From: Candidatus Woesebacteria bacterium RIFCSPHIGHO2_02_FULL_42_20
GTDB taxonomy: Bacteria > Patescibacteriota > Microgenomatia > UBA8517
DNA length: 64,000 nt
Assembly (NCBI GenBank): GCA_001792535.1
Contig: MGGS01000013.1
Location: 692 to 64,691, forward strand
Direction of reading: 5' to 3'
Shown here: piece after piece, positions 1-64,000 of the stretch
How the letters are laid out: every line of letters begins with the position of its first letter
How positions within the stretch are numbered: the stretch's first letter is position 1
Made by a program: the position numbers and the translations under genes
Notes under the pieces: model-generated
Database searches by the model: none
What the model was told of the DNA's origin: nothing
Seen by the model: only the letters and a program-made list of their open reading frames with translations

Positions 1-428
1 GAGCGAATGGTCATTTTGCGCACTTCGCCCTCGAAGGCGCCGATTTTGACAAAATCTCCGATATTAAAAACGTCTTCCATAATTATGAAAAAGCCGCCAA
101 TGAAATCTTTGACCATAGATTGTGAACCGAATGAAAGGCCGACGCCAAGCACCCCCAACCCGGCGAGTAACGGTCCGATATTTACTCCCCATTGACCCAA
201 AATCATTAAAACTGCAATCAGTAAAATGCCAAAATTAATAATGTTTAAGAGGAGTGAACGAACGGTTTTTGTTTTGGCGAGGCGCTTTTCATTAAAACGA
301 CCAGACACCTTTGCGAAAGCAAATTTTAAAGCGTTTTTTGTGATAAACCGTATGACAAAAGTAGCAACTATGATTCCAGCGGAAGCGGCTATTTTACCGA
401 TGTTTTCGACTATAAAATTACTATTCAT
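1..428 (-). CDS. MscS-family small-conductance mechanosensitive channel (N-terminal about 140 aa; C-terminus runs off window start)
   Basis: Reverse-strand translation from ATG(428) gives MNSNFIVENIGK...GVLGVGLSFGSQSMVKDFIGGFFIIMEDVFNIGDFVKIGAFEGEVRKMTIRS: three TM helices plus the conserved MscS pore/beta-domain signature (GD.V.I....G.V....R.T.IR). Not in ORF track because it leaves the window. Confidence 0.7.
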   Translation of the reverse strand, partial: MNSNFIVENIGKIAASAGIIVATFVIRFITKNALKFAFAKVSGRFNEKRLAKTKTVRSLLLNIINFGILLIAVLMILGQWGVNIGPLLAGLGVLGVGLSFGSQSMVKDFIGGFFIIMEDVFNIGDFVKIGAFEGEVRKMTIR

Positions 429-442
429 GCTATTATTGTACC

Positions 443-1123
443 ATGCTTAATAATATTCTCCCCGCCTATAAACTTCCCGGTATGTCCACCTACGACATAA
501 TTAGGTGGTTTAAAAAAGAAACAGGGTTTAAAGGCAAGGTTGGCCACGGAGGAACACTAGACGTTTTTGCAAGTGGCGTTGTGCTGCTTCTTCTTGATCA
601 AGCGACTAAGAGGTTTGCCGATATCCAGAAACTTGAAAAAACTTATTTGGCTGGGGTCAGGCTGGGTGTAGAGTCTACAACATTGGATGTTGAGGGGGAT
701 TTCAGTCGCGAAGCAATAAATAAAGATCTTGCCGTTTCTGATATAAAAGCTGGGCTGGAGAAGTTTAAAGGTGAATTTCTCCAGAGTGTGCCTGCTTATT
801 CTGCGGCCAAGCATCACGGCAAACCGCTTTACGAATTAGCCAGAAAAGGAATAGAAGTCGACAAGAACAAACTAGTAACTATTTATTCGTTGGATATTGT
901 TTCGTTTAAATCACCGCTAATTACCCTAAAAATTGGATGCTCTTCGGGGACCTATGTGAGACAGCTTGCTTATGACATCTTTAACGCTTTGGGGAGCGCA
1001 AGTTTTTTGTACTTTTTAGAGAGGCAAAAAATCGGAAAAATTGATAAAAAGATGTGCGCCGAAGTAGAAGATTTGGCTTCAAACTGGAAGAAACATCTTT
1101 TTGGAGTGGCTGATCTCTTGTAG
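443..1123 (+). CDS. truB: tRNA pseudouridine(55) synthase TruB
   Basis: N-terminal KLPGMSTYD and GHGGTLD motifs with the catalytic Asp context typical of the TruB family; 226 aa. Confidence 0.85.
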   Translation: MLNNILPAYKLPGMSTYDIIRWFKKETGFKGKVGHGGTLDVFASGVVLLLLDQATKRFADIQKLEKTYLAGVRLGVESTTLDVEGDFSREAINKDLAVSDIKAGLEKFKGEFLQSVPAYSAAKHHGKPLYELARKGIEVDKNKLVTIYSLDIVSFKSPLITLKIGCSSGTYVRQLAYDIFNALGSASFLYFLERQKIGKIDKKMCAEVEDLASNWKKHLFGVADLL

Positions 1124-1132
1124 AATTTAAGT

Positions 1133-1771
1133 ATGTCTAAAGACAAAGAAAAAAAGGAGCATAAAAAGAGGGTCAAAGCTGTTATTGAGGAAACGCTTGC
1201 CGAACAAAGTACCGTGGAAACGGCAGGTCAAGTGGCCCAAAAAGACGTGGAGCCTAATCTGAAGGAAGCCGATGACAGACCGCACCCCAATGTTGTTAAA
1301 TTGTTTGCAATTGCATTTGCCTCGATGGTCTTTGTCGCAGTCATATCCGGAGCTGTTTATACTTATCTTAATGGTGTTAGTTCTTTAAGAACTGAAGGAG
1401 TGACGCCTACGTCTACGCCACACCCAGAGGATAAAGAGCCTTTGACAGGGACCCCCGGGCCAGCTCCTACACTCAAGGAACAAGTTGACTTGTCAGTCTA
1501 TAAACTTGTTGTTTTGAACGGCAGCGGAAAAATCGGAGTTGCCTCGCAAGCTAAGTCAGACTTAGCCAAAGCTGGTTTTGTGTCTATTAGCACAAATAAT
1601 GCCGGTGCTTTCGACTTTGCTGAAACTTTGGTGTCCGCCAAGGAAAGCGTGCCCGAGTCCGTGAAAAGTTTGGTTAAGGGAACTCTTTCGAAAAGTTATG
1701 CTGTGGCAGATGGTGAAGCGTTACCGCCCGCCTCCGGTTTTGATATCGAAATTACTTTAGGATCGAAGTAG
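1133..1771 (+). CDS. membrane-anchored LytR_C (LytR/CpsA/Psr C-terminal) domain protein
   Basis: Lys-rich N-terminus, one TM helix (LFAIAFASMVFVAVISGAVYTYL), Pro/Thr linker, C-terminal VVLNGSGKIGVASQAKSDLAKAGF resembling the LytR_C domain. Confidence 0.6.
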   Translation: MSKDKEKKEHKKRVKAVIEETLAEQSTVETAGQVAQKDVEPNLKEADDRPHPNVVKLFAIAFASMVFVAVISGAVYTYLNGVSSLRTEGVTPTSTPHPEDKEPLTGTPGPAPTLKEQVDLSVYKLVVLNGSGKIGVASQAKSDLAKAGFVSISTNNAGAFDFAETLVSAKESVPESVKSLVKGTLSKSYAVADGEALPPASGFDIEITLGSK

Positions 1772-2456
1772 GATTGATAGGTACACCGTTTTCGATAATT
1801 TCAAAGTGCAAATGATCCCCAAATGCCCGGCCGGAGGAACCCATTTCGCCAATTTGTGTGTATAAATCCACTTCTTGACCTTCTTTAACCTTGATTGTGG
1901 ACAAATGTGCATAGCGGGATATAATCCCGTTCCCGTGATTTACGATGACCGAGTTTCCGTAGCCGATTCTGGAATAAGTAATGTTTTCTACTATTCCCGT
2001 CATTACGGGTCTGATAACGTCTCCTGTGATTCCGTCGAGATCAACCCCCGGGTGGAAAAAATGGTATCCTTGTGTGATTCTTATAGTTTCGACTGGGTAC
2101 TGAATGCCGCTTTTAGTTACTAATGGTTCGCTGCTAGTCACATACAGTTCTTCCTCGAGGCTTGAACCTAAAGCAGTATTTGAAGTAAAGAGGGACCCGG
2201 TAATGAGCGCAAATGCCAGGTTTCCGCCAAGGATCTTGTTTATTTTACTGTGCTCAAAAATGTGCCTGAAAAACCTAGAGACGATATTGCCTCCACGAAA
2301 TCTTCGAAGATGTTTCATTTTTGGAATGAAGGGAAATTCGCGTACATTGACCTTTCGCCTTTTAATTACCTTTAAGTTTAAAATAAGGCGATATTTGGGC
2401 AGATTAAAGGAATAATTTAACATTAAAAAATCCCGATTATCTCGGGAAGTCGCCAA
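1752..2456 (-). CDS. M23 family metallopeptidase (LytM-like)
   Basis: HFFHPGVDLD ... NHGNGIISRYAHL ... GSSGRAFGDHLHFEI: canonical HxxxD and HxH zinc motifs of peptidase M23; N-terminal signal/TM. Confidence 0.8.
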   Translation of the reverse strand: MATSRDNRDFLMLNYSFNLPKYRLILNLKVIKRRKVNVREFPFIPKMKHLRRFRGGNIVSRFFRHIFEHSKINKILGGNLAFALITGSLFTSNTALGSSLEEELYVTSSEPLVTKSGIQYPVETIRITQGYHFFHPGVDLDGITGDVIRPVMTGIVENITYSRIGYGNSVIVNHGNGIISRYAHLSTIKVKEGQEVDLYTQIGEMGSSGRAFGDHLHFEIIENGVPINPTSILK

Positions 2457-2501
2457 TTATATCCTATAATAACTTGAAAAGTCAAGTTCAGTGATGTTTT
2501 T

Positions 2502-3440
2502 TCATACACCGGCTACTGACACTCCGGTATAGAGAATGAAAATCATCGCTAGTGTCCAGAGGATAACCGATGCCACTAGTGACACATCGGTTAAAAGCAG
2601 TTTTTCGGGTGCTTCGCTTCTGCCTTCAAAAATTAATTTCTGATACCTCATTATTCCGAATATTACTATTGGAATAGTGATCATAAGTAGTTTGTTTATT
2701 GTTGTGGTTCTTGAAATCTCGGCTAAAAGTAGCCAAATAGGAAGTGACGCCTTGGGTGACTCAAAGAAAGTAAACAGTGCCCAGCTCATCCAAGACGCGT
2801 TGCCAAACATAGTAACATAAGAGTTTAGTAATTCCTTCTGGTAGTGATTGAGGCTTTTTCTGGTTTCAAGCTTGGTTGCCTTTACAAAATTCAACTCGGC
2901 CCGGCGCTTGCCTGAGGCTAAAAATAGCGCTGTCGAGACGACACAGAGGAGAAACCACACGGAAAGATGAGCGTCGATGACTACGGCACCTGCATAGACT
3001 CTAATGATAAATCCCGATGCAATGATCAAAATGTCAGCGACAGCGATATTTTTGATCCCCAATGAATAAATGAGCTGTAAAAAAAGGTAGCCCAAAATGA
3101 GGGCAAAGAAAAGATCTCCTGCCCTGTTTGCCATGAAAAGCGATAAAAAAGCCAAAATGGCAGCAATGCTAGTGGCAACAGTCGGTGAAACCGTATTTGC
3201 CGCGACAGGTCTATTTTTTTTGGTGGGGTGGAGCTTGTCGTTTTTGGCGTCTAAGACGTCGTTAAAAACGTAAGTAGCGCTGGCGGCAATGCTAAAAACG
3301 ATGAAAGCGTAGAATGAGAAAACAAACAAATTTCTATCTAAGAGTGAACCACTAAAAAGGAGGGCAGCAAAAACCGATAAGTTTTTGATCCAATGAATTG
3401 GGCGGGTCAGCTTTATTATTTCGATCGGTAAGTAAGCCAT
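2502..3440 (-). CDS. UbiA-superfamily polyprenyl-phosphate transferase (context suggests decaprenyl-phosphate phosphoribosyltransferase-like)
   Basis: Eight to nine TM helices; Asp-rich motif NDVLDAKNDKLHPTKKNRPVAANTVS (NDxxDxxxD followed by HP.K..RP), the UbiA fold signature. Overlaps the next gene by 25 nt. Confidence 0.7.
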   Translation of the reverse strand: MAYLPIEIIKLTRPIHWIKNLSVFAALLFSGSLLDRNLFVFSFYAFIVFSIAASATYVFNDVLDAKNDKLHPTKKNRPVAANTVSPTVATSIAAILAFLSLFMANRAGDLFFALILGYLFLQLIYSLGIKNIAVADILIIASGFIIRVYAGAVVIDAHLSVWFLLCVVSTALFLASGKRRAELNFVKATKLETRKSLNHYQKELLNSYVTMFGNASWMSWALFTFFESPKASLPIWLLLAEISRTTTINKLLMITIPIVIFGIMRYQKLIFEGRSEAPEKLLLTDVSLVASVILWTLAMIFILYTGVSVAGV

Positions 3441-4447
3441 AAGAGTAGTCCACCTACAAAGAACGCGACTCCCACAATTGTATATAACTTAAGGTTTGCA
3501 TTCAAACTCAAAGAGATCACGCCCAAAAGCGCAGTTACTAACCAATAGAAAAGGGCAACTTTTCTTTTGCTCCATCCCGAGTCGAGCAGTTTGTGGTGAA
3601 GGTGACCCCTGTCTCCCCAAACGGGGGATTTTCCGGAAAGTACTCTTCGTACTATGGTGTACCCGGTATCGATTATGGGTACACCCAAAACAACAGCCAG
3701 GGTCCCAACTTTAGTCGTTGAAAGTATCGAGAGGATGGCAAGCATAAAACCTGCGAGGTTTGACCCTGCAAAAGACGGCATGATTTTTTGGGGATAAATA
3801 TGCCAAGGAAGGAAACCAAGAAAGGCTCCGGCGGTAATTGACGCGAGAATAATTACAGGCCACTGTGCAATATCGGCCGAGAACTTGAGAGAAAGAATAC
3901 CGATAAAGATTGCCGCTATGGCGACGGTTCCAGACAGTTGTCCGTCAACTCCTTTTGCTCCCATATTAAGTATGTTCATTAAAAATACTATCCAAAAGAT
4001 TGCGAAAATGTCGGCGAGAATAGGGTATTTGGATAGGTCGATTATGCCCGTTCCAAAGGGGTTATTAATAAAATTTATTCCGATGCCCGCAAGTATAGGA
4101 ATAGTCGCGGCGACTAACTGAGCTAGAAGCCTGAAGTAAGGATTGATGTCATATTTGTCATCGAGAATTCCTATGATGGTGATGAAAGTGGCAGCCAAGA
4201 GAATTGCTTGGATGTGGCTGTCTAAAGGTAGAAAGGAAGCTATGGCGAGCGCTAAGGCGATGAAAATTGCCAGCCCTCCACCGCGTGGGACAGGATATGT
4301 GTGGATGGTCTTGGGGTGAGTTGTTTTTTTAGGATCGTCGATAATGCCGATTTTCCAGGCAAACTTAATTACAACAGGTGTGGTTACGAAGGCGAGGAAG
4401 AAAGCCAATAGAACCGGGTTTATAAAGAGTCGGACAAAGTTGTTCAT
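3416..4447 (-). CDS. MraY/WecA-family (GT4) polyprenyl-phosphate N-acetylhexosamine-1-phosphate transferase
   Basis: Ten to eleven TM helices; GIIDDPKKTTHPKTIHTYPVPRGGG and ILDDKYDINP acidic motifs typical of MraY/WecA/WbpL. Not in a dcw/mur context, so a WecA-like role is more likely than MraY. Confidence 0.75.
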   Translation of the reverse strand: MNNFVRLFINPVLLAFFLAFVTTPVVIKFAWKIGIIDDPKKTTHPKTIHTYPVPRGGGLAIFIALALAIASFLPLDSHIQAILLAATFITIIGILDDKYDINPYFRLLAQLVAATIPILAGIGINFINNPFGTGIIDLSKYPILADIFAIFWIVFLMNILNMGAKGVDGQLSGTVAIAAIFIGILSLKFSADIAQWPVIILASITAGAFLGFLPWHIYPQKIMPSFAGSNLAGFMLAILSILSTTKVGTLAVVLGVPIIDTGYTIVRRVLSGKSPVWGDRGHLHHKLLDSGWSKRKVALFYWLVTALLGVISLSLNANLKLYTIVGVAFFVGGLLLWLTYRSK

Positions 4448-4465
4448 CTATTTAGATTGGTCATC

Positions 4466-4822
4466 TTAAAAATTACCCACAAGCGAAAGAGTTTTATAAA
4501 CGGCGAAGGCTGCCATGACCGAGGTGACGGCAACCGTACTGGTGAGCAATTTTTGTAAAAATTTATCTTTGATTATCTTTGCAACCCCAACGTTTACCAT
4601 CGTTGCAATTAAGGCGGTGGCAGGTGGTAAAACCAGGTATATTTTAGGTAAAAGTTGTTCGTTCCCCCTGGGCTTCCCGTAAAAAAGCGGTATCTCGGGG
4701 GGAAGGTTGTTTTGGAAAAGTAAACTGACAAAGATTGCAAGCGAGTCAATTGCCAGGCTCAGTGTGACAATTCTTTTAAACGGCAAGCCGCTTGCAACTA
4801 ATTTACGATCAGTGTTTTTCAC
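4466..4822 (-). CDS. small integral membrane protein (3 TM), unknown function
   Basis: 118-aa ORF overlapping the downstream GT-C gene by 4 nt; hydrophobic helices; no recognisable motif. Confidence 0.35.
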   Translation of the reverse strand: MKNTDRKLVASGLPFKRIVTLSLAIDSLAIFVSLLFQNNLPPEIPLFYGKPRGNEQLLPKIYLVLPPATALIATMVNVGVAKIIKDKFLQKLLTSTVAVTSVMAAFAVYKTLSLVGNF

Positions 4823-6318
4823 TCTTGGTGGATTTTACCTCGACTTTGTTGTAAGTACCAAATTTCCGCCGTCTGAATGGTTTTTATTTTTATAAAGTTT
4901 TGTTTTAGAAATTGGTTTAGTTGAGGAAAACTGTCTGCCTCGCTTAGTACGACCACGGCTTTAGGGGGGTTAGCAGCCAGATCAATTAAAACTGTTTCGG
5001 GTGAATAAAAATCCTTTACGTGATAATCTGCTACATATTTTATTGGCGGGAGCCTTTTGGCAAGGGCGTAAATTGTTGATGTGCTGCCCCAGACAAAAAT
5101 TCTGTCGTACCGGTCCGTTATAGTAGTTAGAAACTGCGCTACTTCATAGTCTCGTGGTGTATTGGAGTCAAAATTCTTGAGGTAATCGTTTATGGTTACT
5201 TTGCTTGTAGCAAATTCAAAGAAGCGGTTATAGTAACTTGAGGTGGAGTAATACCAAAACTTAAAATAAAATGGGACGACTGCAAATAGCGAGAGCGGGA
5301 TAATTGAGTAAACCTGTTCTTTCTTTGGCGAAGTTGCCAATAATGCAACCAACAGAGAAAGGGGTGGTACCGTTTGCATTAAATAATGGGGGTAGGGCCG
5401 CTCGGAAAGAGTTGCCGCAAAAAGCGTGAAGACAAGCCAAACAGTAGCAAAAGTAAAAGTAAGCGACAGTTTTTTGCGAAGAAGGTAAAGAGTAACCGTT
5501 ACAATTAATACAATTAAGCCACGAATAAGAATGGGTGCGTTACGCTCTAAAAACGGCGCTTGCGTTTCATCTGGCCTCCAGGAAGATAAATATCCGACGT
5601 TTTGAGCAAAAGCGGCGCTTATATATTGGCTTAATCCGCCCCGAAAATAATACCAAGCGAAAGTTAGAAGTATAGGGGTTGCAAACCCGATGGCTAATGG
5701 AAGAGCTTTTCTTGCAGTATTAAGTAGTCCTTTAATGTTAAACGTCTCTTTAAATAGCCAAATTATAATAATTACAGGCAGATCAAAGGCAGCTGGGATT
5801 TTAAACAGTGTTGCAAGCGAAAATAAAGCTCCGGCGATTAGTATTTTTTGAGTATTTAGTTTTCCGGCCAAGAGTAGTAGAAAAGCAGCAACACTTAGTC
5901 CAATCATAAAAACTTCGGAATTGGCTATTTGACCTTCAAAAAGCGGGATTGTAGACAAAAGTGCAAAAACAAACGTGGCAACTTTTTGAGCCTTCAAGTT
6001 TTTGGGAAAGAGCCTTTTGGTAAGTTGCCAGAAAATTACGATGTAGACTATATTCCAAAGCGCAAGGATCATTCTAAACCAAAAAACGCTTCCGGCAATT
6101 GCAGCAAGGACATAAAGGAGAGGCGGTTTGTTGTCATGGATGTCGCGGTAAAGCACCAAGCCTTGGCGTATTCCTTCTCCCAGAGTTAAATAAATCATTT
6201 CATCGCCATAAGCGTAGGGCTCAAAAAAAGAGGGAATTCGAAGAATAAAAACCAAAACTAGTGTCGCAATTAACCAATTGGGTAGCGAGGCACCGACGAT
6301 TTTTTTGAGGAGTTTCAT
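4819..6318 (-). CDS. GT-C fold glycosyltransferase, ArnT/PMT (GT39/GT83)-like
   Basis: N-terminal YGDEMIYL ... KPPLLY (the DE and PPL motifs of PMT_2/ArnT enzymes), about 11 TM helices, then a C-terminal soluble domain of about 150 aa. Confidence 0.7.
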   Translation of the reverse strand: MKLLKKIVGASLPNWLIATLVLVFILRIPSFFEPYAYGDEMIYLTLGEGIRQGLVLYRDIHDNKPPLLYVLAAIAGSVFWFRMILALWNIVYIVIFWQLTKRLFPKNLKAQKVATFVFALLSTIPLFEGQIANSEVFMIGLSVAAFLLLLAGKLNTQKILIAGALFSLATLFKIPAAFDLPVIIIIWLFKETFNIKGLLNTARKALPLAIGFATPILLTFAWYYFRGGLSQYISAAFAQNVGYLSSWRPDETQAPFLERNAPILIRGLIVLIVTVTLYLLRKKLSLTFTFATVWLVFTLFAATLSERPYPHYLMQTVPPLSLLVALLATSPKKEQVYSIIPLSLFAVVPFYFKFWYYSTSSYYNRFFEFATSKVTINDYLKNFDSNTPRDYEVAQFLTTITDRYDRIFVWGSTSTIYALAKRLPPIKYVADYHVKDFYSPETVLIDLAANPPKAVVVLSEADSFPQLNQFLKQNFIKIKTIQTAEIWYLQQSRGKIHQE

Positions 6319-6340
6319 TGTTAATTGAGTTTAGCAGGTA

Positions 6341-7693
6341 TTATCTTGCCAGCAAAATAAACTTTAATTCGCCAAACTCCTTAACAAGGCCTTGCCTATA
6401 GTTTTCGATTTTAACTTCGTCGGGGTTTCCGCTGGTTATAACACCCACCCGAAAGGTTTTTTTGGGAATATCGTTTACAATGTCGTTTTCAGTCATTTGA
6501 GCCGTTCCTACATAAAAAGGCAACTCGGCTCCGCTTGGGACGTATAAAGGAGCTTCTAATTTATAGTATTTTGTTTCCCAAATGTGATGGGCGGCAGCAT
6601 TCCAATTAATGAGAAAGTCGTCGCCGCGTTTGACCTCGTGGATATATTGGGCGAGTTCCCGAAAAGGTCTCTTTGTGGGGTGGACGAAATATTGGTAGTC
6701 GACGAAGACGAATACTATTAGCAAAATACCCAATAAGACACCCGAGACTTTTCTGGTATTGGTTGCAAGCAAGATCATCGCGGCAGGGATTGTGTAGAGT
6801 AGGTAGCGGTCGAAAAAGATCGACTGAAATTTTTGGGAGACTGACCAGGTGAGCACTATTGGTCCCAAAAACCAGGAGAGCAAAAAGGTTGATTTGGCGA
6901 CGTTTGTGCCCCACCGTCGCACAATATATGTGGTATATGTTAAATACAGCCCGTAGCGTGCTAATTTATTTGGCAACCCCTCCGCGATATATTTTTGTAT
7001 GAGTCCGCGCAGGTCGGTTAGATTTGGTGTTGCGAGCCAGAACCCGGAGCCGACGAGTGTTGTTTGGTAATAAAGTGCAGACAGCCAGGGTGCGTAAATT
7101 AAGCCGATTGCCAGATATGACTTAAATATATTAAACGCCGTCTTTCTATGTCCCCAAACTGCAACTTTTACGAACCATAAGCCTTGGATAAATATGGCAA
7201 ATAGTGCAAAATGATGGCTGTAGAGTGCCCAGGAAGTACCAATAACATACCCCAAATAATCTTTGAAACTTGCTCGCTTTCGTACTCTTCCAAGCGTGTC
7301 GGTTTTTGGAAAAATTATTTTTGCAAAAAAATACATCGATATAGTGACACCGGCAGCTAGTATCGAATACATCCGGCCCTCAAATGCATACTGGAAGAAG
7401 AAGGGATTAAAAAAGGTAAAAGCGGTGGCTAAGATTGCGGCTCTTCGATTCCATAGCAAGGCCGTAATTTTATAAACGAAAAAGATAGCAACACAATAGT
7501 AAACAAATGACAGCGCTCTTATTGCCACTTCCCCGTCGCCGAATATTTTATACCAGTAGTGAAGCGTGAGGTTATACAGCGGTGGGCTGGTGTCACGGCT
7601 GATTATTTCCAAAATTTTCGGTACGGAATTTCTTGAAAGTACAGCGCTAAACGCTTCGTCCCCCCAAAGGCTTTGATTGAATACAGTTTGCAT
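6341..7693 (-). CDS. GT-C fold glycosyltransferase, ArnT/PMT-like (paralogue)
   Basis: WGDEAFS ... SPPLYN motifs, multiple TM helices, C-terminal soluble domain; same architecture as 4819..6318. Confidence 0.7.
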   Translation of the reverse strand: MQTVFNQSLWGDEAFSAVLSRNSVPKILEIISRDTSPPLYNLTLHYWYKIFGDGEVAIRALSFVYYCVAIFFVYKITALLWNRRAAILATAFTFFNPFFFQYAFEGRMYSILAAGVTISMYFFAKIIFPKTDTLGRVRKRASFKDYLGYVIGTSWALYSHHFALFAIFIQGLWFVKVAVWGHRKTAFNIFKSYLAIGLIYAPWLSALYYQTTLVGSGFWLATPNLTDLRGLIQKYIAEGLPNKLARYGLYLTYTTYIVRRWGTNVAKSTFLLSWFLGPIVLTWSVSQKFQSIFFDRYLLYTIPAAMILLATNTRKVSGVLLGILLIVFVFVDYQYFVHPTKRPFRELAQYIHEVKRGDDFLINWNAAAHHIWETKYYKLEAPLYVPSGAELPFYVGTAQMTENDIVNDIPKKTFRVGVITSGNPDEVKIENYRQGLVKEFGELKFILLAR

Positions 7694-7700
7694 AATTTAA

Positions 7701-8861
7701 CTATTTTGGGTACCAAACAAGGTATGTTCTTAGTGAATCCCACTCATCCTCTGATAAGTCGTTAAAAAAGTTGGAATAAATTTCATCCGAGCATAGGACT
7801 TTTTCAACATTTTTGCCGCTTTCCCAAACGAACCAGCAATCATTGAAAAAGGGATTGTATATAGTGTGATCAAAAAAGATTCTGCCGCCGGCATCGGCCA
7901 AAAGAAAAGGAGCCAGGTAGTCAGAAACATAATTTCCCTCCGGCTTTACGCGATTAAAATATAGGTTGTTAGAATAGTGTTCTTCAGCCACGTTATAAAT
8001 TGTGTAAACATAGTTTTCCTTGGTAGGTTCCAGTTGGAGGGGTAAAAGGCCGAAATTCCAGAAACGCTCTATACTGGTTGAAAAGTGGGTAGTAACTTTT
8101 CCTTTTAGAATCGTTTGGGCACCGGTATTTATATCAAGCACGACATCTTTGGTCCCCGTCAGTAATACTTTATTTTGTTTCAGCGAGCCGACAGCGCCGA
8201 AGTAGTAATAAGTTTTTGTAGCCGGTAGTGGGAGGCTGGAAATGTTTTTGTACTCCTGATAATCGTAAATTTGGATTTTGTTTAGATTGCAACTTGAAGA
8301 GTCTGTTATTGAAGGCGTGTTTGTTGACACAAGAAGCAGATGGTTTTCGATGCCCCAGTCGATAACGTCTATCTTTCCGCAATCGCCGCCGATTCTGAAT
8401 TCAGCTAGCTTTTCAGGCCCGTGAGTTTTCAAGTCATATCCCCAAACTTCCTGTTTGTTTTTTTCCCATTCCAGGACAGACAGTATAACCAATGGATAGT
8501 ATCTTTCAGTTTCTAACTCAATCTCTACATAGGCGTCTGAGGGTTTATTGGCTACTTTTTTGAACTCTGTCGTATCAATCTCTTTTCGCCTTAGTGAAAC
8601 TTCTTTTTCGTATTCAAAATAGGGGTGGGAAAACGCAGCGCGCGTTAATTTTCTGGTTTCTACATTCAGTTCCCAGTACGTTTCGTTTTTATCATATTCT
8701 CCCACTGGTTTTGATCCGAGCCCAGTATCTGTATAAAAAACCGCAGTCTCTTCGGTGGAAGTGGGTGTAGCGATGCCGTTATTTTTGTTGGCAATGAGAA
8801 AAATAATGGCAAGAAAGACAATGATCAAAATTGGGATTAGAATAAACCCCCTTTGCTTCAT
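7701..8861 (-). CDS. secreted/membrane-anchored hypothetical protein (candidate glycosylation target)
   Basis: N-terminal signal anchor MKQRGFILIPILIIVFLAIIFLIA, then a 360-aa soluble domain rich in Thr/Ser/Tyr; last gene of the GT-C block. Confidence 0.45.
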   Translation of the reverse strand: MKQRGFILIPILIIVFLAIIFLIANKNNGIATPTSTEETAVFYTDTGLGSKPVGEYDKNETYWELNVETRKLTRAAFSHPYFEYEKEVSLRRKEIDTTEFKKVANKPSDAYVEIELETERYYPLVILSVLEWEKNKQEVWGYDLKTHGPEKLAEFRIGGDCGKIDVIDWGIENHLLLVSTNTPSITDSSSCNLNKIQIYDYQEYKNISSLPLPATKTYYYFGAVGSLKQNKVLLTGTKDVVLDINTGAQTILKGKVTTHFSTSIERFWNFGLLPLQLEPTKENYVYTIYNVAEEHYSNNLYFNRVKPEGNYVSDYLAPFLLADAGGRIFFDHTIYNPFFNDCWFVWESGKNVEKVLCSDEIYSNFFNDLSEDEWDSLRTYLVWYPK

Positions 8862-9197
8862 GACTTAAATATAACAAAAATTTAGTACAATTGGAGAGAT
8901 TCTTGTTGTAACTCATCGCGGCCACAAAACCGATCAAAAATTGGCGAAAAGTGAGTACAGGATTTATAGAGTTAAAGACGAACCAAAATTAGTCGACCAA
9001 CTGCATTTAGAACTTGCGATAGGAGAAAGCGATTGGCAAGGCTATTTACTCCCAACCGGTTTTCCCAAGGACTAAAAAGCCAAAAGCAGAATTGTTCCTA
9101 CAAACGAGTTAATATCTCCTAATTCGAAGGTAGTTGCTCCTTGCCGCCTCTAAAAATAAAGTGGTAAACTGTGGTAAACTACAGTTACTATTAAGTT

Positions 9198-10058
9198 ATG
9201 GGGGTAATTGCAGGGTTACTGGCGATGTCTTTCTGGGGAACGGCTATTTTTTTGGCCGCACTTGCTTCTCGTAAATTAGGAAACGTATTGACTCTTTTTT
9301 GGATGCAGCTTTTCGGGTTTCTGGTTGGTCTTGCTTACTTTCTATTCAACTTAAATTCATTTACTTTTTCTAGAATTTCTCAAAACGCACCGGTCTTACT
9401 TTTAGTGGCAGTGTTTCAGGTAATTGCCTATCTTGGTTTTTACAAAGGACTGGAAAAAGCAGAAGTTTCCTTGGTTGGTCCGGTTGGTGCAGCTTGGGGA
9501 TTGGTTGTCGCAATCTTAGGTGTAATATTTTTGAAGGAGGTCTTAAGTACCCCTCAACTTTTAGCAATAGGACTTATTATTGTTGGTATTATACTCCTTT
9601 CGGTTAATATAAAGGATTTAGTAAGTTCTAAAAAAGTTAATCTTTTGGTTGGTGTTAAAGAGGGGGTTATTGCAATGCTGGGGTGGGGAATATCGCTATA
9701 TCTTTTGGTCTTTCCAAGCAAAGACTTGGGGTGGTTTTTACCGACAATAACTTTCCGTTTTATGGTATTAGTAATTTTGGTAGGATATATTCTTTTTTCA
9801 AAGGGAATTTTCGTTCCAGATAAAAAGAAGTTTCCAATAAAACTTCTTTTAGCAATCGGCTTTTTTGATATTGGTGGATTTTTTGCTTATTCATTTGGAG
9901 TGGCAGGAATACAAGCTTCTATAGTCGCCCCGATCGGTAGTGCTTTTGCACTGGTATCTGTGCTTTTGGCTAAAGTATTTTTAAAAGAGAAGATTGACCA
10001 ATATAAGACAGTTGGAATATTGGCTATTGTGGGCGGGTTAGTTCTCATGTTCGTTTAA
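9198..10058 (+). CDS. EamA/DMT-family transporter
   Basis: 286 aa, ten TM helices in a 5+5 duplicated arrangement typical of the drug/metabolite (EamA) superfamily. Confidence 0.65.
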   Translation: MGVIAGLLAMSFWGTAIFLAALASRKLGNVLTLFWMQLFGFLVGLAYFLFNLNSFTFSRISQNAPVLLLVAVFQVIAYLGFYKGLEKAEVSLVGPVGAAWGLVVAILGVIFLKEVLSTPQLLAIGLIIVGIILLSVNIKDLVSSKKVNLLVGVKEGVIAMLGWGISLYLLVFPSKDLGWFLPTITFRFMVLVILVGYILFSKGIFVPDKKKFPIKLLLAIGFFDIGGFFAYSFGVAGIQASIVAPIGSAFALVSVLLAKVFLKEKIDQYKTVGILAIVGGLVLMFV

Positions 10059-10092
10059 TTACTCTCTTTGCTTATTGTAATATAATTCGGCC

Positions 10093-10806
10093 ATGACTTG
10101 GGAACTCGACCCGGACCTCAGGCAAAGATCCGAAGCCATACTAGAGACAAAATCTGACCGTATAGGTCGTGCGTATTGGGATTCTCGATTGAAAAGAAGC
10201 CTTGACCTAGTGGCATCTGGCATGAGTCTGCCGTTTGCCTCCTTCCCCGTTGTCTTGGGGGGGTTAGCTATCTTAGCTAGCGACAGACACAATCCATTAG
10301 TCGACGTTGGTTACGATCTTTTGGATAGCGGCAGAAAAACCAGACATTACAAAATGAGGACAATGGTACCCAATGCTCAGGTGCTCGAGGCAGAAGTTGT
10401 CGGTGGAATGTTGCTAAAAGATTTCAAAAAAGGAAGAAGAGATCCTAGGGTTACTAGAGTTGGTAAGTTTTTAAGAAAGACAACTCTTGATGAGTTGCCA
10501 CAGCTGATTAATGTTTTACAAGGAGACCTTTCGATGGTTGGACCAAGGATGCCTTCGATGACCGACTGGGGGTATATAAGAGAAAATAGAGATTCGGAGC
10601 CTTATAAAAGTTTTATTGATCTTCTGCATGAGGGGTTGAAAATTGGAGCTACCGGTTTTTACGGAATCATGGGTAGGTCAAATTTAGATATGGGAAATAG
10701 GCTTGGTTTGGATGTTGTTTACGGAGAAAAAGCCAGTTTTAAGGGCGACTTAAGAATAATTGGATTGACTTTCCCGATATTTCTTTCAAGAAATAAAAGC
10801 GCATGA
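10093..10806 (+). CDS. small monotopic phosphoglycosyl transferase (bacterial sugar transferase; PglC/WbaP C-terminal-domain type)
   Basis: Single re-entrant hydrophobic segment, then KMRTMVPNA ... TLDELPQLINVLQGDLSMVGPR: the KxRSM and DELPQL...GxMSxVGPRP signatures of polyprenyl-phosphate hexose-1-P transferases. Confidence 0.8.
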   Translation: MTWELDPDLRQRSEAILETKSDRIGRAYWDSRLKRSLDLVASGMSLPFASFPVVLGGLAILASDRHNPLVDVGYDLLDSGRKTRHYKMRTMVPNAQVLEAEVVGGMLLKDFKKGRRDPRVTRVGKFLRKTTLDELPQLINVLQGDLSMVGPRMPSMTDWGYIRENRDSEPYKSFIDLLHEGLKIGATGFYGIMGRSNLDMGNRLGLDVVYGEKASFKGDLRIIGLTFPIFLSRNKSA

Positions 10807-10815
10807 TTTTTTAAA

Positions 10816-12309
10816 TTAGACCTTCTCGGTAACGCGGTACTCGATATATTTTCCAAGCATGAGGCGGGTGTGGGCGTCGAGGCCAGGGAGAGCCGAGAAG
10901 AAAAACCCGGCTATTGGCATCAAGACAAATTCCAAAGGCATAAGAACAGCCCTCCACAAGGGAAAGTCTTTGGGTCGCTTGGGTTTATAAATGTTGTCAA
11001 AAATAAGCATGACAACCAAGAATCCCAAAGAAAGGGTTAGGATAAAAGAAGAAATTTTTGGTAGCATAAATCCGATTGTCGTCCTTCCAAAGGTGGGGTT
11101 TAAGAATGTCGGGATGGTAAGCCCCAGCGTGATAATAAACCAGTTGACCGGCCACATAAAATGTGACCATGTTACGTGAACCAGGCGCATTGTTTTATTG
11201 AAAAACGGCACGCTTGGTTTAAGAAAATAATCCCGCATGATCCAGGGATAGTCGGATACTCCCCAGGCCCACCTTCTATATTGTTCATATTGGTTTTTGA
11301 GAGTTTTCCAAAAACTGGTGGACTCGGCGGCGTCGATGTACAAAGGAAGGTAAATAGGCTCGACTTCGACCTCACCGTGGTTGATGTAGAATGCTTTGAA
11401 AAATATGCCCCAGTCCTCCGGAATTTTGTCTGGGTCCCAATAGCCGGATTCGTGGAGCAACTTAAACGAAAGGCTGTAGTTTGCTTGGTTCAAGAGCCTG
11501 TCCCGACGCGGGAGAATTGACAAATTCCAAATTGACCCCATTGTATTTTGTATACGAGTGATTGCCGGGAGTCGCCAAATGTTGTTGTAGTAAAGTATTG
11601 CCGCTTGCCAAAACATTAAATGCCTTTTGGGATTGTCTAAAAATTTGTAAGTAAGACACGCAAAGTGATTTGGGTGGTAAACGTGGTCGGCGTCGCAACT
11701 GGTGACTGTTAAATAATTTATGTCCATTTTTTGTTTATTAATCAGTTCGTTGTATACCCAGATAGCGGCGTACCTCTCGTTGCTTGCTTTACCGACAATC
11801 TCGCCCTTGGCTAGTTCGTGGACAGTGACGAAGAAGTTTGCAAATTTTTTGCCAAAAGTCTTTTGAAGATGGTTTGCTTTTTTAGTTCTTTCGCCTTCCT
11901 CTTCTCTCACTTCCATTGCCAATGCAACCGAGATTTGTTTTAAGGGTAAGGTTTGATTCACTATGGCATTAAAAGTTCGCTCTAGGGTGTGAAGTGGTTC
12001 TTTGTAGGTGGTTAGGATAATCACATTGTGGACTTTTTTCCAATCCGGAAAGCTTTTGACGTCGGCTGTCCAGTCAAACCTCATTGCGGCCTGAATTCTG
12101 AAATGAGAGATAAAAGAGCTAATGGCAATCTGAAATGACTGGTAAAACCAGTAAATGTCAAAAAATAAAATGTAATACGCCGCGACAAACGGCATAACAA
12201 AAATTCCCCAATAGGGAAAAAGTATCAAGTTCCATGAAACAAGCCCTGGAACTATCTCAAAAAAACGTAGAAATCGCTTCTCGTGTTTAGCTATAAATTG
12301 TTTGACCAT
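10816..12309 (-). CDS. processive GT2 glycosyltransferase, cellulose-synthase-like
   Basis: N- and C-terminal TM helices flanking a GT-A domain with ILTTYKEP, SCDADH (DxD), PEDWG and QYRRWAWG (QxxRW) motifs. Confidence 0.7.
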   Translation of the reverse strand: MVKQFIAKHEKRFLRFFEIVPGLVSWNLILFPYWGIFVMPFVAAYYILFFDIYWFYQSFQIAISSFISHFRIQAAMRFDWTADVKSFPDWKKVHNVIILTTYKEPLHTLERTFNAIVNQTLPLKQISVALAMEVREEEGERTKKANHLQKTFGKKFANFFVTVHELAKGEIVGKASNERYAAIWVYNELINKQKMDINYLTVTSCDADHVYHPNHFACLTYKFLDNPKRHLMFWQAAILYYNNIWRLPAITRIQNTMGSIWNLSILPRRDRLLNQANYSLSFKLLHESGYWDPDKIPEDWGIFFKAFYINHGEVEVEPIYLPLYIDAAESTSFWKTLKNQYEQYRRWAWGVSDYPWIMRDYFLKPSVPFFNKTMRLVHVTWSHFMWPVNWFIITLGLTIPTFLNPTFGRTTIGFMLPKISSFILTLSLGFLVVMLIFDNIYKPKRPKDFPLWRAVLMPLEFVLMPIAGFFFSALPGLDAHTRLMLGKYIEYRVTEKV

Positions 12310-12319
12310 GGAGCTAGGT

Positions 12320-13771
12320 CTATTTTAGTCGAGGGAACAATATTTCTCCACTTTTTACTTTAGGGCCAGAAAAAATTTTCAGGATTTTTTCCGAAGTTTT
12401 GGGGAGGAAGGGTTGAAGGCCAAAAGCAATGTGCTTTATTTGCCTAACGTATCCAGGTATCTTATCTAAATTTTTCCCCTCCCAAGGTTGGTCGACATTG
12501 ATATCTCTGTCAATTTCAGTGATATCTCTCCACAACTCTTCAAGTGCTAAGTTGAACTCGAAGTTTTCCAAATGAATATGATAGCCCCCGAGTTCTGAAG
12601 AGGTTGGTAAGCGTGATTTTATTGGGTTTATTATTACATTGTTTATTTCGCAAAGTTTGGCAACTCTTGCGACTAAGTTTCCCAAACCATTTGCTAAATC
12701 GGAGTTGTAGACCTCCTTAAATTTATTTTCGGAAAAATCTCCATCACTAAAAGGTGAGAATTTAGCTAATAGATAATAACGCAACCCGTCTACAGTAGCA
12801 TTATTTCCTACGAGTTTTGAATATCTTTCGATTAATTCTTCAGGATCAACAACGTTACCTAAAGTTTTGGACATCTTTTGTCCATTTACTGTAAAGTACT
12901 CATGAATAAAAATTTTCTTGGGTAGCTCTAATCCTGCCGATAAAAGAAACGCTGGCCAATAAATGCTATGAAATCTAAGTATACCCTTTCCGATAACATG
13001 AAGGTCCGCAGGCCAAAGTTTTTTATATTTTTGGTCGTCCCAGCCAAAGCCAATTCCACTTTGATAGATGTTCAAGGCATCGAACCAGACATACATCCTT
13101 TGTGTGCTGTCGCCTGGGACTGGTACGCCCCAGTTTCTGGCGCGTTCGTTTGTGCGCGATATACTTATATCCTCAAGTTTTCCAGACAAAAATGATAGTA
13201 CTTCATTTCTTCTTTTATCAGGAATAATCTCGAGTTTATTTGATTGAATTAAGTCGACTAGCCGTTTTTGATATTTTGATAAAGCAAAGAAGTAATTGCT
13301 TTCCTCGACCTTCTCAAGCTTTTTGCCAGGATGTTCAAAACATTCCCCTTTGTCGTTTAGTTCGCCGGTAGCATAAAAAGTTTCGCAGCCGACACAATAT
13401 AAACCTTTGTATTGTTTTTGATAAATATCCTTTTTGCAAAGTTCCCAAAGTTTCTGACTTGAACGATAATGGTTTTTTTGATCACTCCCTTTTTGCCAAA
13501 TGTCATACTTAGCATTTAATTTAATTGCCAATCTTTCAAATAAACTATTGTTTCTATCGACAAATTCTTGTACAGGTGTCCCTTCTTTTTCAGCGGCCTG
13601 TACATTTTTAAGCGCATTTTCGTCTCCTCCACAAAGTTTAGTTATATTATTTCTGAGGAGTTTATAGTATCGAGCTATGACATCGGTTTGGACGAACTCT
13701 AGAGCATGGCCAATATGCGGCTTGGCGTTAACATAAGGGATTGCGCTGGTTATATAAAATTTCTTGCCCAT
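12320..13771 (-). CDS. metG: methionyl-tRNA synthetase
   Basis: Class I aaRS motifs PYVNAKPHIGHA (HIGH) and KMSKTLGNVVDP (KMSKS); MetRS-type zinc knuckle CVGCETF...C; 483 aa, no C-terminal tRNA-binding extension. Confidence 0.9.
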   Translation of the reverse strand: MGKKFYITSAIPYVNAKPHIGHALEFVQTDVIARYYKLLRNNITKLCGGDENALKNVQAAEKEGTPVQEFVDRNNSLFERLAIKLNAKYDIWQKGSDQKNHYRSSQKLWELCKKDIYQKQYKGLYCVGCETFYATGELNDKGECFEHPGKKLEKVEESNYFFALSKYQKRLVDLIQSNKLEIIPDKRRNEVLSFLSGKLEDISISRTNERARNWGVPVPGDSTQRMYVWFDALNIYQSGIGFGWDDQKYKKLWPADLHVIGKGILRFHSIYWPAFLLSAGLELPKKIFIHEYFTVNGQKMSKTLGNVVDPEELIERYSKLVGNNATVDGLRYYLLAKFSPFSDGDFSENKFKEVYNSDLANGLGNLVARVAKLCEINNVIINPIKSRLPTSSELGGYHIHLENFEFNLALEELWRDITEIDRDINVDQPWEGKNLDKIPGYVRQIKHIAFGLQPFLPKTSEKILKIFSGPKVKSGEILFPRLK

Positions 13772-13780
13772 AAGAGTATT

Positions 13781-14575
13781 CTACAACAATCTAATTTTAT
13801 CTCCGACTTTTAAATTCAATTTAAATGCTGCGCTGCCAACTCGGTTTTGGGTGGCAAGTTCTATAAAACGCTGGTTTCCAATTCCCGAACTGCCAATATA
13901 GAAAGCTGTTTCGCCGTCGGGAACGTCTTTGAGTCTTTGGTAAAATTTGAATTTTTTAGTTAATTTTTTTACCTCGCAATCCAGGAGTGTCGTTTTGGCA
14001 TTTCCGAATGAATCAATATACCAGATACAAACTGGCACATCTGCAATTTGATTGATTGATATGGGTAGAGATGGGATTTTACGACCGTCCCAGAGCCACC
14101 TGCTGGCCCATGGGGTAAAGTCAAAGCTTCGAAACTGGGATTTCACAACTCTCTCGCTCGTTGTTTGACTAATTAAACTACGTTCGATCGCAAAGTCAAT
14201 TACTTTTGAAATATCAAGCAGATATATTTCCTCTACTAAATTTAGTTTTTTGACAAGTGACAGGTTGTAACCCTTTATTGTGGAAACGACTAAAGTATTT
14301 TTGTACCAGAAGTAACAGAATCTTGAGCCGTTTTCTCCATCGTCTTTGGTTTGCCCGCGGGGGGCGACATTTAGCAAAATCACACCTTCGCTTCCTTCCG
14401 AAGCGTCTAAAATATCGACTAAATTTCCTGCAGCCTCGAGGGTAGAAGCGGTTTCCAGATTACTGTCTACTCCCACAAATGAAATGAGCGTGTTAGGAAA
14501 CAGGCAAGCCCAGCGCGTTTCTTGGCGCCCTATGTCATTCTCGCTTTTACAATCGTTAATTATGGTGATAAACAT
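13781..14575 (-). CDS. SAM hydroxide adenosyltransferase-like protein (DUF62 / fluorinase-chlorinase superfamily)
   Basis: C-terminal VCIWYIDSFGNAKTTL matches the conserved V.yiD.FGN motif; N-terminal ITIINDC...NDIG resembles the TDFG...D.YVG start of the family; 264 aa is the typical size. Confidence 0.55.
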   Translation of the reverse strand: MFITIINDCKSENDIGRQETRWACLFPNTLISFVGVDSNLETASTLEAAGNLVDILDASEGSEGVILLNVAPRGQTKDDGENGSRFCYFWYKNTLVVSTIKGYNLSLVKKLNLVEEIYLLDISKVIDFAIERSLISQTTSERVVKSQFRSFDFTPWASRWLWDGRKIPSLPISINQIADVPVCIWYIDSFGNAKTTLLDCEVKKLTKKFKFYQRLKDVPDGETAFYIGSSGIGNQRFIELATQNRVGSAAFKLNLKVGDKIRLL

Positions 14576-14689
14576 AAAAAAACCTCCTTTTGGAGGCCGG
14601 TTCCCAAAGGAAATAAAACCTCCGACTAGGAAGTTTCCATTTCCATCATCATCTGTTTTTGGGTCATTTGGATTATTCTAACCGATAAA

Positions 14690-15073
14690 TTATTTTTTGA
14701 CAATCTTTTTGATTCTCTCGGCCCATCTATTTGCCCACTCATCCGACTCGATCTTTTTAATTGCAAGCATGAAACCTGGCTTTTTGAGCATTTCCGAAAC
14801 AGTCGCTATGGTAGCGCTTGAAACCTTAAGGTTCTTTTTTATATTTTCATAATTTCTTTTTTTTGCTAGCCAGTATCCGATGGCAAGCCTTTTTGTAAAA
14901 AGAATTTGTTCGGTTTCGGTCAGGAAGTCTTTAATAAAAGAAATTGACTCCCCGGGTGTTTTTAAATCAGTAATCAGTTGGGCAAAAACAGTAGTTATTT
15001 CTTTTTCTAACGATTTGTTTAATTTTTCTTTCGCAGTGCGCATGAACCCTTTAATTTGAGTGAAGTATATCAA
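14690..15073 (-). CDS. YerC/YecD (TrpR-like) family HTH protein
   Basis: C-terminal RLAIGYWLAKKRNYENIKKNLKVSSATIATVSEMLKK aligns to the HTH of B. subtilis YerC (RLQVAKMIKQGYTYATIEQESGASTATISRVKRSL). Confidence 0.5.
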   Translation of the reverse strand: MIYFTQIKGFMRTAKEKLNKSLEKEITTVFAQLITDLKTPGESISFIKDFLTETEQILFTKRLAIGYWLAKKRNYENIKKNLKVSSATIATVSEMLKKPGFMLAIKKIESDEWANRWAERIKKIVKK

Positions 15074-15399
15074 CTTGGCTTTCGAAAGTAAAACTCAAAA
15101 GCAACCACTATTCCGGTAATCAGAATGAGATTTAAAATATTGCCTATCCCTATTATTCTCAAGATCAAAAACAACGTTATTGCACTCGAAATAACTATTC
15201 CTTTTCCGGTATTGAGTAATAAAATTGAGAGTGTAAAAAGCATCGCAAGGAAAAAATTAGTAATAAAAAGGCTTACTAAAAGATTGTTATCCGGCCTGGT
15301 AAAGAAAAGCAGCGACAAAAATGATAACCAGAGCAAGATTGTGATAACAGTGCTTAGTTTTGCTTTTTTCGAAGCATCTATTTGCCTTTTTGGTTTCAT
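15070..15399 (-). CDS. small membrane protein (3 TM), unknown
   Basis: 109-aa hydrophobic ORF overlapping the YerC-like gene start by 4 nt. Confidence 0.3.
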   Translation of the reverse strand: MKPKRQIDASKKAKLSTVITILLWLSFLSLLFFTRPDNNLLVSLFITNFFLAMLFTLSILLLNTGKGIVISSAITLFLILRIIGIGNILNLILITGIVVAFEFYFRKPS

Positions 15400-15438
15400 A
15401 CCTTTTTCATTTTAGCCTTTTTACCGATATAATTTGAA

Positions 15439-16416
15439 TTGAACATGAACGAAGTACTCCTTTTTGTGACTGTTTTGATAGGCTTTGTCGTATTAGGCTA
15501 TTATGTTAATCGCAAACTTTCGGAGTTTGGTGACAAACAAAAACCAGCGGATGAATTACTTGAGTATCTGCGTACTACCAATACCCGTCTCGATGAACAA
15601 GGTAAAAACTTTAATGCCAGGCTAGATAACGCGGCCAAGGTGATTTCCGATGTTCAGAAAAACATTGGTGAAATGAGCGAAATTGGCCGAAGCATGCGCG
15701 ATTTACAAGAGTTTCTTAAAAGCCCCAAGCTACGCGGCAATGTCGGCGAGCATGTATTAAATGAGCTCTTGGGTCAAATGTTGCCTAAGCAATCCTTTCA
15801 TCTGCAGTATTCTTTTAAGTCGGGAGAAAAGGTAGATGCTGCTATCAAAACAACGGCCGGGATTATTCCGATTGATTCGAAGTTTCCGATGGAGAACTTT
15901 CGCAGAATGATGACGGCGGATTCTGATGCGGCAAAAAAAGATGCAGCGAGGCAGTTTGTAAAAGATGTCAAAAAACACATAGACGACATATCCCAAAAAT
16001 ACATTTTGACCGAAGAGGGGACTATCGATTATGCCTTGATGTATGTGCCCTCGGAAGCCGTTTATTATGAAATTGTGAATGACGCCGGTCTTTTTGATTA
16101 TTCGGGAACAAAAAGGGTATTACCGGTTTCGCCCACTACTTTCTATGCCTATCTTAGGGCGATTTTAATGAGTTTCGAAGGCCAAAAAATTGAATCGAAA
16201 GCAAAAGAAGTACTCGCCTCAATCCGAGCTATTCAAAAAGATTATGCAAAAGTGGATGACAATTTATCTGTTTTGCGCAAACACATACGCAACTCGTATA
16301 AGTCGCTGTCGGGTTTACAAGTCTCTTTTTCGGCCTTGGGTAGTAAAATTTCCTCTGCGGGTAAACTGGAAAACAGGGATGGCAAAAGTCTAGGAGATTC
16401 ACAAGATGAAGAGTAG
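15439..16416 (+). CDS. rmuC: DNA recombination protein RmuC
   Basis: N-terminal TM anchor, long coiled coil, conserved C-terminal RmuC region (KLRGNVGEHVLNELL ... YVPSEAVYYEI ... VLPVSPTTFYAYLRAI). Confidence 0.8.
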   Translation: MNMNEVLLFVTVLIGFVVLGYYVNRKLSEFGDKQKPADELLEYLRTTNTRLDEQGKNFNARLDNAAKVISDVQKNIGEMSEIGRSMRDLQEFLKSPKLRGNVGEHVLNELLGQMLPKQSFHLQYSFKSGEKVDAAIKTTAGIIPIDSKFPMENFRRMMTADSDAAKKDAARQFVKDVKKHIDDISQKYILTEEGTIDYALMYVPSEAVYYEIVNDAGLFDYSGTKRVLPVSPTTFYAYLRAILMSFEGQKIESKAKEVLASIRAIQKDYAKVDDNLSVLRKHIRNSYKSLSGLQVSFSALGSKISSAGKLENRDGKSLGDSQDEE

Positions 16417-17074
16417 TAATAAATTTTCTTCAAAACTTATTTTAATACCAACCTTGCTTGTGGTTGCCATTTCTTTTTTGATTTTAACTATTTCTGGATT
16501 TAACTACGACAACCTTTCAGGACTTGTAACTTCTTACGGTGTTTTAGGGGCCGTGTTCTATATGGCCCTTGGTGTTTTGAGTATAGTCTTGGCGCCGACG
16601 TCGACAATTCCGCTTTGGCCGGTAGTACTCGGAGCTTACGGCTTCTGGGTTGCAGTTATTTTGACTTGGGTTAGTGGTATTGTGGGTGCGATTGTTAATT
16701 ATTATATAGCCAAAATATTTGGCCGACCGGTTGTAAAAAAACTAATTGGTGAAAAAGCTTTATCGGAGGTTGATAGGATAGCTGGAATTGTCGGTTGGAA
16801 AGGTTTGGTGGTTGTTCGAACGATCGGTAATGCTTCTTTTGATTATGCTTCATACGCATTTGGATTAGCGAAGTATAATTTTAAAAGTTATCTTGCAGTT
16901 ACGGCAATTACAACTTTTTTTTGGGATGCAGCTGTTTTCTTTTTTTTAGGCAAAGCTATATCTTTAACCCTAATTCCGTCAATTGCAGTGATGATAGGCA
17001 TGTATTTTTTAGCCGTATTTATAGGTGTTAAAGTTTGGCGGTACTACCTCAAAGTTGAAAAGAAGAGTAAATAA
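16406..17074 (+). CDS. DedA/TVP38-family membrane protein
   Basis: Six TM helices with the GxxxV/Y...G pattern of SNARE-associated/DedA proteins; overlaps rmuC end by 11 nt. Confidence 0.6.
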   Translation: MKSSNKFSSKLILIPTLLVVAISFLILTISGFNYDNLSGLVTSYGVLGAVFYMALGVLSIVLAPTSTIPLWPVVLGAYGFWVAVILTWVSGIVGAIVNYYIAKIFGRPVVKKLIGEKALSEVDRIAGIVGWKGLVVVRTIGNASFDYASYAFGLAKYNFKSYLAVTAITTFFWDAAVFFFLGKAISLTLIPSIAVMIGMYFLAVFIGVKVWRYYLKVEKKSK

Positions 17075-17193
17075 AAGAGAGTAAAAGTTGCGGAAGGGAA
17101 AACGGGAACAAACTTACCTTGGTGTATTTTAGAATTCGTGGTCTCCATGATGATTGTTGACAGGTATTTTTTCTACTGATAGTATTACAGTGT

Positions 17194-17442
17194 ATGAACG
17201 GCAAGCAAATAAAAAGAAAGACCAAGGTGGTATCGATCTCGCTTGATCCTGAGGTTTTGGTACTGGTTGATAAACTTAGGAAGGAAGACAGTCAAGACCG
17301 AAGCAGTTTTATAAATTCAATTGTTAAAAAACAGGCTTTATGGCAGGAGTTCAAAAAACTGCAAGAATACGGTCGCGAAAAGGCCAAAAAGTTCAAAATA
17401 ACCTCAGAGGAAGATGTTTACAGGATCATGGGTGATGCATGA
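17194..17442 (+). CDS. RHH/CopG-like antitoxin of a type II TA pair
   Basis: 82 aa; N-terminal beta-strand then two helices (VVSISLDPEVLVLVDKLRKE); 4-nt overlap with the downstream PIN gene. Confidence 0.5.
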   Translation: MNGKQIKRKTKVVSISLDPEVLVLVDKLRKEDSQDRSSFINSIVKKQALWQEFKKLQEYGREKAKKFKITSEEDVYRIMGDA

Positions 17443-17846
17443 AGGTTGTTTGCGATACCAATATCTATATCTCTTTCCTTAAGTTTGGAGGTAAGGCTGA
17501 AATACTTTTGGAGCACGCTTTTAAGGGTGAATTTGATTTGGTTATATCGCCTGAAATTATTAAAGAAACTGCTGATGTCCTTAAAAAGAAGTTCGGCTGG
17601 GATAATGAGAAAGTTAGTAGGTCTATCATGGTTATGACTAATGCGAGTCAGGTTGTAAAACCTACAAAGAAGATAGAAAAAATTAAAACCGATAAATCTG
17701 ACAATAAAATCTTAGAATGTGCAGTTGAAGGGAAGGCCGATTATATTGTTACTGGTGATAAAAAACATTTACTTCCCCTTAAAAAATTCAAAGGAATTCC
17801 AATTTATTCCCCGCAGGAATTTTTGAAAAAGGTTCTATATAATTAG
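17439..17846 (+). CDS. PIN-domain toxin (VapC-like)
   Basis: MKVVCDTNIYISFL ... ISPEIIKE ... YIVTGDKKH: the conserved Asp/Glu/Asp acidic residues of PIN nucleases. Confidence 0.7.
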   Translation: MKVVCDTNIYISFLKFGGKAEILLEHAFKGEFDLVISPEIIKETADVLKKKFGWDNEKVSRSIMVMTNASQVVKPTKKIEKIKTDKSDNKILECAVEGKADYIVTGDKKHLLPLKKFKGIPIYSPQEFLKKVLYN

Positions 17847-17865
17847 TCTGGATTTATGAAATACA

Positions 17866-17928
17866 GAACTCTTGGGAAAACAGGATTGAAGGTATCGGAA
17901 GTTGGAATGAGCACTTAGCAATTGACAA
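17866..17928 (+). pseudogene. aldo/keto reductase N-terminal stub (20 codons then stop)
   Basis: MKYRTLGKTGLKVSEVGMST* is the canonical AKR start (MKYR.LGKTGLKVSE.GLG) truncated by TAG; about 80% nt-identical to a second stub at 18563. Confidence 0.5.
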
Positions 17929-17967
17929 AAATGTTCATGATGTATATTATAAAAACATACAAATGAA

Positions 17968-18273
17968 ATGGCAAGGAGGAGCGGGGATTATTTTGAGTTT
18001 GATTGGGACAAAGGAAATAAAGACAAAAATTGGGTTAGACATCGAGTTTCTAACCAACAGGCGGAGCAAATTTTTGTAGATAAGTTTGCTTTTGTTACGC
18101 CCGACGTAAAACATTCGACTATCGAGCCCAGATATCAGATTTTAGGACAGACTTTTGCAGGTAGATATTTAGCCGTTTATTACACATTAAGAGGAATTAA
18201 AATCAGAATAATCTCAGCTAGGCCGATGAACAAAAAAGAAAGAACACAACATGAAAAGCAAAAAGAAATTTAA
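17968..18273 (+). CDS. BrnT-family ribonuclease toxin (DUF497)
   Basis: FEFDWDKGNKDKNWVRHRVSNQQAEQIF ... RIISARPMNKKE matches the BrnT signature (F.WD..K...N..KH.V...EAE..F ... ISAR.A...E). Confidence 0.7.
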   Translation: MARRSGDYFEFDWDKGNKDKNWVRHRVSNQQAEQIFVDKFAFVTPDVKHSTIEPRYQILGQTFAGRYLAVYYTLRGIKIRIISARPMNKKERTQHEKQKEI

Positions 18274-18547
18274 GACCGTACCGAAATTTAAGAATGAGGA
18301 TGAAGAAAGGGACTTTTGGGATAAAGCAGACTCTTCAGAGTATTTTGATTGGAGTAAGGGTCATCGTGCCAAATTTCCCAACCTGAAACTTTCGACGGAG
18401 ACAATTTCCTTACGTGTTCCAAAGGGGTTATTGGATGATATTAAAATTCAAGCAAACAAGCGTGATGTTCCCTATCAGTCTTTAATTAAAATTTATCTGG
18501 ATGAGGCGCTTCGTATTGACCAAAGAGAAAAAATCTTGAGGAGATAG
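18251..18547 (+). CDS. BrnA-family antitoxin
   Basis: Overlaps BrnT by 23 nt; ..EERDFWDKADSSEYFDWSKG ... ISLRVPKGLLDDIKIQANKRDVPYQSLIKIYLDEAL (RHH-like C-terminus) as in BrnA. Confidence 0.65.
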   Translation: MKSKKKFKTVPKFKNEDEERDFWDKADSSEYFDWSKGHRAKFPNLKLSTETISLRVPKGLLDDIKIQANKRDVPYQSLIKIYLDEALRIDQREKILRR

Positions 18548-18562
18548 CTTGTTTTGGTTCAG

Positions 18563-18625
18563 ATGAAATACAAAACTCTTGGTAAAACTGGATTGAAAGT
18601 TTTGGGGGTTGGAATAGGGGTGTGA
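18563..18625 (+). pseudogene. second aldo/keto reductase N-terminal stub
   Basis: MKYKTLGKTGLKVLGVGIGV* (20 codons, TGA); paralogous to 17866..17928. Confidence 0.5.
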
Positions 18626-20007
18626 AAGTTGACATGAACAAATTAAAATCTATAAACCCTTCAAACAAAGAACTCCTCGGAGAAATTGAGATTTCCTCGG
18701 AAGCAGAAATAAAGAGGAAAGTTGCAAACGCACAAAAAGCAAAAGAAGCATGGAAGTCTTTGGGTTTGGAAAAAAGAGTGAAAATTCTTAGAGAAATTTC
18801 GCAAAACCTTGTCAGTCGAAAAGAAGAAATTGCCGTTTTGGTTTCCAAGGAAATGGGAATGCCGATCAACGATAGTAGGTACGATGTTGATGATTCTGTT
18901 CGTTACTTTAACTGGTATTTAGATAATGCAGAGGAGTACTTATCGCCGGAGGTTGTATACGATAGTGAATCTGTAAAACATACAGTCTATTACGAGCCAT
19001 TGGGTGTTGATGCCTCAATTGCCCCCTGGAATTTTCCATTATCAAACTTTGTTTGGCTGGTCGGACAAAATTTGATTGCAGGCAATTGTGTTGTCTTTAA
19101 GCATTCTGAAGAAGTTCCTTTGTTTGGAAAATTAATAGAAGAAATAATTAATAGTTGTGGTTTACCAGAAGGTGTTTTTTCAGAAGTTTACGGAGATGGG
19201 AAAGTTGGGGACTTTCTTGCTCGTCAGAACATTAACTTAATTTGCTTTACAGGAAGCACTAGGGCTGGGAAGTATCTTTACAAGGTCGGAGCCGAAAAGT
19301 TTATAAAGGTTCTTCTGGAACTGGGCGGTTCTGCACCAGGAGTTATTTTTGAAGATACGAGTATAGACAAAGTTCTAAACTCAATTTACTCCTCAAGGTT
19401 TGGGAACTGTGGACAGATGTGTGACGCGTTAAAGAGGCTAATAATACATGAAAGTAAGATGAACGAGGTTTTAGAAAAACTTAAAGCAAAACTTGAATCG
19501 CTAAAAATTGGGAATGCTTTAGACGAAAGTACTGAACTAGGACCTCTGGTTGCCGAAAGACAGATTAAGCTGTTAGAAGAGCAAGTTGGAGACGCATTAA
19601 GCAAGGGTGCGATGTTAGTTACTGGAGGCACAAGGCATAAGGGTTTGGAAGGGTTTTTCTATCTTCCAACAATTCTTATCAACATAAAGAGAAATATGAG
19701 AGTTTGGAAAGAAGAAATTTTCGGACCAGTTCTTCCGGTTGTTTCTTTCAAGAAAGAAGAGAAGGCAGTTGAGTTAGCAAATGATACATCTTACGGGCTG
19801 GGCGGATATTTGTACACAGAGGATAAAGAAAAAGCAAAAAGGGTAGCGTCAAAACTTCAGACAGGAATGGTTTCGATTAACGGTCTGAGTTATTTGCAAC
19901 CTTGTAGCCCCTTCGGAGGTTATAAGGACTCTGGAATCGGCAGAGAGCATGGACGATTCGGGTTTCATGATGTTACGCAAGTAAAGGTCGTGGCGGAAGA
20001 AAAATGA
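18622..20007 (+). CDS. NAD(P)-dependent aldehyde dehydrogenase
   Basis: ALDH-family signatures SIAPWNFP, FTGSTRAGK, LELGGSAP and catalytic Cys context FGNCGQMC; 461 aa. Start may be the internal ATG at 18634. Confidence 0.85.
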   Translation: MKVDMNKLKSINPSNKELLGEIEISSEAEIKRKVANAQKAKEAWKSLGLEKRVKILREISQNLVSRKEEIAVLVSKEMGMPINDSRYDVDDSVRYFNWYLDNAEEYLSPEVVYDSESVKHTVYYEPLGVDASIAPWNFPLSNFVWLVGQNLIAGNCVVFKHSEEVPLFGKLIEEIINSCGLPEGVFSEVYGDGKVGDFLARQNINLICFTGSTRAGKYLYKVGAEKFIKVLLELGGSAPGVIFEDTSIDKVLNSIYSSRFGNCGQMCDALKRLIIHESKMNEVLEKLKAKLESLKIGNALDESTELGPLVAERQIKLLEEQVGDALSKGAMLVTGGTRHKGLEGFFYLPTILINIKRNMRVWKEEIFGPVLPVVSFKKEEKAVELANDTSYGLGGYLYTEDKEKAKRVASKLQTGMVSINGLSYLQPCSPFGGYKDSGIGREHGRFGFHDVTQVKVVAEEK

Positions 20008-20240
20008 ATAAGATTAAAATTTTGGTTGAGGGATATGCGAGGGTGAATTCTGACGGAACCTGGGACTCGACGTCGTCGACTACGTGTTTGTAACGCATTA
20101 TCACCCTGGCCACTGCCCCGAACACGCGTCGCTTCTGGTTAATACCGAAAAAGGGAAAGTAGTTGTCGCGGCCGCAGAAAAAGGCTTTTGGAGATGGCAG
20201 ATTTTATAATCCCCGGCCACGGAAAGATATTTAAAGTAAG
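20005..20240 (+). pseudogene. decayed MBL-fold metallo-hydrolase gene (frameshifted, internally deleted)
   Basis: Three frames carry fragments MNKIKILVEGYARVNSDG... / ...LDVVDYVFVTHYHPGHC... (degenerate HxHxDH) / ...IIPGHGKIFKV (typical MBL C-terminus) within 236 bp. Confidence 0.45.
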
Positions 20241-20655
20241 ATGACGGAGTTAGCAGAGATAACAGAAGAATCTGTTGATCACTTTGTTACACAGTTGCAA
20301 GCAGACAGGGTCAGGGCACTTAGCCGTGTTGAACCTGGGTCTACTGCGGCCTCAGTGCTAGGAGATCTTTATCCTCTGCTTCATGGGCCACTCTATCCTA
20401 GAAGAAAAAGTGCAGAGATAGCAACAGCTTAATCTTTTTGCAGTTTTAGCAGAGCCGACTGCCGAGGTAGAACTCCCATATTTGGCTAGAGCAGTTCAGG
20501 CTTTCCAAAGACCGGGATTGGCTGTTAACTCTACGGCTCTTCTAGTAAATTGGCCGGCAAAAGCGTCAAGAACCCTGGAAGGCATTACTCATAACTCTTC
20601 GTTGAGAGATGAGATTGACAAAACAGGCATATTTAGTGAGATCGAAAATATGTAG
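20241..20655 (+). pseudogene. unidentified decayed ORF(s), locally GC-rich
   Basis: A 63-codon ORF (20241..20432) is followed in another frame by a 77-codon start-less open frame to 20655; both Ala/Arg-rich, unlike neighbouring genes. Likely a frameshifted remnant. Confidence 0.3.
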
Positions 20656-20660
20656 GGGAT

Positions 20661-20924
20661 ATGGAAAATCTGGATACTAAATTAAAGAGGTGGTTGGTAA
20701 AGTTTTTGGCGCGTCAAAGAAGCTACGTTGACGTGGACACGAGAATACTGGGGATTGAGGCAAATACAGAGTTGGCTATGAGACAGAAAATTGGGAGGAG
20801 GATGGCTGAAGTTTCAGGACCCGGTCTCTCGCTTGGTTTGACTACTGAGAATAATCCACAGCTATTAAGATGTTATGGTAAACACGTATATTTGGCAAAC
20901 ATAGACGTTAGGTCAAAACAGTGA
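20661..20924 (+). CDS. hypothetical protein (87 aa)
   Basis: ORF with ATG start directly after the decayed region; no recognisable motif. Confidence 0.3.
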   Translation: MENLDTKLKRWLVKFLARQRSYVDVDTRILGIEANTELAMRQKIGRRMAEVSGPGLSLGLTTENNPQLLRCYGKHVYLANIDVRSKQ

Positions 20925-20997
20925 TTAAAGAGTTGGAGTTTAAACTAACGAGTTCCCATTCCGACTCTTTTAAACACAGGAGACAACGACTGGCCGT

Positions 20998-21486
20998 TTA
21001 AGGGTGGGAAGCGATTTTGAGTGCATATTTAGCATAAAACTTCACGTGTTTTTTGAGATTGTATCTCGGGTCGTCTAACTCTTCTTTTGTAAACCATTTG
21101 TGTCTTACTACATGTTTGTCCCTTGATTTTTTAACAGTGCTAGCGGTTGTCAGAAAGTATCTGAAGCCAATATGAAAATGATTTTTGCCGGCCTCGTGGA
21201 TATCTGAAAATGTTGGTGTCACAATGTTATGACCTTTCAAATCACTAAAGATATTTTCCTCAGGAATACTCTTTCTAGGATCGATTAGCCCAATTTCATT
21301 TTTAGTTATTCCGGTTTCCTCTTCTATTTCACGAAAGATACTCCCTTCGATGTTTTCGTCGGGGTCGATATGACCTCCTGGTGGAAGCCAGAGATAATAT
21401 CTATCGTTATAAATCAGCAGAACTTTATTTTTTTTGACTATAAAACAACTTACTGTGTAATCGAGGTATTTGCTGGTATGCGCCAT
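20998..21486 (-). CDS. NUDIX hydrolase
   Basis: NUDIX box GGHIDPDENIEGSIFREIEEETGI (Gx5Ex7REUxEExGU). Confidence 0.8.
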   Translation of the reverse strand: MAHTSKYLDYTVSCFIVKKNKVLLIYNDRYYLWLPPGGHIDPDENIEGSIFREIEEETGITKNEIGLIDPRKSIPEENIFSDLKGHNIVTPTFSDIHEAGKNHFHIGFRYFLTTASTVKKSRDKHVVRHKWFTKEELDDPRYNLKKHVKFYAKYALKIASHP

Positions 21487-21925
21487 GGGGATATTGTAGC
21501 TTAATTTTATTTATACTTTCAACACAAAGCCATGCAGCCATTGCACCAAATCCTGTCTTGTTAATTTGAAAAGGCTTTATTTGTTTTATGTTTTTAATAA
21601 AGATCAGAAGACAATACTTTTTGTCTTTAAATAATTCGAAATAATATTTGATTTTTTCTTTTTCAATTCCGTCTTCTTTGCCAAACTTTTGTAAAATGTT
21701 TTTGGCTTCCGAAGGATTTAGATTTTCGAGCTGCAATACCTTTGCCACAGCAGCCTCTACTGTTACTGACTCACCTGAATTTTTGAAATAAACAACGTCG
21801 CCCGGTTTAATTTTATTCCACGGTGCTCGTTTGGTTTTGTACCAGCGGGATTCAATAGATTTTCTGCCATCAAGAATCTCTGGGATTAGCCCCCAAGATT
21901 TCTTCATTATGGCGACGTGATCCAT
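21425..21925 (-). CDS. ASCH/PUA-like domain protein
   Basis: N-terminal ESRWYKTKRAPWNKIKPGDVVYFK pattern typical of ASCH domains; 3' end overlaps the NUDIX gene start by 62 nt in another frame. Confidence 0.45.
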   Translation of the reverse strand: MDHVAIMKKSWGLIPEILDGRKSIESRWYKTKRAPWNKIKPGDVVYFKNSGESVTVEAAVAKVLQLENLNPSEAKNILQKFGKEDGIEKEKIKYYFELFKDKKYCLLIFIKNIKQIKPFQINKTGFGAMAAWLCVESINKIKLQYPHGAYQQIPRLHSKLFYSQKK

Positions 21926-21931
21926 TTAACT

Positions 21932-22207
21932 CTATTTTATTCTCCAATACTTAATCTGACCAAAGTAAATACACAAGGAAAATAAAACTGTTACAAAAAG
22001 TGTTGTAAACTCGGTAAAGAAGTAACCAATGTCAACTAATTCTTGATTGCCAGAAAGGCGGAGCGTGAAACCGATAACGAAACTGACTAAAGGAAAAACA
22101 AATATTGCCAGCTTTCCTAATTTCAGATTAAAGTTGCCAACAAAGTTTTTGATTAGTATTACAGTTGCAGTTAAGACTATTAATTCTACAGAAATGCTTT
22201 TTATCAT
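21932..22207 (-). CDS. small membrane protein (3 TM), unknown
   Basis: 91-aa hydrophobic ORF. Confidence 0.3.
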   Translation of the reverse strand: MIKSISVELIVLTATVILIKNFVGNFNLKLGKLAIFVFPLVSFVIGFTLRLSGNQELVDIGYFFTEFTTLFVTVLFSLCIYFGQIKYWRIK

Positions 22208-22270
22208 GGCTAACTGGCGAGTATAGCATTTAGAAAATTTATTATCTTTTAAAATTTATCGGTGGTTAAA

Positions 22271-23257
22271 CTAATTTGTATACTGAAAAAGTTCGGGGTT
22301 AATTTTCCAATCAGGCGTGGGATAGTTTGTCCCCCAAGCTTCTGGACTATCCACAGCATTAAAATAGGAGATTGTTTTAAGAAGAGGGTAATTATAACTA
22401 CTGTTTACAGCATCTAGAAACCATTCTTTCTGGAATTGGTCATCGCCCGTTACGCCAAACTCAGTGATTATTATTGGTTTATTATACACCTTGAAGATAT
22501 TGTATTTTTCTGAAAATATCTCGTCAAAATCTCTTACCTTTCCGTAATTGTCTATGTCCCATTTGGGGTATATAAAAACCGATAAGCCAATAAGATCAAC
22601 ATATTCGTTACCGGGCCAGTAATTGTTGGCGTTTTTGTGGCCAACCGGGGACCATATATAAAAGTTTTTTGAATCAATACTTCGGCATTTATCGACAAAA
22701 TATCTGAATGCGTATATAAAGCTGTCATGGTCTTCTTTTGCCCAGGGGTATCTTTCTGTTACGTTTTCCATTTCGTGACCCCAGCGGACAAATACTGGAT
22801 TTTTGGAATTTTTAAAATCAGCGCATATAGTGTCGATTTCTCCGTCATACAGCCCATCAACGATATCGGTTAGCAAAGAAGTGTTTTTTTCCTGGCTGCC
22901 GTCTTTGCTGAATGGCTCGACAGTAACCATTGGCCAGCGATTTTTTTGAAATACATTTTCGAAAAACTCATCAAGATTTCCCTTTCGGTACTCGTTCCAC
23001 TTAATAAATTGATGTTGAATTGCCATTGTGTTTACTTTATCAAAGTGGTCTTCAGGGTCGTAAACCCCGAAATTTATTGTAATATTTTTCCATTCTAGGT
23101 TGCAGTTTTTCTGCAAAGGTTTTAATCCGGAGTTACACAGGATTGATTTGTATCCCCAAGTAATTCCGCTAATGGCAGACGTGCCACGGGTTACAATTGC
23201 AGATATGGGAAATATGAACAAAACCAAACCGAAAATTATTAGTAGAAATCTTTTCAT
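22271..23257 (-). CDS. secreted clan GH-A glycoside hydrolase, GH26-like (beta-mannanase-like)
   Basis: Signal anchor; VRWGHEMEN (acid/base Glu in the W.R.GHE.N context of GH26) and IIITEFG (nucleophile Glu in an ITE motif). Start overlaps the upstream GT2 stop by 1 nt. Confidence 0.55.
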   Translation of the reverse strand: MKRFLLIIFGLVLFIFPISAIVTRGTSAISGITWGYKSILCNSGLKPLQKNCNLEWKNITINFGVYDPEDHFDKVNTMAIQHQFIKWNEYRKGNLDEFFENVFQKNRWPMVTVEPFSKDGSQEKNTSLLTDIVDGLYDGEIDTICADFKNSKNPVFVRWGHEMENVTERYPWAKEDHDSFIYAFRYFVDKCRSIDSKNFYIWSPVGHKNANNYWPGNEYVDLIGLSVFIYPKWDIDNYGKVRDFDEIFSEKYNIFKVYNKPIIITEFGVTGDDQFQKEWFLDAVNSSYNYPLLKTISYFNAVDSPEAWGTNYPTPDWKINPELFQYTN

Positions 23258-24837
23258 TATTTATTTTCTCCGTATAATTTATTCTCTCTAAGATGGTTTC
23301 CGATAATAGCAAAGAGTGAAAGTGTGTAGGTAAGAGCATTTAGTATTGCAAAATAGTAATAACCATAAACTCTGTTTGACGCGTTTCCAAGGAGTGTAAT
23401 ATAACTCGATAGAATAATTATCAAAAGATATGGCGTTAACATGAAAATGGGTAATGGTTTTTTACCTGACTCTCCCTTTGTAGTCACTTTAAAAGAGACT
23501 TCCTTGCGAGAAAGGCCGGCAAGTAAACCGTATAATACTCCTGCTAAAATCCACGGCCATCTGACTATCTGAAAAATAAATGTTTCCCAAGAGATAATTT
23601 TTGAGTTAACAGGCCTTAGCAACTGTATTTTTTTAATCCATAAAGTAATTCCTAAAGCAACAATGGTAGTTAGCCAAGAAATAAAACTAAATGTAATGTA
23701 AGTTACGTTAGCCCACGGCCTATTAGTTAGTATTGCAAATATAGGCAGGCCATATGCAAAAACCATTGTTGTTGAAAAAAGTGGATACCAAAGTTGGGAA
23801 AACAAAAATTGCACCTTAAGTTTCAGAGGCAAGCTTTTTATATATTTAGGGGTAATGGTTAGCAGAATTATGACCAAACTTCTTGTCCATTGAAATTCTT
23901 GTATCATGCTGTCTGGGAAACTTCCGGCACCGTCGCCATGAGCAATAGCCTCAAATGCGTGAACACCCTTCCAGCCAAATGAATTCATCATAAGCGTTGT
24001 TGAATGGTCCTCTGCCAGTTCAGGGCCTAAGCCCCCAATTTCCTTGAGTGCTTTGGTGCGTACGGCATAATGCGATCCGATACAAAGTGGCGCCCATCCG
24101 GAGTTATAACCCGCTTGCAGGGGGCCATGAAGTGTTGCTTCGGAGTAAAGCCTGGCTCTTGCAGCCCAGCTTTTGTCCGTATTGGCATCGCAAATACTCG
24201 GCGCTGATACATATCCGACTCTGGGATTTGCAAACGGCCGTAGCATTTCTTCCAGGTATCCCTGTTCCGGTACGTGGTCGGCGTCCATTTGAACAACGAA
24301 CTCGTAGTTATCATAACCCCAACGATCGTAAAAGTAAGCTAGGTTTCCCTCTTTGCATTTAGTCCTTCTCGGCCAATTCTCACGATGGTATTCTACAACC
24401 CCCTTTCTGGTTGAAATAAATACGCGTTTTTGTTTGCACCAAGCAATTACTTCGTCAGTGGGGTTTTCATCCGCAAGCCAAGTGTCGTGGGGATATTTTT
24501 GGTTAAGCATCGCAGTGAGTGTCTTTTTGACTATTTCAAAAGGTTCTGATGGCGCTTTTGTGACTACCATTGCAACTCTAAGATCATCTGGAATTGGAAG
24601 GGCGGGGTTTGGCTTTTTCATTCTCGAGGCGAAAAAGAAAAAATAGGCGGGCATTAGCATGTTCCAAGCAATCAGCAGGCTATTGAAGACAAAACTCAAT
24701 TTTCCGACTACATGTGAAGGGTCGAGCCACCAAATCCAAAAAACAGCAACAAAGAAAAGCCATAGGCTAAGTAATATATAAAAAACCACCCTTTGCCTTA
24801 GGTTCATGACATCAACAAGATATGGCACTCTTTTCAT
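23257..24837 (-). CDS. processive synthase-type GT2 glycosyltransferase (cellulose/chitin-synthase-like)
   Basis: Two N-terminal and four to five C-terminal TM helices; VVTKAPSEP, QMDADH (DxD), LAEDHSTT (TED) and IQEFQWTRS (QxxRW variant with Q replacing R). Confidence 0.7.
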   Translation of the reverse strand: MKRVPYLVDVMNLRQRVVFYILLSLWLFFVAVFWIWWLDPSHVVGKLSFVFNSLLIAWNMLMPAYFFFFASRMKKPNPALPIPDDLRVAMVVTKAPSEPFEIVKKTLTAMLNQKYPHDTWLADENPTDEVIAWCKQKRVFISTRKGVVEYHRENWPRRTKCKEGNLAYFYDRWGYDNYEFVVQMDADHVPEQGYLEEMLRPFANPRVGYVSAPSICDANTDKSWAARARLYSEATLHGPLQAGYNSGWAPLCIGSHYAVRTKALKEIGGLGPELAEDHSTTLMMNSFGWKGVHAFEAIAHGDGAGSFPDSMIQEFQWTRSLVIILLTITPKYIKSLPLKLKVQFLFSQLWYPLFSTTMVFAYGLPIFAILTNRPWANVTYITFSFISWLTTIVALGITLWIKKIQLLRPVNSKIISWETFIFQIVRWPWILAGVLYGLLAGLSRKEVSFKVTTKGESGKKPLPIFMLTPYLLIIILSSYITLLGNASNRVYGYYYFAILNALTYTLSLFAIIGNHLRENKLYGENK

Positions 24838-24920
24838 AAACGAAGCATGAATTATAACTAAGATTGGAAGGCTGCGTCAATATAGCAAAGAAATTCTCCA
24901 GGCGTGGTAAAATTAGATTC

Positions 24921-27842
24921 ATGGCGGAAGAAAAGAAATTGAACAAGGAACAAAAAGAGGCGGTTGGGTTTAGGGACGGGCCGCTTTTGATTATTGCCGG
25001 GGCTGGGACGGGTAAAACCACTGTTGTAACCGAGCGGATAAAGCGGTTGATTAGCAAAGGACTGGCAAAACCTCAAGAAATTTTAGCCTTGACTTTTACC
25101 GAGAAAGCCGCGCTCGAGATGGAGACCAGGGTCGACGAGATAATGCCTTACGGCTACACACAGATGTGGATTATGACTTTCCACTCCTTCTGCGATCGGG
25201 TTTTGCGTGCTGATGCGCTTCACGTTGGCTTGGATCCAAGATATAAATTGATGACTGAAGCGGATGCAATAGCTTTAATCCGCAGAAATCTCTTTAAATT
25301 GGAGTTGGAATATTTTAGGCCTTTGGGTAATCCGACCAAATTCGTAAGCGGTATACTGCAACATTTTTCGCGTCTTCAAGACGAAGATGTAGACCCAAGT
25401 GACTATCTCACTTGGGTAAATTCCAATTTTCAAATTCCAAATTCCAAATTAAGTCAAGAACAAAGAGTTGAGGGAAATAAATACAGGGAGTTGGCAAATA
25501 CCTACAGAAAGTATGAGGAGTTAAAAATCAAAGAGGGTGTCATGGATTTTGGGGACTTAATTACCAAAACCCTAAAACTTTTTCGCGATCGGCCGAATGT
25601 TTTAAAACAGTATAAGTCCAAGTTTAAGTACGTCTTGGTAGATGAGTATCAGGATACCAACATTTCCCAAAACGAGTTAGTCAAACTTTTGGTCGGTAAA
25701 GAGGGCAATATTACTGTTGTAGCGGATGACGACCAAGCGATTTACCGCTGGAGGGGCGCTTCGATCTCTAACGTTATTCAGTTCAGAAAAAGCTTTCCTG
25801 AAACACACGTTGTAACGCTGACGAAAAATTATCGTTCTACCCAAAAAATTCTGGATAAAGCCTACCAACTTATACAGAATAATAACCCCGACAGATTGGA
25901 GGTTGTTGAGAAAATAGGCAAAAAACTTGTATCACAAGTTGACAAGAATGGCGAGGATATTAACTTTATTCATAGAGACCGTATTGAAAACGAAGCAGAC
26001 AGCGTGGCGAAAGAGGTAATTCAACTGATTAAACTGCAGAAATATGATTATAAGGATATCGCCGTGCTCGTGCGAGCCAATAATCACGCAGATGCCTTTG
26101 CCAGAGCCTTTGCCTGGCAGGGTATCCCTTATCAATTTTTAGGCCCCGGAAGACTTTTTAGACAATCGGAAGTTGTTGACCTGGTTTCTTATTTGCGAGT
26201 TTTGTATAACTTTGAAGATTCAGTGTCCTTTTATAGAGTTTTATCGATTGATTACTTTGATATTCTTGCGCGTGATTTGGCAAAAATTGGAAATTATGCC
26301 AAGCGCTATAACTTAAGCTTGTTTGAAACCGTTGAAAAAATTGATGAAGTGTCGGTCGGCGAGGAAACCAAGGAAAAACTAAAGAAGATTATGTTACTGA
26401 TAAACAAGCACCTAAAACTTGTACGGCGTGAAACCACGGGCCAAATTCTTTATTACTTTTTGCAGGATAGCGGTTTACTACAAAATCTTATTAACCCCCA
26501 GTCACCTGAGGCTGAAAAACAGGCTAAGAATATATCAAAATTTTTTGACAAACTAAAAAACTACGAAGCGGAGCACGAAGACGCGACTATTCCGGCCGTC
26601 GTTGATTGGTTGGATTTATCCACCGAGTTGGGCGAGTCTCCTTTGGCTGCAGACACTGACAGGCCGGAAGTTGACGCGGTAAATATTCTGACTGTTCACG
26701 GAAGTAAGGGCCTAGAATTTCCCGTTGTATTCTTGGTTAACCTCGTCGGCCAGCGCTTTCCGTCGACAGAAAGGCAGGAGCAGATTCCAATTCCGGAGGA
26801 GTTGATCAAAGAAATTTTACCGCAAGGTGATTTTCATCTGCAGGAGGAGCGAAGGCTTTTTTATGTCGGAATGACTCGGGCGCGCGAGCGCCTGTATTTT
26901 TCGGCGGCAGATTACTATGGGGAAGGGAAGAGAGAAAAGAAGCTTAGCCCGTTTATTTTTGAAGCGCTTGGGGATGAAGCAATAGCCAGCGAGCCCTTCG
27001 GCGATGCTCAGGGTAAACAGCTAAGTTTTTTGGATTACGAGCCCACCAATCACCAATCACTAATTACTAATCACCGGCAAAATTTCCATATAGATTATCT
27101 CTCTTACTCCCAAATCGAGACTTTCAAGGTCTGTCCTTTGCACTATAAACTTGGGTATATTTTACGGATTCCTACTCCCCTGTCTGCATCACAAAGTTTC
27201 GGGACCTCAATACACACGACTTTGAAATACTTCTACGAGCAAGTTAAAAATGGTAGTAAATCTGCTGAAAAGCTTCTTTTAGATATTTATAAGGACTCTT
27301 GGGTTAAAGAAGGCTATACTAGTCGTGAGCACGAGAAGAAGTTTTTCGAAAAAGGTAAGGATTATTTAAAAGGCTATTTTAATGTGGAATTTGATTCGAA
27401 GGTGTTACCGGCACTCCTTGAACAGCGATTTACGATCCCGTTGGCAGAAGAAAGTGAACGACCTTTAAAAATCGGCGGTGTAATAGATCGAGTTGATGAA
27501 CATGAAGACGGGTCAGTTGAAATAATTGACTACAAGACAGGAGCAAATATACCTTCCCAAAAAGAGGTTGATAGTAATTTGCAAATGACTTTTTACGCAC
27601 TCGCTGCAGTGATGTTACAAGATAATCCGTTTAATAAGGACCCCAAGGATATCGCCTTGTCTTTATATTTTCTTGACAACCAGCAAAAAATTTCGACGAG
27701 GAAAACTAAAGAACAGCTGCAAAGCGCAATAAAAGAAATCTTTGAAATTAGAAAAGAGATAGAGCAATCAAACTTTACCTGCTCCGGCCACATGTTCTGC
27801 CGTAACTGTGAGTATAAACTGATGTGCAATATTGACAACTAA
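24921..27842 (+). CDS. UvrD/PcrA-type SF1 helicase fused to a C-terminal Cas4/AddB-like PD-(D/E)XK Fe-S nuclease
   Basis: Walker A AGAGTGKTT; helicase motifs DEYQDTN, TKNYRST, VHGSKGLEF, GMTRAR; C-terminal nuclease with one upstream Cys (CPLHY), the EIIDYKTG motif and terminal Cys triad CSGHMFCRNCEYKLMC. Start chosen at ATG 24921 (MAEEKK). Confidence 0.8.
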   Translation: MAEEKKLNKEQKEAVGFRDGPLLIIAGAGTGKTTVVTERIKRLISKGLAKPQEILALTFTEKAALEMETRVDEIMPYGYTQMWIMTFHSFCDRVLRADALHVGLDPRYKLMTEADAIALIRRNLFKLELEYFRPLGNPTKFVSGILQHFSRLQDEDVDPSDYLTWVNSNFQIPNSKLSQEQRVEGNKYRELANTYRKYEELKIKEGVMDFGDLITKTLKLFRDRPNVLKQYKSKFKYVLVDEYQDTNISQNELVKLLVGKEGNITVVADDDQAIYRWRGASISNVIQFRKSFPETHVVTLTKNYRSTQKILDKAYQLIQNNNPDRLEVVEKIGKKLVSQVDKNGEDINFIHRDRIENEADSVAKEVIQLIKLQKYDYKDIAVLVRANNHADAFARAFAWQGIPYQFLGPGRLFRQSEVVDLVSYLRVLYNFEDSVSFYRVLSIDYFDILARDLAKIGNYAKRYNLSLFETVEKIDEVSVGEETKEKLKKIMLLINKHLKLVRRETTGQILYYFLQDSGLLQNLINPQSPEAEKQAKNISKFFDKLKNYEAEHEDATIPAVVDWLDLSTELGESPLAADTDRPEVDAVNILTVHGSKGLEFPVVFLVNLVGQRFPSTERQEQIPIPEELIKEILPQGDFHLQEERRLFYVGMTRARERLYFSAADYYGEGKREKKLSPFIFEALGDEAIASEPFGDAQGKQLSFLDYEPTNHQSLITNHRQNFHIDYLSYSQIETFKVCPLHYKLGYILRIPTPLSASQSFGTSIHTTLKYFYEQVKNGSKSAEKLLLDIYKDSWVKEGYTSREHEKKFFEKGKDYLKGYFNVEFDSKVLPALLEQRFTIPLAEESERPLKIGGVIDRVDEHEDGSVEIIDYKTGANIPSQKEVDSNLQMTFYALAAVMLQDNPFNKDPKDIALSLYFLDNQQKISTRKTKEQLQSAIKEIFEIRKEIEQSNFTCSGHMFCRNCEYKLMCNIDN

Positions 27843-28411
27843 AGCACTCTTCGGGGTAGGCGGTAGATATAAAAAGCGCTTGTGAAGCAAAGGGTCGCCA
27901 TTAAAATAAACAACGTGTTAAAACCAAACAAAGTTACGATAATCCCGCCAACTATAGCACCGATTGATAAGCTAAAGTAGTTAGTTGACTCCCATGCGCC
28001 CCACTGACGACCGGCCTTGTCTACATTGAGATGTTTTGAGTAAACAGCGTCGAAAGCGGGAGAATAAAATGCCTCGGCCGAACCGATTAGCACCTGGACC
28101 AATAAAAGAAAAAGAACCGAATTAGCTTGAGTATAAAGCAGGTACCCAAAAGCAATTACTCCGTATCCACCTGCGACTATTAGTTCGTTTTGTTTAATTT
28201 TATCTGCGAACCTTCCAGCGATTAAAGTAGTAGCACCTGCGGCGAATGCAAAAGCTCCTCCTGTGATGCTGGCATCTAACAAACTCCCCCCCACTTTGTC
28301 GACGAAAAGTGCATAAATTGGGGCAAGCATTGCACCGGAAACCAAAATAAGTGCGTTTGTTCCGAGTAAAATCTTCAACGCCTTGTTTAGGGGGATTTTA
28401 AAAAATGCCAC
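27839..28411 (-). CDS. six-TM membrane protein, MFS-like half-transporter
   Basis: 190 aa, six TM helices, GRFADK loop resembling an MFS motif-A; only half the length of a canonical MFS protein. Confidence 0.4.
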   Translation of the reverse strand: MAFFKIPLNKALKILLGTNALILVSGAMLAPIYALFVDKVGGSLLDASITGGAFAFAAGATTLIAGRFADKIKQNELIVAGGYGVIAFGYLLYTQANSVLFLLLVQVLIGSAEAFYSPAFDAVYSKHLNVDKAGRQWGAWESTNYFSLSIGAIVGGIIVTLFGFNTLFILMATLCFTSAFYIYRLPRRVL

Positions 28412-28453
28412 AAATACATATTAGCAAAAACGTAGTACCCTTGTTCAAATTGC

Positions 28454-28482
28454 TTGCGAAGTAAAAGTTGCTTTGCTATAAT
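28454..28482 (+). promoter_or_regulatory. sigma70-type promoter of the r-protein operon (TTGCGA-17-TATAAT)
   Basis: -35 TTGCGA at 28454..28459 and -10 TATAAT at 28477..28482, 17-nt spacer, about 100 nt upstream of rplC. Confidence 0.5.
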
Positions 28483-28543
28483 TCACTCTTGCATGGAGGT
28501 GATTAAACTATAACCTCTTAAGGATTGTCGGCAGGGAGTACCT

Positions 28544-28569
28544 AAAGGTGCCTGCGGCACCTTTTTTTT
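28544..28569 (+). terminator. intrinsic-terminator-like hairpin plus U8 tract in the rplC leader (candidate attenuator)
   Basis: AAAGGTGCC-TGC-GGCACCTTT perfect 9-bp stem directly followed by TTTTTTTT, ending 11 nt before the rplC ATG (28580). Confidence 0.55.
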
Positions 28570-28579
28570 GGTCAAATTT

Positions 28580-29218
28580 ATGATTAACACATTACTAGGA
28601 CAAAAACAACAAATGGATCAAGTATTTATTGAATGGGTCCGCTACCCGGTAACTTGGGTTGTGGCTGGGCCTTGTGTCGTTACTTATGTTAAAAAGGCTG
28701 ACCAAACCGATTACTGGTCCGTTCAACTTGGGTTTGGTGAAAAGCGGATTAAAAATACGACAAAACCAATGGAAGGACATCTCCGCGGGGTAATAAAAAA
28801 TAAGAAAGCCCCGCGTTTTTTGCGCGAAATAAAAGTGTTTGACGATCCCGGGCTTAAAGTCGGGGATGTGGTTTCTCTAAAGGACGTTTTTGAAGTCGGT
28901 AACGTCGTTGTAGTTACAGGCGTATCCAAAGGTAAAGGCTTTGCAGGAGTAGTTAAAAGGCATGGGTTTGCCGGCGGCCCCAAAACCCATGGGCAATCCG
29001 ACAGATGGAGGGCTCCCGGATCGATCGGTCAAGGTACGACTCCGGGTAGAGTTTATAAGGGTAAAAAAATGGCCGGACGAATGGGTAGCGAGAGAACGAC
29101 AGTAAAGGGTCTTAGGATAATGAAGATTGAAGAGGAGGCCGGTCGTATTGCAGTTCTTGGCGCCATTCCTGGTCGATATGGCAGCATGGTGACTATTACA
29201 AAAGGGGGTTTCAAATGA
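28580..29218 (+). CDS. rplC: 50S ribosomal protein uL3
   Basis: MINTLLGQKQQMDQVF ... matches the uL3 N-terminus (GKK.GMTQ.F); conserved operon position. The ORF track's TTG at 28568 is an alternative start. Confidence 0.85.
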   Translation: MINTLLGQKQQMDQVFIEWVRYPVTWVVAGPCVVTYVKKADQTDYWSVQLGFGEKRIKNTTKPMEGHLRGVIKNKKAPRFLREIKVFDDPGLKVGDVVSLKDVFEVGNVVVVTGVSKGKGFAGVVKRHGFAGGPKTHGQSDRWRAPGSIGQGTTPGRVYKGKKMAGRMGSERTTVKGLRIMKIEEEAGRIAVLGAIPGRYGSMVTITKGGFK

Positions 29219-29826
29219 AGGCGACAGTGTTTAGTGACAAAGGCGTGAAAAGTAAAATGGTTGACTTACCCAAGGAATACACCGAGAAAGTGAGCCGGAG
29301 TCTTCTTTGGCAAGTGCTTCATGTTTATCGCGACAGATTTCATACAGGTAGCTCGAAAGTGAAGACCAGATCGGAAATTAATAGGACTAAAAAGAAATTG
29401 TATAGGCAAAAAGGTACCGGGGGGGCCAGGCATGGAGCTAAATCGGCCCCGATATTTGTGGGTGGAGGTGTGGCTCACGGACCAAAGGTTGCAAGGAGGC
29501 TACTCGATGCCCCGAAAGTTATGAAAAAAAAGGCACTAAACCTTTCAATCAAAATGAAAGGTAAGGAAAATGCCATTTTGGTAGTTTCCGGGGTTGACAA
29601 GTTCACAAAAACCAAGGAAGTTGGAGAGTTTTTAGGCAAGCTTGGGTTTGCAGGCAAGCGGATTATTTTTGCGGTTTCAGAGGAGAATTACAAAAGTTTT
29701 AACAAAGCAGCAAGGAATTTAAAAAATATTAAAGTGAAACCCTTTACCGGCCTAACTGCTTATGATGTTTTTTTTAGCGACAAGCTTGTTTTCGACCAAA
29801 CAGTTTTAAGCAAGGACAAAAAATGA
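29215..29826 (+). CDS. rplD: 50S ribosomal protein uL4
   Basis: uL4-like translation, 203 aa, operon order. Confidence 0.85.
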   Translation: MKATVFSDKGVKSKMVDLPKEYTEKVSRSLLWQVLHVYRDRFHTGSSKVKTRSEINRTKKKLYRQKGTGGARHGAKSAPIFVGGGVAHGPKVARRLLDAPKVMKKKALNLSIKMKGKENAILVVSGVDKFTKTKEVGEFLGKLGFAGKRIIFAVSEENYKSFNKAARNLKNIKVKPFTGLTAYDVFFSDKLVFDQTVLSKDKK

Positions 29827-30116
29827 AGATAACACCGATATTGTCTGAGAAGAGTTTGACGCTTGCCAAAGGTGGTAAGTATAGTTTTTGGGTAGATTCA
29901 AAATTTGGTAAGCACGCAATAAAAAAAATTATAGGCAAAACCTTTGGGGTAGACGTCAAGAGTGTAAAAACACTGAATTTCCAAAAACGGATCCGGAAAA
30001 ATTATCTTGGGAAGAAAATAACCAAAAGTGCGGCTAAAAAAGCAGTCATCGAAATAGGTGAAAAACAAGAAATAGACATCTTTAAGGAAAGTATTAAGGA
30101 GAGCAAAGGAAAATGA
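29823..30116 (+). CDS. rplW: 50S ribosomal protein uL23
   Basis: MKITPILSEKSLTLAKGGKYSFWV...; uL23 signature and position. Confidence 0.85.
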   Translation: MKITPILSEKSLTLAKGGKYSFWVDSKFGKHAIKKIIGKTFGVDVKSVKTLNFQKRIRKNYLGKKITKSAAKKAVIEIGEKQEIDIFKESIKESKGK

Positions 30117-30853
30117 AGCTAAGAAGGATATTACCCAAAAAATCAGGACGGGCTAAGGGAACAGTCACTGTGCGCCACCAGGGTGGTAGACAAAAGAGAT
30201 TTTTACGCGAAATAGATTGGAAGAGGGACAAAAGAGGCATCGTTGGCTATGTGGAAACTATCGAGTATGATCCGAATAGAAATGCCAATATTGCCGGAAT
30301 AGTTTATGAAGACGGTGAGCGTAGATTCATATTGGCACCTGATGGGCTGGGTTTGGCAGATAAAGTGGTATCTGGTCCAGATTCTCCAATGGAAATCGGC
30401 AATGCCCTGCCGCTTGCTAAAATACCGGTTGGGACTACAATTCACAATATTGAAATAATTCCGGGCAAGGGTGGCCAAATAGCAAGAAGCGCCGGAGTCT
30501 CTGCTCTGGTTCAGGGCAAAGAAGAATCATACGTATTGATTAAGCTCTCATCGGGGGAGGTAAAGAGATTTAGGCCAGACTCGTATGCGACACTGGGCCA
30601 GGTTGGAAACGTTGAAGCGAGAACGGTAAGGCTTGGCAAGGCGGGGAGAAAAAGAAGAATGGGAATACGCCCGACGGTAAGAGGGACGGCTCAAAATCCT
30701 AGATCCCATCCTCATGGTGGCGGTGAAGGTAGGAGCGGAGTTGGTATGAAATACCCGAAAACTCCGTGGGGCAAGCCGGCTGTGGGAAAAACCAGAAAGC
30801 CAAGAAAATATTCGGATAGACTTATTATAGAAAGGAAAAAGAGTAAACACTAA
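30113..30853 (+). CDS. rplB: 50S ribosomal protein uL2
   Basis: Conserved uL2 core (...[22 protein letters not shown]...); 246 aa (short, N-terminally trimmed form). Confidence 0.85.
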
Positions 30854-31134
30854 TGTCAAGATCGTCTAAAAAGGGACCATTTGTAGACGCAAAGTTAATT
30901 AAAAAGCTTGGGCGCGGGCTTGGTATCAAGGCGAGTCCGATCAAAACATGGTCAAGGTCCAGTCAAATTCCGCCCGAGTTTGTTGGCAAATACTTTTCTG
31001 TCCACAATGGCAGGGTCTTTATAGGCGTTTTTGTGACCGAAGACATGGTTGGCCACAGGCTTGGCGAATTTGCGCCGACAAGAACATTTCGAGGCCACGG
31101 GCAAGTGGTGAAAAGAATTATTGAAAAGACTTGA
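30853..31134 (+). CDS. rpsS: 30S ribosomal protein uS19
   Basis: [12 protein letters not shown]...[33 protein letters not shown]. Confidence 0.9.
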
Positions 31135-31141
31135 GAAAATT

Positions 31142-31528
31142 ATGGAAATAGTTGCAGTGCAAAAATTTATCAGAATGTCGCCTAAGAAATTGAGAATTGT
31201 GGCCGACAAGGTTAGAAAAATGAAGCCCCAGGCGGCTGTCGATATTTTGCCGTTTGTTGAAAAAAGTGCGGCAGAGCCTTTGATGAAAGTAATTAAGACA
31301 GCAATTGCTAATGCGAGAGTAAAAAATGTAAGCGAGGATTTGCTTAGGATAAAGGAAGTTCAAATTAACGAAGGGCCACGGCTTAAACGCGGCCGGCCGG
31401 TGTCGCGAGGAAGGTCGCACCCTTATAAACGACGGATGAGTCACATTCGTGTTGTCTTAACCACCAAATCGGTGCCAAAGGCCAAGAAAGTGAAAGGAGA
31501 CAAAGAGAAAAATGGGACAGAAAATTAA
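31142..31528 (+). CDS. rplV: 50S ribosomal protein uL22
   Basis: MEIVAVQKFIRMSPKKLRIVADKVR matches the uL22 N-terminus; start moved to ATG 31142 (track ORF 31121 overlaps the rpsS stop). Confidence 0.8.
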   Translation: MEIVAVQKFIRMSPKKLRIVADKVRKMKPQAAVDILPFVEKSAAEPLMKVIKTAIANARVKNVSEDLLRIKEVQINEGPRLKRGRPVSRGRSHPYKRRMSHIRVVLTTKSVPKAKKVKGDKEKNGTEN

Positions 31529-32174
31529 TCCCATAGGTTTTAGAATTGGGTCGTATATTAATTGGAAATCAAGGTGGTTTTCGGAAGATAACAACTATAA
31601 AGATTACCTGGTTGAAGACATTTTGATCAGAAAAGTATTATCCGATAGACTTAAGCTTGCGGGCTTGACGGAGGTTGAAATTGAAAGGTTGCCAAAAAGC
31701 ATGACAGTGACTCTTAGCGTATCTAGGCCCGGTGTGGTTATAGGCCGGGGAGGAACGGGGATAGAAGACGTAAAAGGGTACATAATTGAGGCAATGAACA
31801 GCATGCGTGTTAAAGGTAAAAGGGTGGCTAAGTTGACCAAGATGGATATAGTAGTAAAAGAAGTAAAGAACCCTGAAATTAGTGCCCGGCTGGTAGCTCA
31901 GAGAATTGTCGGGGAACTGGAGAGAAGGTTTCCCCACAGAAGAGTAATAAATAAAGCCATGGAGAGGGTGATGGCCGCCGGTGCAAAAGGAGTAAAGGTG
32001 ACGTTGGGTGGCAGGATAGGTGGAGCAGACATCTCGAGGGTGGAAAAATATCATACAGGATCGGTTCCTACCCAGACTCTTCGGCAAAACATTGACTACT
32101 TTGAAACACCCGCGCTTCTCAAGAAAGGTTACGTTGGGGTGAAGGTCTGGATCCATAGAGGGGAAGAAAAATAA
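31512..32174 (+). CDS. rpsC: 30S ribosomal protein uS3
   Basis: MGQKINPIGFRIG... KH domain; 220 aa. Confidence 0.9.
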   Translation: MGQKINPIGFRIGSYINWKSRWFSEDNNYKDYLVEDILIRKVLSDRLKLAGLTEVEIERLPKSMTVTLSVSRPGVVIGRGGTGIEDVKGYIIEAMNSMRVKGKRVAKLTKMDIVVKEVKNPEISARLVAQRIVGELERRFPHRRVINKAMERVMAAGAKGVKVTLGGRIGGADISRVEKYHTGSVPTQTLRQNIDYFETPALLKKGYVGVKVWIHRGEEK

Positions 32175-32588
32175 ATGTTACAACCAAAACGAACAAAGTT
32201 TCGGAAAAGTTTTAGAGGCAGGCGCAAAGGCATAGCTGTTAGGGGCAGCAAATTATCCTTTGGTGAGTATGGCCTGAAATCGCTTGGGACTACGTGGATG
32301 TCTGCGGCGCAAATTGAAGCCGCAAGGCGTGCCGTAACGCATTATTTGAAAAGAAAGGGGCGGATGTGGATTCGGATTTTTCCGGATAAACCTGTTACTG
32401 CTCGGGCTGCGGGCCAGCGAATGGGTGGAGGCAAAGGAGACATTGACAGATATGTGGCGGTGATCAAACCGGGTAGGGTACTTTTTGAAGTTGCCGGGGT
32501 GCCGGAAGAGGTAGCACGAGAAGCGTTCAATAGAGCTGCGGTAAAGTTACCCGTTAAAACAAAGTTAGTCAGAAAGGAAAAGCAATGA
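32175..32588 (+). CDS. rplP: 50S ribosomal protein uL16
   Basis: [16 protein letters not shown]... uL16 N-terminus. Confidence 0.9.
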
Positions 32589-32803
32589 AAAGTAAGGACT
32601 TGGATGGAGCACGAAGAAAGTCACTGAAAGAACTTGAAGAAATGGTAATCAAACTTGAAGGCGATAAAATTAAGGAAATTAGCAATAAAATGTCAGCCAA
32701 GAGCAAAAATTTAAAGGTGGCCAGAAACTTAAGAAAAGAAATAGCACAAATAAAAACTTTGATTAGGGAAAAACAAATAATCGAGACATTGACCAAAAAA
32801 TAA
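32585..32803 (+). CDS. rpmC: 50S ribosomal protein uL29
   Basis: 72-aa helical protein in the canonical position after rplP. Confidence 0.75.
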
Positions 32804-32805
32804 TC

Positions 32806-33105
32806 ATGAAAATATTCACAGGGAAAGTGATTTCTAAAAGGATGCAAAAAACGGCAACCGTGTTGGTGGAAAGAAAGGTTTCGCACCCTGTTTATTTGAA
32901 GCTCATGAAAAGGACAAGGAAGTATCATGTGCATGATGAAGTAGACGTGAAAGTGGGCGACGCTGTCAGATTTGTTGCTACAAAGCCTGTCAGTAAACTG
33001 AAAAAATGGAAAATTATCGGGGTTGTTGGCGGTTTGTCGGTAAAATCTCCGGTAAAGGAGGGGAAGAAGCGAAGCAGTATTACAAAAAAGAAAGGCGATA
33101 AATGA
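32806..33105 (+). CDS. rpsQ: 30S ribosomal protein uS17
   Basis: GKVISKRMQKTATVLVER... uS17 OB fold with a basic C-terminal extension. Confidence 0.85.
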   Translation: MKIFTGKVISKRMQKTATVLVERKVSHPVYLKLMKRTRKYHVHDEVDVKVGDAVRFVATKPVSKLKKWKIIGVVGGLSVKSPVKEGKKRSSITKKKGDK

Positions 33106-33467
33106 TTCAATTTCGAAGTGTGATTAATCCGGCTGATAATTCGGGAGCCAAAAAATTAATGGTAATTGGAATTTCGCCGAAAATTGGCAAGAAAGCAAGT
33201 GTTGGAGACGTCGTGAAATGTGTAGTCAAAGGTGCAGACCCGAATGGAAATGTTGTAGACGGAGAGATGGTGTCGGTTGTAATAGTTCGGACGAAAAAAG
33301 AAGTCGGAAGGGCGGATGGTACTTATACTCGTTTTGACGATAATGCCGGAGTGGTAATCGATAAACAAGGGTTGCCCAAAGGGACTAGGGTTTTAGGTCC
33401 AATTGCAAAAGAAGTTAAAGAAACCGGATACACAAAAATTGCGTCACTGGCCAGGGAGGTTGTATAA
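33102..33467 (+). CDS. rplN: 50S ribosomal protein uL14
   Basis: MIQFRSVINPADNSGAKKLMVIG... uL14 N-terminus. Confidence 0.9.
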   Translation: MIQFRSVINPADNSGAKKLMVIGISPKIGKKASVGDVVKCVVKGADPNGNVVDGEMVSVVIVRTKKEVGRADGTYTRFDDNAGVVIDKQGLPKGTRVLGPIAKEVKETGYTKIASLAREVV

Positions 33468-33812
33468 ATGCTAAAAATTAAAAAAGGTGACACTGTCAAG
33501 GTGGTAGCGGGAAAAGATAAAGGTAAAGACGGGGTTGTCGAAAGGGTTTTTGCCGACAAGTTCGATTTGCTGGTGCCTAACTTAAATTTGTACAAAAAGC
33601 ATGTCAAGGCAGCCGTGGCGCCGGACAAAAAAGGCGGGATATATGAAATTCCAAAACCTCTTTCGATTGCCAACGTTGCTTTAGTTTGCCCCCACTGTAA
33701 AAAAATAGCCCGGGTGGGTTTTAAAGTCTTGGCAACGGGTGAGAAACAGAGATTTTGCAAGAAATGCAATCGGGCAATTGACACGAAATCAAAGAAGGAC
33801 AAAGGGGGCTAA
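33468..33812 (+). CDS. rplX: 50S ribosomal protein uL24 with an embedded C4 zinc ribbon
   Basis: MLKIKKGDTVKVVAGKDKGKDG (KOW motif); C-terminal half contains CPHC...CKKC. Confidence 0.85.
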   Translation: MLKIKKGDTVKVVAGKDKGKDGVVERVFADKFDLLVPNLNLYKKHVKAAVAPDKKGGIYEIPKPLSIANVALVCPHCKKIARVGFKVLATGEKQRFCKKCNRAIDTKSKKDKGG

Positions 33813-33815
33813 AAA

Positions 33816-34361
33816 ATGAAATCGCAACTTAGGAAAGACTATATTAGTAAAGTTAGGCCACAGCTAAGGGAGGAATTTGGGCTTACAAGCGTGATGGCTG
33901 TGCCGGGTATTACAAAAGTCGTAGTTAATTCTGGCGTTGGTTTTACCCTTAAGAACAAAGATTTACTGGCAAAGGTGAAAAAAGACATTGCGGCAATTAC
34001 CGGCCAGCAGCCTGCAACTCGAAAAGCTAGGATTTCCGTGGCAGGCTTCGACATAAGAGCTGGTATGCCTGTTGGCATTCAGGTTACTTTAAGAGGAGAC
34101 GCTGCCTACAACTTTTTGGCGAAGTTGTTTAATATTGTCCTTCCCAGGCTTAGAGACTTTAGGGGGATTAAAAAAAATGGGTTTGACCAAAATGGGAATT
34201 ATACTTTGGGAATCGGAGAGCACACCGTTTTTCCGGAAATCGATCTTTCCAAAGTAGAAAAGCCATTTGGAATGGAAATAACAATTGTCACTAGTACGAA
34301 CGACAAAAAACTGGCAATGAAACTGCTTGACTTATTAGGTGCACCATTTGAAAAGGAATAA
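33816..34361 (+). CDS. rplE: 50S ribosomal protein uL5
   Basis: uL5 translation, 181 aa, operon order. Confidence 0.85.
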   Translation: MKSQLRKDYISKVRPQLREEFGLTSVMAVPGITKVVVNSGVGFTLKNKDLLAKVKKDIAAITGQQPATRKARISVAGFDIRAGMPVGIQVTLRGDAAYNFLAKLFNIVLPRLRDFRGIKKNGFDQNGNYTLGIGEHTVFPEIDLSKVEKPFGMEITIVTSTNDKKLAMKLLDLLGAPFEKE

Positions 34362-34364
34362 ATT

Positions 34365-34550
34365 ATGGCAAAGACATCTAAAGAAGTTAGAGAGTACAAG
34401 AAATTGAAATACCAAGTTAGGTACAGAAATAGGTGCCGGCTTTGTGGAAGATCGAGGGGATTTATGAGAAAATTCGGACTTTGTAGACTTTGTTTCCGGA
34501 AACACGCGCATTTGGGCGAAATTCCGGGAGTTAGGAAGGCTAGTTGGTGA
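34365..34550 (+). CDS. rpsN: 30S ribosomal protein uS14, type Z (zinc-binding)
   Basis: 61 aa with CRLC...CRLC zinc knuckle. Confidence 0.9.
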
Positions 34551-34553
34551 CTT

Positions 34554-34937
34554 ATGGCTTATTCAAATTATTACATTGGCGACGCCCTTATCAGGATTAA
34601 AAACGCCTGTATGGCAAAGCAAACTGAAGTTGTTGTTCCAAACACAAAAATTGTAAGAGCCGTTATGGAGGTACTCAAGCGGGAAAAGTTTGTGGAAAGT
34701 GTGAATTCTAGGGAAGGTGGTCTTGAGGTGAAGTTGAAAACTAAAAAAGGACAGAGTTTGGTGACCGACATAAAGTTGATGTCAAAGCCGGGCAGAAGGC
34801 TGTATTTGACCAGAGCGCAAATAAAAGCAAAAAAGGGTTTTGCAACTTTAATACTCTCGACAAGTAAGGGAGTGAAATCGGGAAAAGAGGCACTGAAGGA
34901 AAACCAGGGTGGAGAGCTGATTGCGGAGGTAAGCTAA
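34554..34937 (+). CDS. rpsH: 30S ribosomal protein uS8
   Basis: uS8-like, 127 aa, position. Confidence 0.85.
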   Translation: MAYSNYYIGDALIRIKNACMAKQTEVVVPNTKIVRAVMEVLKREKFVESVNSREGGLEVKLKTKKGQSLVTDIKLMSKPGRRLYLTRAQIKAKKGFATLILSTSKGVKSGKEALKENQGGELIAEVS

Positions 34938-34938
34938 T

Positions 34939-35487
34939 ATGGCAAGATTTGGCAAATTACCGGTAAATATCCCAAAAGAGGTGAAAATTGAAGTAACGGG
35001 CGGCGTTATGAAGATAGAAGGACCTAAAGGTGCTTTGGAGAGAAAATTACCTGATAGAGTTAGTGTCAAACAAGAAGGCACTGTGCTGTTTGTTCTAAGC
35101 CGTGGTCGTGACAAACAAAGTTTGGCCAATCAGGGAACGACCAGGTCTCACATAATGAATATGATCACCGGAGTGACGCAAGGCTGGAAAAAAACTTTGG
35201 AGTTAGTCGGTTCCGGTTACAGAGCCGAAGTCCAAGGGAAGGACTTGATACTTACGGTAGGCTACTCGCACCCAGTGAAAGTTAGCGCGCCTGGTACTGT
35301 AAGTTTTTCGGTAGAGAAAAACGTAATAAACGTTGAAGGAATTGACTTGGAGGTAGTATGCCAGTTGGCTGCCAATGTCAGGCGAGTTCGTGAACCGGAG
35401 CCGTATAAAGGGAAAGGAATTAAATACATCGACGAAATCGTCCGAAGAAAGGCGGGTAAAGCTGCTGCAAAGGCAGTAGTAGCATAA
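34939..35487 (+). CDS. rplF: 50S ribosomal protein uL6
   Basis: MARFGKLPVNIPKEVKIEV... duplicated uL6 domains. Confidence 0.85.
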   Translation: MARFGKLPVNIPKEVKIEVTGGVMKIEGPKGALERKLPDRVSVKQEGTVLFVLSRGRDKQSLANQGTTRSHIMNMITGVTQGWKKTLELVGSGYRAEVQGKDLILTVGYSHPVKVSAPGTVSFSVEKNVINVEGIDLEVVCQLAANVRRVREPEPYKGKGIKYIDEIVRRKAGKAAAKAVVA

Positions 35488-35492
35488 AAGCT

Positions 35493-35840
35493 ATGAATAA
35501 AAGAGAAAACAGAATTAAAAGGAAAAGAAGGGTCAGGTCTAAAATTTTTGGTACTAAAGAAAGACCTCGAATTTCGGTGTTCAGGTCTTCAAAACACATT
35601 TATGCGCAATTGGTTAATGACGATAAAGGAGAAACGCTCGCCTTCGCTTCCAGCAAAGGATTTAAAATCGAGCAGACAAAGGGCAAACTTGGGATAGCTG
35701 TTATGGTTGGGGAAAAGCTTGCCGGTCTTGCAAAATTAAAAAAGGTTACAATGGCCGTTTTTGATAAGGGCGGATACAAATTTCATGGCCGGGTTAAAGC
35801 TTTGGCTGAAGGAGCCAGACGAGGCGGATTAAAGTTTTAA
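35493..35840 (+). CDS. rplR: 50S ribosomal protein uL18
   Basis: uL18-like, 115 aa, position. Confidence 0.85.
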   Translation: MNKRENRIKRKRRVRSKIFGTKERPRISVFRSSKHIYAQLVNDDKGETLAFASSKGFKIEQTKGKLGIAVMVGEKLAGLAKLKKVTMAVFDKGGYKFHGRVKALAEGARRGGLKF

Positions 35841-35843
35841 GCT

Positions 35844-36308
35844 ATGCAAAATTTTGAGAGAAATAAAGAGTATCAGGAGTCCGTAGTTCAAATAAACAGG
35901 ATTTCTAAAAAAACAAAAGGGGGTAACCAAATGAGATTCTCTGCCTTGGTAGTTGTGGGTGATAAAAAAGGCAGGGTTGGAGCAGGCCTTTCTAAAGCGA
36001 AAGATGTCCGAAATGCCATTACAAAGGCCATAAGTTTTGCAAAGAAGCGGATGTTTGAAGTACCCCTGAACGGTACAACTATCCCATTCGCTGTTACTCA
36101 TAAATATAGCGCGGCGAAAATATTGTTGAAACCTGCTCCCCCGGGTTCAGGGATAATTGCAGGAGGGCCGATGCGGTTGGTACTGGATGCCGCAGGAGTG
36201 CGGGATGTTGTAGGCAAAATTTTAGGGACAAAAAATAAAATATCAAATGTTTATGCAACATTGGAAGCTCTGAAGAAATTGAGCGATTTGCAGGAAAGGA
36301 GAAGCTAA
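35844..36308 (+). CDS. rpsE: 30S ribosomal protein uS5
   Basis: uS5 dsRBD and C-terminal domain; 154 aa. Confidence 0.85.
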   Translation: MQNFERNKEYQESVVQINRISKKTKGGNQMRFSALVVVGDKKGRVGAGLSKAKDVRNAITKAISFAKKRMFEVPLNGTTIPFAVTHKYSAAKILLKPAPPGSGIIAGGPMRLVLDAAGVRDVVGKILGTKNKISNVYATLEALKKLSDLQERRS

Positions 36309-36312
36309 AACT

Positions 36313-36750
36313 ATGGCAATGGTTGGAAAAGTAAATGCCAAAAAAAGAAAGAGGGTCGGGCGCGGCTATGGTTCGGGCCGTGGTGGGCATACGGCAGGAC
36401 GTGGCCAAAAAGGCCAAAAAAGTAGGAGAAAAATCGGCGTAATATTTGAGGGCGTCAAAATTAAGAAGTCCCTTTTAATTAGGCTTCCGGTCAGGCGTGG
36501 TAAAGAAAAATTAAAGCCTTCAAGCAAGCCTTTGATAGTTAATCTTAAGTACCTTGAAATTCTCCCTTCGGGAACGTTGGTGAATATTGAAAATTTGGTC
36601 AAATATAAAGTTGTTGATTCCCGGGATGCAAAAAGATTTGGATTGAAAATATTAGGCGACGGAAAACTTACTAAAAAACTTGAAATTGCATTGCCGATTT
36701 CAAAGTCTGCCATGGAAAAAGTTAAAAAGGTCGGAGGAAGCATCAGTTAA
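36313..36750 (+). CDS. rplO: 50S ribosomal protein uL15 (follows rpsE directly; no rpmD/L30)
   Basis: Gly/Arg-rich N-terminus [23 protein letters not shown] typical of uL15; only 4 nt separate rpsE and rplO. Confidence 0.85.
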
Positions 36751-38057
36751 TGATCAACCAAATTGTGGAATTTTTTTCACGCCTGCTGCGCTCGCGTGAA
36801 ATACGGCGCAAATTGCTTATAACAGCAGCAATTTTGGTGGTTTACCGTTTTGCGGCTCATATCCCGGCGGCCGGAGTGGACAGGTCTTCGCTTCAGAGAT
36901 TGTTTACAGGAAGCCCGCTGCTTTCACTTTTGGATGTATTCTCGGGCGGAACTTTGGCAAATTTCTCGATAATGGCGCTGGCACTTACCCCCTACATTAA
37001 CGCTTCGATTATATTGCAACTTTTGACAATGGTTGTTCCCCGCTTGGAGGAACTTTCAAAGGAAGGTGAATATGGTCAGGAAAAAATAAATCAATATACG
37101 AGATTTTTAATGGTGCCACTGGCTGCGATGCAATCTTTTGGCATGTACACGCTTTTGACTGGCCAAGGTGTCATAGACAGGCTGGAAACACTTCCATTGA
37201 TAGCAATGCTGGTTACCATGACGGCGGGGAGCGTTTTTTCGGTATGGCTTGGCGAACTCATCACAGAGTACGGTATCGGAAACGGAATATCGTTTTTAAT
37301 TTTTGCGGGGATTGTGGCGAGGCTGCCGGTTACCGTGGCGCAATCGGTTACGACCGTCCAAAGCAGCGACTTGCTGCGTATATCTGTGTTTTTGATCTTG
37401 GCGTTTGTAATAATTGCATTAATTGTTTTTGTGAATGAAGCCAAACGAAATATTCCAATTACTTATGCCAGGCGGTCTGTCCGTGGACTTGCTTCAAACA
37501 CCTCAATTCTTCCATTAAAGCTTAACCAGGCTGGTGTCATTCCCATAATCTTTGCCGTATCACTAGTGTTTTTACCATCAATGGTCGCCCAATTTCTTTC
37601 AAGCGGGAATGTCAGCGATCAGATTTATCAAATTAGTGTAAAAATTACCCAACTGTTTAACCCTAATTCTTTTGTCTACAATGGAACTTATTTCGCTCTG
37701 GTTTTTGGCTTTACTTACTTTTATACCTCTGTGGTTTTTAACCCTGAGAAAATTGCCGAAAATCTTCAAAAGAATGGTGGTTTCATTTCGGGGATTAGGC
37801 CCGGCGGGGCAACGAAAAATTATCTGTCTTACGTAATTACGCGCATAACTTTGGTGGGGGCTTTGTTTTTGGGCCTTATAGCCATTTTGCCGTCGCTGAT
37901 ACAAAACTCTATAGGGATTTCAAATCTCGCCATCGGGGGTACCGGCGTGCTGATAGTTGTTTCGGTTATCTTGGAGATGACCAGCGAGCTTGAGGGGCAG
38001 CTTGTAATGAAGAAGTACGAGAGCTTTATAGCAGTTTCGAGAAAACCCAGAGCGTAA
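36750..38057 (+). CDS. secY: preprotein translocase subunit SecY
   Basis: 435 aa, ten TM helices, conserved SecY plug/hinge regions; ATG overlaps the rplO stop (TAATG). Confidence 0.9.
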
Positions 38058-38146
38058 GCTCGGGGATGAATCGAACCTGATATGTCATCCTTTTTTAGAA
38101 AAGGAAACTCCGCTCGTAAGAGCGGAGAGGATGTCATTAAATAAAC

Positions 38147-38767
38147 ATGATTGTAGTTATACTTGGCCCTCAGGGGTCGGGAAAAGGAACACAGGCGAGG
38201 TTAATTGCCGAAAAACTCGGGTTTTTTTACTTTGGTATGGGAGATTTGGTAAGAAGGTTGGCAGATACCGATCCTGCTTTGTCCAGAGAATTGGCAAAAG
38301 GAGATTTAATGCCAGATTCGGAAGGATTTGAGTATGTCAAAAGATATCTGGAAAACAACAATTCCTTTGACAATATAGTTTTTGACGGCTTTCCGCGCTC
38401 AGTAGTTCAATATGAACTTTTGAAAAATTGGCTAAAAGAGAAGGGTTCGTCTATAGACTTTGCGGTTCTCATCAGTATCACTGAGAACGAGTCCATAAAG
38501 CGATTAACCAACAGAAGAAAAGATCCTAAAACCGGGGAAATTTACAATCTGGTTACCAATCCTCCTCCTGACAATGTGGACAGAAGTTCTCTGGTGCAGC
38601 GAGAAGATGATAACCCCGAAGCAATTAAAAAAAGATTGGAATTATATAAAAAAGTGACACTCCCTTTAATAGAGCAATTCAGGGAAGACGGAATTCTAAT
38701 CGAGATTGACGGTGAGCAGCCTATTGATGTGATATTTGATAACATTTCCAGTAAATTATCAAAATGA
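38147..38767 (+). CDS. adk: adenylate kinase
   Basis: P-loop GPQGSGKGTQA, NMP-binding and short lid regions; 206 aa. Confidence 0.9.
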   Translation: MIVVILGPQGSGKGTQARLIAEKLGFFYFGMGDLVRRLADTDPALSRELAKGDLMPDSEGFEYVKRYLENNNSFDNIVFDGFPRSVVQYELLKNWLKEKGSSIDFAVLISITENESIKRLTNRRKDPKTGEIYNLVTNPPPDNVDRSSLVQREDDNPEAIKKRLELYKKVTLPLIEQFREDGILIEIDGEQPIDVIFDNISSKLSK

Positions 38768-39525
38768 GTGCCAAAGTAAATGTAAAAACTGTAGCGGATA
38801 TTGAAAAAATGCGCCAGGGGGGCAAAAAACTGGCCGAAATCAGGCGCTCGCTAGAATCTGCCATAAAACCGGGAATCGCGGCAAGCGAAATTGACGCCCT
38901 GGCAGACAAATTAATTGAAAAGGCCGGATGTAAACCATCATTTAAAATGGTCTCCGGTTATTGTTGGTCCACATGTGTAAATGTGAATGAAGGAGTGGTT
39001 CACGGAATACCGAAAAAAGAAATAGTCTTTGCCGACGGGGACTTAGTGAGTGTCGACGTAGGGGTCTATTACAGAGGTTATCACACCGACACTTCAACTT
39101 CTGTGATTGCCGGTAAAGCTAAAAATGGCCAGTTGTCTTTTTTGGCCACTGGCCGCAATGCACTAAAGAAGGGAATACTTGCCGCTAGGATTGGTAACAA
39201 AGTAGGAGACATATCGGAAGCTATCGAATCTTCTTTAAAAAAAGCAAATCTTAGCCCAATTAGAGCTCTGGTCGGTCATGGAATAGGTAAAGAACTTCAC
39301 GAAGCGCCCTATATTCCGTGCTTTGTATCAAATTCGCTCGACGAGAGCCTCAAAATAAAGGAAGGCTGGACACTGGCGATTGAGGTTATGTATACCCAAG
39401 GCAAACCCGATCTTGTTCTCGAAGAAGATAATTGGACAATACGCACAAAAGATGCTAAAATTTCAGGGCTTTTTGAAGAGACCGTAGCGGTTATCCAAAA
39501 CGGTCCTATTATTTTAACAAAGTGA
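38764..39525 (+). CDS. map: methionine aminopeptidase type I
   Basis: Pita-bread fold metal ligands (D...D...H...E...E); 253 aa. Confidence 0.85.
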
Positions 39526-39541
39526 ATTTATGATTGGTTTT

Positions 39542-39757
39542 ATGGCTAAACAGATCAACGAAGTAGTCGATGGAGAAGTACTTGAAGCGCTGCCGAATAC
39601 AATGTTTCGGGTATCGCTAGGTGAAGGGCGGAGCGTGCTTACCACACTAACCGGAAAAATGAGAAGGCGGTTTGCACGAATTTTTCCAGGGGATAAAGTA
39701 AAAGTCGAGTTTACGCCGTACGACAAGGATAGAGGCAGAATAGTGTATAAATATTAG
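39542..39757 (+). CDS. infA: translation initiation factor IF-1
   Basis: [61 protein letters not shown]: S1-like OB fold of IF-1; start set at the second ATG (39542). Confidence 0.85.
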
Positions 39758-39770
39758 AAAGGCATTCAGG

Positions 39771-39884
39771 ATGAAAGTAAGATCGTCGGTAAAAAAAATT
39801 TGCAACAATTGTAAAATAGTCAAAAGAAAAGGGGTTTTGTATGTAATTTGCATTAACCCTAAACACAAACAGAGGCAAGGATAA
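39771..39884 (+). CDS. rpmJ: 50S ribosomal protein bL36 (zinc form)
   Basis: [37 protein letters not shown] (37 aa, C-x2-C-x12-C-x4-H); not in ORF track (below size cut-off). Confidence 0.85.
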
Positions 39885-39892
39885 AAGTATAT

Positions 39893-40306
39893 ATGGCTAG
39901 AATCGCTGGAGTAGAATTACCCGAAAATATTAAAATTGACTACGCGTTGACTAAAATTCATGGCATCGGCTGGTCAGCGGCAAAAGAGGTCTTAAGAGAT
40001 GCTAAAGTGAGTAATACTAAACATGTTGCCGAGCTTACCCCCGAGGAAATTACTCATATCGCGTCCGTTGTCGATAAATTTCCCACAGAAGGTGAGCTTT
40101 CGCGTCGAGTGCGCTCAAACATTCAAAGACTTCAAGTAATCGCCTCCTATAGAGGTGTCAGACACAATCGTGGCTTGCCTGTCCGGGGGCAAAGAACTAA
40201 GACGAATGCAAGGACCAAACGCGGCAAAAGAAAGACTGTTGGAGCGTTTAAAAAAGACATACTTACAAAGATGAAGCCAGGAGGAGAGGACAAAAGCAAG
40301 GAGTAA
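39893..40306 (+). CDS. rpsM: 30S ribosomal protein uS13
   Basis: MARIAGVELPENIKIDYALTKIHGIGWSAAKEVL... uS13 N-terminus. Confidence 0.9.
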   Translation: MARIAGVELPENIKIDYALTKIHGIGWSAAKEVLRDAKVSNTKHVAELTPEEITHIASVVDKFPTEGELSRRVRSNIQRLQVIASYRGVRHNRGLPVRGQRTKTNARTKRGKRKTVGAFKKDILTKMKPGGEDKSKE

Positions 40307-40309
40307 GCG

Positions 40310-40675
40310 ATGCCAGCAAAGAAAAAAATAGACACGGCAAAAGTTTTTATCGCTGCCAGTTTTAATAACACTCTGGTTAATATCACCGACGACGGTGGTA
40401 ATTCGCTGATATGGGGTTCGGCGGGTTCTTCAGGATTTAAAGGTACTAGAAAAGCAACGCCGTATGCGGCGACAACCGCTGTTGAAAAAGTTGTCAGCCA
40501 GGCCCGTGACCAGCTCGGGGTCAAGGAGGTTGAAGTTTATATCAAAGGCCCCGGGGCCGGCCGCGATGCGGCTCTGCGAGCTATTCGTGCCTCGGGACTG
40601 AAAATTTCGATGATAGCCGATGTTACGCCTGTGCCGCACGACGGTCCCAGGCCAAAAAAGAGGAGAAGGTCGTAA
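40310..40675 (+). CDS. rpsK: 30S ribosomal protein uS11
   Basis: uS11 core; 121 aa. Confidence 0.9.
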   Translation: MPAKKKIDTAKVFIAASFNNTLVNITDDGGNSLIWGSAGSSGFKGTRKATPYAATTAVEKVVSQARDQLGVKEVEVYIKGPGAGRDAALRAIRASGLKISMIADVTPVPHDGPRPKKRRRS

Positions 40676-40676
40676 T

Positions 40677-41276
40677 ATGGGAAGGTACCTGGGACCAAAA
40701 GACAGACTATCGAGGCGCGAAAACTTTGACTTGTTTGGCAAAGGCTCGAAGATTACTCGGCTTAGCGTTCCTCCTGGAATGCACGGTCATAAGGGAACCA
40801 GAAAAGTTTCTGAATACGGAAGTCAGCTGAGAGAGAAACAAAAAGTAAAGAGAATGTATGGCCTAATGGAAAGACAACTCCGTAAATATATTGGGCAGGC
40901 ACTTAAAACTTTAGGGAACACGACAAATGTGTTGTTTGCACTTTTGGAAAGACGGCTTGACAACGTGGTTTTCCGCCTTGGTTTTGCGCCAACTCGTCCA
41001 GCAGCACGCCAGCTGGTGTCTCATAGACATGTGACGGTAAATGGTAAAGTGGTAAACATACCCTCATATCAAGTCGAGAAAGATAACTTGATTAGTCTTA
41101 CAGCTAAGGGTGTGAAGGTACCTTCAACAAAATTGAAGCTGGAAGCTAAAGATCACAACTTACCCGACTGGTTGCAAAAAAAGGCTTTAGTAGGTAAAGT
41201 ATCAAGGTTGCCGATACGTGATGACGTTCAGGAAGAAATTGACGACGCGGGCGTGATTGAGTTTTATTCGAGATAA
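40677..41276 (+). CDS. rpsD: 30S ribosomal protein uS4
   Basis: MGRYLGPKDRLSRRENFDLFGKG... uS4 N-terminus; start moved to ATG 40677 (track ORF 40620 overlaps rpsK). Confidence 0.85.
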   Translation: MGRYLGPKDRLSRRENFDLFGKGSKITRLSVPPGMHGHKGTRKVSEYGSQLREKQKVKRMYGLMERQLRKYIGQALKTLGNTTNVLFALLERRLDNVVFRLGFAPTRPAARQLVSHRHVTVNGKVVNIPSYQVEKDNLISLTAKGVKVPSTKLKLEAKDHNLPDWLQKKALVGKVSRLPIRDDVQEEIDDAGVIEFYSR

Positions 41277-41423
41277 TATGAATATATTAACGAGAGTCAA
41301 GAGCCTTGTGCTCTTATTCGAGGTAATATGAATATATTAACGAGAGTCAAGAGCCTTGTGCTCTTATTCGAGGTAATATGCATATATTAACGGGAAGCAA
41401 GAGCTTATGCTCTTGCCGAGATA
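41274..41423. repeat. three tandem 50-bp direct repeats in the rpsD-rpoA spacer
   Basis: TAATATGAATATATTAACGAGAGTCAAGAGCCTTGTGCTCTTATTCGAGG occurs twice exactly (41274..41323, 41324..41373), then a diverged third copy (41374..41423); each contains the 6-bp inverted repeat AAGAGC-CTTGT-GCTCTT. The first unit begins on the rpsD stop codon. Confidence 0.8.
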
Positions 41424-41443
41424 GTTTTAAGGAGGTGAATTAA

Positions 41444-42358
41444 GTGAGCGAACCAATATTTGAGATACAAGAAGACAAAAAAGAAAAAGGATATTCGGTT
41501 TTTACATTATCGCCTTTGGAGCAAGGGTATGGTCACACTTTGGGAACTAGTTTGCGTAGAGTACTACTGACGAGTTTGGAAGGATCAGCTGTAACAAGTG
41601 TAAAAATTGCAGGTGTAAAACACCAGTTTTCCACTCTTAAAGGTATGAAGGAAGACGTTGTTGATTTTATATTAAATGTCAAGCAGATTAGATTTTCTTA
41701 TGACGGAGATAAACCGGTAAAATTGCATCTTGCTGCAAAAACCGCCGGTGAAATTAAAGCTGGTAATATCAAAGTTTCAGGAAATATTAAAGTGGCGAAT
41801 CCAGATCTAGTTCTTTCAAAGCTTTCTAAAGGAGCAAATTTTTCCGTAGATATGGTCGTTGAAAAAGGTTTTGGCTACTCTCCGGCAGAAGAAAGAGAGC
41901 GGGGAGAAATTGGCATGATTCCAATTGACGCGGCTTTTTCGCCGGTTGTCAAAGTTAACTATAAGGTAGAAGAAACAAGAGTTGGGCGTCTTACAAATTT
42001 TGATAAATTGACTTTGGAAGTCTGGACCGATGGCACTATAGAACCCAAAGAAGCATTAATTAGAGCTTCCAAAACTTTGGTTTCGTATTTCGAACAAGTC
42101 ATTTCACCTAAAAAGGTAAAAAAGAAAAAGGATGCGGGGCCTGTTGACGCTCTGGGGCCGGTAGGTAAATTGTCGGTTGAGGAGATAGGCCTTCCGACCA
42201 GAGTTGCGAATGCACTTTCCAGAGCAGGTTATGAGACGGTAGAAAAACTGGTTAAGGCAAACCCGCAAGACTTGATGAAGGTAAGAAACTTGGGAGAGAA
42301 ATCTTTTAAGATAACCCGCGCTGCACTGATGGAGAAAGGGGTGGATTTTGTAAAGTGA
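41444..42358 (+). CDS. rpoA: DNA-directed RNA polymerase subunit alpha
   Basis: GTG start preceded by AGGAGG; N-terminal dimerisation domain (...GYGHTLGTSLRRVLLTSLEG...) and C-terminal alpha-CTD; 304 aa. Confidence 0.9.
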   Translation: MSEPIFEIQEDKKEKGYSVFTLSPLEQGYGHTLGTSLRRVLLTSLEGSAVTSVKIAGVKHQFSTLKGMKEDVVDFILNVKQIRFSYDGDKPVKLHLAAKTAGEIKAGNIKVSGNIKVANPDLVLSKLSKGANFSVDMVVEKGFGYSPAEERERGEIGMIPIDAAFSPVVKVNYKVEETRVGRLTNFDKLTLEVWTDGTIEPKEALIRASKTLVSYFEQVISPKKVKKKKDAGPVDALGPVGKLSVEEIGLPTRVANALSRAGYETVEKLVKANPQDLMKVRNLGEKSFKITRAALMEKGVDFVK

Positions 42359-42786
42359 GAAATAAGGTTTTCGGACGAAAGTTGGGGAGAGATACCGACA
42401 CCAGAAAAGCATTGTTGCGAAGCATTGTGGCTGCTGTGGTCAAAAACGGTAGCATCATTACAACCAAACCCAAGGCAAAGTTTGTTCAAGGATTTGTGGA
42501 TAAACTTGTGGTTTTGGTTAAAAAAGATACGTTAGCCGCAAGAAGGATGGTTTTTGCAAAACTTGGAAATGATAAAACAACTACGCAAAAGTTGTTCGGA
42601 GACTACAAGCTTTCCTTTGGGTATCGGAAAAGCGGCTTTACAAGGATAGTCAATTTGCCAAAACGAAAAGGCGACAGAGCGTCAATTGTGCGCCTGGAAT
42701 TTGTGGATAGGCCGGTAGCCAAAAAGACTGTGGAGGCAAAAAAGATAAAGGTGGGTTTAACAAAACCACAGGTCAAAAAGGAATAG
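42355..42786 (+). CDS. rplQ: 50S ribosomal protein bL17
   Basis: GTG start overlapping the rpoA stop; RNKVFGRKLGRDTDTRKALLRS matches the bL17 N-terminus. Confidence 0.8.
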   Translation: MRNKVFGRKLGRDTDTRKALLRSIVAAVVKNGSIITTKPKAKFVQGFVDKLVVLVKKDTLAARRMVFAKLGNDKTTTQKLFGDYKLSFGYRKSGFTRIVNLPKRKGDRASIVRLEFVDRPVAKKTVEAKKIKVGLTKPQVKKE

Positions 42787-42790
42787 AAAA

Positions 42791-43210
42791 ATGAAAACAC
42801 ACCAACCAAAAGTAAGTAAGATTAAGCGGGATTGGCATTTGATGGATGCAGCGAGCGAGCCGTTGGGTAGGCTGGCCAGCCGTTCGGCTTATTTATTGAT
42901 TGGGAAAAATAAAAAAGACTATACACCCAATTATGATATGGGTGATTTTGTTGTTGTGGTAAATGCAAGGAAAGTAAAAGTGACGGGTAAAAAAGCCAGC
43001 CAGAAAGTTTATCGAAGCCATTCGGGGTACCCCGGGGGTTTTAAGGAAGTTACATTTAAAAGGCTTAGTGAGAAAAAGCCGGAGGACATAATTAAAAAGG
43101 CCGTTTTTGGTATGCTTCCCGACAACAGGCTTAAGAAATTCAGACTTAAAAGGCTGATGGTGGTTGCAGGCAGCGACAACCCTTTCCAAAATAAATTTGA
43201 AGGCAAATAA
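42791..43210 (+). CDS. rplM: 50S ribosomal protein uL13
   Basis: uL13-like, 139 aa. Confidence 0.85.
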   Translation: MKTHQPKVSKIKRDWHLMDAASEPLGRLASRSAYLLIGKNKKDYTPNYDMGDFVVVVNARKVKVTGKKASQKVYRSHSGYPGGFKEVTFKRLSEKKPEDIIKKAVFGMLPDNRLKKFRLKRLMVVAGSDNPFQNKFEGK

Positions 43211-43214
43211 AAAT

Positions 43215-43631
43215 ATGGCTAAAGATACAAAAACAAAAAAGGGCTATGTATACGCCATTGGGCGAAGGAAATCCGCTTCGGCAAGGGTGAGGCTTTTCAA
43301 AGGAAACAAGGAAAGCCTGGTAAATGGAGAGGTTATCGGAAAATACTTTCCCGGCGAAGCCATGAGAAAGGTTTGGTCCAAGCCGTTTACGCTAGCGGGT
43401 GTGGCCGGTAAGTACTTCGTTACTATAAAGGTTTCAGGTGGCGGTAAAATTGGGCAATTGGAAGCGGCAGTCCATGGAATTTCCAGAGCGCTCTCGCTTA
43501 TCGACTCGAATAAGTTTAGAAGTACTCTCAAGAAGTTTGGCTTACTTACCCGCGATCCCAGGGTTCGTGAGCGAAGAAAAATCGGCACTGGCGGAAAAGC
43601 CCGCCGTAAAAAGCAGTCACCAAAGAGGTAA
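43215..43631 (+). CDS. rpsI: 30S ribosomal protein uS9
   Basis: MAKDTKTKKGYVYAIGRRKSASARVRL ... C-terminal GGKARRKKQSPKR; start set at ATG 43215. Confidence 0.85.
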   Translation: MAKDTKTKKGYVYAIGRRKSASARVRLFKGNKESLVNGEVIGKYFPGEAMRKVWSKPFTLAGVAGKYFVTIKVSGGGKIGQLEAAVHGISRALSLIDSNKFRSTLKKFGLLTRDPRVRERRKIGTGGKARRKKQSPKR

Positions 43632-43660
43632 TTCTTCTTAGCACTGTCAAGAAGTAGACT

Positions 43661-44827
43661 TTAGCCTCCGGTAACTCGAATTGCTTCATCAATCGAAGTA
43701 ACTCCTTGGATTACCTTGTCGACGGACGAGTTCCGGAGGCTTTTTATCTTCTTTTGCTTAATTATCGGCAAGAGATCTGCCAGTTGCGGACTTTCAGTAA
43801 TAACAGATCTTATGTCGTCGTCGAAAGGGACAACTTCAAAAATTCCAATGCGGCCTTTGAAGCCGGAGGCTAAGCATTCGTTACAGCCCTTGCCTTTATA
43901 GACTGCATTGGTTTGGGAGTTGCCTAAAAATTTAGCTTCTTGGGGAGTGGGACTGTGTTGCTCTTTGCAACTGTTACAAATTTTGCGCACAAGCCTTGAG
44001 GAAATTACGGCATTAACAGAGTTGGCAGTTACAGACCTGGGCACCCCCATTTCGATTAGTCTTGCCGTTACTCCAAAGACGTTTAAAGTGTGAAATGTCG
44101 AAAACACCAATCTGCCGGTTAAGGCGGCTTGAATTGATATTTGAGCGGTTTCGCTGTCTCTGATTTCTCCTACCATGATAACGTCGGGATCTTGGCGTAA
44201 GACCGCCCGAAGCGCTTTGGCAAAGGTGAAACCGACTGCCTCGCTGATATGAGTTTGTCTGATGCCCTCCATTTGTACCTCGACCGGGTCCTCAATTGTA
44301 ATAATATTGTTGGTGTCTTTTTTTACCGAGTTTAGCATTGAGTAGAGGAGGGTTGTTTTGCCTGACCCGGACGGACCGGTAGTCAAAATCATTCCATAAG
44401 GTTGGCTGATGAGGTTTAAAACGGTTTTGTATTGAGTTTCATCAAACCCGAGTTGGGATATACTTATCAGGATGTCTTCGCGGTTTAGTATTCGCATTAC
44501 AATTGCTTCGCCGTAGATTGTCGGGAAGGCAGAAACCCTGATATTGTAAACCCTGATGTCATAGTTAAACTCAAAATGGCCGTCTTGGGGTAACCTGTGC
44601 TCCGTAATGTCAAGCCCGGCGAGGACTTTTATTCTCGAGGTGGTAGACTCGCTGCTGTCGAGATTAACGTGCTCGATATCCCGAAGCATACCGTCTATGC
44701 GAAATTTAATTTGGATCTTTTCCCTTTGAGGTTCGATGTGAATATCACTGGCACGCTTGCCTATGGCGTCCGTTAATACTTTGTTTAGCCAGTCGTTTTC
44801 CCCGGCCCGGAGTGTGAAATCTGCCAT
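43661..44827 (-). CDS. GspE/PilB/ComGA-family secretion/pilus ATPase (short, lacks N1 domain)
   Basis: Walker A GPSGSGKTT, Asp box, Walker B, His box, C-terminal tetracysteine CNSC...CNEC; 388 aa. Confidence 0.75.
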   Translation of the reverse strand: MADFTLRAGENDWLNKVLTDAIGKRASDIHIEPQREKIQIKFRIDGMLRDIEHVNLDSSESTTSRIKVLAGLDITEHRLPQDGHFEFNYDIRVYNIRVSAFPTIYGEAIVMRILNREDILISISQLGFDETQYKTVLNLISQPYGMILTTGPSGSGKTTLLYSMLNSVKKDTNNIITIEDPVEVQMEGIRQTHISEAVGFTFAKALRAVLRQDPDVIMVGEIRDSETAQISIQAALTGRLVFSTFHTLNVFGVTARLIEMGVPRSVTANSVNAVISSRLVRKICNSCKEQHSPTPQEAKFLGNSQTNAVYKGKGCNECLASGFKGRIGIFEVVPFDDDIRSVITESPQLADLLPIIKQKKIKSLRNSSVDKVIQGVTSIDEAIRVTGG

Positions 44828-45171
44828 ATGACCATTATGTTACTTTTCGGTAAGTTCGGCAAATGCTGCTGTAAACTTTCTTTTTTAATCAAATCTATAA
44901 ATCGCTTTAGGGTATCGACTATTACTGGTATTTCCAGGTAATCAATAAAAATTGCAGTTCAGGCAAGCCATCCGGGAAGAAGCGAAACACTGCTGTCGGA
45001 AAATCTTTCTACCACAAATTCATCGGTTAGCCAGAGTATATGAAGCCATTAACTTCAAACTTGGTACCACGGGCGTAGCGACAGCGTAGCCCGTGCGGGG
45101 AAGTTAAACCCGTATCCTGCGTGGTAGGATAATCATGTAAGTGAAATTCAAAGTACAATCACACGTAACCT

Positions 45172-45483
45172 ATGTGGGAACAAATGAAAATACAATTAGA
45201 GATTACATTCAAAATCAGGGAAAACAGGATACGGGTCGATCAGAGATCGTACGAGGAAATGATACCACAGGTGAAGTGTAACGGAACCCGTGGAGACTCA
45301 TTGATTGTGACAAAAAGTGGCGGTATATTAAGCCACGCTGCAATACTCTCAAGAGAGTTAAAAAAACCTTGTATTGTTGGCGTAGGTGAGTCTATTAGTA
45401 TTTTAAAGAATGGTGATGTCGTAAGTGTTAGGGCAGATTTGGGAGTTGTGGAATTAGTGAATAACCCATCCAATAATGCATGA
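45172..45483 (+). CDS. stand-alone PEP-utilising-enzyme mobile (phosphohistidine swivel) domain protein
   Basis: GDSLIVTKSGGILSHAAILSRELKKPCIVGVGE matches the swivel-domain consensus (GG.TSHAAI.ARE.GIP.VVG) including the phosphocarrier His; 103 aa. Confidence 0.65.
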   Translation: MWEQMKIQLEITFKIRENRIRVDQRSYEEMIPQVKCNGTRGDSLIVTKSGGILSHAAILSRELKKPCIVGVGESISILKNGDVVSVRADLGVVELVNNPSNNA

Positions 45484-45521
45484 CCAAAGAGGAGGTACTT
45501 TCTAAAATTGATCAGGGTGCT

Positions 45522-46997
45522 TTAGGTGTTTCTTAGTATTTTAATAGTTCCTTTATCTGCATGGACTTCGACCAAGTCCCCATCTCTTAAAATAGCAGTT
45601 GCATTAACCGTGCCGACAATACACGGCACACCGAATTCTCGGGCAACAATTGCGGCATGGCAGGTGATACCACCTTCGTCGGTTACGAAAGCTGCTGCTT
45701 TTTCCATAGCAATTACAAAATCAGGGTTTATCATTGAAGAGACCAGAATATCACCTTTATTTACTTTTGGTATATCTTTATTGCTGAAAACAACTTTTAC
45801 TTTTCCTTTCGCAGTGCCTCTTGAAGCACAAATTCCTTTAATTTGATTAGTTGCATCTTTCGACCCGGCCTTTTTTTGTTTTTTGTATTTTTTAGAAACT
45901 AAGTTTTGCAAATTTACTGCCTCATCGCCAAACCGTTTGGCCAGTTTTCCCTGGATCCAAATAATGGCAAACCCCTTTTGTCTTTCTTTAACTAGGTGGA
46001 CTAAATTCTGCTTGCTAACTTTGTTGTCTAGACAGGAGGCAATTTCATCTGGTTCTAAAGAAAGGATTACAGAAAAGGGTAGACCTGCCCTTTTTGCGAT
46101 TTCCTTAAAAAGAGCGACTTTTGTGGCCTGGAAAAGATGTTCGTTAGATTCTGTAGTCAAGGTCCTTAGAAAAATAAATGTTCTCAAAGCCTCGACAAGC
46201 TTTAGTAATTTTCCATGAATGGTATATTTTTGTATGCTTTCCTTGTACTCTTTTTCAGCCTTTGTCCTTTCGCTCCTGATTCTATTAATTTCATAATCTA
46301 GGTTTGTTTTTAATAGATAAAGTTTAATTCGCTCTAAATAGTCATTTTTGGTGAAGGAAACATCTTCGGTTGTTATCGGACCCTTTTGCCATGCATAGTT
46401 TCGGACATGAAACTCAATATCTTTGTCTATCTTTTTACCCTCTTTAATTTTTTGCGCAGTCAACATTAATTTTAGGGGCTCGTCTCTATAGGCCAGCTCG
46501 CCTAAATCTGCCGGTATAGTAACTTTTCCAATAGCATTTTTGGGCAACTCTTTTGATAATCTTTCTTCCAGATACATATCGGGCCTAACCCACGCAGGAA
46601 TCATTGATTTTACATACATTTCAGAGAATTGATTTAAGTGTTTGAGCAGTTCTTGGTTACTCAATTCTTTAAAATTAATTTGTTCTAAATAATAGCGGAA
46701 GTTTTCAACGTTTTCTGTTATATCAAAAATTTTCTTTGCAAATTTTTCAAAGAAACTTTGATCTTCGTTGAATTTATTATCAAAAAAGTTATAAAAACTT
46801 TGAAGGTCGTCTTCAAGGTAATATTCGTCACCGTTTAGGATCATAAAGTTATCTGAGGTAATTGACAACCCTGTATATTTTATCTGATTGCTTTTTGTGT
46901 TGGCCTGAATTTGTCCCCATTCAATAAACCAGCAAAACTTTCTACTAACTTCAAAAGTCCAGTTTAGGTGATTAACTTTTTCTAAAACCATTCTCAA
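45522..46997 (-). CDS. protein with unknown N-terminal 390-aa domain and C-terminal PEP-utilising swivel domain
   Basis: C-terminus DEGGITCHAAIVAREFGVPCIVGTVNA is a second phosphohistidine domain. No ATP-grasp (PPDK_N) or PEP-binding TIM barrel is present; convergent with 45172..45483. Confidence 0.6.
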   Translation of the reverse strand: MRMVLEKVNHLNWTFEVSRKFCWFIEWGQIQANTKSNQIKYTGLSITSDNFMILNGDEYYLEDDLQSFYNFFDNKFNEDQSFFEKFAKKIFDITENVENFRYYLEQINFKELSNQELLKHLNQFSEMYVKSMIPAWVRPDMYLEERLSKELPKNAIGKVTIPADLGELAYRDEPLKLMLTAQKIKEGKKIDKDIEFHVRNYAWQKGPITTEDVSFTKNDYLERIKLYLLKTNLDYEINRIRSERTKAEKEYKESIQKYTIHGKLLKLVEALRTFIFLRTLTTESNEHLFQATKVALFKEIAKRAGLPFSVILSLEPDEIASCLDNKVSKQNLVHLVKERQKGFAIIWIQGKLAKRFGDEAVNLQNLVSKKYKKQKKAGSKDATNQIKGICASRGTAKGKVKVVFSNKDIPKVNKGDILVSSMINPDFVIAMEKAAAFVTDEGGITCHAAIVAREFGVPCIVGTVNATAILRDGDLVEVHADKGTIKILRNT

Positions 46998-47037
46998 GTT
47001 ATAAATATCCAGGAAATTAAACCGAAGAAGTGCTTAA

Positions 47038-47748
47038 TCAGATTATATTTCCTGTTTTTCTGAATTCCTCGTACATTCTTGCTACGTCTCCAAGCCTATC
47101 CAAAATGTCAGGGATATTACCTGTGTTTAAATCATTTAATACATCCTTCGCTTCTTCCCTTGACAAAACATCGCGTGCCAGATCAGTTACACTTTTTGGA
47201 TCTTGATTGCCGATTCTTCTAACCATAATAGCTGCCAGTATCAGATTTATTCCGGAAATATCTTCATCAACGTGCCTTATATGTGCCCCACTCTTGGTAA
47301 CTAAAACTTCAATAGCAATTCCTCCTTGTGGAGTTACTTGCGCGGTTACCCATTTTTTATCCGGTGTTTTATTATCGCCGTTAACAATAAACGTTTGTGC
47401 ATCTCCAGTTGCCTCGACATCATCAATCTCTGTTCTTATGACCGGCCAAAATATTGAGTCTTCTACACTCGCCATTTTTGCAAGACCGGCCTGTTGTAGC
47501 CGTCTCGCTTCACCTCTTTTACCTTCTGAAAGTCTTTGTTTGGCTTGCACCGATTCATCCGGAAATTGGAATTCCGGTTTTTGTTTGGTCAAGATATATG
47601 TAGCTTCCACGGGGTAAATTACTGCATGAGTATAGCCCTCACCGGCTTTAATTTGAATTAACCTCCCCGTTTCTTTTACGGTTTCAGTTACTTGCTTATT
47701 GTCTATATTATCATGGGATACATCGGAGGATTCATCAGGCGATGGCAT
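47038..47748 (-). CDS. hypothetical protein (236 aa)
   Basis: ORF only; acidic, no recognised motif. Confidence 0.35.
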   Translation of the reverse strand: MPSPDESSDVSHDNIDNKQVTETVKETGRLIQIKAGEGYTHAVIYPVEATYILTKQKPEFQFPDESVQAKQRLSEGKRGEARRLQQAGLAKMASVEDSIFWPVIRTEIDDVEATGDAQTFIVNGDNKTPDKKWVTAQVTPQGGIAIEVLVTKSGAHIRHVDEDISGINLILAAIMVRRIGNQDPKSVTDLARDVLSREEAKDVLNDLNTGNIPDILDRLGDVARMYEEFRKTGNII

Positions 47749-47749
47749 A

Positions 47750-48124
47750 TTAGGGATTCTTTTGTGAAGTAACCTTTTCCAAAACCTCTTTTTCCTTGAG
47801 TTCCACCTTAATTGTGCGGAGAAGTTGAGTACCTAAACTTGCAAGTTTAAACCCTGTTGATGCCACAAAGCCCATGAAAAATAAGTGGGCGGCAATGTTT
47901 AGTGGTTTATTTAATTTATCGGAACTGACGAGTTCCTGTTTAAAGTCTGCGTCAGCCGGGGCTTGGTCGGCAAACTTTGAAAAATCCAAAGAAACCGATT
48001 CGAAGGAAAAGAGATTAATAGGCTCTACTTTTTTAGTAAATACCTGATAAACATTGAGTACGGAGAATAAAATCGCAGCAACCCCGACTCCAAGTAAGAC
48101 ATAACCTACCAACTTTTCACTCAT
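47750..48124 (-). CDS. small N-terminally anchored membrane protein
   Basis: One TM helix (LVGYVLLGVGVAAILFSVLNVY), 124 aa; start abuts the stop of 47038..47748 gene. Confidence 0.35.
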   Translation of the reverse strand: MSEKLVGYVLLGVGVAAILFSVLNVYQVFTKKVEPINLFSFESVSLDFSKFADQAPADADFKQELVSSDKLNKPLNIAAHLFFMGFVASTGFKLASLGTQLLRTIKVELKEKEVLEKVTSQKNP

Positions 48125-48199
48125 ACGATGTTATTATACAACAAACTGAACCTTAATTTCACTAGTGGATCAAAGATAGCAGTTCCAATGGAGTGGGCG

Positions 48200-48227
48200 T
48201 TGACATTGAGTATCAAAACACTATAAT
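48200..48227 (+). promoter_or_regulatory. consensus sigma70 promoter TTGACA-16-TATAAT; predicts a near-leaderless transcript for 48237..48524
   Basis: TTGACA at 48200..48205 and TATAAT at 48222..48227; start codon ATG at 48237, about 3 nt after the expected TSS. Confidence 0.5.
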
Positions 48228-48236
48228 TATATTAGT

Positions 48237-48524
48237 ATGCAGAAGGTAATACTACAAGTACCAATGGACAAATCTCTTCGAGACCTTGCCGAGTTTTCGG
48301 CATCAACCCAGGGGTTTTCTTCACTCCAGGAAGCTGTGCGCCTTTTTGTGAACAAACTTGCCAAAGGATTAATAAATGTCTCCCTTGAAGAAGTAGAATA
48401 TCTTAGTAAGGCTGAAGGTCGAGCTTTGACCAAAAAATATAAGGCCTTCGTTTCGGAAAAGAAGAAGGGTAAAACACACCTTGCCCACTCGGCCAATGAA
48501 ATGTTGGATCAGTTGACTTCCTAA
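48237..48524 (+). CDS. hypothetical small protein (95 aa)
   Basis: ORF downstream of a consensus promoter; helical, Lys-rich; no motif. Confidence 0.35.
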   Translation: MQKVILQVPMDKSLRDLAEFSASTQGFSSLQEAVRLFVNKLAKGLINVSLEEVEYLSKAEGRALTKKYKAFVSEKKKGKTHLAHSANEMLDQLTS

Positions 48525-48713
48525 TAAGGTTAGACTTTTTTGTAAATGGCAGATCTAATCCGATATTAAAAGATCATAAATTAATTGGAAGCTTAAAAGG
48601 GTCTCGTGCATTCAGCGTCACCGGGAATTATAGAGTTACTTATATAGAGGTCAAAAGCGGCCACTATATATTTATAGATGTTGGCACTCACTCTCAGATA
48701 TATAAATAGATAT

Positions 48714-49367
48714 CTACTCTTTTGTTTCAATTTCAAAGTTGTTTAATTGATCAAAGAGCATTTTTACTTTCTCTTCTGTGACATCCTCCGGTTTTATTTT
48801 GCGGTGAGCAAAGATTTGTTTTTCAATTTCGAACCACATTGGAATAAATTTATCAAATTGTTCTTTTGTGTAAATAAGCTTATCTCTTGACAAATAACTC
48901 CTTTTTACCTCATTGAGACGATGTTCTAGTGATGTTGTTTTGTGTGGAGATACTCTTAAATCGGAGTATACACAAAGTTTTCGCATTATATTCGAATTGA
49001 AAGTTTCTTCTGTCTTTGCAAAACCAAACCCTTTGATCAAAACGAATGTTTTTGAGTTGACGTCCAGTTCTTCACAAATTGTATATGTCGCAATATGATC
49101 GTTATTGCTGAACTTGTCGATAAATTCTCTTTGTACTTTTTTCCAATATTTAATCCCTCTCTCTTCTAAATATTCGGGAAATAGGTCCAGATCTGCCTTA
49201 ATAATATTTCCCATGTTATGGAGAAGACAAGCAGAAATAATTGAGTTTTTATCTAGAGGTTTTTCGAAATTATCACAAATGATGGATGCTACTCCGGCAA
49301 CGCGGAGCATATGAGTCTGTAGCTGTGGCATGATTTTATATTTTTGATAAATTTGGGAGATTTTCAT
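48714..49367 (-). CDS. HD-domain-like phosphohydrolase-fold protein (HD motif degenerate: HN)
   Basis: THMLRVAGVASII ... ISACLLHNMGNI resembles HD-domain motifs I/II, but the invariant Asp of the HD doublet is Asn. Confidence 0.45.
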   Translation of the reverse strand: MKISQIYQKYKIMPQLQTHMLRVAGVASIICDNFEKPLDKNSIISACLLHNMGNIIKADLDLFPEYLEERGIKYWKKVQREFIDKFSNNDHIATYTICEELDVNSKTFVLIKGFGFAKTEETFNSNIMRKLCVYSDLRVSPHKTTSLEHRLNEVKRSYLSRDKLIYTKEQFDKFIPMWFEIEKQIFAHRKIKPEDVTEEKVKMLFDQLNNFEIETKE

Positions 49368-49377
49368 AAAAAATTTT

Positions 49378-49470
49378 GTCGAGATTTACGAAAAAGTTAG
49401 AACCGAATTTCGCAAAGGGTAGCTCGGCCGCCTGCGGCGGCCTCGCTTCCGTTATTTTTTGCGCGCGCGA
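49378..49470 (+). repeat. att-arm repeat copy A (element-end arm; candidate attL)
   Basis: GTCGAGATTTACGAAAAAGTTAGAACCGAATTTC followed by GC-rich hairpins (GGCCGCC-TGC-GGCGGCC, CCTCGC-TTC-GCGAGG) and a T-run; about 80% identical to copies at 55568 and 57184 (inverted). Confidence 0.6.
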
Positions 49471-49493
49471 TTTTATCCTCGCTTCGCGAGGAG

Positions 49494-49955
49494 CTATAGA
49501 GAAATTGAATTCACCAAATCTCTAAAAATAGGAAGATTGGCTTCGTCAATTTGTTGATAAGCTGTTTTCCACTCGGATTTATTAACAACCTCAACATTAT
49601 TTGGCGAGCCTTGAATTCTTACCGTATCATAGTTATCGTTGATAAGAAAAACCTCTCGTGAATATACCCATTCTGTTTGAGCTGTTTCTGATAGAGTTGA
49701 GATATACTCAACTCCTTTGTAATTTCCGATATTCGTTTGTTTAATTCTGATCAACTTACTTCTTAAATCTGATTTTGTTTCCCCATCTTTCATTGTAAGT
49801 AAGGGTAAGTAGCCCTCGAGCCAAGGTTGATTCTTTTTGTACTCGTCTATCGCGGTTCCTTGTGGTTTCTTTGTGTACTGTACACTTATATAATATGAAT
49901 TTTTCTTATCGTACTTTCTGTCTAACCGATCTGTTCCGTATGGATATCTTAACAA
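49494..49955 (-). CDS. hypothetical protein (153 aa) occupying the position of the missing recombinase catalytic domain
   Basis: ORF only; its 5' end abuts the truncated recombinase homology at about 49960. Confidence 0.3.
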   Translation of the reverse strand: MLRYPYGTDRLDRKYDKKNSYYISVQYTKKPQGTAIDEYKKNQPWLEGYLPLLTMKDGETKSDLRSKLIRIKQTNIGNYKGVEYISTLSETAQTEWVYSREVFLINDNYDTVRIQGSPNNVEVVNKSEWKTAYQQIDEANLPIFRDLVNSISL

Positions 49956-49959
49956 TCCG

Positions 49960-50976
49960 AAAACCAGAGGAATAGATGTTGACCCTGAAAAATCAAAGGC
50001 AGTAAAACGAGCTTTTGAAATGTTTGCGGAAGGAAGTCATACTTTTACGGATATTGCCAAATATCTTCATAAATTTGAATTGGGGCGCAAAAACGGGAAA
50101 CCACTTCATATCAACGAAATCCGGCAAATACTCTCGAATAAGTTTTACGTTGGGATAATGTTTTATAACGGTGAGTATCACGACGGAAACCACAAGAGTT
50201 TTGTTTCCAAGGAGCTATTCCAGAAAGTACAAGAGGAAATGCAAAGACGGAGTAAACATTTCAAAAAGTCATATCATTTCCCGTTTTTAGGACTAGCAAG
50301 GTGTAGCGAATGCGGCGCGGCGATCACGGCCGAGCAACACATCAAGTTTTACAAAACCACCAACCGCAAGGTTACTTACGTTTATTATCGTTGCACCAAA
50401 AAACTTGGTCCATGTTCTCAAACGCCAATTACCAATTTTGAAATGGAGGAACAATTAAGAAAAGTTGTTTCTGATGTCGTGCTTCCGCAGTCTTGGGCAG
50501 ACCAGTGGTTGAAATTTTTGGAACGAGACGAGTTAGTCGAAAAACAATCATCAGGAACAACTATCCAAAATCTCAAAACTGAAATTCAAGATCTAGATCG
50601 AAAACAAAACACACTTTTGGACAGTTATCTTGATAGCGTTGTTGATCCTGAAACTTATAAATCTAAGAAAAACGAAATGTTCGAAACAAAACTTAAATTA
50701 CAAGAAGAAATCGTCAAAGTTGAGGAGACGGGTTCGAGTTGGCTCGAACCTATGAGAAATTTCGTAAATTGCGCCTTACAGGCGCAAAAAATCGCGCGCG
50801 CAAAAAATAATTGCGAAGAATTAGCATTCTTCGCAAAACGTGTCGGCTCGAACTTCTTTTTATCCAATCGGCAGCTCTCAGCAGAGCATAAAAAGGGCTT
50901 TGCGGCGCTCCGTGCGGGCGGCGGCGCACGGAGCGCCTCCACCGACTCTATCGATTTTTCTCTCTTGGTCGCATAG
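49960..50976 (+). pseudogene. 5'-truncated large serine recombinase (lacks catalytic resolvase domain)
   Basis: Homology begins at TRGIDVDPEKSKAVKRAFEMFAEGSHTFT and runs to the stop; about 90% aa identity to residues 165-536 of the recombinase at 57432; Ser-nucleophile N-terminal about 165 aa absent; ends at a TTGGTCG core junction (50965). Confidence 0.75.
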
Positions 50977-51141
50977 AAGCGAACAATCTTGAACTAGTTA
51001 CCGAAGCTATTTTATCACATTGGAAACTAATAAACTTTGACGAAAAAAGTATAGTCCTCAATCCATATAATGTGTTCCAAGATAGAAACAGCATGGGTTT
51101 TGTATACAGCTATTGATAATGAAGTCATGGCTTGAACTGAT

Positions 51142-51576
51142 ATGAAGACAGACAAACTAACATTAAAGCAGCGCAAATGGTTAGAAATCTACCTTGAAAC
51201 CGGTAACGCAACTGCAGCAGCGCGTCGCGCGTACAACTGCAACGAACGTAGCGCAAGGCAAATAGGTTACGAGAACATGACAAAACTTGACTTTACAGAC
51301 GTTCTAGAAGCCCATGGCGCTACTGCAGCAATGCTTGTGAAGTTAATTGTAGAAGGTGCTAAAGCAACAAAACTGATTAAAGACAAGGAATTTCCCGATT
51401 GGGAAGTAAGGCACAAATACTTAATAACCATTCTGCGCTTGAAGAAAATGTACCCGCAGCCGGAAGCTATAGGCAATAATGGCGAGGAACCAATCCGTAT
51501 TGTCTTCCAAGACCCGTTTCAAGACCCAACACCAAGCACAAAAATTGACACGAATAGACCTAATTTGATAACATAA
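51142..51576 (+). CDS. phage terminase small subunit (Terminase_2/TerS-like)
   Basis: LTLKQRKWLEIYLETGNATAAARRAYNCNERSARQIGYENMTK matches the TerS HTH signature (LT.KQ..F..EYL..GNAT.AA..AGY). Confidence 0.6.
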   Translation: MKTDKLTLKQRKWLEIYLETGNATAAARRAYNCNERSARQIGYENMTKLDFTDVLEAHGATAAMLVKLIVEGAKATKLIKDKEFPDWEVRHKYLITILRLKKMYPQPEAIGNNGEEPIRIVFQDPFQDPTPSTKIDTNRPNLIT

Positions 51577-51937
51577 TGTTGCTACAATAAGTAGCAAATT
51601 AAGTTAATTAGCTTCATAGAACGCTTTAAGCAGTCCGAAGCAAGTCGCAACGGCTGCTTTTTTATTTGTCCAAAAAGCGTCTATGAAGAAACGTTTCAAA
51701 AGAAAACTAAACGTAGTTCCCACAAAACCGAATTCCGGTTACGCTTCTATTCCCCAAAATCCAACAGAACGGGTAATTCAACTTGTGACGCTTATGGCGT
51801 CGGTGAAAACCGATACAGAAGAAGCAAAGCTAAATGCTACAACCATTTCCGATAACAACGGCAGAAGAATAAACTTATAAAGCCCCTACAATTCCGCATA
51901 AACCCTATAAAAAAATGATATACTTACAGCAAAGATT

Positions 51938-52921
51938 ATGGCTAAAAGCGGTCTATCCATTATTGTTATTGGTGGTTTAAATACAGATATTGTTGCAATT
52001 GGTGCTAAAAAACTATTAAAAGCGGGTGAACACACCTATGCTAGCGAATTAAGGATTGGTGCCGGCGGGAAATCGCGCAATATGGCACAAATGATTGCTA
52101 CTTTAGTTGGTAAGGATAAAGTAGCGATGGTTGGAAAGACTTCAAAAGACCCATATGGTTTTTGGAAAGTGCCATTAGTAGCCTTAAAGCAAGCAAAAGT
52201 AAACACCGAATATGTAAAGATAGCGTCTTTTAAGGAAAGTAATCAGTTCCCCGGAATTGCACTTATACCCGTAGACACGGAGGGAAGAAACCAAATCTAT
52301 GTATTACCGGGAATTACAAATAGTTTTTTGCCCAAAGATATTGATGACGCAAGCGAACTTTTCAAATCGGTTGCAAAAAACAATGGCATATTACTTGTTT
52401 CATTGGAATTACCCTTGCAAACAGCAATTTACGCAATCAAAAAGGCTAATCAAATGGGTATAAAAGTTTTCTTTGACCCCGGTGGAATAGACGAAACAGA
52501 AAATTATAGTGAATTACTAAAACAGAATATCTATTTGATTAAACCAAACGAACATGAAGCTAAAATTCTAACAAGTATAGCAGTTATTGATTTTGATACT
52601 GCGAAGAAAGCAGCGACAAAGTTATTAGGCAAAGGTACAGAAAATGTCCTTATCACAGTTGGGGTAAATGGTGGCTACTTCTTTAACAAAATCGTAGGAA
52701 AACATATCCCTATCCCTAAAATTAAAAGCAGTTCTGTAAAAGACGAAACGGGTTGCGGCGACCAAACCATGGCGGCTTTGTGCACGGCACTTGCCGAAGA
52801 CAAAGATATTCTTGAAGCAATCAATATCGGACTACTTGCGGGAACCTTGCAGTTTGGCAAATCGGGCATTGTCCCTATTACCAAAAAAGAAATTAACAAG
52901 TATTTACATAACAGACTATGA
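51938..52921 (+). CDS. pfkB/ribokinase-family carbohydrate kinase
   Basis: N-terminal IIVIGGLNTDIV (GG dipeptide region) and C-terminal ETGCGDQTMAAL (DTxGAGD-type anion hole) motifs; 327 aa. Confidence 0.7.
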   Translation: MAKSGLSIIVIGGLNTDIVAIGAKKLLKAGEHTYASELRIGAGGKSRNMAQMIATLVGKDKVAMVGKTSKDPYGFWKVPLVALKQAKVNTEYVKIASFKESNQFPGIALIPVDTEGRNQIYVLPGITNSFLPKDIDDASELFKSVAKNNGILLVSLELPLQTAIYAIKKANQMGIKVFFDPGGIDETENYSELLKQNIYLIKPNEHEAKILTSIAVIDFDTAKKAATKLLGKGTENVLITVGVNGGYFFNKIVGKHIPIPKIKSSSVKDETGCGDQTMAALCTALAEDKDILEAINIGLLAGTLQFGKSGIVPITKKEINKYLHNRL

Positions 52922-53310
52922 TTTCCGATGTTTTAGCAGTTTATAATTTAATTAAAGAAACAGTTGACGAAGCGAGTGTATTAAACGCTTTATTTTCGTT
53001 TGATGGTACGCGAAAAGAAGGTGACGAAGTAATTAAAGTGAGGATTAACAAGGCAACAGACAACCAATGGTTTTATGAAATAGAACCGTATGAAGATTAT
53101 ATTTTAATTCCCTTTCCGGTTAACCAAGCAGTATATGTGGATTATGGTCTAGAAAAGGATAGTCAAAACCCTTCGGTAAAATTTTTTAGGTATGTATCAA
53201 GCCCGCTTTCAAGATATAGCCAAGGTGGTGAACCTAATGTTAGGGTAGATTTTTTTGTGTTTGGGTACAGACCTTCGGATTTAATGGCAAGTCGCAAGAA
53301 AAAAGCCTAG
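52918..53310 (+). CDS. hypothetical protein (130 aa)
   Basis: ORF overlapping the pfkB stop by 4 nt; no motif. Confidence 0.3.
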   Translation: MISDVLAVYNLIKETVDEASVLNALFSFDGTRKEGDEVIKVRINKATDNQWFYEIEPYEDYILIPFPVNQAVYVDYGLEKDSQNPSVKFFRYVSSPLSRYSQGGEPNVRVDFFVFGYRPSDLMASRKKKA

Positions 53311-53326
53311 CAAGGAAAAAATAACA

Positions 53327-54034
53327 ATGAACGTCAATGGTAATTTACAGTATAAGCAAGCACAACGGGAACTTTTTGACGAACTTGAAAATAAGTTCAA
53401 AAACGGTGAAAAACCCTCAACCATTGTTGAACCCGTAAAAGATTATGAAAATGATAATAGAATTTGTTTAACAAGCGTAGCTTTTATTCCACCACACCTT
53501 CAAGAAATAATATTGTCCACGGTTGTTGACCCGCTTAAAAGTGCAGATAGCCAACAATACTATTACATTCAAAACTCCTTCCATTTAACCATTCAAAATA
53601 TACGAACGATTAACTTGCCGCCGTTGTTTAGCGATAGCGATATTGAAAAGGCAATAAAAGTATTTGACCAAATAGTGCCAAAACATAAACATTTGTTCTT
53701 TGATATTGAAGGTCTTTTTGAACTTCCAACAAGTCTATCTTTGCGTGCCTATGCTGATAAAGGATTAAAAGATTTAGCCTTGGAATTAAGGCGGGGGTTA
53801 AAAGAAGCCGGGGTTCCCGATAACAAAACGTATGCTTCAAGTGATGTAGTATTTGGCAATACAAGTGTTTGCAGATATACAACAACACCAAATGATTTGT
53901 TTTTTAATGAAGTTAAACGGCTAAAAAATATAAAGATAGGTCGTTTAGAAGTTTCAACAGTTTCCTTAATCACGACAAATTCTGTTTGTCACCCTAGTAA
54001 AACAAAAATAATCAAAGAATTTAACTTGGCTTAA
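53327..54034 (+). CDS. hypothetical protein (235 aa), weak 2H-phosphoesterase-like HxT/S motifs
   Basis: FHLTIQ and CHPSK could be the two H-x-T/S-x motifs of the 2H superfamily; weak. Confidence 0.3.
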   Translation: MNVNGNLQYKQAQRELFDELENKFKNGEKPSTIVEPVKDYENDNRICLTSVAFIPPHLQEIILSTVVDPLKSADSQQYYYIQNSFHLTIQNIRTINLPPLFSDSDIEKAIKVFDQIVPKHKHLFFDIEGLFELPTSLSLRAYADKGLKDLALELRRGLKEAGVPDNKTYASSDVVFGNTSVCRYTTTPNDLFFNEVKRLKNIKIGRLEVSTVSLITTNSVCHPSKTKIIKEFNLA

Positions 54035-54046
54035 AGTGTTTATTTT

Positions 54047-55591
54047 ATGGATAATGACATTGACCTAACAAAGCTAAAATATGTTTTATATGCCCGTAAA
54101 TCCACAGACGACCCCGAACGGCAAGTAAGGTCGGTTGAAGACCAAATAGCCGAATGTGAACATTTGGCAATGCGGTTAGGTATACACCTCGTAAAACCCC
54201 ACATAATTGAAAAAAAGTCCGCTAAAAGACCCGGACAAAGACCATTGTTCAAACAAATGCTAAATGACATCAGGAAAGGCGTCTACGACGGCATAGTGGC
54301 GTGGAACCCGGATAGGTTGGCAAGGAACATGAAGGAAGGTGGGGAAATTATTGATATGGTGGACGAAGACCTAATAAAAGATATGCGCTTTGTTACCCAC
54401 CACTTTTCAAAAGACGCGAACGGTAAAATGTTACTTGGAATGGCATTTGTATTATCAAAGCAGTATTCGGACAAATTATCACAAGACGTAACAAGGGGCT
54501 TGCACCGTAAAGTTGAAGAAGGCAAATCACACATTCCAAAACACGGCTATATTAAAGACGAAGAAGGGTTGTATAGACCCGACGGCAGAAACTTTGAATT
54601 GATTTGTGAAGCGTGGGCAATGCGTAAAGAAGGCACGTCCTTGGAACAAATAGAAGAATATCTTGATAAAGAAGGCTATCAACGAATAATTAAAACGTCC
54701 GGTAAACCCGTAAAACTTACCTTCAAGCGATTAAGCGATTTGTTCAAAGACCCATTCTACTACGGCTTACTTATTCAAGGCGCAAAACGGATTGATTTAC
54801 GTGAAGTATACGAATTCAAACAAGCTGTAACCGAAGCGGACTACAACCAAATTCAACAGCTTTTTTATAACAAAACCAAGCCATATCGTACGCGCCGGTT
54901 AAGTTTCTATCCCCTTAAACTAATGCTTAAGTGCAGTTTTTGCAGTAGTAATATGGTGATTGCGCCTTCAACCGGTTCAACAAAGCGGTATTTGAATGCA
55001 AGGTGTGATAACAAGTTCTGTTCGCGCAAAAAGAAATCAATACGTATGATAAACGTATTTAACTTTATTTACGACTTTTTGGACAAAGGACTTAATTTTA
55101 CAGTAAAGGATTATAACGACTACTACAAGGGAATGACCACGTATTCCGAAGCCAAACAACAAAAGGTGCAAATTGAAATTCACAGCAAGCAAGCAATTTT
55201 GCGCAATGTTGATATTGAAGTGCGGGAACGCGCATTAAAGATATTGGATTTTGAAAAGTCTTCAACGGTGCGGAAGATTAACGAAGACAAAATCGCCGAG
55301 CTTGAAGACCAAAAAGAACAATTGAAGGAACAAATAGCCAAGTTGCAGCAGCAAATAGCAGAACCCGAAAAGGATAGATTAACGTTAGAAGAATTCTTGA
55401 ACTTGTCAAAAAATGCCGCCACGGTGGTCAAATCGGGTGACGCAAGTGTTAAAGACCAAATTTGCCGTTTAATTTTCTTGAACTTTACCGTTGATGAAGC
55501 GAAAGTGGCGTCATATCAACTAAAAGAACCATTTACCACCCTACTAAAACATCATAGTTTGTCATTTGGTCGAGATTTACGAAAAAGTTAG
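54047..55591 (+). CDS. large serine recombinase (resolvase catalytic domain, recombinase domain, zinc ribbon, coiled coil)
   Basis: YARKSTDDPERQVRSVEDQ (catalytic Ser), DRLARN, Cys cluster CSFC...C.NKFC, C-terminal coiled coil; last 7 codons lie inside att-arm repeat B. Confidence 0.85.
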   Translation: MDNDIDLTKLKYVLYARKSTDDPERQVRSVEDQIAECEHLAMRLGIHLVKPHIIEKKSAKRPGQRPLFKQMLNDIRKGVYDGIVAWNPDRLARNMKEGGEIIDMVDEDLIKDMRFVTHHFSKDANGKMLLGMAFVLSKQYSDKLSQDVTRGLHRKVEEGKSHIPKHGYIKDEEGLYRPDGRNFELICEAWAMRKEGTSLEQIEEYLDKEGYQRIIKTSGKPVKLTFKRLSDLFKDPFYYGLLIQGAKRIDLREVYEFKQAVTEADYNQIQQLFYNKTKPYRTRRLSFYPLKLMLKCSFCSSNMVIAPSTGSTKRYLNARCDNKFCSRKKKSIRMINVFNFIYDFLDKGLNFTVKDYNDYYKGMTTYSEAKQQKVQIEIHSKQAILRNVDIEVRERALKILDFEKSSTVRKINEDKIAELEDQKEQLKEQIAKLQQQIAEPEKDRLTLEEFLNLSKNAATVVKSGDASVKDQICRLIFLNFTVDEAKVASYQLKEPFTTLLKHHSLSFGRDLRKS

Positions 55592-55671
55592 AACCGAATT
55601 TCAAAGTTGTTAGCTCGGCCGCTTCGCGGCCTCGCAAGGTGAGCGCGGCGCCCCCACCCGCCGCGCTTCCG
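55568..55671 (+). repeat. att-arm repeat B; left copy of a perfect 104-bp inverted repeat
   Basis: GGTCGAGATTTACGAAAAAGTTAGAACCGAATTTCAAAGTTGTTAGCTCGGCCGCTTCGCGGCCTCGCAAGGTGAGCGCGGCGCCCCCACCCGCCGCGCTTCCG; reverse complement found exactly at 57184..57287; contains two GC hairpins. Confidence 0.85.
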
Positions 55672-55733
55672 TTATTTTATGCGTATTTTATGCGCGCGCG
55701 ATTTTTAGATAGCAATTATTAATGCGAAATATT

Positions 55734-56966
55734 CTAATAAGACTTCAGTGTGCTTTTCAGTAAAATTCCGTTTGCCCAATATTCACCAGTACCCCCAGAG
55801 GGTAAAATGTCATAGGTATAGTGCTGGTTATACAATTTACTTTCTACTTTTATAACTTTGACTCCGGCTATGTAGTCACTATCTTTTATTTGTCCCACCA
55901 AACGCCCATCTCCCAAAGGATGTCCGGAAGAAGCGCTTAGCTCCTTACCATCAGCTAAAAGTATGTGTGCAATTCTAAAGTCAGCAGGAACAAGGGAATG
56001 GCTAACTTGTTGAACAGTTCCAGCAACTGGTTCACCAGTATCATTGGTTGTCCAAACGGGCGTACCAATAACAACGTCTTTAATCAAAACTTCTCCCTGC
56101 GGTGTAGAAATTTTTGCTTGACTATCAAGACAAATTGGTCCGGGTCCGCCGCGATAGCGTTGTATCAACTCGACTGATTCAAATAAATCTAAGGTCTTAA
56201 GCTTGTTCTGAAAATCAGTTTCTTTTCCACTAGGGACGTTCAATTCAGTGGAAAGGGCTTCATACCATGGATTCGTTCTGTTCCCAAAAGATTCCTGTCC
56301 GCTTTCAATATTTACCACCGCAATTTCAACAGTAGAGCTGCCAATCTGTTTTTTAGCCACATCGACTAAATCGGGATAATTCGCATGTAACCATTCATCT
56401 TCTTCAAACCAGCTCAATGGTGTTCTAAATGTTACCCATAAATAAGCTGTGTCTTCTCTAATGCGTTCTTTGTATTTGCCCAACTGTTCGTCAGTATAGG
56501 TATAGTCCACATTGAGTATCTTGGAATCCGTGCTTAGTTTGCGTCCATAGAGCTGGCCGCCGATACGACTAGGTGTGGCAAAAAGAGTGGTTTTAATCTT
56601 CAAAACATCTGAAGGAAGTTGTAAGTCCATAAGAGATAATTGATCACTGGCGATCTTGATATCTGCATTCGGTTTAAACTTTACCCGCAACTTGCCCGTC
56701 ACAATATCTTCTGTTTCATTTTTACCCAAGGTAAGCTTATCTATCTTCTTGTTCAGTGTATAGAAAGTATAAAACCCTCCAAATAATAAAACGGCAAACA
56801 GAATCATCGCTGAAAACATCCATGGATTTATCTTTCTCCTTCTGGAAGATGCTGTGAGATTGCTTGTCTGATTTTGCCCGATTTGCTGCGTATTTTGATC
56901 ACCAATATTTGTTTGATTTTCCATATGTATCTCTATGAAAAAGTATATCATATTTGAAGATTTCAA
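55734..56966 (-). CDS. membrane-anchored protein with C-terminal Hint (Hedgehog/intein-like, bacterial intein-like) domain
   Basis: TM anchor (MFSAMILFAVLLFGGFYTFY), 230-aa unknown domain, then GGPGPI-CLDSQAKISTPQGEVLIKDVVIGTPV...HPL...YTYDILPSGGTGEYWANGILLKS: Hint signature beginning with the nucleophile Cys and ending in the Y.YD....F.ANGIL.HN block. Confidence 0.7.
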   Translation of the reverse strand: MKSSNMIYFFIEIHMENQTNIGDQNTQQIGQNQTSNLTASSRRRKINPWMFSAMILFAVLLFGGFYTFYTLNKKIDKLTLGKNETEDIVTGKLRVKFKPNADIKIASDQLSLMDLQLPSDVLKIKTTLFATPSRIGGQLYGRKLSTDSKILNVDYTYTDEQLGKYKERIREDTAYLWVTFRTPLSWFEEDEWLHANYPDLVDVAKKQIGSSTVEIAVVNIESGQESFGNRTNPWYEALSTELNVPSGKETDFQNKLKTLDLFESVELIQRYRGGPGPICLDSQAKISTPQGEVLIKDVVIGTPVWTTNDTGEPVAGTVQQVSHSLVPADFRIAHILLADGKELSASSGHPLGDGRLVGQIKDSDYIAGVKVIKVESKLYNQHYTYDILPSGGTGEYWANGILLKSTLKSY

Positions 56967-57183
56967 GTATCAAAATGCTCTTGTATTTTTATTGCCTTCT
57001 CTGGTATATTGTTATCGTACTCAACTCATGGCGGATCTCTTTTTTGATGGCCGTCTTGGTCAACTAGGAGAGATCCGAGTTGAGTACAACCAGGGCGGCC
57101 ATTTAAGTTGTATAAAAGTTCTTTAAAATTTTTGCGTTTTTTTTAGTTTTGCTCAGAACAAAACCAATTCGAGCTGACACGTT

Positions 57184-57372
57184 CGGAAGCGCGGCGGGTG
57201 GGGGCGCCGCGCTCACCTTGCGAGGCCGCGAAGCGGCCGAGCTAACAACTTTGAAATTCGGTTCTAACTTTTTCGTAAATCTCGACCAAAAGAGAAAGAG
57301 AGTCCGTCGAGTTGGAGGCGCTCCTTGCGCCGCCGCCCGCACGGAGCGCCGCAAAGCCCTTTTTATATTCTG
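57184..57372 (-). repeat. inverted att-arm repeat C (104 bp identical to B) fused to an inverted 85-bp copy of a recombinase 3' end
   Basis: 57184..57287 is the exact reverse complement of 55568..55671; 57288..57372 reverse complement matches 58838..58925 (3' end of recombinase 57432..) with few mismatches. An inverted attP-like site. Confidence 0.85.
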
Positions 57373-57431
57373 CCGAGAGCTACCGGAAAAAAGAAGGAAA
57401 GAAAACGCAAAAATTTTAGGAAAACAAAAAT

Positions 57432-59042
57432 ATGAACAAATACATAGCTTATTGCCGAAAATCGAGAGACGAAGCAGACAAACAAATTTTGTCCATTGAG
57501 GCGCAAATTGCTGAATTAAAAGAATTTGCCAAACGGGAGCATTTGGAGATTGTCGAGTTTGTCGAGGAAGCCAAAACCGCCAAAATACCAGGAAGGGAGC
57601 AGTTTGCCAAAGTCCTAAAGAAAATCGAACAGGGGCACGCAAACGGAATCGTTGCGTGGCACCCCGATCGTTTGGCTAGAAACTCAATGGATGGCGGTAA
57701 AATTATTTACCTTCTGGATACCGGCAAACTGCTTGATCTGAAATTTCCAACGTCTTGGTTTGAGAATACACCACAAGGAAAGTTTATGCTTTCAATCGCC
57801 TTTGGCCAATCGAAATATTATGTAGACAATCTTTCCGAGAACGTAAAGCGAGGATTGCGCCAGAAACTCCGCAACGGAGTTTGGCCGGCTAAAGCTCCTT
57901 ATGGCTATGTGAACAATCCCAAAACCAGAGGAATTGATGTTGACCTCGAAAGATCAAAAGCCATCAAACGAGCTTTTGAAATGTTTGCGGAAGGAAGCCA
58001 TACATTTACTGATATTGCCAAGTATCTCCATAAATTCGATCTGAAACGCAAAAACGGAAAACCTCTCCATGTCAACGAAATCCGGCAGATACTCTCAAAC
58101 AAATTTTATATTGGAATTATGTTTTACAACGGTGAGTATCACGACGGAAATCATAAATGTTTTATCTCTAAAGAGTTATTCCAAAAAACACAAGGAGAAA
58201 TGAACCGAAGAAGCAAACATTTTAAAAAGTCATACCGTTTTCCGTTTTTGGGACTCGTAAGGTGCAGCGAATGTGGCGCGGCAATCACCGCCGAGCAACA
58301 CACGAAGTTCTACAAAACTACCAACCATAAAGTTACCTACGTTTACTATCGCTGCACCAAAAAACTTGGTCCTTGTTCTCAAATACCAATTACCAGTTTT
58401 GAGATGGAAGAACAAATAAGAAAGGTTGTTTCTGATGTGAGCTTGCCGCAAAGCTGGGCTGATAATTGGTTGAAATTTTTAGAACGGGACGAATTAATCG
58501 AGAAACAATCATCAGAAACAACTATCCAAAATCTCAAAACTGAAATGCAGGAAATAGATCGAAAGCAAAACACACTTTTGGACAGCTATCTCGATAGTGT
58601 CGTTGACCCCGAAACTTATAAAAGCAAGAAAAACGAAATGTTTGAATCAAAACTCAAATTACAAGAAGAAATCGCCAAAGTTGAGGAGACGGGTTCGAAT
58701 TGGCTCGAACCTATGAGAGAATTTGTAAATTGCGCCTTACAGGCGCAAAAAATCGCGCGCGCAAAAAATAATTGCGAAGAATTAGCATTCTTCGCAAAAC
58801 GTGTCGGCTCGAACTTCTTTTTATCTGATCGGCAGCTCGCGGCAGAATATAAAAAAGGCTTCTCGGCGCTCCGTGCGGGCGGCGGCGCAAGGAGCGCCTC
58901 CAACTCGACGGACTCTCTTTCTCTTTTGGTCGGGGTACCAGGAATCGAACCTGGACCGCACGGCCCCCAGCCGCGCATTCTACCACTAAACTATACCCCG
59001 GTAGAGAGTATTTTATACCCAAAATACCTTAGTTTGCACTAA
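57432..59042 (+). CDS. large serine recombinase; 3' end continues antisense through tRNA-Pro
   Basis: YIAYCRKSRDEADKQILSIEAQ (catalytic Ser), recombinase domain, zinc ribbon CSECG...C.KKLGPC, coiled coil. Homology with the other copies ends at about 58925; the last 39 codons (GVPGIEPGPHGPQPRI...) are antisense tRNA, so the native C-terminus is replaced by the integration junction. Confidence 0.85.
   Translation: MNKYIAYCRKSRDEADKQILSIEAQIAELKEFAKREHLEIVEFVEEAKTAKIPGREQFAKVLKKIEQGHANGIVAWHPDRLARNSMDGGKIIYLLDTGKLLDLKFPTSWFENTPQGKFMLSIAFGQSKYYVDNLSENVKRGLRQKLRNGVWPAKAPYGYVNNPKTRGIDVDLERSKAIKRAFEMFAEGSHTFTDIAKYLHKFDLKRKNGKPLHVNEIRQILSNKFYIGIMFYNGEYHDGNHKCFISKELFQKTQGEMNRRSKHFKKSYRFPFLGLVRCSECGAAITAEQHTKFYKTTNHKVTYVYYRCTKKLGPCSQIPITSFEMEEQIRKVVSDVSLPQSWADNWLKFLERDELIEKQSSETTIQNLKTEMQEIDRKQNTLLDSYLDSVVDPETYKSKKNEMFESKLKLQEEIAKVEETGSNWLEPMREFVNCALQAQKIARAKNNCEELAFFAKRVGSNFFLSDRQLAAEYKKGFSALRAGGGARSASNSTDSLSLLVGVPGIEPGPHGPQPRILPLNYTPVESILYPKYLSLH
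58926..58999 (-). tRNA. tRNA-Pro (anticodon GGG), CCA encoded
   Basis: Folded by hand: acceptor CGGGGTA/TACCCCG, D arm with GG, anticodon stem CGCGG/CCGTG, loop CUGGGGG (anticodon GGG), T arm CCAGG-TTCGATT-CCTGG, discriminator A plus CCA; 74 nt. Confidence 0.8.
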
Positions 59043-59154
59043 AAATATTATTTTGGGGAATCATAATCTCTTGCGAGAGTTACAAACTCGAGTAAGAGGA
59101 GTATATCATAAGAAACCCTTGTTTTTACCAAATGCGTGTGATACAAGATAGTCA

Positions 59155-60234
59155 ATGGCAAGAGGGAAAAGTGGATCTGCTGCAACCGAAACTTCAGGCA
59201 ATAGCTCCGGTTCCCAGAAACTTCAGGCAATAAAATTGGCGATGGAGCAGATAGAAAAGCAATACGGCAAGGGGTCGATTATGAAACTTGGAGATAGACA
59301 GTCAGTAAAAGTAGACATTATTCCGACCGGGTCTATTGCTCTTGATTTAGCACTCGGAGTCGGAGGTCTCCCTCGCGGTAGAATAGTAGAAATTTATGGG
59401 CCTGAAGCTTCTGGGAAAACAACACTTGCTTTACACGTCGTCGCCGAGGCTCAAAAAAGGGGTGGCCAGGCTGCTTTTATTGATGCCGAGCACGCGTTGG
59501 ACCCGGCCCGAGCCGAAACAATAGGGGTGAATCTGGATGACTTGCTCATGAGTCAACCTGATTCAGGGGAACAGGCCTTAGAAATCACCGAAACACTGAT
59601 AAGATCCGGAGCAGTGGACGTAATTGTGGTCGACTCGGTAGCGGCTTTGGTCCCGAGAGCTGAATTGGAAGGAGAGATGGGGGACGCGGTTATGGGTATG
59701 CAGGCCAGGCTTATGAGTCAAGCTTTGCGCAAGCTTACAGGAGCTATCTCAAAGTCCAAAACTATTTTGATTTTTACCAATCAGCTTCGGCAAAAGATCG
59801 GTGTAATGTTTGGCAATCCCGAAACTACACCCGGAGGATTGGCTTTGAAATTTTACTCTTCAGTCAGGATCGACATTAGAAGAATCGATACGATTAAAGA
59901 AGGGGATAATGTGGTTGGAGTGCGAGCGAGGGTCAGGGTTGTAAAAAATAAAGTCGCCCCCCCGCTTCGGGTTGCTGAGTTTGACATAATGAATGATGAG
60001 GGTATTTCCAAAGCAGGTGGGTTATTGGATGTAGCTATAGAGCTTGGAATAATGTCCAAAAGCTCTTCATTTTATAACTATGCAGGCAAGACACTGGCCC
60101 AAGGCAGAGAGGGAGCGAAACAACATATTAAGGATAATCCCAAATTTGCCGAGGAATTGGAAAAGAAAATCCGTGAAACAGTTGCTTCGGGTAAAAAAAT
60201 TCCGAAAGAGTTGGGAGATGAAGAAAAAGAGTAG
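59155..60234 (+). CDS. recA: recombinase RecA
   Basis: [20 protein letters not shown] (Walker A), L1/L2 loop regions, 359 aa. Confidence 0.9.
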
Positions 60235-60289
60235 TAAAAAACTCGAGGAATCCAAAAGCTAGACTTTCAAATAAGTCGTCAAATAACTA

Positions 60290-60973
60290 TTAAAATCGTT
60301 CAAATGCACTTCCGGAGAAATCGGTTTGCGGCCCCCTTAATTGATCAGCAAATGTCTTCATAAAAATTTTTCGAATCCTTCTGTCTGGGATAATAACAAT
60401 TGAATCAGAATCGATATGTGGGTAGTCATTTGGTGCATGAGAATTATTAGTATAATCGTGTTCGTATAAAGGATTCCAATCTATAGGAGCTCCTAATAAC
60501 CTTTCGGCTAAATGAACTATTTTGTCATGATCGCCCAAATTAAGAACATTAACACCGGGCTGAGCGACGAAGGTTACATCTTGATCCGAATTTATACTTG
60601 GAGTGGTTCTTATTCTAACTCTACTGCCAGTTAATATTAGCCCAGCGAAATTATCATGGGCCGTTGATTTCAAATAAGCCGAAAGAACAAATCCTCCTGC
60701 CAAGAGCCTTAATCTCGCTGGTTTATCCTTCGGATTTCCAAGACCCAAGATGGTCATAGCTTTTTTTCTATCGTCACCAGGGTTGCTGGTAATGTTAATC
60801 GCAATTAATTGACTTACTCGTCCAGCAAGTTCGGTAAGTTGTATTTCTGTAGCATCTGCAACTTCTCGAGGTTTTATGATATTCTTATCAATCAAACTGT
60901 TTATTTTAACTGCTTCCTCATAAGCGCTACTGGTCGGATCTTCAATAGTAAGTTCAGTATATTCTTCAGGCAT
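60290..60973 (-). CDS. hypothetical protein (227 aa) between recA and recX
   Basis: ORF only; soluble, His/Asp-rich C-terminal half; no motif recognised. Confidence 0.35.
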   Translation of the reverse strand: MPEEYTELTIEDPTSSAYEEAVKINSLIDKNIIKPREVADATEIQLTELAGRVSQLIAINITSNPGDDRKKAMTILGLGNPKDKPARLRLLAGGFVLSAYLKSTAHDNFAGLILTGSRVRIRTTPSINSDQDVTFVAQPGVNVLNLGDHDKIVHLAERLLGAPIDWNPLYEHDYTNNSHAPNDYPHIDSDSIVIIPDRRIRKIFMKTFADQLRGPQTDFSGSAFERF

Positions 60974-60993
60974 ACTGTATTATTATATAGCCA

Positions 60994-61623
60994 ATGTGTG
61001 TGATAACTTCAATACAACCTCAAAAAAATAAAAGAAATGTAAATGTCTACCTAGACGGAAGGTTCGGGTTCGGAATTGATCTTGTGAATTTTGTTAAGCT
61101 GGGTATCAAAATCGGACAGGAAGTTAGTGAAGAAAAAATTCTCGAGATAATCAAGAAGTCAGAACAGCAAAAAGCCTTAGATAAACTTCTGAGATTTGCA
61201 ACATTGCGGCCGAGATCTCAAAAGGAGATTGAAAGTTGGCTTGGCAAATACAAGGTTCATCAAAGTATGCGGGATGAGTTTTTGGCCAAGCTTAGACATT
61301 TGGAACTTTTAGACGACAAAAAATTTACCCAATGGTGGGTTGAGCAGAGGCGAAATTTCAGGCACTTTGGGGACAAGCTGATTAAAATGGAGTTGATCTG
61401 GAAAGGGGTTGACAAATCTATAATTAACGACGTATTTGAGGGGAACAAAGATTCAAATGATCAAAAGAGTGATGCAATGTTAATTCTGAGTAGGAAATTA
61501 CAACATCTGAGAAAAGTACCTCGTGAAAAGATGTATCGGAAACTTTTTGGATTTTTACAACGAAAAGGGTTTGATTATGAAGTCATTAAGCAGGCAATTG
61601 ACGAATTACTTCTTAAAGAATAA
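60994..61623 (+). CDS. recX: RecA regulator RecX
   Basis: ITSIQPQKNKRNVNVYLDGRFGFGI... and three-helix repeat architecture typical of RecX; 209 aa. Confidence 0.7.
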   Translation: MCVITSIQPQKNKRNVNVYLDGRFGFGIDLVNFVKLGIKIGQEVSEEKILEIIKKSEQQKALDKLLRFATLRPRSQKEIESWLGKYKVHQSMRDEFLAKLRHLELLDDKKFTQWWVEQRRNFRHFGDKLIKMELIWKGVDKSIINDVFEGNKDSNDQKSDAMLILSRKLQHLRKVPREKMYRKLFGFLQRKGFDYEVIKQAIDELLLKE

Positions 61624-61734
61624 AATAGGCGATAAGGAAGTAATATGCTGAAAAGTAAAGCGCAACAATTGCTTCAGCTAGTCGGTTAAATCTAGTTTCA
61701 ACCGATACACTTCCTTTAATAGAAAGAAGTTTTT

Positions 61735-62979
61735 ATGTCCAGTGACGATGTTAAATTAATATTAGAAGAAATTAAAAAAGATCGGAATAGACTCGAGAGG
61801 AAAGAAAAAGATCTTAAAGAGATAGAAGAGAAATTAACCTCAAAACTTGAGAAAGTGGCTTCACTGACTCGTGATGAAGCTAAAAAAGAGCTTTTGGACG
61901 TTATTCAAAAGAATTTAACGGTTGATATCGCCAAGAAAATCCGCCAAGGCGAGGAAAGGATAAAGCTTGAAGCCAGAGATAAGGCAAGAGAAATTTTAGC
62001 CGACGCAATGAAACATGGAGCGACAACCTATGTCGCCGAATATACTGTCTCGACAGTTTCTGTTGATTCCGAAGAAGCAAAAGGGAGGATAATCGGCCGT
62101 GAGGGAAGGAATATCAGGAGTTTTGAAAAGGAAACTGGTGTGGAAATTGAACTCGATGAAGGGAATGTAATCAGGCTTTCTTCTTTTGATTCTATTAGAA
62201 GGGAAATCGCAAGAAGATCGCTTGAGATTTTACTCAAGGATACGAGGATTCAGCCTTCAAGAATTGAAGAAGTGGTGCGACAGGTAAAATCCCAAATGGA
62301 AGATATTCTTCTTGAGGAGGGCAAAAAAATTGTTCAGGAATGTGGGGTATTTAATCTTCCGATCGAAGTTATAAAACTTATTGGCCGTTTTAAATTTAGA
62401 ACTTCGTATGGGCAAAACCTGGGCCTTCATACAATTGAGGAGACAAAAATTGGGGTAGCCATTGCTGCAGAGATCGGTGCGAACACAGAGGTCGTTAGAC
62501 TTGGTTGCCTCTTGCACGACATTGGTAAGGTGGTTACCGATGTCGAAGGTAACCATGTTGACGCCGGGGTTACGACCGTAAAGCGTTTCGGCTTTCCTAA
62601 AGAAGTTGTAGCAGCCGTTTCCGAGCACCATGAAGATAAGCCGTTTTCGTCGACAGAATCTGTGATTGTTTGGATAGCTGACGCGATTTCAGGTTCCCGG
62701 CCGGGTGCGCGCTACGAGCCGTATGAAAACTATGTCAAAAGAATGACCAAAATAGAAGAAATATCTGGAAGCTTTTCTGGTGTGGAGCAAGCGATTGCCT
62801 TTCAGGCAGGGCGCGATGTAAGAATTATTGTCAGGCCCGAGGAAGTGGAGGAAGACAAATTGACAGTTCTTGCAAATGACATAGCCAGAAGGTTGGAGAA
62901 AGAAGCCGAGTATGCCGGACAGGTCAAAGTTACTGTAATTAGGGAAACAAGGGCCCAGGCCACAACTGCGGCAAAATAA
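61735..62979 (+). CDS. rny: ribonuclease Y (KH + HD domains; no N-terminal TM anchor)
   Basis: Coiled-coil N-terminus, KH motif IIGREGRNIRSFEKETGVEIELD, HD motif LGCLLHDIGK ... SEHHE; 414 aa (shorter than canonical Rny). Confidence 0.85.
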   Translation: MSSDDVKLILEEIKKDRNRLERKEKDLKEIEEKLTSKLEKVASLTRDEAKKELLDVIQKNLTVDIAKKIRQGEERIKLEARDKAREILADAMKHGATTYVAEYTVSTVSVDSEEAKGRIIGREGRNIRSFEKETGVEIELDEGNVIRLSSFDSIRREIARRSLEILLKDTRIQPSRIEEVVRQVKSQMEDILLEEGKKIVQECGVFNLPIEVIKLIGRFKFRTSYGQNLGLHTIEETKIGVAIAAEIGANTEVVRLGCLLHDIGKVVTDVEGNHVDAGVTTVKRFGFPKEVVAAVSEHHEDKPFSSTESVIVWIADAISGSRPGARYEPYENYVKRMTKIEEISGSFSGVEQAIAFQAGRDVRIIVRPEEVEEDKLTVLANDIARRLEKEAEYAGQVKVTVIRETRAQATTAAK

Positions 62980-63035
62980 ATCTTCAAACTTGACAAAGGA
63001 AATTCTTTAAATTATGCTTGTGGCTGTAAATATCT

Positions 63036-63314
63036 ATGACAAAAAGAGAGTTAATCGAGTTAGTTGCCCGCAAATCGCACCTTACTAAAAGGGCGACGGA
63101 GGAATGTTTAGACGTTTTTCTATCTGAAATTGGGCGAGTTTTGGCAAAAGGAGAGAAGAGGGTTGTATTATCCGGCTTTGGAACTTTTCGGGTGATTCCC
63201 GTTAAGTCTAAAACGGTTAAAATTCCAAATACTGAAAAGTTTGTAACGATTAAGTCGCATAGATCTCCTAAATTCACTCCGGGTAAAAAATTCAAAAGAG
63301 CTATAGCCCGGTGA
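63036..63314 (+). CDS. hup: HU/IHF-family DNA-binding protein
   Basis: MTKRELIELVA...GFGTFRVIPVKSKTVKIPNTEKFVTIKSHRSPKFTPGKKFK: HU arm signature (GFG.F......R.GRNP.TG). Confidence 0.85.
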   Translation: MTKRELIELVARKSHLTKRATEECLDVFLSEIGRVLAKGEKRVVLSGFGTFRVIPVKSKTVKIPNTEKFVTIKSHRSPKFTPGKKFKRAIAR

Positions 63315-63337
63315 TATACTTTGACTAATGGGTCCTT

Positions 63338-64000
63338 CGATCAGGGTTAATCGCTTAACCAAAGATTTTGACGTAACAATAAGAGAACCTGGCTTGTCCG
63401 GAACGATCAAGAGTTTGCTTAAGCCCAGAAAAAAAAACGTTCACGCCTTAAAACAGGTTTCGTTTAGTATTGACAAAGGTGAACTTGTTGGTTTTATTGG
63501 TCCTAATGGCGCCGGCAAAACGACTACGCTCAAAACTCTTTCGGGGTTGCTTTATCCGACCAGTGGCCATGTATGGGTGGAGGGATACGATCCTTGGGAG
63601 CGCAAGAGTGAGTTTTTAAAAGGAATTACACTTGTGATGGGGCAAAAAAACCAACTGTGGTGGGATTTACCTGCGGTTGAAACATTCGAACTTAACAGGG
63701 TAATTTATGAGGTTTCCAAAAAGGACTACGCTGAAAACTTAAACGAGTTGGTGAGTCTTCTTGATGCCAAGAAATTTCTTAATATTCCGGTCAGAAGACT
63801 TTCATTAGGGCAAAGAATGAGGTTGGAGCTGATTGCGGCTCTGATACATAAACCCAAAGTATTGTTTTTGGATGAACCTACGATTGGTTTGGATGTCGTA
63901 GCCAGTCAAAAAATGAGAGACTTTATAGCAAGTTACAATAAGAAATACCAGGCAACCATTGTTTTGACGTCGCACAATATGAGCGACATAGCTAATCTCG
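63338..64000 (+). CDS. ABC transporter ATP-binding protein (C-terminus beyond window)
   Basis: Walker A GPNGAGKTTTLKTLSG, signature LSLGQRMRLELI, Walker B VLFLDEPTIGLD; not in ORF track because it runs off the end. Confidence 0.8.

What the first reader, a model, noticed from the sequence alone, without database searches (positions are those of the whole stretch)
45172..46997. Two convergent proteins each carrying a PEP-utilising phosphohistidine swivel domain, without ATP-grasp or PEP-binding partners
A 103-aa stand-alone swivel domain (GGILSHAAI) faces a 491-aa protein whose only recognisable part is a C-terminal swivel domain (GGITCHAAI). In PEP synthase, PPDK and rifampin phosphotransferase this domain shuttles phosphate between an ATP-grasp and a substrate domain. 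Here those partners are missing or unrecognisably diverged (the 390-aa N-terminus). This could be a split dikinase that phosphorylates a small molecule, in the manner of the antibiotic-inactivating RPH enzymes, or a phosphorelay. It sits just outside the integrated-element array.
Basis: partly seen in the sequence, partly recalled or inferred. Interest (0 to 1): 0.6.

Follow-up and report, generated by a model that had tools for sequence, protein, structure and literature searches.

The report
Orphan dikinase subunit plus swivel-domain relic
A Woesebacteria genome encodes the substrate-binding and phosphate-carrying half of a rifampin-phosphotransferase-like kinase with no ATP-binding half within 64 kb; the small gene facing it is most likely a broken leftover, so the locus itself is fairly ordinary but belongs to a large, unstudied enzyme family of ultra-small microbes.

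Summary
Both ORFs exist exactly as described and both match the PEP-utiliser swivel domain (PF00391). The interpretation needs two corrections.

1. **The 390-aa N-terminus of the 491-aa protein is not unknown.** It is 40-45% identical over its full length to residues ~315-805 of ~806-aa proteins built as ATP-grasp + middle domain + swivel. A confident model (pLDDT 93.5) matches rifampin phosphotransferase (RPH) through its rifampin-binding domain and swivel. So the protein is the substrate-binding plus phosphocarrier component of an RPH-like dikinase, with the domain make-up reported for HpeH (HpeHI; PpsAB and CreHI are cited there as homologous two-component dikinases). Only the ATP-grasp is missing, and none is in the 64-kb window.

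2. **The 103-aa ORF keeps only the C-terminal half of a swivel domain.** Its N-terminal half has lost the conserved motifs. It has no clear ribosome-binding site, I found no ~100-aa homologues, and no counterpart lies beside the orthologues I examined. It is probably a gene relic.

**Most likely mechanism:** a separately encoded ATP-grasp protein phosphorylates His447, and the tethered swivel delivers the phosphate to an unknown small molecule.

**In passing:** relatives in Patescibacteria and DPANN archaea form arrays of 3-11 such genes with diverged middle domains, about half with an ATP-grasp gene in the DNA fetched.

The parts
45522..46997 (-). 491-aa protein (OGM14007.1 / EKD57950.1 class): substrate-binding + phosphocarrier component of an RPH-like dikinase, with no ATP-grasp
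   Evidence: It is 40-54% identical over 97-100% of its length to ~500-aa CPR proteins, and 40-45% identical to residues ~315-805 of ~806-aa PF01326+PF00391 proteins. The AF2 model has pLDDT 93.5. Foldseek's top hits are RPH-Lm 5fbu/5hv1/5fbt, E 8e-16 to 7e-15, TMq 0.54-0.61.
45873..46997 (-). Middle (substrate-binding) domain, residues 1-375, mostly helical, RPH rifampin-binding-domain type
   Evidence: The MID HMM scores E=7e-135. The Foldseek alignments to RPH span 465-578 columns, well beyond the ~105-residue swivel. A family profile aligns to RPH 5fbs residues 647-866 with E=5e-28. Residues invariant across 57 fused and short homologues are E58, Y59, Y170, E173, L177, H197, W203, R223, E318 and R339.
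45849..45872 (-). Flexible linker, residues ~376-383
   Evidence: This is the only internal low-confidence segment of the model (pLDDT <50 at residues 377-381). The alignment is also variable here. Both fit a tether for a swivelling domain.
45525..45848 (-). Complete phosphohistidine swivel domain, residues 384-491, with catalytic His447 (codon 45657-45659) in TDEGGITCHAAIVAR
   Evidence: PF00391 matches at E=8e-25 over profile positions 2-72 of 72. His447 and the surrounding motif are invariant in the family. The motif fits the GGXT[S/C]HAA consensus quoted in PMC12167813. The sequence was checked.
45172..45483 (+). 103-aa ORF (OGM14006.1 / EKD57951.1): truncated, degenerate swivel domain, probably a gene relic. 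The recognisable half is residues 45-97 (45304-45462) and the His codon is 45334-45336.
   Evidence: The swivel HMM aligns only model positions 54-106 of 107 to residues 45-97. In the N-terminal half the conserved GDILV and TxPD motifs read NRIRV and SYEE, and there is a 5-residue insertion. The upstream DNA holds no remnant in any frame. There is no clear Shine-Dalgarno sequence. The only ~100-aa match among the 150 best hits from 1.84 billion representatives is the ORF itself.
47038..47748 (-). 236-aa protein of unknown function, co-directional and 40 bp upstream of the 491-aa gene (possible operon)
   Evidence: ORF. It has no Pfam match and no PDB sequence match, and is not an ATP-grasp. 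There is only a weak similarity (25% identity, E=5e-4 pairwise) to a 199-aa gene near the closest orthologue in L005.
47750..48124 (-). 124-aa predicted membrane protein, first gene of the possible operon
   Evidence: ORF. A promoter-like site (10 of 12 matches) lies at 48162-48133 on the minus strand. There is no family match.
48714..49367 (-). 217-aa HD-domain phosphohydrolase-like protein, a recurrent neighbour of this subfamily
   Evidence: PF01966 matches at E=1.8e-5. Homologues 52-55% identical lie 2.4-4 kb from the orthologous genes in L005 and L007/L010. A 35-39% identical homologue lies directly downstream of a fused gene in a Clostridia MAG, L012.

Best explanation
The 491-aa protein is the substrate-binding plus phosphocarrier subunit of an ATP-dependent, RPH-like small-molecule dikinase whose ATP-grasp domain is not part of the polypeptide.

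**Proposed cycle**
1. A separately encoded PPDK_N-type ATP-grasp protein binds ATP and transfers the beta-phosphate to His447 of the C-terminal swivel domain. It may go first as pyrophosphate, with the gamma-phosphate then hydrolysed.
2. The swivel domain, tethered by a flexible linker (residues ~376-383), carries the phosphate to the pocket of the helical middle domain (residues 1-375).
3. There it phosphorylates a hydroxyl group of a small molecule that is not yet known. Overall: ATP + substrate + H2O -> AMP + Pi + phospho-substrate.

**Shown here:** the domain identities, the intact catalytic motif, conservation of the family, and absence of an ATP-grasp in the window.

**Inferred:** the existence of a partner elsewhere in this genome, the chemistry, and the class of substrate.

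The facing 103-aa ORF is the 3' relic of a former swivel-carrying gene, most likely a lost paralogue, and not a working partner.
For: **Architecture**
- The protein is homologous along its whole length (40-45% identity) to residues ~315-805 of ~806-aa proteins that carry PF01326 + PF00391.
- The model is confident (pLDDT 93.5, pTM 0.92), with only the linker disordered.
- The best structural matches are RPH-Lm over 465-578 columns, E 8e-16 to 7e-15. A family profile reaches RPH residues 647-866 at E=5e-28.

**Intact function**
- His447 and TDEGGITCHAA are invariant. About ten middle-domain residues are invariant across both fused and short forms.
- The ~500-aa forms all start 10-20 residues before the same W-x-F-x-V-x-R-K-F motif, so this is a true N-terminus and not a truncation artefact.

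**Precedent for a separate ATP-grasp**
- In HpeHI, HpeH is modelled as homologous to the RPH rifampin-binding and swivel domains, and HpeI is the ATP-grasp. PpsAB and CreHI are cited there as homologous two-component dikinases (PMC12167813).

**Feasibility in this lineage**
- Stand-alone ~311-317-aa PF01326 proteins are very abundant (7,998 hits at E<=1e-20). Those that carry a name are labelled Patescibacteria, Parcubacteria, Moranbacteria or Pacebacteria.
- Of 27 gene arrays in relatives, 11 have one stand-alone ATP-grasp gene and 4 a fused one in the DNA fetched.
- One MAG (CAYWRI01) has an orphan gene on one contig (L063) and a stand-alone ATP-grasp on another (L049).
- On a rough NJ tree, fused and split states are interspersed.

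**Relic status of the small ORF:**
Against: - No ATP-grasp gene lies within 64 kb here, or within 8-10 kb of the orthologues in four other Microgenomates loci: L005, L006/L009, L007/L010 and L022.
- In the characterised two-component dikinases the genes are, to my knowledge, adjacent.
- None of the 120 best stand-alone ATP-grasp hits is named as Woesebacteria or another Microgenomates lineage. Names are sparse, so this is weak evidence.
- The rest of this genome could not be searched.
- The substrate is unknown, and the middle domain is only 16-20% identical to RPH.
- The small ORF keeps an uninterrupted reading frame and a well conserved His motif (63-71% identity to fragments of other swivel proteins over ~50 residues). 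Expression as a mini-protein is therefore not excluded.
Confidence: 0.6

Rival explanations
1. ATP-grasp-independent phosphotransferase. The orphan protein works with no ATP-grasp at all. His447 is charged either by a phosphorylated small molecule bound in the middle domain (a phosphoryl-exchange or transphosphorylation enzyme) or by another PEP-utilising enzyme of the cell such as PPDK or PEP synthase.
For: - HpeH alone catalyses phosphotransfer from 4-phosphoacetophenone to acetovanillone (PMC12167813 abstract).
- PTS Enzyme I alone phosphorylates rifampicin in vitro, so swivel-domain chemistry is promiscuous (PMC13099321 abstract).
- 20 of 79 related loci are orphans with no ATP-grasp in the fetched DNA, including all close Microgenomates orthologues.
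- Phosphohydrolase genes (HD, DHH-like) recur beside the subfamily, which hints at a metabolism of phosphorylated compounds.
Against: - The residues conserved in the orphans are the same as in the fused forms that carry an ATP-grasp, which suggests the same reaction.
- Most fetched stretches reach only about 10 kb to each side, often less.
- At least one MAG combines an orphan with a distant stand-alone ATP-grasp.
- No physiological role for ATP-grasp-free exchange is known.
Confidence: 0.2
2. The 103-aa protein is a functional stand-alone phosphocarrier that shuttles phosphate between an unknown kinase and the 491-aa protein, forming a split relay.
For: - The His motif GGILSHAAILSRELKKPCIVG is well preserved and the ORF is intact. 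It is annotated as a gene in public records and was seen on 43 contigs.
- Separate swivel-only ORFs do occur next to family members elsewhere. L011 has a complete 108-aa domain with ATGA overlaps on both sides. L090 has a 106-aa ORF.
- Some relatives carry two swivel domains in one chain, in the order middle domain, swivel, swivel: L032, L047 and L073.
Against: - Only the C-terminal half of the domain aligns. The first hairpin is absent and the GDILV / TxPD core is lost, so independent folding is doubtful.
- There is no clear ribosome-binding site.
- I found no ~100-aa homologue and no counterpart beside the orthologues in L005-L010 and L022.
- It is of the canonical first-swivel type, not the divergent second-swivel type of the two-swivel proteins.
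- The genes are convergent, not co-transcribed.
Confidence: 0.07
3. The whole locus is decaying. After loss of its ATP-grasp partner, of which the 103-aa ORF may be the last piece, the 491-aa gene is a non-functional leftover.
For: - A degenerate swivel fragment lies next to it.
- One of the fragment's nearer relatives (P0134, 63% identity over ~50 residues) lies two genes downstream of a 234-aa PPDK_N gene, in what looks like a broken-up ATP-grasp-to-swivel gene (L088).
- The gene sits ~3 kb from integrated elements, and its GC content is low (0.34 against ~0.42).
Against: - The 491-aa ORF is intact, with all invariant family residues present.
- The ~500-aa ATP-grasp-less form is old and conserved across Woesebacteria, Shapirobacteria and Roizmanbacteria at 43-54% identity.
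- The contigs compared are 100% identical across this stretch (L001-L004), which gives no sign of decay.
Confidence: 0.1

Closest known systems
Two-component small-molecule dikinase HpeHI; PpsAB (phenol) and CreHI (4-methylphenol) are cited as homologous two-component dikinases. The comparison is with the HpeH subunit (PMC12167813).
   Same: - One polypeptide carries an RPH-type substrate domain followed by a C-terminal swivel domain.
- The catalytic His sits in a GGXT[S/C]HAA motif near the C-terminus.
- The ATP-grasp is on another polypeptide.

   Different: - The partner genes are, to my knowledge, adjacent in those systems. Here none lies within 64 kb.
- The middle domain shows no detectable sequence similarity to curated models beyond the swivel. 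The NCBIfam PRK08296 models match residues 372-489 only, scoring 103 bits against a cut-off of 578.
- At 491 aa the protein is shorter than the catalytic-His positions quoted for HpeH (His581) and PpsA (His560) imply.
- The organism is a CPR bacterium with no sign of aromatic catabolism genes nearby.
Rifampin phosphotransferase RPH-Lm (PDB 5FBS, 5FBT, 5FBU, 5HV1)
   Same: - It is the best structural match over both the rifampin-binding-type domain and the swivel domain.
- Profile-level sequence homology covers RPH residues 647-866.
- The His motif lies within 50 residues of the C-terminus.
   Different: - There is no ATP-grasp domain in cis.
- Identity is 16-20%.
- The score against the RPH equivalog model NF041857 is 70 bits against a cut-off of 999.
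- The middle domain is ~375 residues, shorter than the rifampin-binding domain as I recall it from the RPH structure papers (about 430 residues; not checked here).
- Nothing points to rifampin as the substrate.
Uncharacterised ~800-830-aa fused proteins (PF01326 + middle + PF00391) of uncultured Clostridia and one Micrarchaeota MAG (for example P0009, P0014, P0047; loci L011-L027)
   Same: These are the true sequence family: 39-45% identity over the whole 491 aa, with the same invariant middle-domain residues.
   Different: - They carry the ATP-grasp in cis.
- They sit in a different conserved operon, downstream of an HTH + HAD-like 347-aa gene and a 138-aa gene.
- No member has a known function.
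PEP synthase / pyruvate phosphate dikinase
   Same: The swivel domain matches: best PDB sequence hit 8a8e PEP synthase, E=2.6e-26, over residues 380-485.
   Different: - There is no ATP-grasp and no PEP/pyruvate-binding TIM-barrel domain.
- The score against TIGR01418 is 120 bits against a cut-off of 739.75.
- The public annotation 'phosphoenolpyruvate synthase' is therefore not justified.

Membership tests
PEP-utilising enzyme mobile (swivel) domain, PF00391 | Score above the Pfam gathering threshold (23.1 bits) with full domain coverage | tested here: met
   491-aa protein: 86.7 bits, profile positions 2-72 of 72.
PEP-utilising enzyme mobile (swivel) domain, PF00391 | The same, for the 103-aa ORF | tested here: inconclusive
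   The score of 51.3 bits is above threshold, but only profile positions 26-71 align. The family swivel HMM aligns positions 54-106 of 107 only. The N-terminal core motifs are lost.
RPH-like dikinase, substrate-binding/phosphocarrier subunit of a two-component enzyme (HpeH type) | RPH rifampin-binding-type domain followed by a swivel domain in one chain | tested here: met
   AF2 model with pLDDT 93.5. Foldseek hits to RPH-Lm at E 8e-16 to 7e-15, TMq 0.54-0.61, 465-578 columns. Profile hit to RPH residues 647-866.
RPH-like dikinase, substrate-binding/phosphocarrier subunit of a two-component enzyme (HpeH type) | Catalytic His in a GGXT[S/C]HAA[IV][IV][AS]R motif near the C-terminus | tested here: met
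   GGITCHAAIVAR with His447, 45 residues from the C-terminus. The consensus is quoted from PMC12167813.
RPH-like dikinase, substrate-binding/phosphocarrier subunit of a two-component enzyme (HpeH type) | A separately encoded ATP-grasp partner, adjacent to my knowledge in the characterised systems | tested here: not met
   There is no PPDK_N-type ATP-grasp in the 64-kb window: tblastn and HMMs with filters off, best E 1.2. The rest of the genome could not be tested with these tools.
RPH-like dikinase, substrate-binding/phosphocarrier subunit of a two-component enzyme (HpeH type) | ATP-dependent, His-dependent phosphorylation of a small molecule giving AMP + Pi | not testable with these tools
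   This needs biochemistry.
Rifamycin-inactivating phosphotransferase (NCBIfam NF041857 / NF000283) | Score above the equivalog cut-off and a three-domain architecture including the ATP-grasp | tested here: not met
   70.4 bits against 999, and 55.8 bits against 1700, with the swivel region only aligned. There is no ATP-grasp.
PEP synthase (TIGR01418 / NF005057) | Score above the equivalog cut-off, with ATP-grasp and PEP-binding domains | tested here: not met
   120.5 bits against 739.75, and 127.9 bits against 598, covering residues 372-485 only.

The most novel reading that the evidence does not exclude
The orphan gene is a satellite of a modular system that is widespread in ultra-small symbionts (Patescibacteria and DPANN archaea) and was not found described in the papers searched. 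In this system one conserved ATP-grasp kinase module charges many interchangeable 'specificity domain + swivel' proteins. These are encoded as arrays of 3-11 paralogues, as giant multi-module chains, or as dispersed orphans like this one. Their substrate domains have diverged to 16-22% identity while the swivel stays at 50-57%. On this reading the system is a combinatorial small-molecule phosphorylation toolkit, for scavenging or neutralising host or community metabolites, in organisms with otherwise minimal metabolism.
Probability: 0.3. Interest if true: 0.7.

Novelty: new variant of a known kind. Interest (0 to 1): 0.42.

Why it matters
- **Annotation.** The locus corrects a public annotation: 'phosphoenolpyruvate synthase' is wrong.
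- **Family placement.** It places a conserved Woesebacteria/Microgenomates protein in the RPH / two-component dikinase family. That family includes an antibiotic-inactivating enzyme (RPH), phenol-activating enzymes (HpeHI, PpsAB, CreHI) and a prodiginine-condensing enzyme (HapC, compared with RPH in a paper listed).
- **Testable question.** Can a phosphocarrier/substrate subunit work with an ATP-grasp encoded far away, or with none?
- **Wider lead.** CPR bacteria and DPANN archaea, whose metabolism is otherwise sparse, invest heavily in diversified copies of this module. I found no description of this in the literature searches I ran. It could bear on how these episymbionts handle small molecules from their hosts.

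Tried and rejected
- **The upstream 236-aa protein as a diverged ATP-grasp.** It has no similarity to fused N-termini, to the ATP-grasp HMM, to Pfam or to PDB sequences.
- **The conserved ~297-aa downstream neighbour of the Woesebacteria orthologues as the missing ATP-grasp.** It is a DHH-like protein (PF01368, E=1.8e-4, below threshold).
- **Frameshifted remains of a longer gene upstream of the small ORF.** None was found in any frame of 44600-45600.
- **A structured RNA in the 344-bp spacer upstream of the small ORF.** There was no Rfam match at E<=1 and no tRNA.
- **A defence-system role.** No PADLOC match was found for the two ORFs, their neighbours or a stand-alone ATP-grasp.
- **Single-sequence AF2 model of the 103-aa ORF.** pLDDT was 35, which is uninformative.
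- **Second-swivel origin of the small ORF.** It does not resemble the divergent second swivel of the proteins that carry two swivel domains.
- **Selection analysis on the small ORF.** L001-L004 are 100% identical to the window across 43601-49400 where they overlap, and the metagenome scan returned no close orthologue.
- **HD-domain neighbours of other Clostridia loci (L015, L021).** They are not homologous to the window's HD protein.
- **Literature searches for CPR/DPANN swivel-domain arrays.** Nothing relevant was found.
Full report
**Observation.** One is 45172-45483 (+), 103 aa. The other is 45522-46997 (-), 491 aa with a TTG start. They are convergent and 38 bp apart. Both pass Pfam's threshold for the PEP-utiliser mobile domain PF00391. 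The large protein matches over the whole profile (residues 413-483, E=8e-25). The small ORF matches over profile positions 26-71 only (residues 45-90, E=8.8e-14). The histidine motifs read TDEGGITCHAAIVA and GGILSHAAILS. Neither protein has a PPDK_N ATP-grasp or a PEP-binding domain.

**Organism and context.** Exact look-up of the ribosomal and neighbouring proteins identifies the organism as a Candidatus Woesebacteria bacterium recovered repeatedly in metagenome assemblies. The MAG names are RBG_16_41_13, RIFCSPHIGHO2_02_FULL_42_20 and ACD_57C. The large protein is publicly annotated as 'phosphoenolpyruvate synthase' or 'PEP-utilising enzyme mobile domain-containing protein'. The locus lies between the rpoA-rplQ-rplM-rpsI operon plus a T2SSE ATPase on one side, and serine-recombinase/terminase elements from about 50 kb on the other.

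**What the 390-aa N-terminus is.**
- The 491-aa protein has more than 1,700 homologues. Most of the best hits are ~800-830-aa proteins carrying PF01326 (PPDK_N ATP-grasp) plus PF00391.
- tblastn shows the window protein matching their residues ~315-805 at 40-43% identity, end to end. The first ~315 residues, the ATP-grasp, have no counterpart in the window.
- A second set of 36 hits under 560 aa, most of them ~435-540-aa full-length forms, comes from Woesebacteria, Shapirobacteria, Roizmanbacteria and other uncultured lineages. The full-length ones share the same start, 10-20 residues before a conserved W-x-F-x-V-x-R-K-F motif. The ATP-grasp-less form is therefore a real, conserved protein and not a miscalled start.
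- An AlphaFold2 model built on 57 homologues is confident (pLDDT 93.5, pTM 0.92). It has a largely helical domain (residues 1-375), a short disordered tether (377-381) and a beta-rich swivel domain.
- Foldseek against the PDB ranks six rifampin phosphotransferase (RPH-Lm) entries first. The top four have E 8e-16 to 1.5e-14, TMq 0.54-0.61 and 465-578 aligned columns, far more than the ~105-residue swivel.
- A family profile aligns to RPH residues 647-866 at E=5e-28.
- Residues 1-375 are therefore the RPH 'rifampin-binding'-type substrate domain.

**Where the ATP-grasp is.**
- It is not in the window. This was tested with tblastn, an HMM of the fused proteins' N-termini and an HMM of stand-alone ATP-grasp proteins on all six-frame ORFs with filters off (best E=1.2). 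The same N-terminus HMM detects distant PPDK_N domains elsewhere, for example in L092-L094, so sensitivity is adequate.
- It is also absent within 8-10 kb of the orthologues in L005, L006/L009, L007/L010 and L022.
- The adjacent genes are not disguised ATP-grasps. The 236-aa upstream protein matches nothing. The ~297-aa downstream neighbour in other Woesebacteria is DHH-like.

**Precedent.**
- HpeHI is described as a two-component homologue of RPH. HpeH is modelled as carrying the rifampin-binding-like and swivel domains, and HpeI is the ATP-grasp. The paper cites PpsAB and CreHI as homologous two-component dikinases.
- In that mechanism the beta-phosphate of ATP goes to the swivel histidine and then to the substrate. 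HpeH alone can move phosphate between phospho-product and substrate (PMC12167813).
- The window protein has this subunit's architecture and motif. It lacks the adjacent partner and any sequence similarity in the middle domain to curated models.

**Wider survey.** I scanned one genome per GTDB species with the short-family alignment and obtained 79 loci. I then annotated them with HMMs for the ATP-grasp, middle and swivel domains.
- 23 loci have single fused genes, mostly from uncultured Clostridia.
- 2 loci have a single gene beside a stand-alone ATP-grasp gene.
- 20 loci are orphans like this one.
- 27 loci have arrays of 3-11 ORFs with a swivel domain, typically ~480-520 aa and co-directional, in Patescibacteria and DPANN archaea. 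In 15 of these an ATP-grasp lies in the fetched DNA: a stand-alone gene in 11 and a fused one in 4.
- Within arrays the middle domains are 16-22% identical while the swivels are 50-57% identical.
- Some loci fuse many modules into single chains of 1,200-3,800 aa.
- The stand-alone ATP-grasp proteins are strongly conserved (56% mean column identity across bacteria and archaea) and very numerous (7,998 hits at E<=1e-20).
- One MAG has an orphan on one contig (L063) and a stand-alone ATP-grasp on another (L049). On a rough NJ tree, fused and short forms are interspersed.
- Together these results make a distantly encoded partner plausible. They do not demonstrate one for this genome.

**The 103-aa ORF.**
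- The family swivel HMM aligns only its second half (model positions 54-106 of 107) to residues 45-97.
- In alignments with complete domains, the first hairpin (G-x-A-S-x-G-x-A-x-G) is absent. The GDILV and TxPD core motifs read NRIRV and SYEE, and there is a 5-residue insertion.
- The stop-to-stop frame opens one codon before the ATG. The 344-bp spacer up to the T2SSE gene holds no remnant of a middle or swivel domain in any frame.
- There is no clear Shine-Dalgarno sequence.
- Among the 150 best matches from 1.84 billion representatives, the only ~100-aa match is the ORF itself. The rest are long multi-swivel proteins.
- The short hits lie almost all on contigs under 3 kb. The one on a long contig (P0134) lies two genes downstream of a 234-aa PPDK_N gene, in what looks like a broken-up ATP-grasp-to-swivel gene.
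- No counterpart lies next to the orthologues I examined.
- The conserved half is 63-71% identical to canonical swivels of other CPR proteins but only about 35% identical to the neighbouring gene's swivel. It therefore derives from a different paralogue.
- My conclusion is that it is the 3' relic of a lost swivel-carrying gene. Its intact frame and His motif mean that expression cannot be excluded. Genuine separate swivel ORFs may exist elsewhere: L011 has a 108-aa complete domain with ATGA overlaps.

**Mechanism and rivals.**
- Best supported (about 0.6): the protein is the orphan substrate/phosphocarrier subunit of an RPH-like dikinase, charged on His447 by an ATP-grasp protein encoded elsewhere, and it phosphorylates an unknown small molecule.
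- Rival 1 (0.2): the protein is ATP-grasp-independent and carries out phosphoryl exchange or is charged by another PEP-utilising enzyme.
- Rival 2 (0.1): the locus is decaying.
- Recurrent phosphohydrolase neighbours hint at a phosphorylated-metabolite pathway but do not identify the substrate. They are the HD protein at 48714-49367 and in L005, L007 and L012; DHH-like proteins in L005, L007 and L023; and an HTH + HAD-like protein upstream in 13 Clostridia loci.

**Novelty and score.**
- The protein is already in public databases, misnamed. Its architecture belongs to a known kind (RPH / two-component dikinases).
- The variant features are the absence of any nearby ATP-grasp and membership of a large uncharacterised CPR/DPANN/Clostridia family.
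- The locus itself is of moderate interest. The array phenomenon seen in relatives is the more interesting lead, and I found no description of it in the searches I ran.

Noticed in passing
L029, L033, L037, L040, L043, L045, L053, L058, L059, L066, L068, L071, L074, L076, L077, L079, L080, L084, L085 (whole loci): Patescibacteria and DPANN archaea carry tandem, co-directional arrays of 6-11 paralogous ORFs, typically ~480-520 aa, each with a swivel domain and usually a recognisable middle domain. About half of these arrays have one stand-alone ~315-350-aa ATP-grasp gene in or beside the array, for example L049 8906-9853, L071 4237-5286, L077 6232-7182, L080 1673-2641 and L085 12084-13046. Paralogues share 50-57% identity in the swivel but only 16-22% in the middle domain. 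I found no description of this in the literature searches.
   Followed up: partly
L055 596-11899; L046 4145-12286; L050 6131-12823; L029 4417-8667; proteins P0258, P0259: Giant single chains fuse one or more ATP-grasp domains with up to 8 swivel domains and several middle domains (1,400-3,768 aa). The exhaustive search with the small ORF is dominated by such multi-swivel proteins of 1,000-2,650 aa.
   Followed up: no
window 48714-49367 (-); L005 11960-12625; L007 13560-14213; L012 5204-5548; L005 9559-10458; L007 9570-10463; L023 ~6008-6352: Phosphohydrolase-type genes recur next to this particular subfamily in both CPR and Clostridia. One is a 217-aa HD-domain protein, 52-55% identical among Woesebacteria-like loci and 35-39% identical in a Clostridia MAG. 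The other is a ~297-aa DHH-like protein. In 13 Clostridia loci the fused gene is preceded by a 347-aa Cro/C1 HTH + HAD-like (S6PP) protein and a 138-aa unknown.
   Followed up: partly
L011 7636-8724, 8721-9047, 9044-11527; L090 5848-7119, 7119-7436: In a Micrarchaeota MAG, a 362-aa ORF, a complete 108-aa swivel-only ORF and an 827-aa fused gene follow each other with 4-nt ATGA overlaps. In a metagenome contig, a middle-domain ORF abuts a 106-aa swivel ORF. These could be genuine separately translated swivel proteins or frameshifts.
   Followed up: partly
L032 9725-11770; L047 327-2459; L073 9407-11482: Shapirobacteria, Woesebacteria and another Patescibacteria MAG encode ~680-710-aa proteins with a middle domain followed by two tandem swivel domains. 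The second swivel keeps a His but in a divergent motif (TSHSVLYGK, TSHPYLYAK).
   Followed up: partly
window 45068-45095 (+): A 7-bp inverted repeat (CACGGGC ... GCCCGTG, 14-nt loop containing a GCGTAGC direct repeat) lies in the 344-bp spacer between the T2SSE gene and the small ORF. There is no Rfam match.
   Followed up: partly
window 47038-47748 (-) and L005 10472-11071: The 236-aa protein directly upstream of the 491-aa gene has a weak similarity (25% identity over ~120 residues, pairwise E=5e-4) to a 199-aa protein encoded two genes downstream of the closest orthologue (P0002). Both lack any family match.
   Followed up: partly
window 45522-46997: GC content of the 491-aa gene region is low (0.34 for 46001-47000, against ~0.40-0.45 in the ribosomal operon). 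The gene lies ~3 kb from serine recombinase and terminase genes, so it may sit in a variable region.
   Followed up: no

Follow-up and report, generated by a model that had tools for sequence, protein, structure and literature searches.

The SSV1-type partitioned integrases, which are tyrosine recombinases of archaeal viruses, have attP within the integrase ORF, and the gene is split on integration at a tRNA gene. In the Salmonella Hin H-segment and the yeast 2-micron/FLP system, inverted repeats terminating in recombination sites flank the recombinase gene; Hin and Gin, both small serine recombinases, depend on an enhancer and Fis and work on sites that are identical, and FLP is a tyrosine recombinase. 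Members of the IS607 family resemble the elements described here in being very small, with little else on board, and in being moved by a serine recombinase. However, TnpA of IS607 belongs to the small serine recombinases and carries its DNA-binding domain at the N-terminus, and IS607 shows little specificity for its target, lacks long inverted repeats and is often accompanied by TnpB; none of this is seen in our array. Our comparison set of large serine recombinases (LSRs) from phages and ICEs (Listeria A118/LI integrase, phiC31, Bxb1 and SPbeta SprA/YokA) shares with the array a resolvase catalytic domain, a recombinase domain and a zinc ribbon with a coiled-coil region, an integrase gene that overlaps or adjoins attP, and a distal motif that sits some 5 bp further outward in attP than it does in attB. 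The tRNA islands and prophages of tyrosine integrases (P4-like, Islander-type, tycheposons) are alike in integrating at tRNA 3' ends and restoring the displaced bases, in forming tandem arrays at one tRNA, and in carrying defence and accessory cargo. Mageeney et al. 2020 (PMC7192596) called the use of a tRNA gene by serine integrases previously unreported and rare (14 of 297), and among tycheposon-like elements a minority, 27 of 937, have an LSR (preprint 10.1101/2020.12.28.424599).

In the window (the whole 64,000-nt stretch of DNA that was analysed), positions 49374-58932 are, in all likelihood, a tandem array of three integrative elements inserted by LSRs at the 3' end of a chromosomal tRNA-Pro(GGG) gene in a Candidatus Woesebacteria (CPR) genome. 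The evidence for this reading is all computational. The array and its flanks contain the following features.

48714-49367: chromosomal left flank, start of an HD-domain gene
49374-50971: E1, decayed
49374-49381, plus strand: attL core of the array, TTTTGTCG, adjoining the HD-domain gene start
49382-49474, plus: E1 arm 'a' (P' arm), 88% identical to the E3 arm
49494-49955, minus: E1 cargo remnant, a 153-aa ORF without family match
49935-50971, plus: E1 recombinase, 5'-truncated, with Recombinase and Zn-ribbon domains
50972-55572: E2, rec2-type element
50972-51117, plus: E2 left arm 'X'
51142-54034, plus: E2 cargo, including further ORFs of 65, 130 and 235 aa
51142-51576, plus: E2 cargo, protein like the N-terminus of a terminase small subunit
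51938-52921, plus: E2 cargo, PfkB-family kinase
54047-55591, plus: rec2, large serine recombinase of a second lineage
55565-55572, plus: core TTTGGTCG at the E2/E3 boundary, attL of E3 (P2-core-a)
55573-58932: E3, rec3-type element, adjoining the tRNA
55573-55706, plus: E3 arm 'a'
55734-56966, minus: E3 cargo, a 410-aa predicted membrane or secreted protein without family match
57184-57385, minus: internal inverted intact attP-like site (p 57385-57291, core 57290-57283, arm a' 57282-57184)
57432-59042, plus: rec3, large serine recombinase with Resolvase, Recombinase and Zn_ribbon_recom domains
58830-58932, plus: arm p and core (TTTGGTCG, 58925-58932), right-hand copy of the inverted repeat bracketing rec3
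58927-59000, minus: tRNA-Pro(GGG), target gene (ARAGORN; Rfam tRNA model)

Comparison of repeats and junctions within the window recovered five junction sites with a TTGGTCG-type core, and the arms combine at them as expected if one is attL, two are hybrid junctions, one is an internal attP and one is attR. The leftmost core differs from the others by one base, left of GTCG, and is followed by the arm AGATTTACGAAAAAGTTAGAACC..., related to the copy at 55573 as given above. At 50965-50971 the truncated recombinase runs into TTGGTCG and then into a different arm, CATAGAAGCG...; at 55565-55572 the end of rec2 is followed by the core and arm 'a', and at 58925-58932 the end of rec3 is followed by the core and the tRNA. 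The sites at 49374 and 58925 behave as the attL (B-core-P') and attR (P-core-B') that an earlier, sequence-only reading had made of them. That reading had also placed the same recombinase 3' end at 55568, but the sequence in common there is limited to the 8-bp core and the arm, the 3' ends of rec2 and rec3 being unrelated. Domain searches bore out that all three recombinase ORFs are large serine recombinases or their remnants, and no tyrosine recombinase was found among the scanned array ORFs (nine of at least 130 aa by Pfam, and the 65-aa ORF by PHROGs only). The three recombinases are not of one kind, as had been supposed: rec2 represents a second lineage, whose arm (X) differs, and integration splits the rec2 gene.

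Independent assemblies from ENA, JGI and NCBI contain this array on at least 17 contigs. Although these repeats are where many contigs end (L003-L008), an N-gap in the NCBI scaffold MGHN01000001.1 coincides exactly with the inverted-site core, and L005 and L095 are possibly chimeric, the whole array is spanned by contigs of 99.9-100% identity from several independent samples and assemblers (L001, L002, L009, L101, L103), and dozens of MAGs unrelated to this one share the architecture, among them chromosomes that are complete or nearly so (L036, L042, L055). Chimeric joins at repeats, arising in metagenome assembly or binning, are a most improbable source of these repeats and junctions.

The target tRNA-Pro(GGG) is intact (untruncated; 61.2 bits with the Rfam tRNA model against a gathering score of 29) and on the minus strand, as had been claimed, although the position given for it, 58926-58999, was off by one base. 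Also as claimed, the ORF of rec3 reads antisense through the entire tRNA. Since the recombinase ORF always overlaps the tRNA, whose last bases, CCA included, come from the element, one might take the tRNAs to be element-borne and the overlap to be a fixed gene arrangement. This is hardly credible: the sequence beyond tRNA-Pro(GGG) encodes the housekeeping genes recA, recX and RNase Y, target tRNAs elsewhere frequently lie inside host tRNA clusters (L031, L042, L046), tRNA identity varies among recombinases more than 90% identical to each other, and the internal attP copy reveals the element's own sequence in the tRNA's place.

Insertion of E1, E2 and E3 beside the tRNA was probably carried out in each case by an LSR. 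Each incoming attP would recombine with the half-site B' (tRNA acceptor end and T-arm), irrespective of the left neighbour; if newcomers always use this tRNA-side half-site, the oldest element is the one farthest from the tRNA. The most decayed element, E1, occupies that place, and successive integrations at the tRNA 3' end, as first suggested, are the most economical reading. Parsimony and decay are our sole grounds for the order, and E2 may instead have gone into the attL of E3. The recombinase of E1 corresponds to rec3 from residue 156-157 onwards and stops at the core; its identity to rec3, put earlier at about 90%, is 86.7% in nucleotides (to 57896-58902) and 88% in amino acids. The E1 arm contains a T-loop-like box, GTTAGAACC, a GC hairpin (GGCCGCC-TGC-GGCGGCC) and a final 23-nt sequence, TTATTTTTTGCGCGCGCGATTTT. 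The E3 arm has the same box (GAAC at 55591-55594), two GC hairpins and a T-run, with a terminator-like site at 55641-55668. The compensatory substitutions reported between these hairpin copies amount to a paired extension of one base pair and a loop change, and convincing covariation comes only from other loci; there, stems differ in sequence between species and the structure is retained, in keeping with the view of the arm hairpins as conserved structures.

The rec2 protein matches the phrog_95 integrase (E 3.8e-54) and is 27% identical to rec3. Because it is cut off at the core (55565-55572), rec2 ends ...SFGRDLRKS* inside the E3 arm. The X arm, read across the core in the rec2 frame, codes for the C-terminal tail that rec2 lacks, about 47 aa long (RIEANNLELVTEAILSHWKLINFDEKSIVLNPYNVFQDRNSMGFVYSY*), in frame and conserved both in the window and in L012, and unsplit homologues of 552-558 aa are found (P0130, P0153, P0201, P0233, P0263/4/7). 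The rec2 gene spans its own attP, and integration removes its final 45 codons or so. In this loss rec2 resembles the SSV1-type integrases, and rec3 does so to a small extent, but the enzyme here is a bacterial LSR and the detached part is the C-terminal tail only. In L001, rec2 is interrupted by an IS-like gene (HTH_38).

The order of E3 is core-arm (a), cargo, inverted intact attP copy (a'-core'-p'), recombinase, p-core and tRNA, which is the standard layout of its lineage. On the minus strand, the internal site consists of the last 103 nt of rec3, the core and the arm; its identity is 95% to 58830-58932 and 98% to 55558-55671. The sequence-only reading took this inverted copy, together with the truncated recombinase, for rearrangement debris of a simpler tandem array, produced by later decay and inversion. 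Decay is real in E1, with its truncated recombinase and diverged arm, and the IS-like gene in L001 indicates that the population does show it. The inverted copy, however, has a near-identical counterpart ahead of the recombinase start in almost all of the relatives examined: in about 45 loci from other Patescibacteria, inverted repeats of around 100 nt (80-137 nt), mostly 97-100% identical, bracket the recombinase gene, and the copy (recombinase 3' end, core and arm) recurs across recombinases 45-90% identical to rec3, which argues against independent debris. As an account of both features, debris is very unlikely; recurrence refutes it for the inverted copy, and it stands for E1 only. The putative attP-like copy is a defining part of the rec3-type element, and phage and ICE LSR elements differ in lacking such a second, inverted attP. 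They differ further in that here the recombinase ORF runs across the crossover point. Past the core and through the tRNA, the rec3 ORF gains 36 extra codons foreign to the element; as the ORF crosses attP, integration swaps its final 15 codons or so. The rec3 catalytic residues R9, S11, D79, R80 and R83 are invariant in alignment A1.

Far from being a single little-described locus, as had been thought, this array is one case of a family with thousands of members and many target tRNA species. We found more than 7,900 homologues, and 571 of 598 candidate stretches in GTDB species genomes encode a relative. A convergent tRNA 3' end abuts the recombinase 3' end in 54 of the 63 loci with enough downstream sequence, and more than 20 anticodons are represented, whereas the phage and ICE enzymes target one protein-coding gene. 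The full layout (B/core-arm, cargo, inverted intact attP-like site, recombinase, core/tRNA) was mapped in about 25-30 loci, where the elements are flanked by direct repeats of 4-8 nt; a core this short, and the serine recombinase itself, set them apart from tyrosine-integrase tRNA islands. In two loci (L019, L026), attL and attR have GTGCGC or TGCGC in common and the internal attP has only GTGC, a pattern that a simple single crossover does not account for. The cargo consists mostly of restriction-modification and other defence genes. In a further difference from phage and ICE LSR systems, searches for phage or conjugation genes and for an RDF candidate identified none. The elements belong to two large and apparently undescribed serine-integrase lineages, whose insertion sites are the ends of many different tRNA genes.

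The sequence-only reading had proposed looking for an empty attB site and for circular junctions; none of the former was found for this species in the JGI contigs scanned, nor were any of the latter, and mobility is therefore argued from comparison between loci. One element type occurs at tRNA-Arg(TCG), tRNA-Tyr, tRNA-Leu(CAG) and tRNA-Arg(GCG) with an identical arm and recombinases 85-93% identical, and within the protein cluster at least 90% identical to rec3 the C-terminal tails derive from at least four different tRNAs. That nearly identical elements occupy different tRNAs from genome to genome, with proper attL and attR sites and variable cargo, requires integration. It speaks against a mainly invertible-DNA switch, in which the recombinase would act as an invertase flipping its own gene and cargo relative to the tRNA promoter, and the tRNA association would reflect regulation rather than repeated integration. 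We think this doubtful as the main explanation, although near-identical inverted repeats ending at cores do bracket rec3 and cargo separately, as in the Hin H-segment and 2-micron, and the predicted free form here is likewise a circle of two unique segments separated by two inverted sites. Inversion is known in those systems and is a candidate here. The recombinase is flipped in few loci only (L074, probably L082), and one orientation is common to the 54 of 63 loci. A flipped-type junction on contig L095 is indistinguishable from a repeat-caused chimera because the discriminating SNPs all lie in the distal part of the repeat. Inversion, if it occurs, would be rare or biased; it may well take place in addition to integration, yet it is insufficient as the whole story.

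Characterised LSRs, to our knowledge, avoid palindromic crossover dinucleotides; the dinucleotide predicted here is palindromic in several elements (CG, GC). The crossover would fall at the complement of tRNA positions 72-71, two bases predicted here to be CG at 58931-58932, and a 4-8 nt match over C74, N73, N72 and N71 would decide which tRNA species an element can use. The motif aTTTCC of the P arm is the mirror image of GGAAAa in the P' arm, the centre of symmetry falling between tRNA positions 72 and 71, with a weak dyad symmetry signal (0.30 of positions matching against a background of 0.22-0.25). Relative to the tRNA, the T-loop box of the arm lies 4 nt farther from the core in 20 loci and 5 nt in eight; the box of the X arm, CTTGAAC, is 5 nt farther. 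With the centre at 72/71, the box takes up positions 16-24 in attP and 11-19 in attB, just as the ZD motif of LI integrase does (Rutherford et al. 2013, PMC3783163). The outward displacement of 4-5 bp matches what has been published for the zinc-ribbon-domain motif of LSRs when attP is compared with attB. The zinc-ribbon domain would read the near-universal T-loop box GGTTCGAAYC (antisense GAATCGAAC) at positions 11-19 of the tRNA half-site, and its mimic ((A)ATTCGAAC; in the window GTTAGAAC) at positions 16-24 of the element arm. In contrast to textbook LSR sites, the distal motif is recognisable in just one half-site per att site, with no recognisable ZD motif in the P arm or B flank.

Finally, our preferred guess is that the internal attP copy serves as a second usable attP and, as p stands left in both, as a partner for integrase-only inversion with attR, and that it moreover puts a binding site for the recombinase, along with a terminator-like hairpin, ahead of the recombinase gene. 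If inversion occurs, recombination of the internal attP with attR would give back sites of the two original types, so that a directionality factor would be superfluous.

Five junctions around one core were obtained in the window by repeat search and direct reading, so that the array with a shared core at tRNA-Pro(GGG) described in the sequence-only reading is borne out. The tRNA gene (58927-59000, minus strand) is the sole ARAGORN tRNA in the 64-kb window, and it is intact, scoring 61.2 bits against the Rfam tRNA model (gathering score 29) without truncation.

Junctions and recombinase genes of the array
49374-49381: core TTTTGTCG; on the left the chromosomal flank of the HD-domain gene, on the right arm a (AGATTTACGAAAAAGTTAGAACC...)
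50965-50971: core TTGGTCG; on the left the end of the truncated recombinase, on the right arm X, which is unlike a
55565-55572: core TTTGGTCG; on the left the end of rec2, on the right arm a
57184-57385, minus strand: the last 103 nt of rec3 on the left, then the core, then arm a on the right
58925-58932: core TTTGGTCG; on the left the end of rec3, on the right the tRNA
50020-50976, plus strand: truncated recombinase of E1; Recombinase and Zn-ribbon domains only
54047-55591, plus strand: rec2, 514 aa; Resolvase domain, and a PHROGs match to the phrog_95 integrase over residues 8-489
57432-59042, plus strand: rec3, 536 aa; Resolvase, Recombinase and Zn_ribbon_recom domains

These junctions delimit three stacked elements. 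E1 (49374-50971) consists of an arm, an ORF of 153 aa and a recombinase without its first ~156 codons, has no internal site, and is a decayed rec3-type element. E2 (50972-55572), of rec2 type, contains the X tail, a PfkB kinase, ORFs of 65, 130 and 235 aa, a protein resembling the N-terminus of a terminase small subunit, and rec2. E3 (55573-58932) is an intact rec3-type element with a cargo gene of 410 aa. The E1 ORF was considered as a fragment of this cargo gene and rejected, as the sequences bear no resemblance. The 410-aa protein (55734-56966, minus strand) has a hydrophobic N-terminal segment and no Pfam or PHROGs family match; its C-terminal part looks Hint-like by eye (CLDS...GHP).

Read from left to right, the junctions of the array join chromosomal flank to a, the E1 recombinase side to X, the rec2 side to a, and the rec3 side (p) to the tRNA. 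A newcomer that uses the tRNA half-site only and ignores the left side would, by repeated insertion beside the tRNA, yield these junction types, and decay is greatest in the element farthest from the tRNA, which fits such a history. Later elements might instead have inserted into an existing attL, but this order is less economical because arms a and X would then have to act as targets.

The recombinases themselves are of a recognizable class. The catalytic domain (PF00239) was matched by rec3 (E 2.6e-22) and rec2 (E 1.3e-23), with the motifs YCRKSRDE and HPDRLARN in the former and YARKSTDD and NPDRLARN in the latter, and R9, S11, D79, R80 and R83 are invariant in an alignment of 39 rec3 homologues, as are cysteines C278, C281, C308 and C315. 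PF07508 and PF13408 were matched by rec3 and the E1 remnant; for the rec2 type these matches occur only in homologues, not in rec2 itself. The solved structures closest to rec3 are SPbeta integrase chains (9dxh and related entries). Identity between rec3 and rec2 is 27%, and the E1 recombinase, whose start corresponds to about rec3 residue 156-157, has 86.7% nucleotide and 88% amino-acid identity with rec3. The core falls at residue 500 of the 536-aa rec3 ORF; rec2 has 514 aa and its unsplit homologues 552-558 aa, and both types have LSR C-terminal domains. Judged by these predicted domains, rec3- and rec2-type proteins fit the domain-based definition of large serine recombinases (LSRs). Phage_integrase had no Pfam match in the nine scanned array ORFs of at least 130 aa, nor was a tyrosine recombinase family among the 25 commonest in the cargo of related elements. 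Similarly, Pfam scans of the array ORFs and related cargo did not find the OrfB/TnpB family. Among the cargo Pfam families there was no candidate recombination directionality factor (RDF), although RDFs are too diverse for such a search to exclude one.

With rec3 as the query, more than 7,900 homologous proteins were retrieved at E <= 1e-10, and Patescibacteria supplied the closest. Their C-termini have a conserved ...S-L-L/S/C-V-G followed mostly by peptides such as VPGIEPGPHGPQPRILPLNYTP or VGRLELPTSSSQTMRASQLRHTP, which read as antisense translations of different tRNA genes; by a loose motif count, such tails occur in 88 of 120 homologues examined. We fetched 80 loci from GTDB species genomes (among the candidate stretches listed, 571 of 598 encode a relative), and a convergent tRNA gene abuts the recombinase 3' end in 54 of the 63 that could be tested, that is, with at least 150 nt past the recombinase match. 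The abutting tRNAs have more than 20 anticodons between them (Pro, Leu, Arg, Glu, Lys, Tyr, Trp, Val, Gln, Ile, Ser, Ala and Gly), and many of the targets lie within host tRNA clusters. Thus, the tRNA is the chromosomal target, and the family is not confined to tRNA-Pro. Insertion occurs at the tRNA 3' end and leaves the tRNA intact, with a direct repeat of 4-8 nt common to attL and attR that always includes the complement of tRNA C74, N73, N72 and N71.

Direct-repeat core by target tRNA
Pro: GTCG
Arg, Tyr, Leu: GTGC
Trp: GCAG
Gln: GTTG or GCTG
Ser: GCGG

A single element type was found in four genomes at tRNA-Arg(TCG), tRNA-Tyr, tRNA-Leu(CAG) and tRNA-Arg(GCG), all four of which end in GTGC; its arm and internal site are identical throughout and its recombinases are 85-93% identical. 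Furthermore, within the >=90% cluster of rec3 itself the tails derive from four or more tRNAs. We regard the presence of near-identical elements at different tRNAs as the strongest evidence presented here that the elements are mobile.

Among the 120 best rec3 homologues, about 20, including P0009, P0019, P0022 and P0025, are ~900 aa long and consist of a full recombinase fused in frame, where p meets the core, to a second copy without its first ~120 residues. In the four proteins named, the BLAST breakpoint lies at rec3 residues 117-121. The only such junction that was read directly (L060:3061-5850) falls at conserved A-F-G-Q codons (TTTGGNCAR) that resemble the CCA-end core. These fusions suggest that elements have repeatedly inserted into the recombinase gene of an element already in place.

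Comparison among the loci also accounts for the minus-strand copy at 57184-57385. In nearly every locus, the recombinase gene's final 80-137 nt, together with 4-10 nt of tRNA end, are repeated in inverted orientation 35-130 nt upstream of the recombinase start codon, mostly at 97-100% identity, and on the opposite strand this copy runs past the core into the arm, not into a tRNA. A direct copy of the arm, 97-100% identical, lies another 0.7-9 kb upstream and follows unrelated flank. The layout in approximately 25-30 loci is therefore B (chromosomal flank), core-a, cargo, a'-core'-p', recombinase, p-core, tRNA, and E3 with its left core (55565-58932) matches it exactly. The element thus contains, between cargo and recombinase, an intact attP-like internal site that is nearly identical to the copy split between its ends. 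The sequence-only reading had ascribed the array to successive LSR integrations at the tRNA end with later decay and inversion. Its first part is supported as the most economical reading; the second is contradicted for 57184-57385, since the copy recurs at a fixed position across relatives and independent debris would not recur likewise in recombinases only 45% identical.

The p repeat contains a hairpin, and in the window the rec3 3' region has one with a T-run on the tRNA's strand (58797-58772). The GC hairpins of the arm are strong, and the stems listed differ among loci while pairing is kept. In addition, the distal end of arm a (TTATTTTTTGCGCGCGCGATTTT; 49452-49474 and 55684-55706) is a perfect 23-nt inverted copy of a recombinase coding stretch (50788-50810 and 58749-58771) ~155-180 nt before the core, and matches of 17-41 nt occur at equivalent arm and recombinase positions in many other loci. 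The distal end of a' instead resembles a different recombinase stretch (AACGTGTCGGCTCGAA).

What the internal site does can be read in more than one way. Either attP copy could be usable for integration. Alternatively, the internal site may recombine with attR and invert the recombinase segment, which is bounded by inverted sites and is seen in both orientations between species: in L074 the recombinase is reversed (tRNA-Trp closely precedes its start and an intact p-core-a follows its stop), and L082 appears to be arranged like it. As p lies on the left of both the internal site and attR, the products would again be attP-like and attR-like, and such an inversion would be reversible without an RDF; the strong excess of one orientation (54 loci versus few) argues that it is rare or biased. 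It is equally possible that the internal site serves as an operator and insulator ahead of the recombinase gene. A flipped rec3 segment would read tRNA joined to p' and the rec3 start, plus the rec3 end and p joined to a.

An 11.5-kb contig, L095 (JGI 3300025313), has the order recA', tRNA-Pro, inverted repeat, rec3 forward, E1-type end, X, E2, arm a and cargo gene, and so combines a flipped-type junction with a switch between rec3 and sequence of the E1 remnant; it may come from a rearranged strain or be a chimera caused by the repeats. We dropped it as direct proof of inversion because the SNPs that discriminate the repeats are all far from the core and a chimera is possible; the second switch lies in sequence common to rec3 and E1.

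How are such different tRNA genes recognized? A box conserved in the arm, (A)ATTCGAAC (in the window, GTTAGAAC), is similar to the T-loop box of the tRNA read antisense, GAATCGAAC. In the tRNA, GAAC starts at +18 from the G complementary to C74 (30 of 30 tRNAs), whereas in the arm it is displaced outward, by 4 nt in 20 loci and by 5 nt in eight; in the window, the tRNA's GAAC is at 58947-58950 and that of the E3 arm at 55591-55594. In the Listeria integrase, the zinc-ribbon domain (ZD) reads a motif at attP half-site positions 16-24 (Rutherford et al., 2013; PMC3783163), and in attB the motif is 5 bp nearer the centre, a spacing that distinguishes attP from attB (PMC3783163). In our loci this spacing rule is satisfied for right-hand half-sites only.

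A consensus of 36 internal sites suggests where the centre lies. A proximal motif, aTTTCC, at -12 to -7 mirrors GGAAAa at +12 to +17 around a point between the bases complementary to tRNA positions 72 and 71, and a dyad-symmetry scan has a weak peak at this same centre (0.30 versus a background of 0.22-0.25). Counted from there, the arm has the box at positions 16-24 and the tRNA has it at 11-19, which is the published geometry. From the symmetry centre and the agreement of the box positions, we infer crossover at N72-N71, corresponding to the CG at 58931-58932 in the window. The attL core TTTTGTCG differs from TTTGGTCG solely to the left of GTCG, which is consistent with this crossover, and it would follow that the native tRNA-Pro gene had no encoded CCA, as in L014 and L016. 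In many loci (L013-L017, L029-L031) the target tRNA genes encode C74 only, not the full CCA. At tRNA-Pro the element supplies TTGG: the occupied gene encodes CCA and the displaced native end (CGACAAAA) does not.

The sites have a core of 4-8 nt in common. A caveat is that the proposed central dinucleotide is palindromic in several elements (CG in the window, GC in the L019-type element), whereas characterised LSRs cross over at a non-palindromic one. LSR att sites should also have two roughly symmetric half-sites, and here only the proximal motif is mirrored between them; B flanks are unrelated among loci, and no distal motif was seen in the P arm of the internal-site consensus or in the B flanks of the mapped loci. 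In L019 and L026, two independent insertions of one element type at tRNA-Arg, attL and attR share GTGCGC or TGCGC and the internal site has GTGC only; this site is 2 nt (GC) shorter than the attL/attR core, which a single crossover does not explain.

Recognition of the target by a zinc ribbon that reads the T-loop box is the probable scheme. If only one half-site is read specifically, attR would still be attB-like and attL still attP-like, and the twin inverted attP would then permit rearrangement by the integrase alone. A fuller model can be offered only tentatively, as we consider it less likely than not: a Patescibacteria LSR radiation with its ZD retargeted to the universal T-loop and acceptor end, for which tRNA ends matching over 4 nt are usable and one half-site is read, with RDF-free inversion, re-targeting and perhaps excision, and with the recombinase tail exchanged at each step.

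The second lineage has the same geometry and an additional consequence for its gene. Arm X (50972-51117) is open for ~47 codons in the rec2 frame across the core. In L012, from another species and another chromosomal context, the same tandem of a rec2-like and then a rec3-like element stands at tRNA-Pro(GGG), and its X arm is in frame, conserved at the protein level and stopped at the equivalent position. A search with the reconstituted 556-aa rec2 returned 1,594 homologues. Among the best 120, most end at 510-528 aa with tails such as ...SSRGERTRTSDL, the antisense T-arm in another frame, and four of 552-558 aa have an X-type tail; a 554-aa form also exists in the 90% cluster of the window's own rec2. 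These unsplit ORFs were considered as circular forms and rejected, because the contexts examined (L091 and L092; L093 and L094 are shorter contigs with the same arrangement) are junctions of tandem rec2-type elements at tRNA-Pro(CGG). The long forms occur where the rec2-type element farther from the tRNA is joined directly to arm X of the nearer one, which shows that the X tail is in frame and that the rec2-type gene spans attP. Integration would thereby detach the last ~45 codons of the gene, and a rec2-X junction (...TGTCATTTGGTCGCATAGAAGCG...) would mark either an E2 circle or a restored full-length rec2 gene. The X tail has a conserved L-E-L/P encoded by CTTGAAC, a T-loop-like box whose GAAC (50991-50994) lies 5 nt more distant from the core than its tRNA counterpart, and thus the spacing rule holds in the second lineage too. 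The attP form of rec3 ends in ...LLVEIYEKVRTEFQSC and a stop, and once integrated the ORF continues for 36 codons more, across the tRNA; the effect of integration is smaller on rec3 than on rec2.

The array is not an assembly accident: contigs 99.9-100% identical from several ENA samples, Rifle JGI samples and NCBI MAGs span it, and the exact rec3 protein is present on at least 17 contigs. One NCBI scaffold has an allele 87.6% identical to rec3 and an N-gap at the inverted core. In L001:5531-8161 (ENA ERZ27254767), rec2 is interrupted by an opposite-strand gene of 332 aa with an HTH_38 domain, which looks like an IS30-type transposase.

In contigs with the exact recA and HD proteins the site is always occupied. 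The sequence-only reading had proposed looking for an empty site: exact-pattern scans of JGI contigs for the HD flank joined to tRNA-Pro (...AAAAAATTTTGTCGGGGTACC...) gave no match and are uninformative, as the contigs of this population are mostly in ENA. Excision of E3 would leave rec2 joined to the tRNA (...TGTCATTTGGTCGGGGTACC...), and excision of E2 and E3 would leave the E1 recombinase joined to it. L108:250-440 (ENA ERZ4903055), with the same recA flank, has a different occupant joined to the core at the tRNA-Pro locus, and the resident tRNA-Pro there appears to be split, its 3' and 5' parts flanking another complete tRNA-Pro(GGG); for both reasons it was rejected as an empty site. In L005:1-830 (Rifle ANAN16 scaffold_9593), the E3 arm is joined (...GAGT to TCGAGATTTACG) to a foreign, GC-richer flank with an M50-type protease gene and a plus-strand tRNA-Pro(GGG) 40 nt away behind a terminator hairpin. 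As this tRNA is in the wrong orientation and 40 nt from the arm, L005 was set aside as a genuine site; it is probably a chimera or pseudo-site, or else the element went into another host at a non-canonical site.

Cargo length ranges over 0.6-8.7 kb in 26 mapped elements. Its Pfam families are dominated by restriction-modification (C5/N6 methylases, HpaII, HindIII, Alw26I, CfrBI, Eco57I, Mrr and Vsr), with Shedu, reverse transcriptase and LexA-like repressors also present, and there are no capsid, conjugation or replication families among the 25 most frequent of the 64 matched. IMG/VR holds only four relatives, one of which (L096) added just another inverted repeat, so the elements are unlikely to be typical phages. 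By content they look like small integrative cassettes with defence genes, not prophages.

To our knowledge, serine integrases have been thought to avoid tRNA genes, and CPR genomes have few recognisable mobile elements. A 2020 survey treated serine integrases that use a t(m)RNA gene as previously unreported and needing proof, with 14 of 297 candidates (PMC7192596), and an LSR is present in 27 of 937 Prochlorococcus tycheposons and cryptic elements related to them, many of which lie at tRNA genes (10.1101/2020.12.28.424599). With large serine integrases, the rec3 and rec2 types share the domain definition and the attP/attB motif-spacing rule. Islands of tyrosine integrases behave in the same way at tRNA ends, but the enzyme, the defining feature of that family, differs. 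Hin/Gin invertases have ~190 aa and a C-terminal helix-turn-helix, whereas rec3 and rec2 are far larger and have LSR C-terminal domains. IS607 has a small transposase with an N-terminal MerR-like domain, often TnpB, and no long terminal repeats; in contrast, the present elements have the LSR domain order and long inverted repeats. A literature search of incomplete coverage yielded no description of a CPR LSR lineage at tRNA genes, nor of a twin inverted attP, a T-loop mimic in the arm, or a split LSR gene. While the enzyme family and its chemistry are well known, the class of target, the architecture of the sites and the gene-spanning attP are unfamiliar. Imitation of the T-loop box by the attP arm fits, in silico, the structural rule for attP and attB. 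Our mechanistic statements beyond the anatomy of the sequence are inferred.

In summary, a very large LSR lineage appears to have tRNA ends as its normal target. Whether an LSR can read a sequence present in every genome, what share of the att site has to be specific, and whether directionality persists with only one specific half-site can now be tested. For annotation, tRNA-antisense recombinase ORFs and recombinases of ~900 aa become recognisable as junction products. In genome engineering, enzymes for a universally conserved, multi-copy and insertion-tolerant site would be attractive candidates. Finally, in the biology of CPR bacteria, these elements seem to be a main vehicle of restriction-modification and other defence genes.

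Follow-up and report, generated by a model that had tools for sequence, protein, structure and literature searches.

An integrative cassette with a large serine recombinase and a lone small terminase homolog at a tRNA-Pro gene of a Woesebacteria genome

The window analyzed here, a stretch of 64,000 nucleotides from Candidatus Woesebacteria bacterium RIFCSPHIGHO2_02_FULL_42_20, includes a gene for a small terminase subunit (TerS) lying between a decayed and a second recombinase gene. This raises the question of whether the element carrying the gene is a phage satellite, a prophage remnant or something else. The sequence-only reading had described the segment 50972-55591 as a PICI-like phage satellite rather than a prophage, an interpretation that is partly supported by the results below.

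The tandem array and the ends of element beta

Three large serine recombinase (LSR) elements, alpha, beta and gamma, are arranged head-to-tail at the 3' end of a tRNA-Pro(GGG) gene, beta being the middle one. The array includes the following features.

49373..50971, + strand: element alpha, decayed member of the array (self-BLAST, junction alignment)
49373-49474: alpha left-end repeat O-Y
49494-49955, minus strand: alpha 153-aa ORF
49935-50971: alpha Rec3-type LSR gene, 5'-truncated, ending in repeat X-O
50853-50971: alpha repeat X-O
50968..55572, + strand: element beta, LSR integrative cassette of 4.6 kb (ends from comparison with other copies)
55569..58932, + strand: element gamma, nearest the tRNA gene (self-BLAST, alignment)
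55558-55706: gamma left-end repeat O-Y
55734-56966, minus strand: gamma Hint-like 410-aa gene
57184-57396: gamma inverted intact X-O-Y copy
57432-59042: ORF of the full gamma LSR, Rec3 (Pfam Resolvase, Recombinase and Zn_ribbon_recom)
58814-58932: gamma right-end repeat X-O
58927..59000, minus strand: tRNA-Pro(GGG), attachment target of the array (ARAGORN; Rfam tRNA 61.2 bits)

The decayed recombinase junction noticed earlier was borne out by self-BLAST, in which alpha positions 49935-50971 are 86% identical to 57896-58932, the 3' two-thirds of the third recombinase gene (Rec3). Also 49373-49446 and 55564-55635 are 87% identical. The Pfam scan of the alpha remnant recognized only Recombinase and Zn_ribbon_recom, the catalytic domain being absent. 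The core is overlapped by the 3' end of the tRNA gene (TGGTCGGGG on the + strand). Every newcomer would integrate at the tRNA gene, regenerated by the preceding insertion, and gamma would therefore be the youngest and alpha the oldest member.

Comparison with other copies placed the ends of beta at 50968-50971 and 55569-55572, with the common core GTCG. The left end, GTCGCATAGAAGCGAAC, is identical behind six different left flanks (the window, L011/L012, L019, L010, L009 and L020), and the right end, ...GTTTGTCATTTG directly before GTCG, is followed by four different flanks (the window, L018, L019 and L020). The extent proposed earlier was correct within a few bases on the left, while on the right it included about 20 nt of flank. 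A copy of beta, 99.3% identical over 2 kb, is located downstream of atpC in another groundwater assembly, and proteins identical to those of the window have been deposited under Candidatus Woesebacteria RIFCSPHIGHO2_12_FULL_41_24 / ACD_57C, which confirms the CPR host assumed in the sequence-only reading. Cargo has been exchanged between backbones with LSRs 95-98% identical. The sister element L020, 83% identical, has the same left end as beta and lacks TerS. Because of the identical ends in different flanks, the 99.3% identical copy elsewhere and the exchanged cargo, the comparison indicates that beta is a discrete, site-specific, LSR-driven integrative cassette and that it is recently mobile.

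Backbone, cargo and the divided recombinase gene

The gene order in beta is TerS homolog, 65-aa ORF, pfkB kinase, 130-aa ORF, 235-aa ORF and LSR, with the following features.

50967..51116, + strand: last 49 codons and stop of the beta LSR gene, detached from it (open frame, pN/pS)
51142..51576, + strand: lone TerS homolog (Terminase_2 / SF6-SPP1 G1P type), 144 aa (Pfam, PHROG, profile)
51577..51682, + strand: conserved intergenic region (comparison among relatives, RNAalifold, terminator scan)
51683..51880, + strand: 65-aa protein 'o65', conserved partner of the LSR family of beta
51938..54034, + strand: cargo block of beta, with the kinase, 130-aa and 235-aa genes
51938-52921, + strand: pfkB/ribokinase-like kinase (Pfam PfkB E=4e-36)
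52918-53310, + strand: 130-aa protein, no family match
53327-54034, + strand: 235-aa protein, no family match, putative '2'-5' RNA ligase' by UniRef name
54047..55591, + strand: LSR Rec2, 514-aa ORF as integrated (Pfam Resolvase E=1e-23; PHROG 95 'integrase' E=4e-54)

The backbone is formed by the left end, TerS, the conserved RNA-structured spacer, the 65-aa gene and the LSR, and a swappable cargo slot of 0.9-2.2 kb lies between the latter two. The pfkB kinase and the three unknown ORFs of the sequence-only reading were recovered as such, the 65-, 130- and 235-aa ORFs being without family match; the kinase also matches the ribokinase family TIGR02152 (E=2e-48), under that family's cutoff. In the relatives the cargo consists of a class I methyltransferase (L018), a UPF0020 methyltransferase (L019), GrpB, M48 and the 130-aa gene (L010), or a methyltransferase, the 130-aa gene and AAA_28 (L009). 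A homolog of the 130-aa protein is present also in a Woykebacteria MAG, outside any LSR element.

Two hairpins lie in the spacer, one of 7 bp and one terminator-like with a T-run. A long stem is also predicted, formed by CTTCATAGA..CGCTTT and AAAGCG..TCTATGAAG, which spans the start codon of the 65-aa gene. Identity of the spacer is 97-100% in L010, L011, L012, L018 and L019; in L009, a more distant relative, it is 87% over 86 nt. The genes flanking the spacer have dS of 0.3-0.5 for L010 and L019. RNAalifold gave 37 pairs, with one compensatory change from G-C to A-U. Homologs of o65 with the C-terminal motif PEAKLN.T.ISDNNGGRIEL were found in about 85 of the 96 family loci, immediately upstream of the LSR in some and shortly past the left end in others, and dN/dS of o65 is 0.09-0.30. 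The protein, for which Pfam, PHROG and NCBIfam gave no match, is a candidate excision (directionality factor) or regulatory partner of the recombinase.

In Rec2 the nucleophile motif YARKST is visible. Its last seven codons and stop are supplied by about 20 nt of flank, which is the end of the neighboring element, and its cluster mates of 511, 514, 515, 517 and 554 aa diverge solely past ...SLSFGR. The detached segment has no start codon of its own and doubles as the P' arm of attP. Its 49 codons are open, with the same stop, in six elements; pN/pS in the LSR frame is 0.31, whereas the other two frames give 1.47 and 1.38. Across the reconstructed attP, with the expected junction …AGTTTGTCATTTGGTCGCATAGAAGCG…, the segment continues the reading frame of the LSR ORF without a break in all 23 of 23 loci. 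In 39 family loci a homologous peptide lies upstream in the same orientation. The reconstruction indicates that the attP of beta is inside the recombinase gene and that integration moves the last 49 codons to the opposite end; encoded on the excised circle, the recombinase would be about 556 aa long. A literature search for an attP within a serine integrase gene found nothing among the ten best-ranked matches.

The TerS homolog and its phage relatives

The lone TerS was confirmed by profile search, matching Pfam Terminase_2 above the cutoff (E=2e-10, 41.8 bits against 26.1), with the match limited to residues 6-53 (HTH), and also PHROG 51 'terminase small subunit'. A profile of the TerS homologs matched the SF6 G1P structure 3zqp (E=9e-11) over positions 4-120, the oligomerization helices included. 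The AF2 model (pLDDT 73) consists of an HTH, two helices and a short hairpin, and its top Foldseek matches, the SF6 TerS DNA-binding domain and PaP3/NV1 TerS, were weak, none at E<=0.001. Homologs on phage contigs, at 37-48% identity, lie directly upstream of TerL, portal or major capsid protein genes, a TerL homolog following directly in 18 of the 33 closest IMG/VR homologs. Within the lone-TerS lineage dN/dS is 0.09-0.16. The C-terminal EEPxRIVF strand is conserved, while the central hairpin is shorter than in the phage homologs. In all six beta-subfamily copies the gene has a fixed backbone position outside the cargo slot. Because of the Pfam, PHROG and profile matches, the fold model, the TerL neighbors in phages and a dN/dS of about 0.1, the TerS gene is judged to be genuine and functional.

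As stated in the sequence-only reading, no phage structural genes were found in the window, and no TerL homolog among its large ORFs, in a Pfam scan covering the 11 ORFs of at least 386 aa outside the island, the smaller flanking ORFs and two further upstream ORFs. The scanned ORFs outside the island belong to housekeeping families or had no match. Within 4 kb of beta, no ORF of at least 380 aa is present except the LSRs and the 410-aa Hint-like ORF. Searches of IMG/VR found no phage TerS more than 50% identical to that of beta, no copy of beta and none of its conserved motifs. Beta itself has no recognizable replication module or gene and no repressor/AlpA-type regulatory or induction module.

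The LSR family of beta is CPR-wide. The survey included 96 loci, of which 75 had a complete LSR 3' end and could be tested for tRNA adjacency; a tRNA gene adjoins 65 of these 75, and in 51 it is tRNA-Pro in exactly the position seen in the array. The measured elements are 2.9-9.2 kb, and a TerL homolog was found in none of the 96 loci in searches that took in as much as 10 kb of flanking sequence. TerS-like genes are present in about 13 of 100 family loci (~13%); as they occur also in distant branches (L024, L027, L120-L126, L136), a recurrent functional link is argued. The L120-type proteins, which escape recognition by Pfam, terminate at the end of the second helix and may not bind TerL. Other members have HTH_17/MerR (excisionase-type) proteins in place of TerS. 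Given this low frequency of TerS-like genes and their absence from L020, the family does not depend on TerS for its mobility.

Possible roles of TerS and comparison with known elements

The best explanation, tentatively preferred here, is that beta is an LSR cassette working as a minimal phage satellite or 'hitcher' via TerS, and not a PICI. TerS, the sole transfer-related function aboard, would assemble like a phage small terminase, bind a site on beta and recruit the TerL of an infecting pac-type phage, and beta DNA, alone or with adjacent chromosome, would then be headful-packaged and transduced. Carrying the TerS gene and no other phage gene, beta may ride in phage particles. A minimal satellite-like role is plausible, beta working as a VEIME, PICMI, PLE or PICI-like tycheposon would, without being a PICI. 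Packaging as concatemers has been documented for satellites of <5 kb to about 6 kb, and there are known satellites with an LSR and satellites with a TerS (PMC9618062, PMC10803314). No replication gene is recognizable in beta, which therefore has no obvious route to the concatemers that small satellites use.

It is somewhat unlikely that TerS has instead been exapted as the element's own DNA-binding accessory or regulator, without a packaging role and either repressing the 65-aa and LSR genes or serving as an architectural factor at the att sites, while the element spreads by transformation or otherwise. Such a role would fit the N-terminal HTH being the most conserved part of TerS, the truncated TerS-like proteins without C-terminal tail in several family members, the replacement by HTH_17/MerR proteins and the 87% of the family without TerS. 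The gene also adjoins the att site, directly upstream of the structured spacer masking the 65-aa start codon. However, the oligomerization helices and C-terminal strand of ring-forming TerS are kept under purifying selection, a better directionality or regulatory candidate exists in the 65-aa protein with its far wider conservation, and large serine recombinases are not known to need architectural proteins.

More doubtful is a lone TerS serving as anti-phage decoy cargo, which by mixed TerS rings or TerL titration would protect the host and not mobilize the element. Defense cargo is common in small integrative elements, methyltransferases are among the other cargo of close relatives, and TerS is patchy across the family, like an accessory gene; satellites are described to interfere with helper packaging by means of terminase-directed proteins (10.1101/2024.04.22.590561). 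Against this, TerS stands outside the cargo slot in all six beta-subfamily copies and shows no sign of diversifying selection (dN/dS ~0.1).

A decayed prophage, whose integrase and TerS would by chance have persisted beside captured host genes, is a very improbable origin of beta and effectively refuted. TerS and the LSR 'integrase' (PHROG 95) are both typical phage genes, and a decayed recombinase lies next door. Against this, purifying selection acts on the beta ORFs, all of them intact, and copies in other flanks, including the one of 99% identity, have exactly the same ends. The same compact architecture also recurs with different cargo, the measured family elements are 2.9-9.2 kb, and no TerL homolog was found in any of the 96 loci.

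The preferred reading, a minimal satellite, can be compared with known systems. PICIs/SaPIs resemble beta in site-specific integration, the lack of structural and lytic genes, their own TerS homolog and accessory cargo. PICIs are about 10-15 kb and have tyrosine integrases, a replication origin with its primase/replicase, and a module for a repressor or AlpA, whereas beta is 4.6 kb, has a serine recombinase, and no replication or repressor/AlpA module was found in it. The discrete, mobile, non-prophage element with TerS and cargo proposed earlier thus stood, while its PICI membership did not; integrase plus lone TerS, offered as the PICI definition, was judged not sufficient. Nor is an LSR in a satellite a novelty, as PLEs, the only reference satellites with a serine recombinase, and 91% of module-3 VEIMEs have one (PMC9618062). 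Satellites in CPR/Patescibacteria were, as had been claimed, not found in the literature searched.

Like beta, the PLE of Vibrio cholerae, a satellite, has a large serine recombinase as integrase. PLE spans about 18 kb and encodes a replication initiator and many helper-interference genes; it acts on the packaging motor through its own TerS and is not known to integrate at a tRNA gene. PLE and beta share domain families. Manipulation of the helper's packaging motor by PLE is described in 10.1101/2024.04.22.590561. VEIMEs and PICMIs are, like beta, very small and without capsid-remodeling genes; VEIME monomers are <5 kb to 16.8 kb, PICMI115 is 6.1 kb, and some VEIMEs have serine recombinases and TerS homologs (PMC9618062, PMC10803314). 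Both were found inside virions, whereas beta was identified in the genome sequence of a CPR bacterium. PICMIs encode a primase and AlpA and lack terS, whereas beta has no replication gene. Prochlorococcus tycheposons (10.1101/2020.12.28.424599) share with beta tRNA integration, tandem-repeat junctions and swappable cargo in a streamlined genome, and a minority use large serine recombinases; most, however, have tyrosine recombinases and many have replication genes. PICI-like tycheposons carry TerS or a major capsid protein and, as that paper reports, never extra cargo, whereas beta has TerS and cargo.

Staphylococcal SCC (Ccr) elements are, like beta, LSR-moved cargo cassettes at one chromosomal site without transfer genes of their own. 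SCC elements also form composite tandem arrays. Their target is rlmH and not a tRNA gene, and the elements described here are much smaller and have a TerS; the best NCBIfam match of Rec3 is CcrB-like (E=4e-30), yet its 105 bits are far below the cutoff of 900. In the fusellovirus SSV1 the attP is within the integrase ORF, so that integration partitions the gene. The SSV-type integrases resemble the beta LSR in this splitting, but they are archaeal tyrosine recombinases, whereas that of beta is a bacterial large serine recombinase of which only the last 49 codons are detached.

Boundaries and gene content of beta

Two groundwater loci with relatives of the genes of element beta, L011 and L012, were 99.3 and 97.6% identical to the window from position 50968 on, with atpC as their upstream flank instead of the decayed recombinase gene found in the window. 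The left end of beta (GTCGCATAGAAGCGAAC…) started at the identical first base behind six different flanks, and the flanks beyond the right end (…GTTTGTCATTTG before GTCG) differed in the window, L018, L019 and L020. As the ends were constant in varying flanks, beta was therefore delimited to 50968-55572 (4.6 kb), with GTCG common to both junctions. This GTCG core was shared by attL, attR, the 3' end of tRNA-Pro and the neighbouring elements.

The sequence-only reading had described the segment as a serine recombinase, a small terminase subunit (TerS), a pfkB kinase and three unknown ORFs, and this content was confirmed by Pfam and PHROGs at the following coordinates.

Genes of beta and its surroundings
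51142-51576, plus strand: TerS, 144 aa; Pfam Terminase_2, phrog_51 'terminase small subunit'
51683-51880, plus strand: o65, 65 aa; without Pfam match
51938-52921, plus strand: pfkB kinase, 327 aa; Pfam PfkB E=4e-36
52918-53310, plus strand: 130-aa ORF; without Pfam match
53327-54034, plus strand: 235-aa ORF; without Pfam match
54047-55591, plus strand: Rec2, the large serine recombinase (LSR) of beta, 514 aa; Pfam Resolvase E=1e-23, phrog_95 'integrase'
55734-56966, minus strand: Hint-like gene, 410 aa, right of beta
57432-59042: Rec3, a third full LSR, right of beta
58927-59000, minus strand: tRNA-Pro(GGG), followed by recA

The left neighbour of beta was a recombinase gene truncated at its 5' end. 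In Rec2, the match to PHROG 95 spanned residues 8-489 and the YARKST motif with the serine nucleophile was present; the match to Zn_ribbon_recom was weak and below the cutoff (Pfam E=0.023, 15.5 against 25.3 bits). The nearest NCBIfam model of the pfkB kinase was ribokinase, with a score under the cutoff. Among the six ORFs of beta, TerS was the sole phage-like product according to Pfam, PHROGs and NCBIfam. Neither the 130-aa nor the 235-aa protein had a useful match in sequence searches of the PDB, and the AF2 model of the 130-aa protein (pLDDT 53) was too low in confidence for a fold search. The UniRef name of the 235-aa protein, '2'-5' RNA ligase', received no confirmation from Pfam.

L010 and L009 agreed with beta in the leftmost 0.9 kb, in the 130-aa gene and in the start of the LSR but differed in cargo, and cargo was swapped among backbones whose LSRs were 95-98% identical. 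Close relatives of beta (4.6 kb) measured ~3.3-4.6 kb, and the wider family 2.9-9.2 kb (25 elements measured).

Cargo of beta and its relatives
Window: pfkB kinase, 130-aa and 235-aa ORFs
L018: class I methyltransferase; element of ~3.3 kb
L019: UPF0020 methyltransferase
L010: GrpB, M48 peptidase and 130-aa ORF
L009: methyltransferase, 130-aa ORF and AAA_28

An exact-sequence look-up assigned the genome to Candidatus Woesebacteria from Rifle/ACD groundwater, a CPR organism. Further away, the window contained at 28568-43631 a long series of short ORFs, all on one strand, in which both GC and AT skew were strongly positive; the series looks like a ribosomal-protein/secY operon. Such an operon fits the chromosomal, non-viral surroundings seen elsewhere in the window (MetRS, aldehyde dehydrogenase, UvrD/PD-(D/E)XK helicase-nuclease, T2SSE ATPase, RecX and RNase Y).

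The recombinase family and its attP site

Protein-guided scans identified 22 metagenome loci of the LSR family and, out of 225 relatives among 185,579 species genomes, 80 genome loci. All 80 genome loci together with 16 metagenome loci made up the set of 96 analysed in detail. The named hosts were Daviesbacteria, Gottesmanbacteria, Shapirobacteria, Roizmanbacteria, Woesebacteria, Saccharibacteria, Paceibacterota and Nomurabacteria. When the LSR 3' end was complete and downstream sequence was present (75 loci), a tRNA gene on the opposite strand started within 60 nt in 65 loci (51 Pro, 7 Met, 6 Leu and 1 Ser). This LSR, otherwise restricted to CPR, was also carried at tRNA-Pro by many MAGs labelled 'uncultured Gammaproteobacteria' or 'Pseudomonadales' (TPA assemblies; L130, L132, L134, L136, L145 and others), and likewise by one Nitrospirota and one Bathyarchaeota MAG. 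These labels probably reflect mislabelling or mis-binning and not the real host range.

With LSR integrative elements, beta shares a catalytic Resolvase domain with the serine nucleophile, a C-terminal region of the recombinase/zinc-ribbon/coiled-coil kind and att sites that have a short core in common with the target. Its family also resembles tycheposons in occurring at tRNA 3' ends, in tandem arrays and with modular cargo, a likeness of analogy only and not of membership. Among tRNA-targeted LSR cargo elements, to which tycheposons and SCC cassettes are analogous, beta is best regarded as a new variant. To our knowledge, the mobile elements and gene-exchange routes of CPR/Patescibacteria are barely characterised, and the LSR family provides a concrete, testable vehicle for small genes of metabolism and modification, such as those of kinases, methyltransferases and peptidases, across many CPR lineages.

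The Rec2 ORF crosses the right junction of beta, its final seven codons and stop being supplied by the neighbour, and its cluster mates (511-554 aa) diverged only past …SLSFGR. The first ~147 nt of beta form an ORF without a start codon, with 49 open codons and the same stop in six elements; pN/pS of this frame was 0.31 against 1.47 and 1.38 in the remaining two frames. Joining the right end to the left end produced a continuous frame, …S L S F G R I E A N N L E L…, across the attP junction (…CATAGTTTGTCATTTGGTCGCATAGAAGCGAAC…). Corresponding tail peptides (…LELLxExILxxWK…GFxYxY and a stop) were found in 39 family loci 5' of the LSR, on the same strand and 1.5-7.6 kb away, and in all 23 loci with both GTCG junctions located the LSR and tail ORFs were in phase. 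The circular form would thus encode an LSR of ~556 aa, and integration would remove or exchange its final 49 residues. We infer that this loss or exchange may control the activity or the direction of the LSR.

An exhaustive search with the 49-aa tail matched only short ORFs (44-117 aa) that have the tail at their end, and two long repetitive proteins. The search returned no contiguous LSR of ~556 aa and was uninformative in this respect, because LSR variants collapse to one representative per cluster in the library. A literature search for attP lying within the gene of a serine integrase gave nothing among the ten best-ranked papers. If true, a serine integrase recoded by its own integration would be a new way of linking the form of the enzyme to whether the element is integrated. 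Because large serine integrases are in wide use for genome engineering, a recoded integrase would be of practical interest.

Homologs of o65 were present in about 85 of the 96 family loci, either just 5' of the LSR or just past the left end, with the conserved C-terminus …PEAKLN.T.ISDNNGGRIEL. The family was recovered by jackhmmer on the fetched loci, the word-index homolog search having given 2 proteins only. The spacer between TerS and o65 (51577-51690) was 97-100% identical in five close elements with diverged coding regions: coding dS was 0.3-0.5 for L010 and L019, against the near-invariant spacer. In this spacer RNAalifold predicted a hairpin with one compensatory change, a terminator-like hairpin and an outer 15-base-pair stem burying the start codon of o65, and the buried start codon suggests that the gene may be tightly controlled. 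The most interesting results, in our view, go beyond the sequence-only reading: the spread of the family across CPR, the splitting of the recombinase gene, and the conservation of o65 with its structured leader.

The small terminase homolog and its possible role

The TerS homolog is genuine, as supported by four lines of evidence. The profile check proposed for the 51142 protein in the sequence-only reading bore out the homology: besides phrog_51, the protein matched Pfam PF03592 (Terminase_2; E=2e-10, 41.8 bits against a cutoff of 26.1), with residues 6-53 (HTH) only, and a profile built from 16 TerS homologs matched the SF6 G1P structure 3zqp with E=9e-11. The latter match covered profile positions 4-120 and 3zqp residues 21-146, taking in both the HTH and the oligomerisation helices. 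The AF2 model (pLDDT 73) included the HTH, helices at 62-73 and 87-100, a short hairpin and a tail of low confidence. Its top Foldseek matches were 2cmp and 4zc3, the DNA-binding domain of SF6 TerS (~32% identity, probability 0.99, E=0.27-0.38), and it also matched the PaP3 and NV1 small terminases, no match having E<=0.001. The central hairpin was ~20-45 residues shorter than in the phage homologs, and the C-terminal strand EEPxRIVF was conserved.

Homologs at 37-48% identity lay directly 5' of a TerL-sized gene, followed on phage contigs by portal or SU10-type capsid genes, and 18 of the 33 closest homologs in IMG/VR directly preceded a TerL homolog; a TerL neighbour was in this way seen in homologs at 37-50% identity. 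Within the lone-TerS lineage the gene was under purifying selection (dN/dS 0.09-0.16). The TerS of beta has the HTH of the Terminase_2 family (SF6/SPP1 G1P type), but its gene is not beside a cognate TerL. Homologs more than 60% identical were never adjacent to TerL. No TerL was found in beta or in the scanned ORFs of the window, and searches with five reference TerL proteins found none in any of the 96 family loci.

TerS-like genes were detected in about 13 of 100 family loci: the beta subfamily, L024, L027, L125, and five loci (L120, L121, L122, L126 and L136) with a truncated 130-aa type not recognised by Pfam. L020, with a beta-type left end and an LSR 83% identical, lacked TerS and had a MerR/HTH_17 gene instead. 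The LSR of this element at tRNA-Pro(TGG) (7437-8966 in L020) contained two in-frame stop codons, and the copy is probably immobilised.

PICIs are marked by an integrase with an att site, by the absence of structural and lysis genes and by a packaging-hijack gene (terS, ppi, cpm or rpp). Further marks are a primase or replicase with an origin, helper sensing through a master repressor or AlpA, and a size of ~10-15 kb, and in their lifestyle a helper phage induces them to excise, replicate and be packaged into phage particles. Beta has an integrase with a precise att site at the tRNA-Pro 3' end, although this is a serine and not a tyrosine recombinase; it is without phage structural or lysis genes and carries a packaging-gene homolog, TerS. 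However, Pfam, PHROGs and NCBIfam gave no replication-related match among its ORFs (a replication role of the 65-, 130- or 235-aa protein being conceivable) and no repressor, AlpA or HTH regulator besides the HTH of TerS, and beta is 4.6 kb long against about 10-15 kb. Because it departs in replication, regulation and size, beta is not a PICI. The earlier description of a PICI-like satellite rather than a prophage was borne out in part: the observation itself held, membership of the PICIs did not, and that the segment is a prophage remnant is hardly credible.

Small satellites are known from other systems. VEIMEs have monomers from <5 kb packaged as concatemers (PMC9618062), and the 6.1-kb PICMI115 is likewise packaged as a concatemer (PMC10803314). 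Satellites with serine recombinases and TerS homologs are known as well, examples including VEIMEs (PMC9618062) and PLE, and among tycheposons the PICI-like ones bear either TerS or a capsid protein (10.1101/2020.12.28.424599). With TerS as an optional module, a minimal-satellite lifestyle of beta is plausible. In such a satellite-like mechanism, which we put forward tentatively, TerS would use the large terminase of a helper phage to package the element. TerS is the only transfer-related function of beta, which has no other exit from the cell; within the beta subfamily its gene belongs to the conserved backbone, and genes of the TerS-like kind turn up again in distant family branches. On the other hand, there is no recognisable replication or induction module, most of the family is without TerS, the helper-phage search of IMG/VR gave TerS relatives at most 50% identical, and the element was untraceable there, two conserved beta motifs having zero matches. 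If TerS recruits a helper terminase, these elements would be the most reduced satellites known and set a new lower bound for hijacking a tailed phage.

That TerS has been exapted as a DNA-binding accessory or regulator is rather unlikely, and a role of TerS as an anti-phage decoy is improbable. Doubtful as a whole is the joint reading, in which CPR-widespread, tRNA-targeting cassettes of 3-9 kb have an LSR gene spanning its own attP, integration swaps the 49-residue C-terminal tail as a built-in direction or activity switch, and the TerS branch (the 4.6-kb beta and its ~3.3-kb relatives) would represent the smallest known phage satellites and the first in CPR, using a helper large terminase while encoding no replication gene themselves.

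Two more lone Terminase_2 genes, not followed by TerL, shared 51-52% identity with the TerS of the window. The one in L008 had as neighbours an HTH_3 regulator and a Trans_reg_C protein, the one in L013 a UPF0020 methyltransferase and a DnaD_N/HTH_36 protein. Lone TerS genes in these communities may thus extend beyond the element family of beta.

The tandem array at tRNA-Pro

Self-comparison identified two repeats of Rec3-type elements: X, the final ~119 nt of Rec3-type genes, and Y, ~114-150 nt starting with GTCGAGATTTACG…, each adjoining the core O (…TTTTGGTCG). On the side of alpha, the decayed neighbour, the order was HD-gene, O-Y, alpha (a 153-aa ORF and a truncated Rec3-type gene), X-O and beta. 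On the side of gamma, the tRNA-proximal neighbour, beta was followed by O-Y, gamma (the Hint-like gene, an inverted X-O-Y and Rec3), X-O, tRNA-Pro and recA. The Rec2-type LSRs of relatives abutted the tRNA gene at the identical GTCG (…TCATCTA followed by GTCGGGGAGAGAGGACTCGAACC…), and insertion of beta into an 'X-O-Y' site was rejected on these grounds. Each element would have integrated at the tRNA 3' end, the site being regenerated by the preceding insertion; with such serial integration the age of the elements would rise from gamma, the youngest, to the decayed alpha. Y was also considered as a tRNA or tmRNA remnant, which was dropped, as Y forms the left end of Rec3-type elements and its likeness to the tRNA 3' end is only loose. 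In Rfam (E-value mode, 48.5-59.5 kb), the tRNA was the sole match, the GC-rich hairpin repeats X and Y remaining unmatched.

An intact, attP-like inverted X-O-Y at 57184-57396 (minus strand) ended 36 nt 5' of the Rec3 start codon, and was 98% identical to Y at 55558-55671 and 92% to X at 58814-58932. Several histories of inversion and tandem insertion were tried for it, none of which reproduced the observed order; it could be an autoregulatory site or an aberrant recombination product. At 55558-57297, the Hint-like gene lay between 114-nt inverted repeats 98% identical, each with a recombination core, and the Rec3 gene between 119-nt inverted X repeats 92% identical. To judge from these repeats, the recombinase could be able to invert either of the two segments.

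The Rec3-type ORFs were open through the GC-rich hairpin repeats (58814-59042 and 50853-50976), that of Rec3 additionally across the whole antisense tRNA-Pro gene. As several further frames on both strands were open in the same 3' regions, the annotated C-termini are probably read-through of non-coding att sequence.

The right flanks of L018 (3074-3455) and L019 (11094 onward) were not tRNA genes but the left ends of further, different elements, which suggests that these cassettes are commonly stacked in tandem. The flank in L018 encoded a related 47-aa tail and a second o65 homolog, yielding LSR variants of 554 aa.
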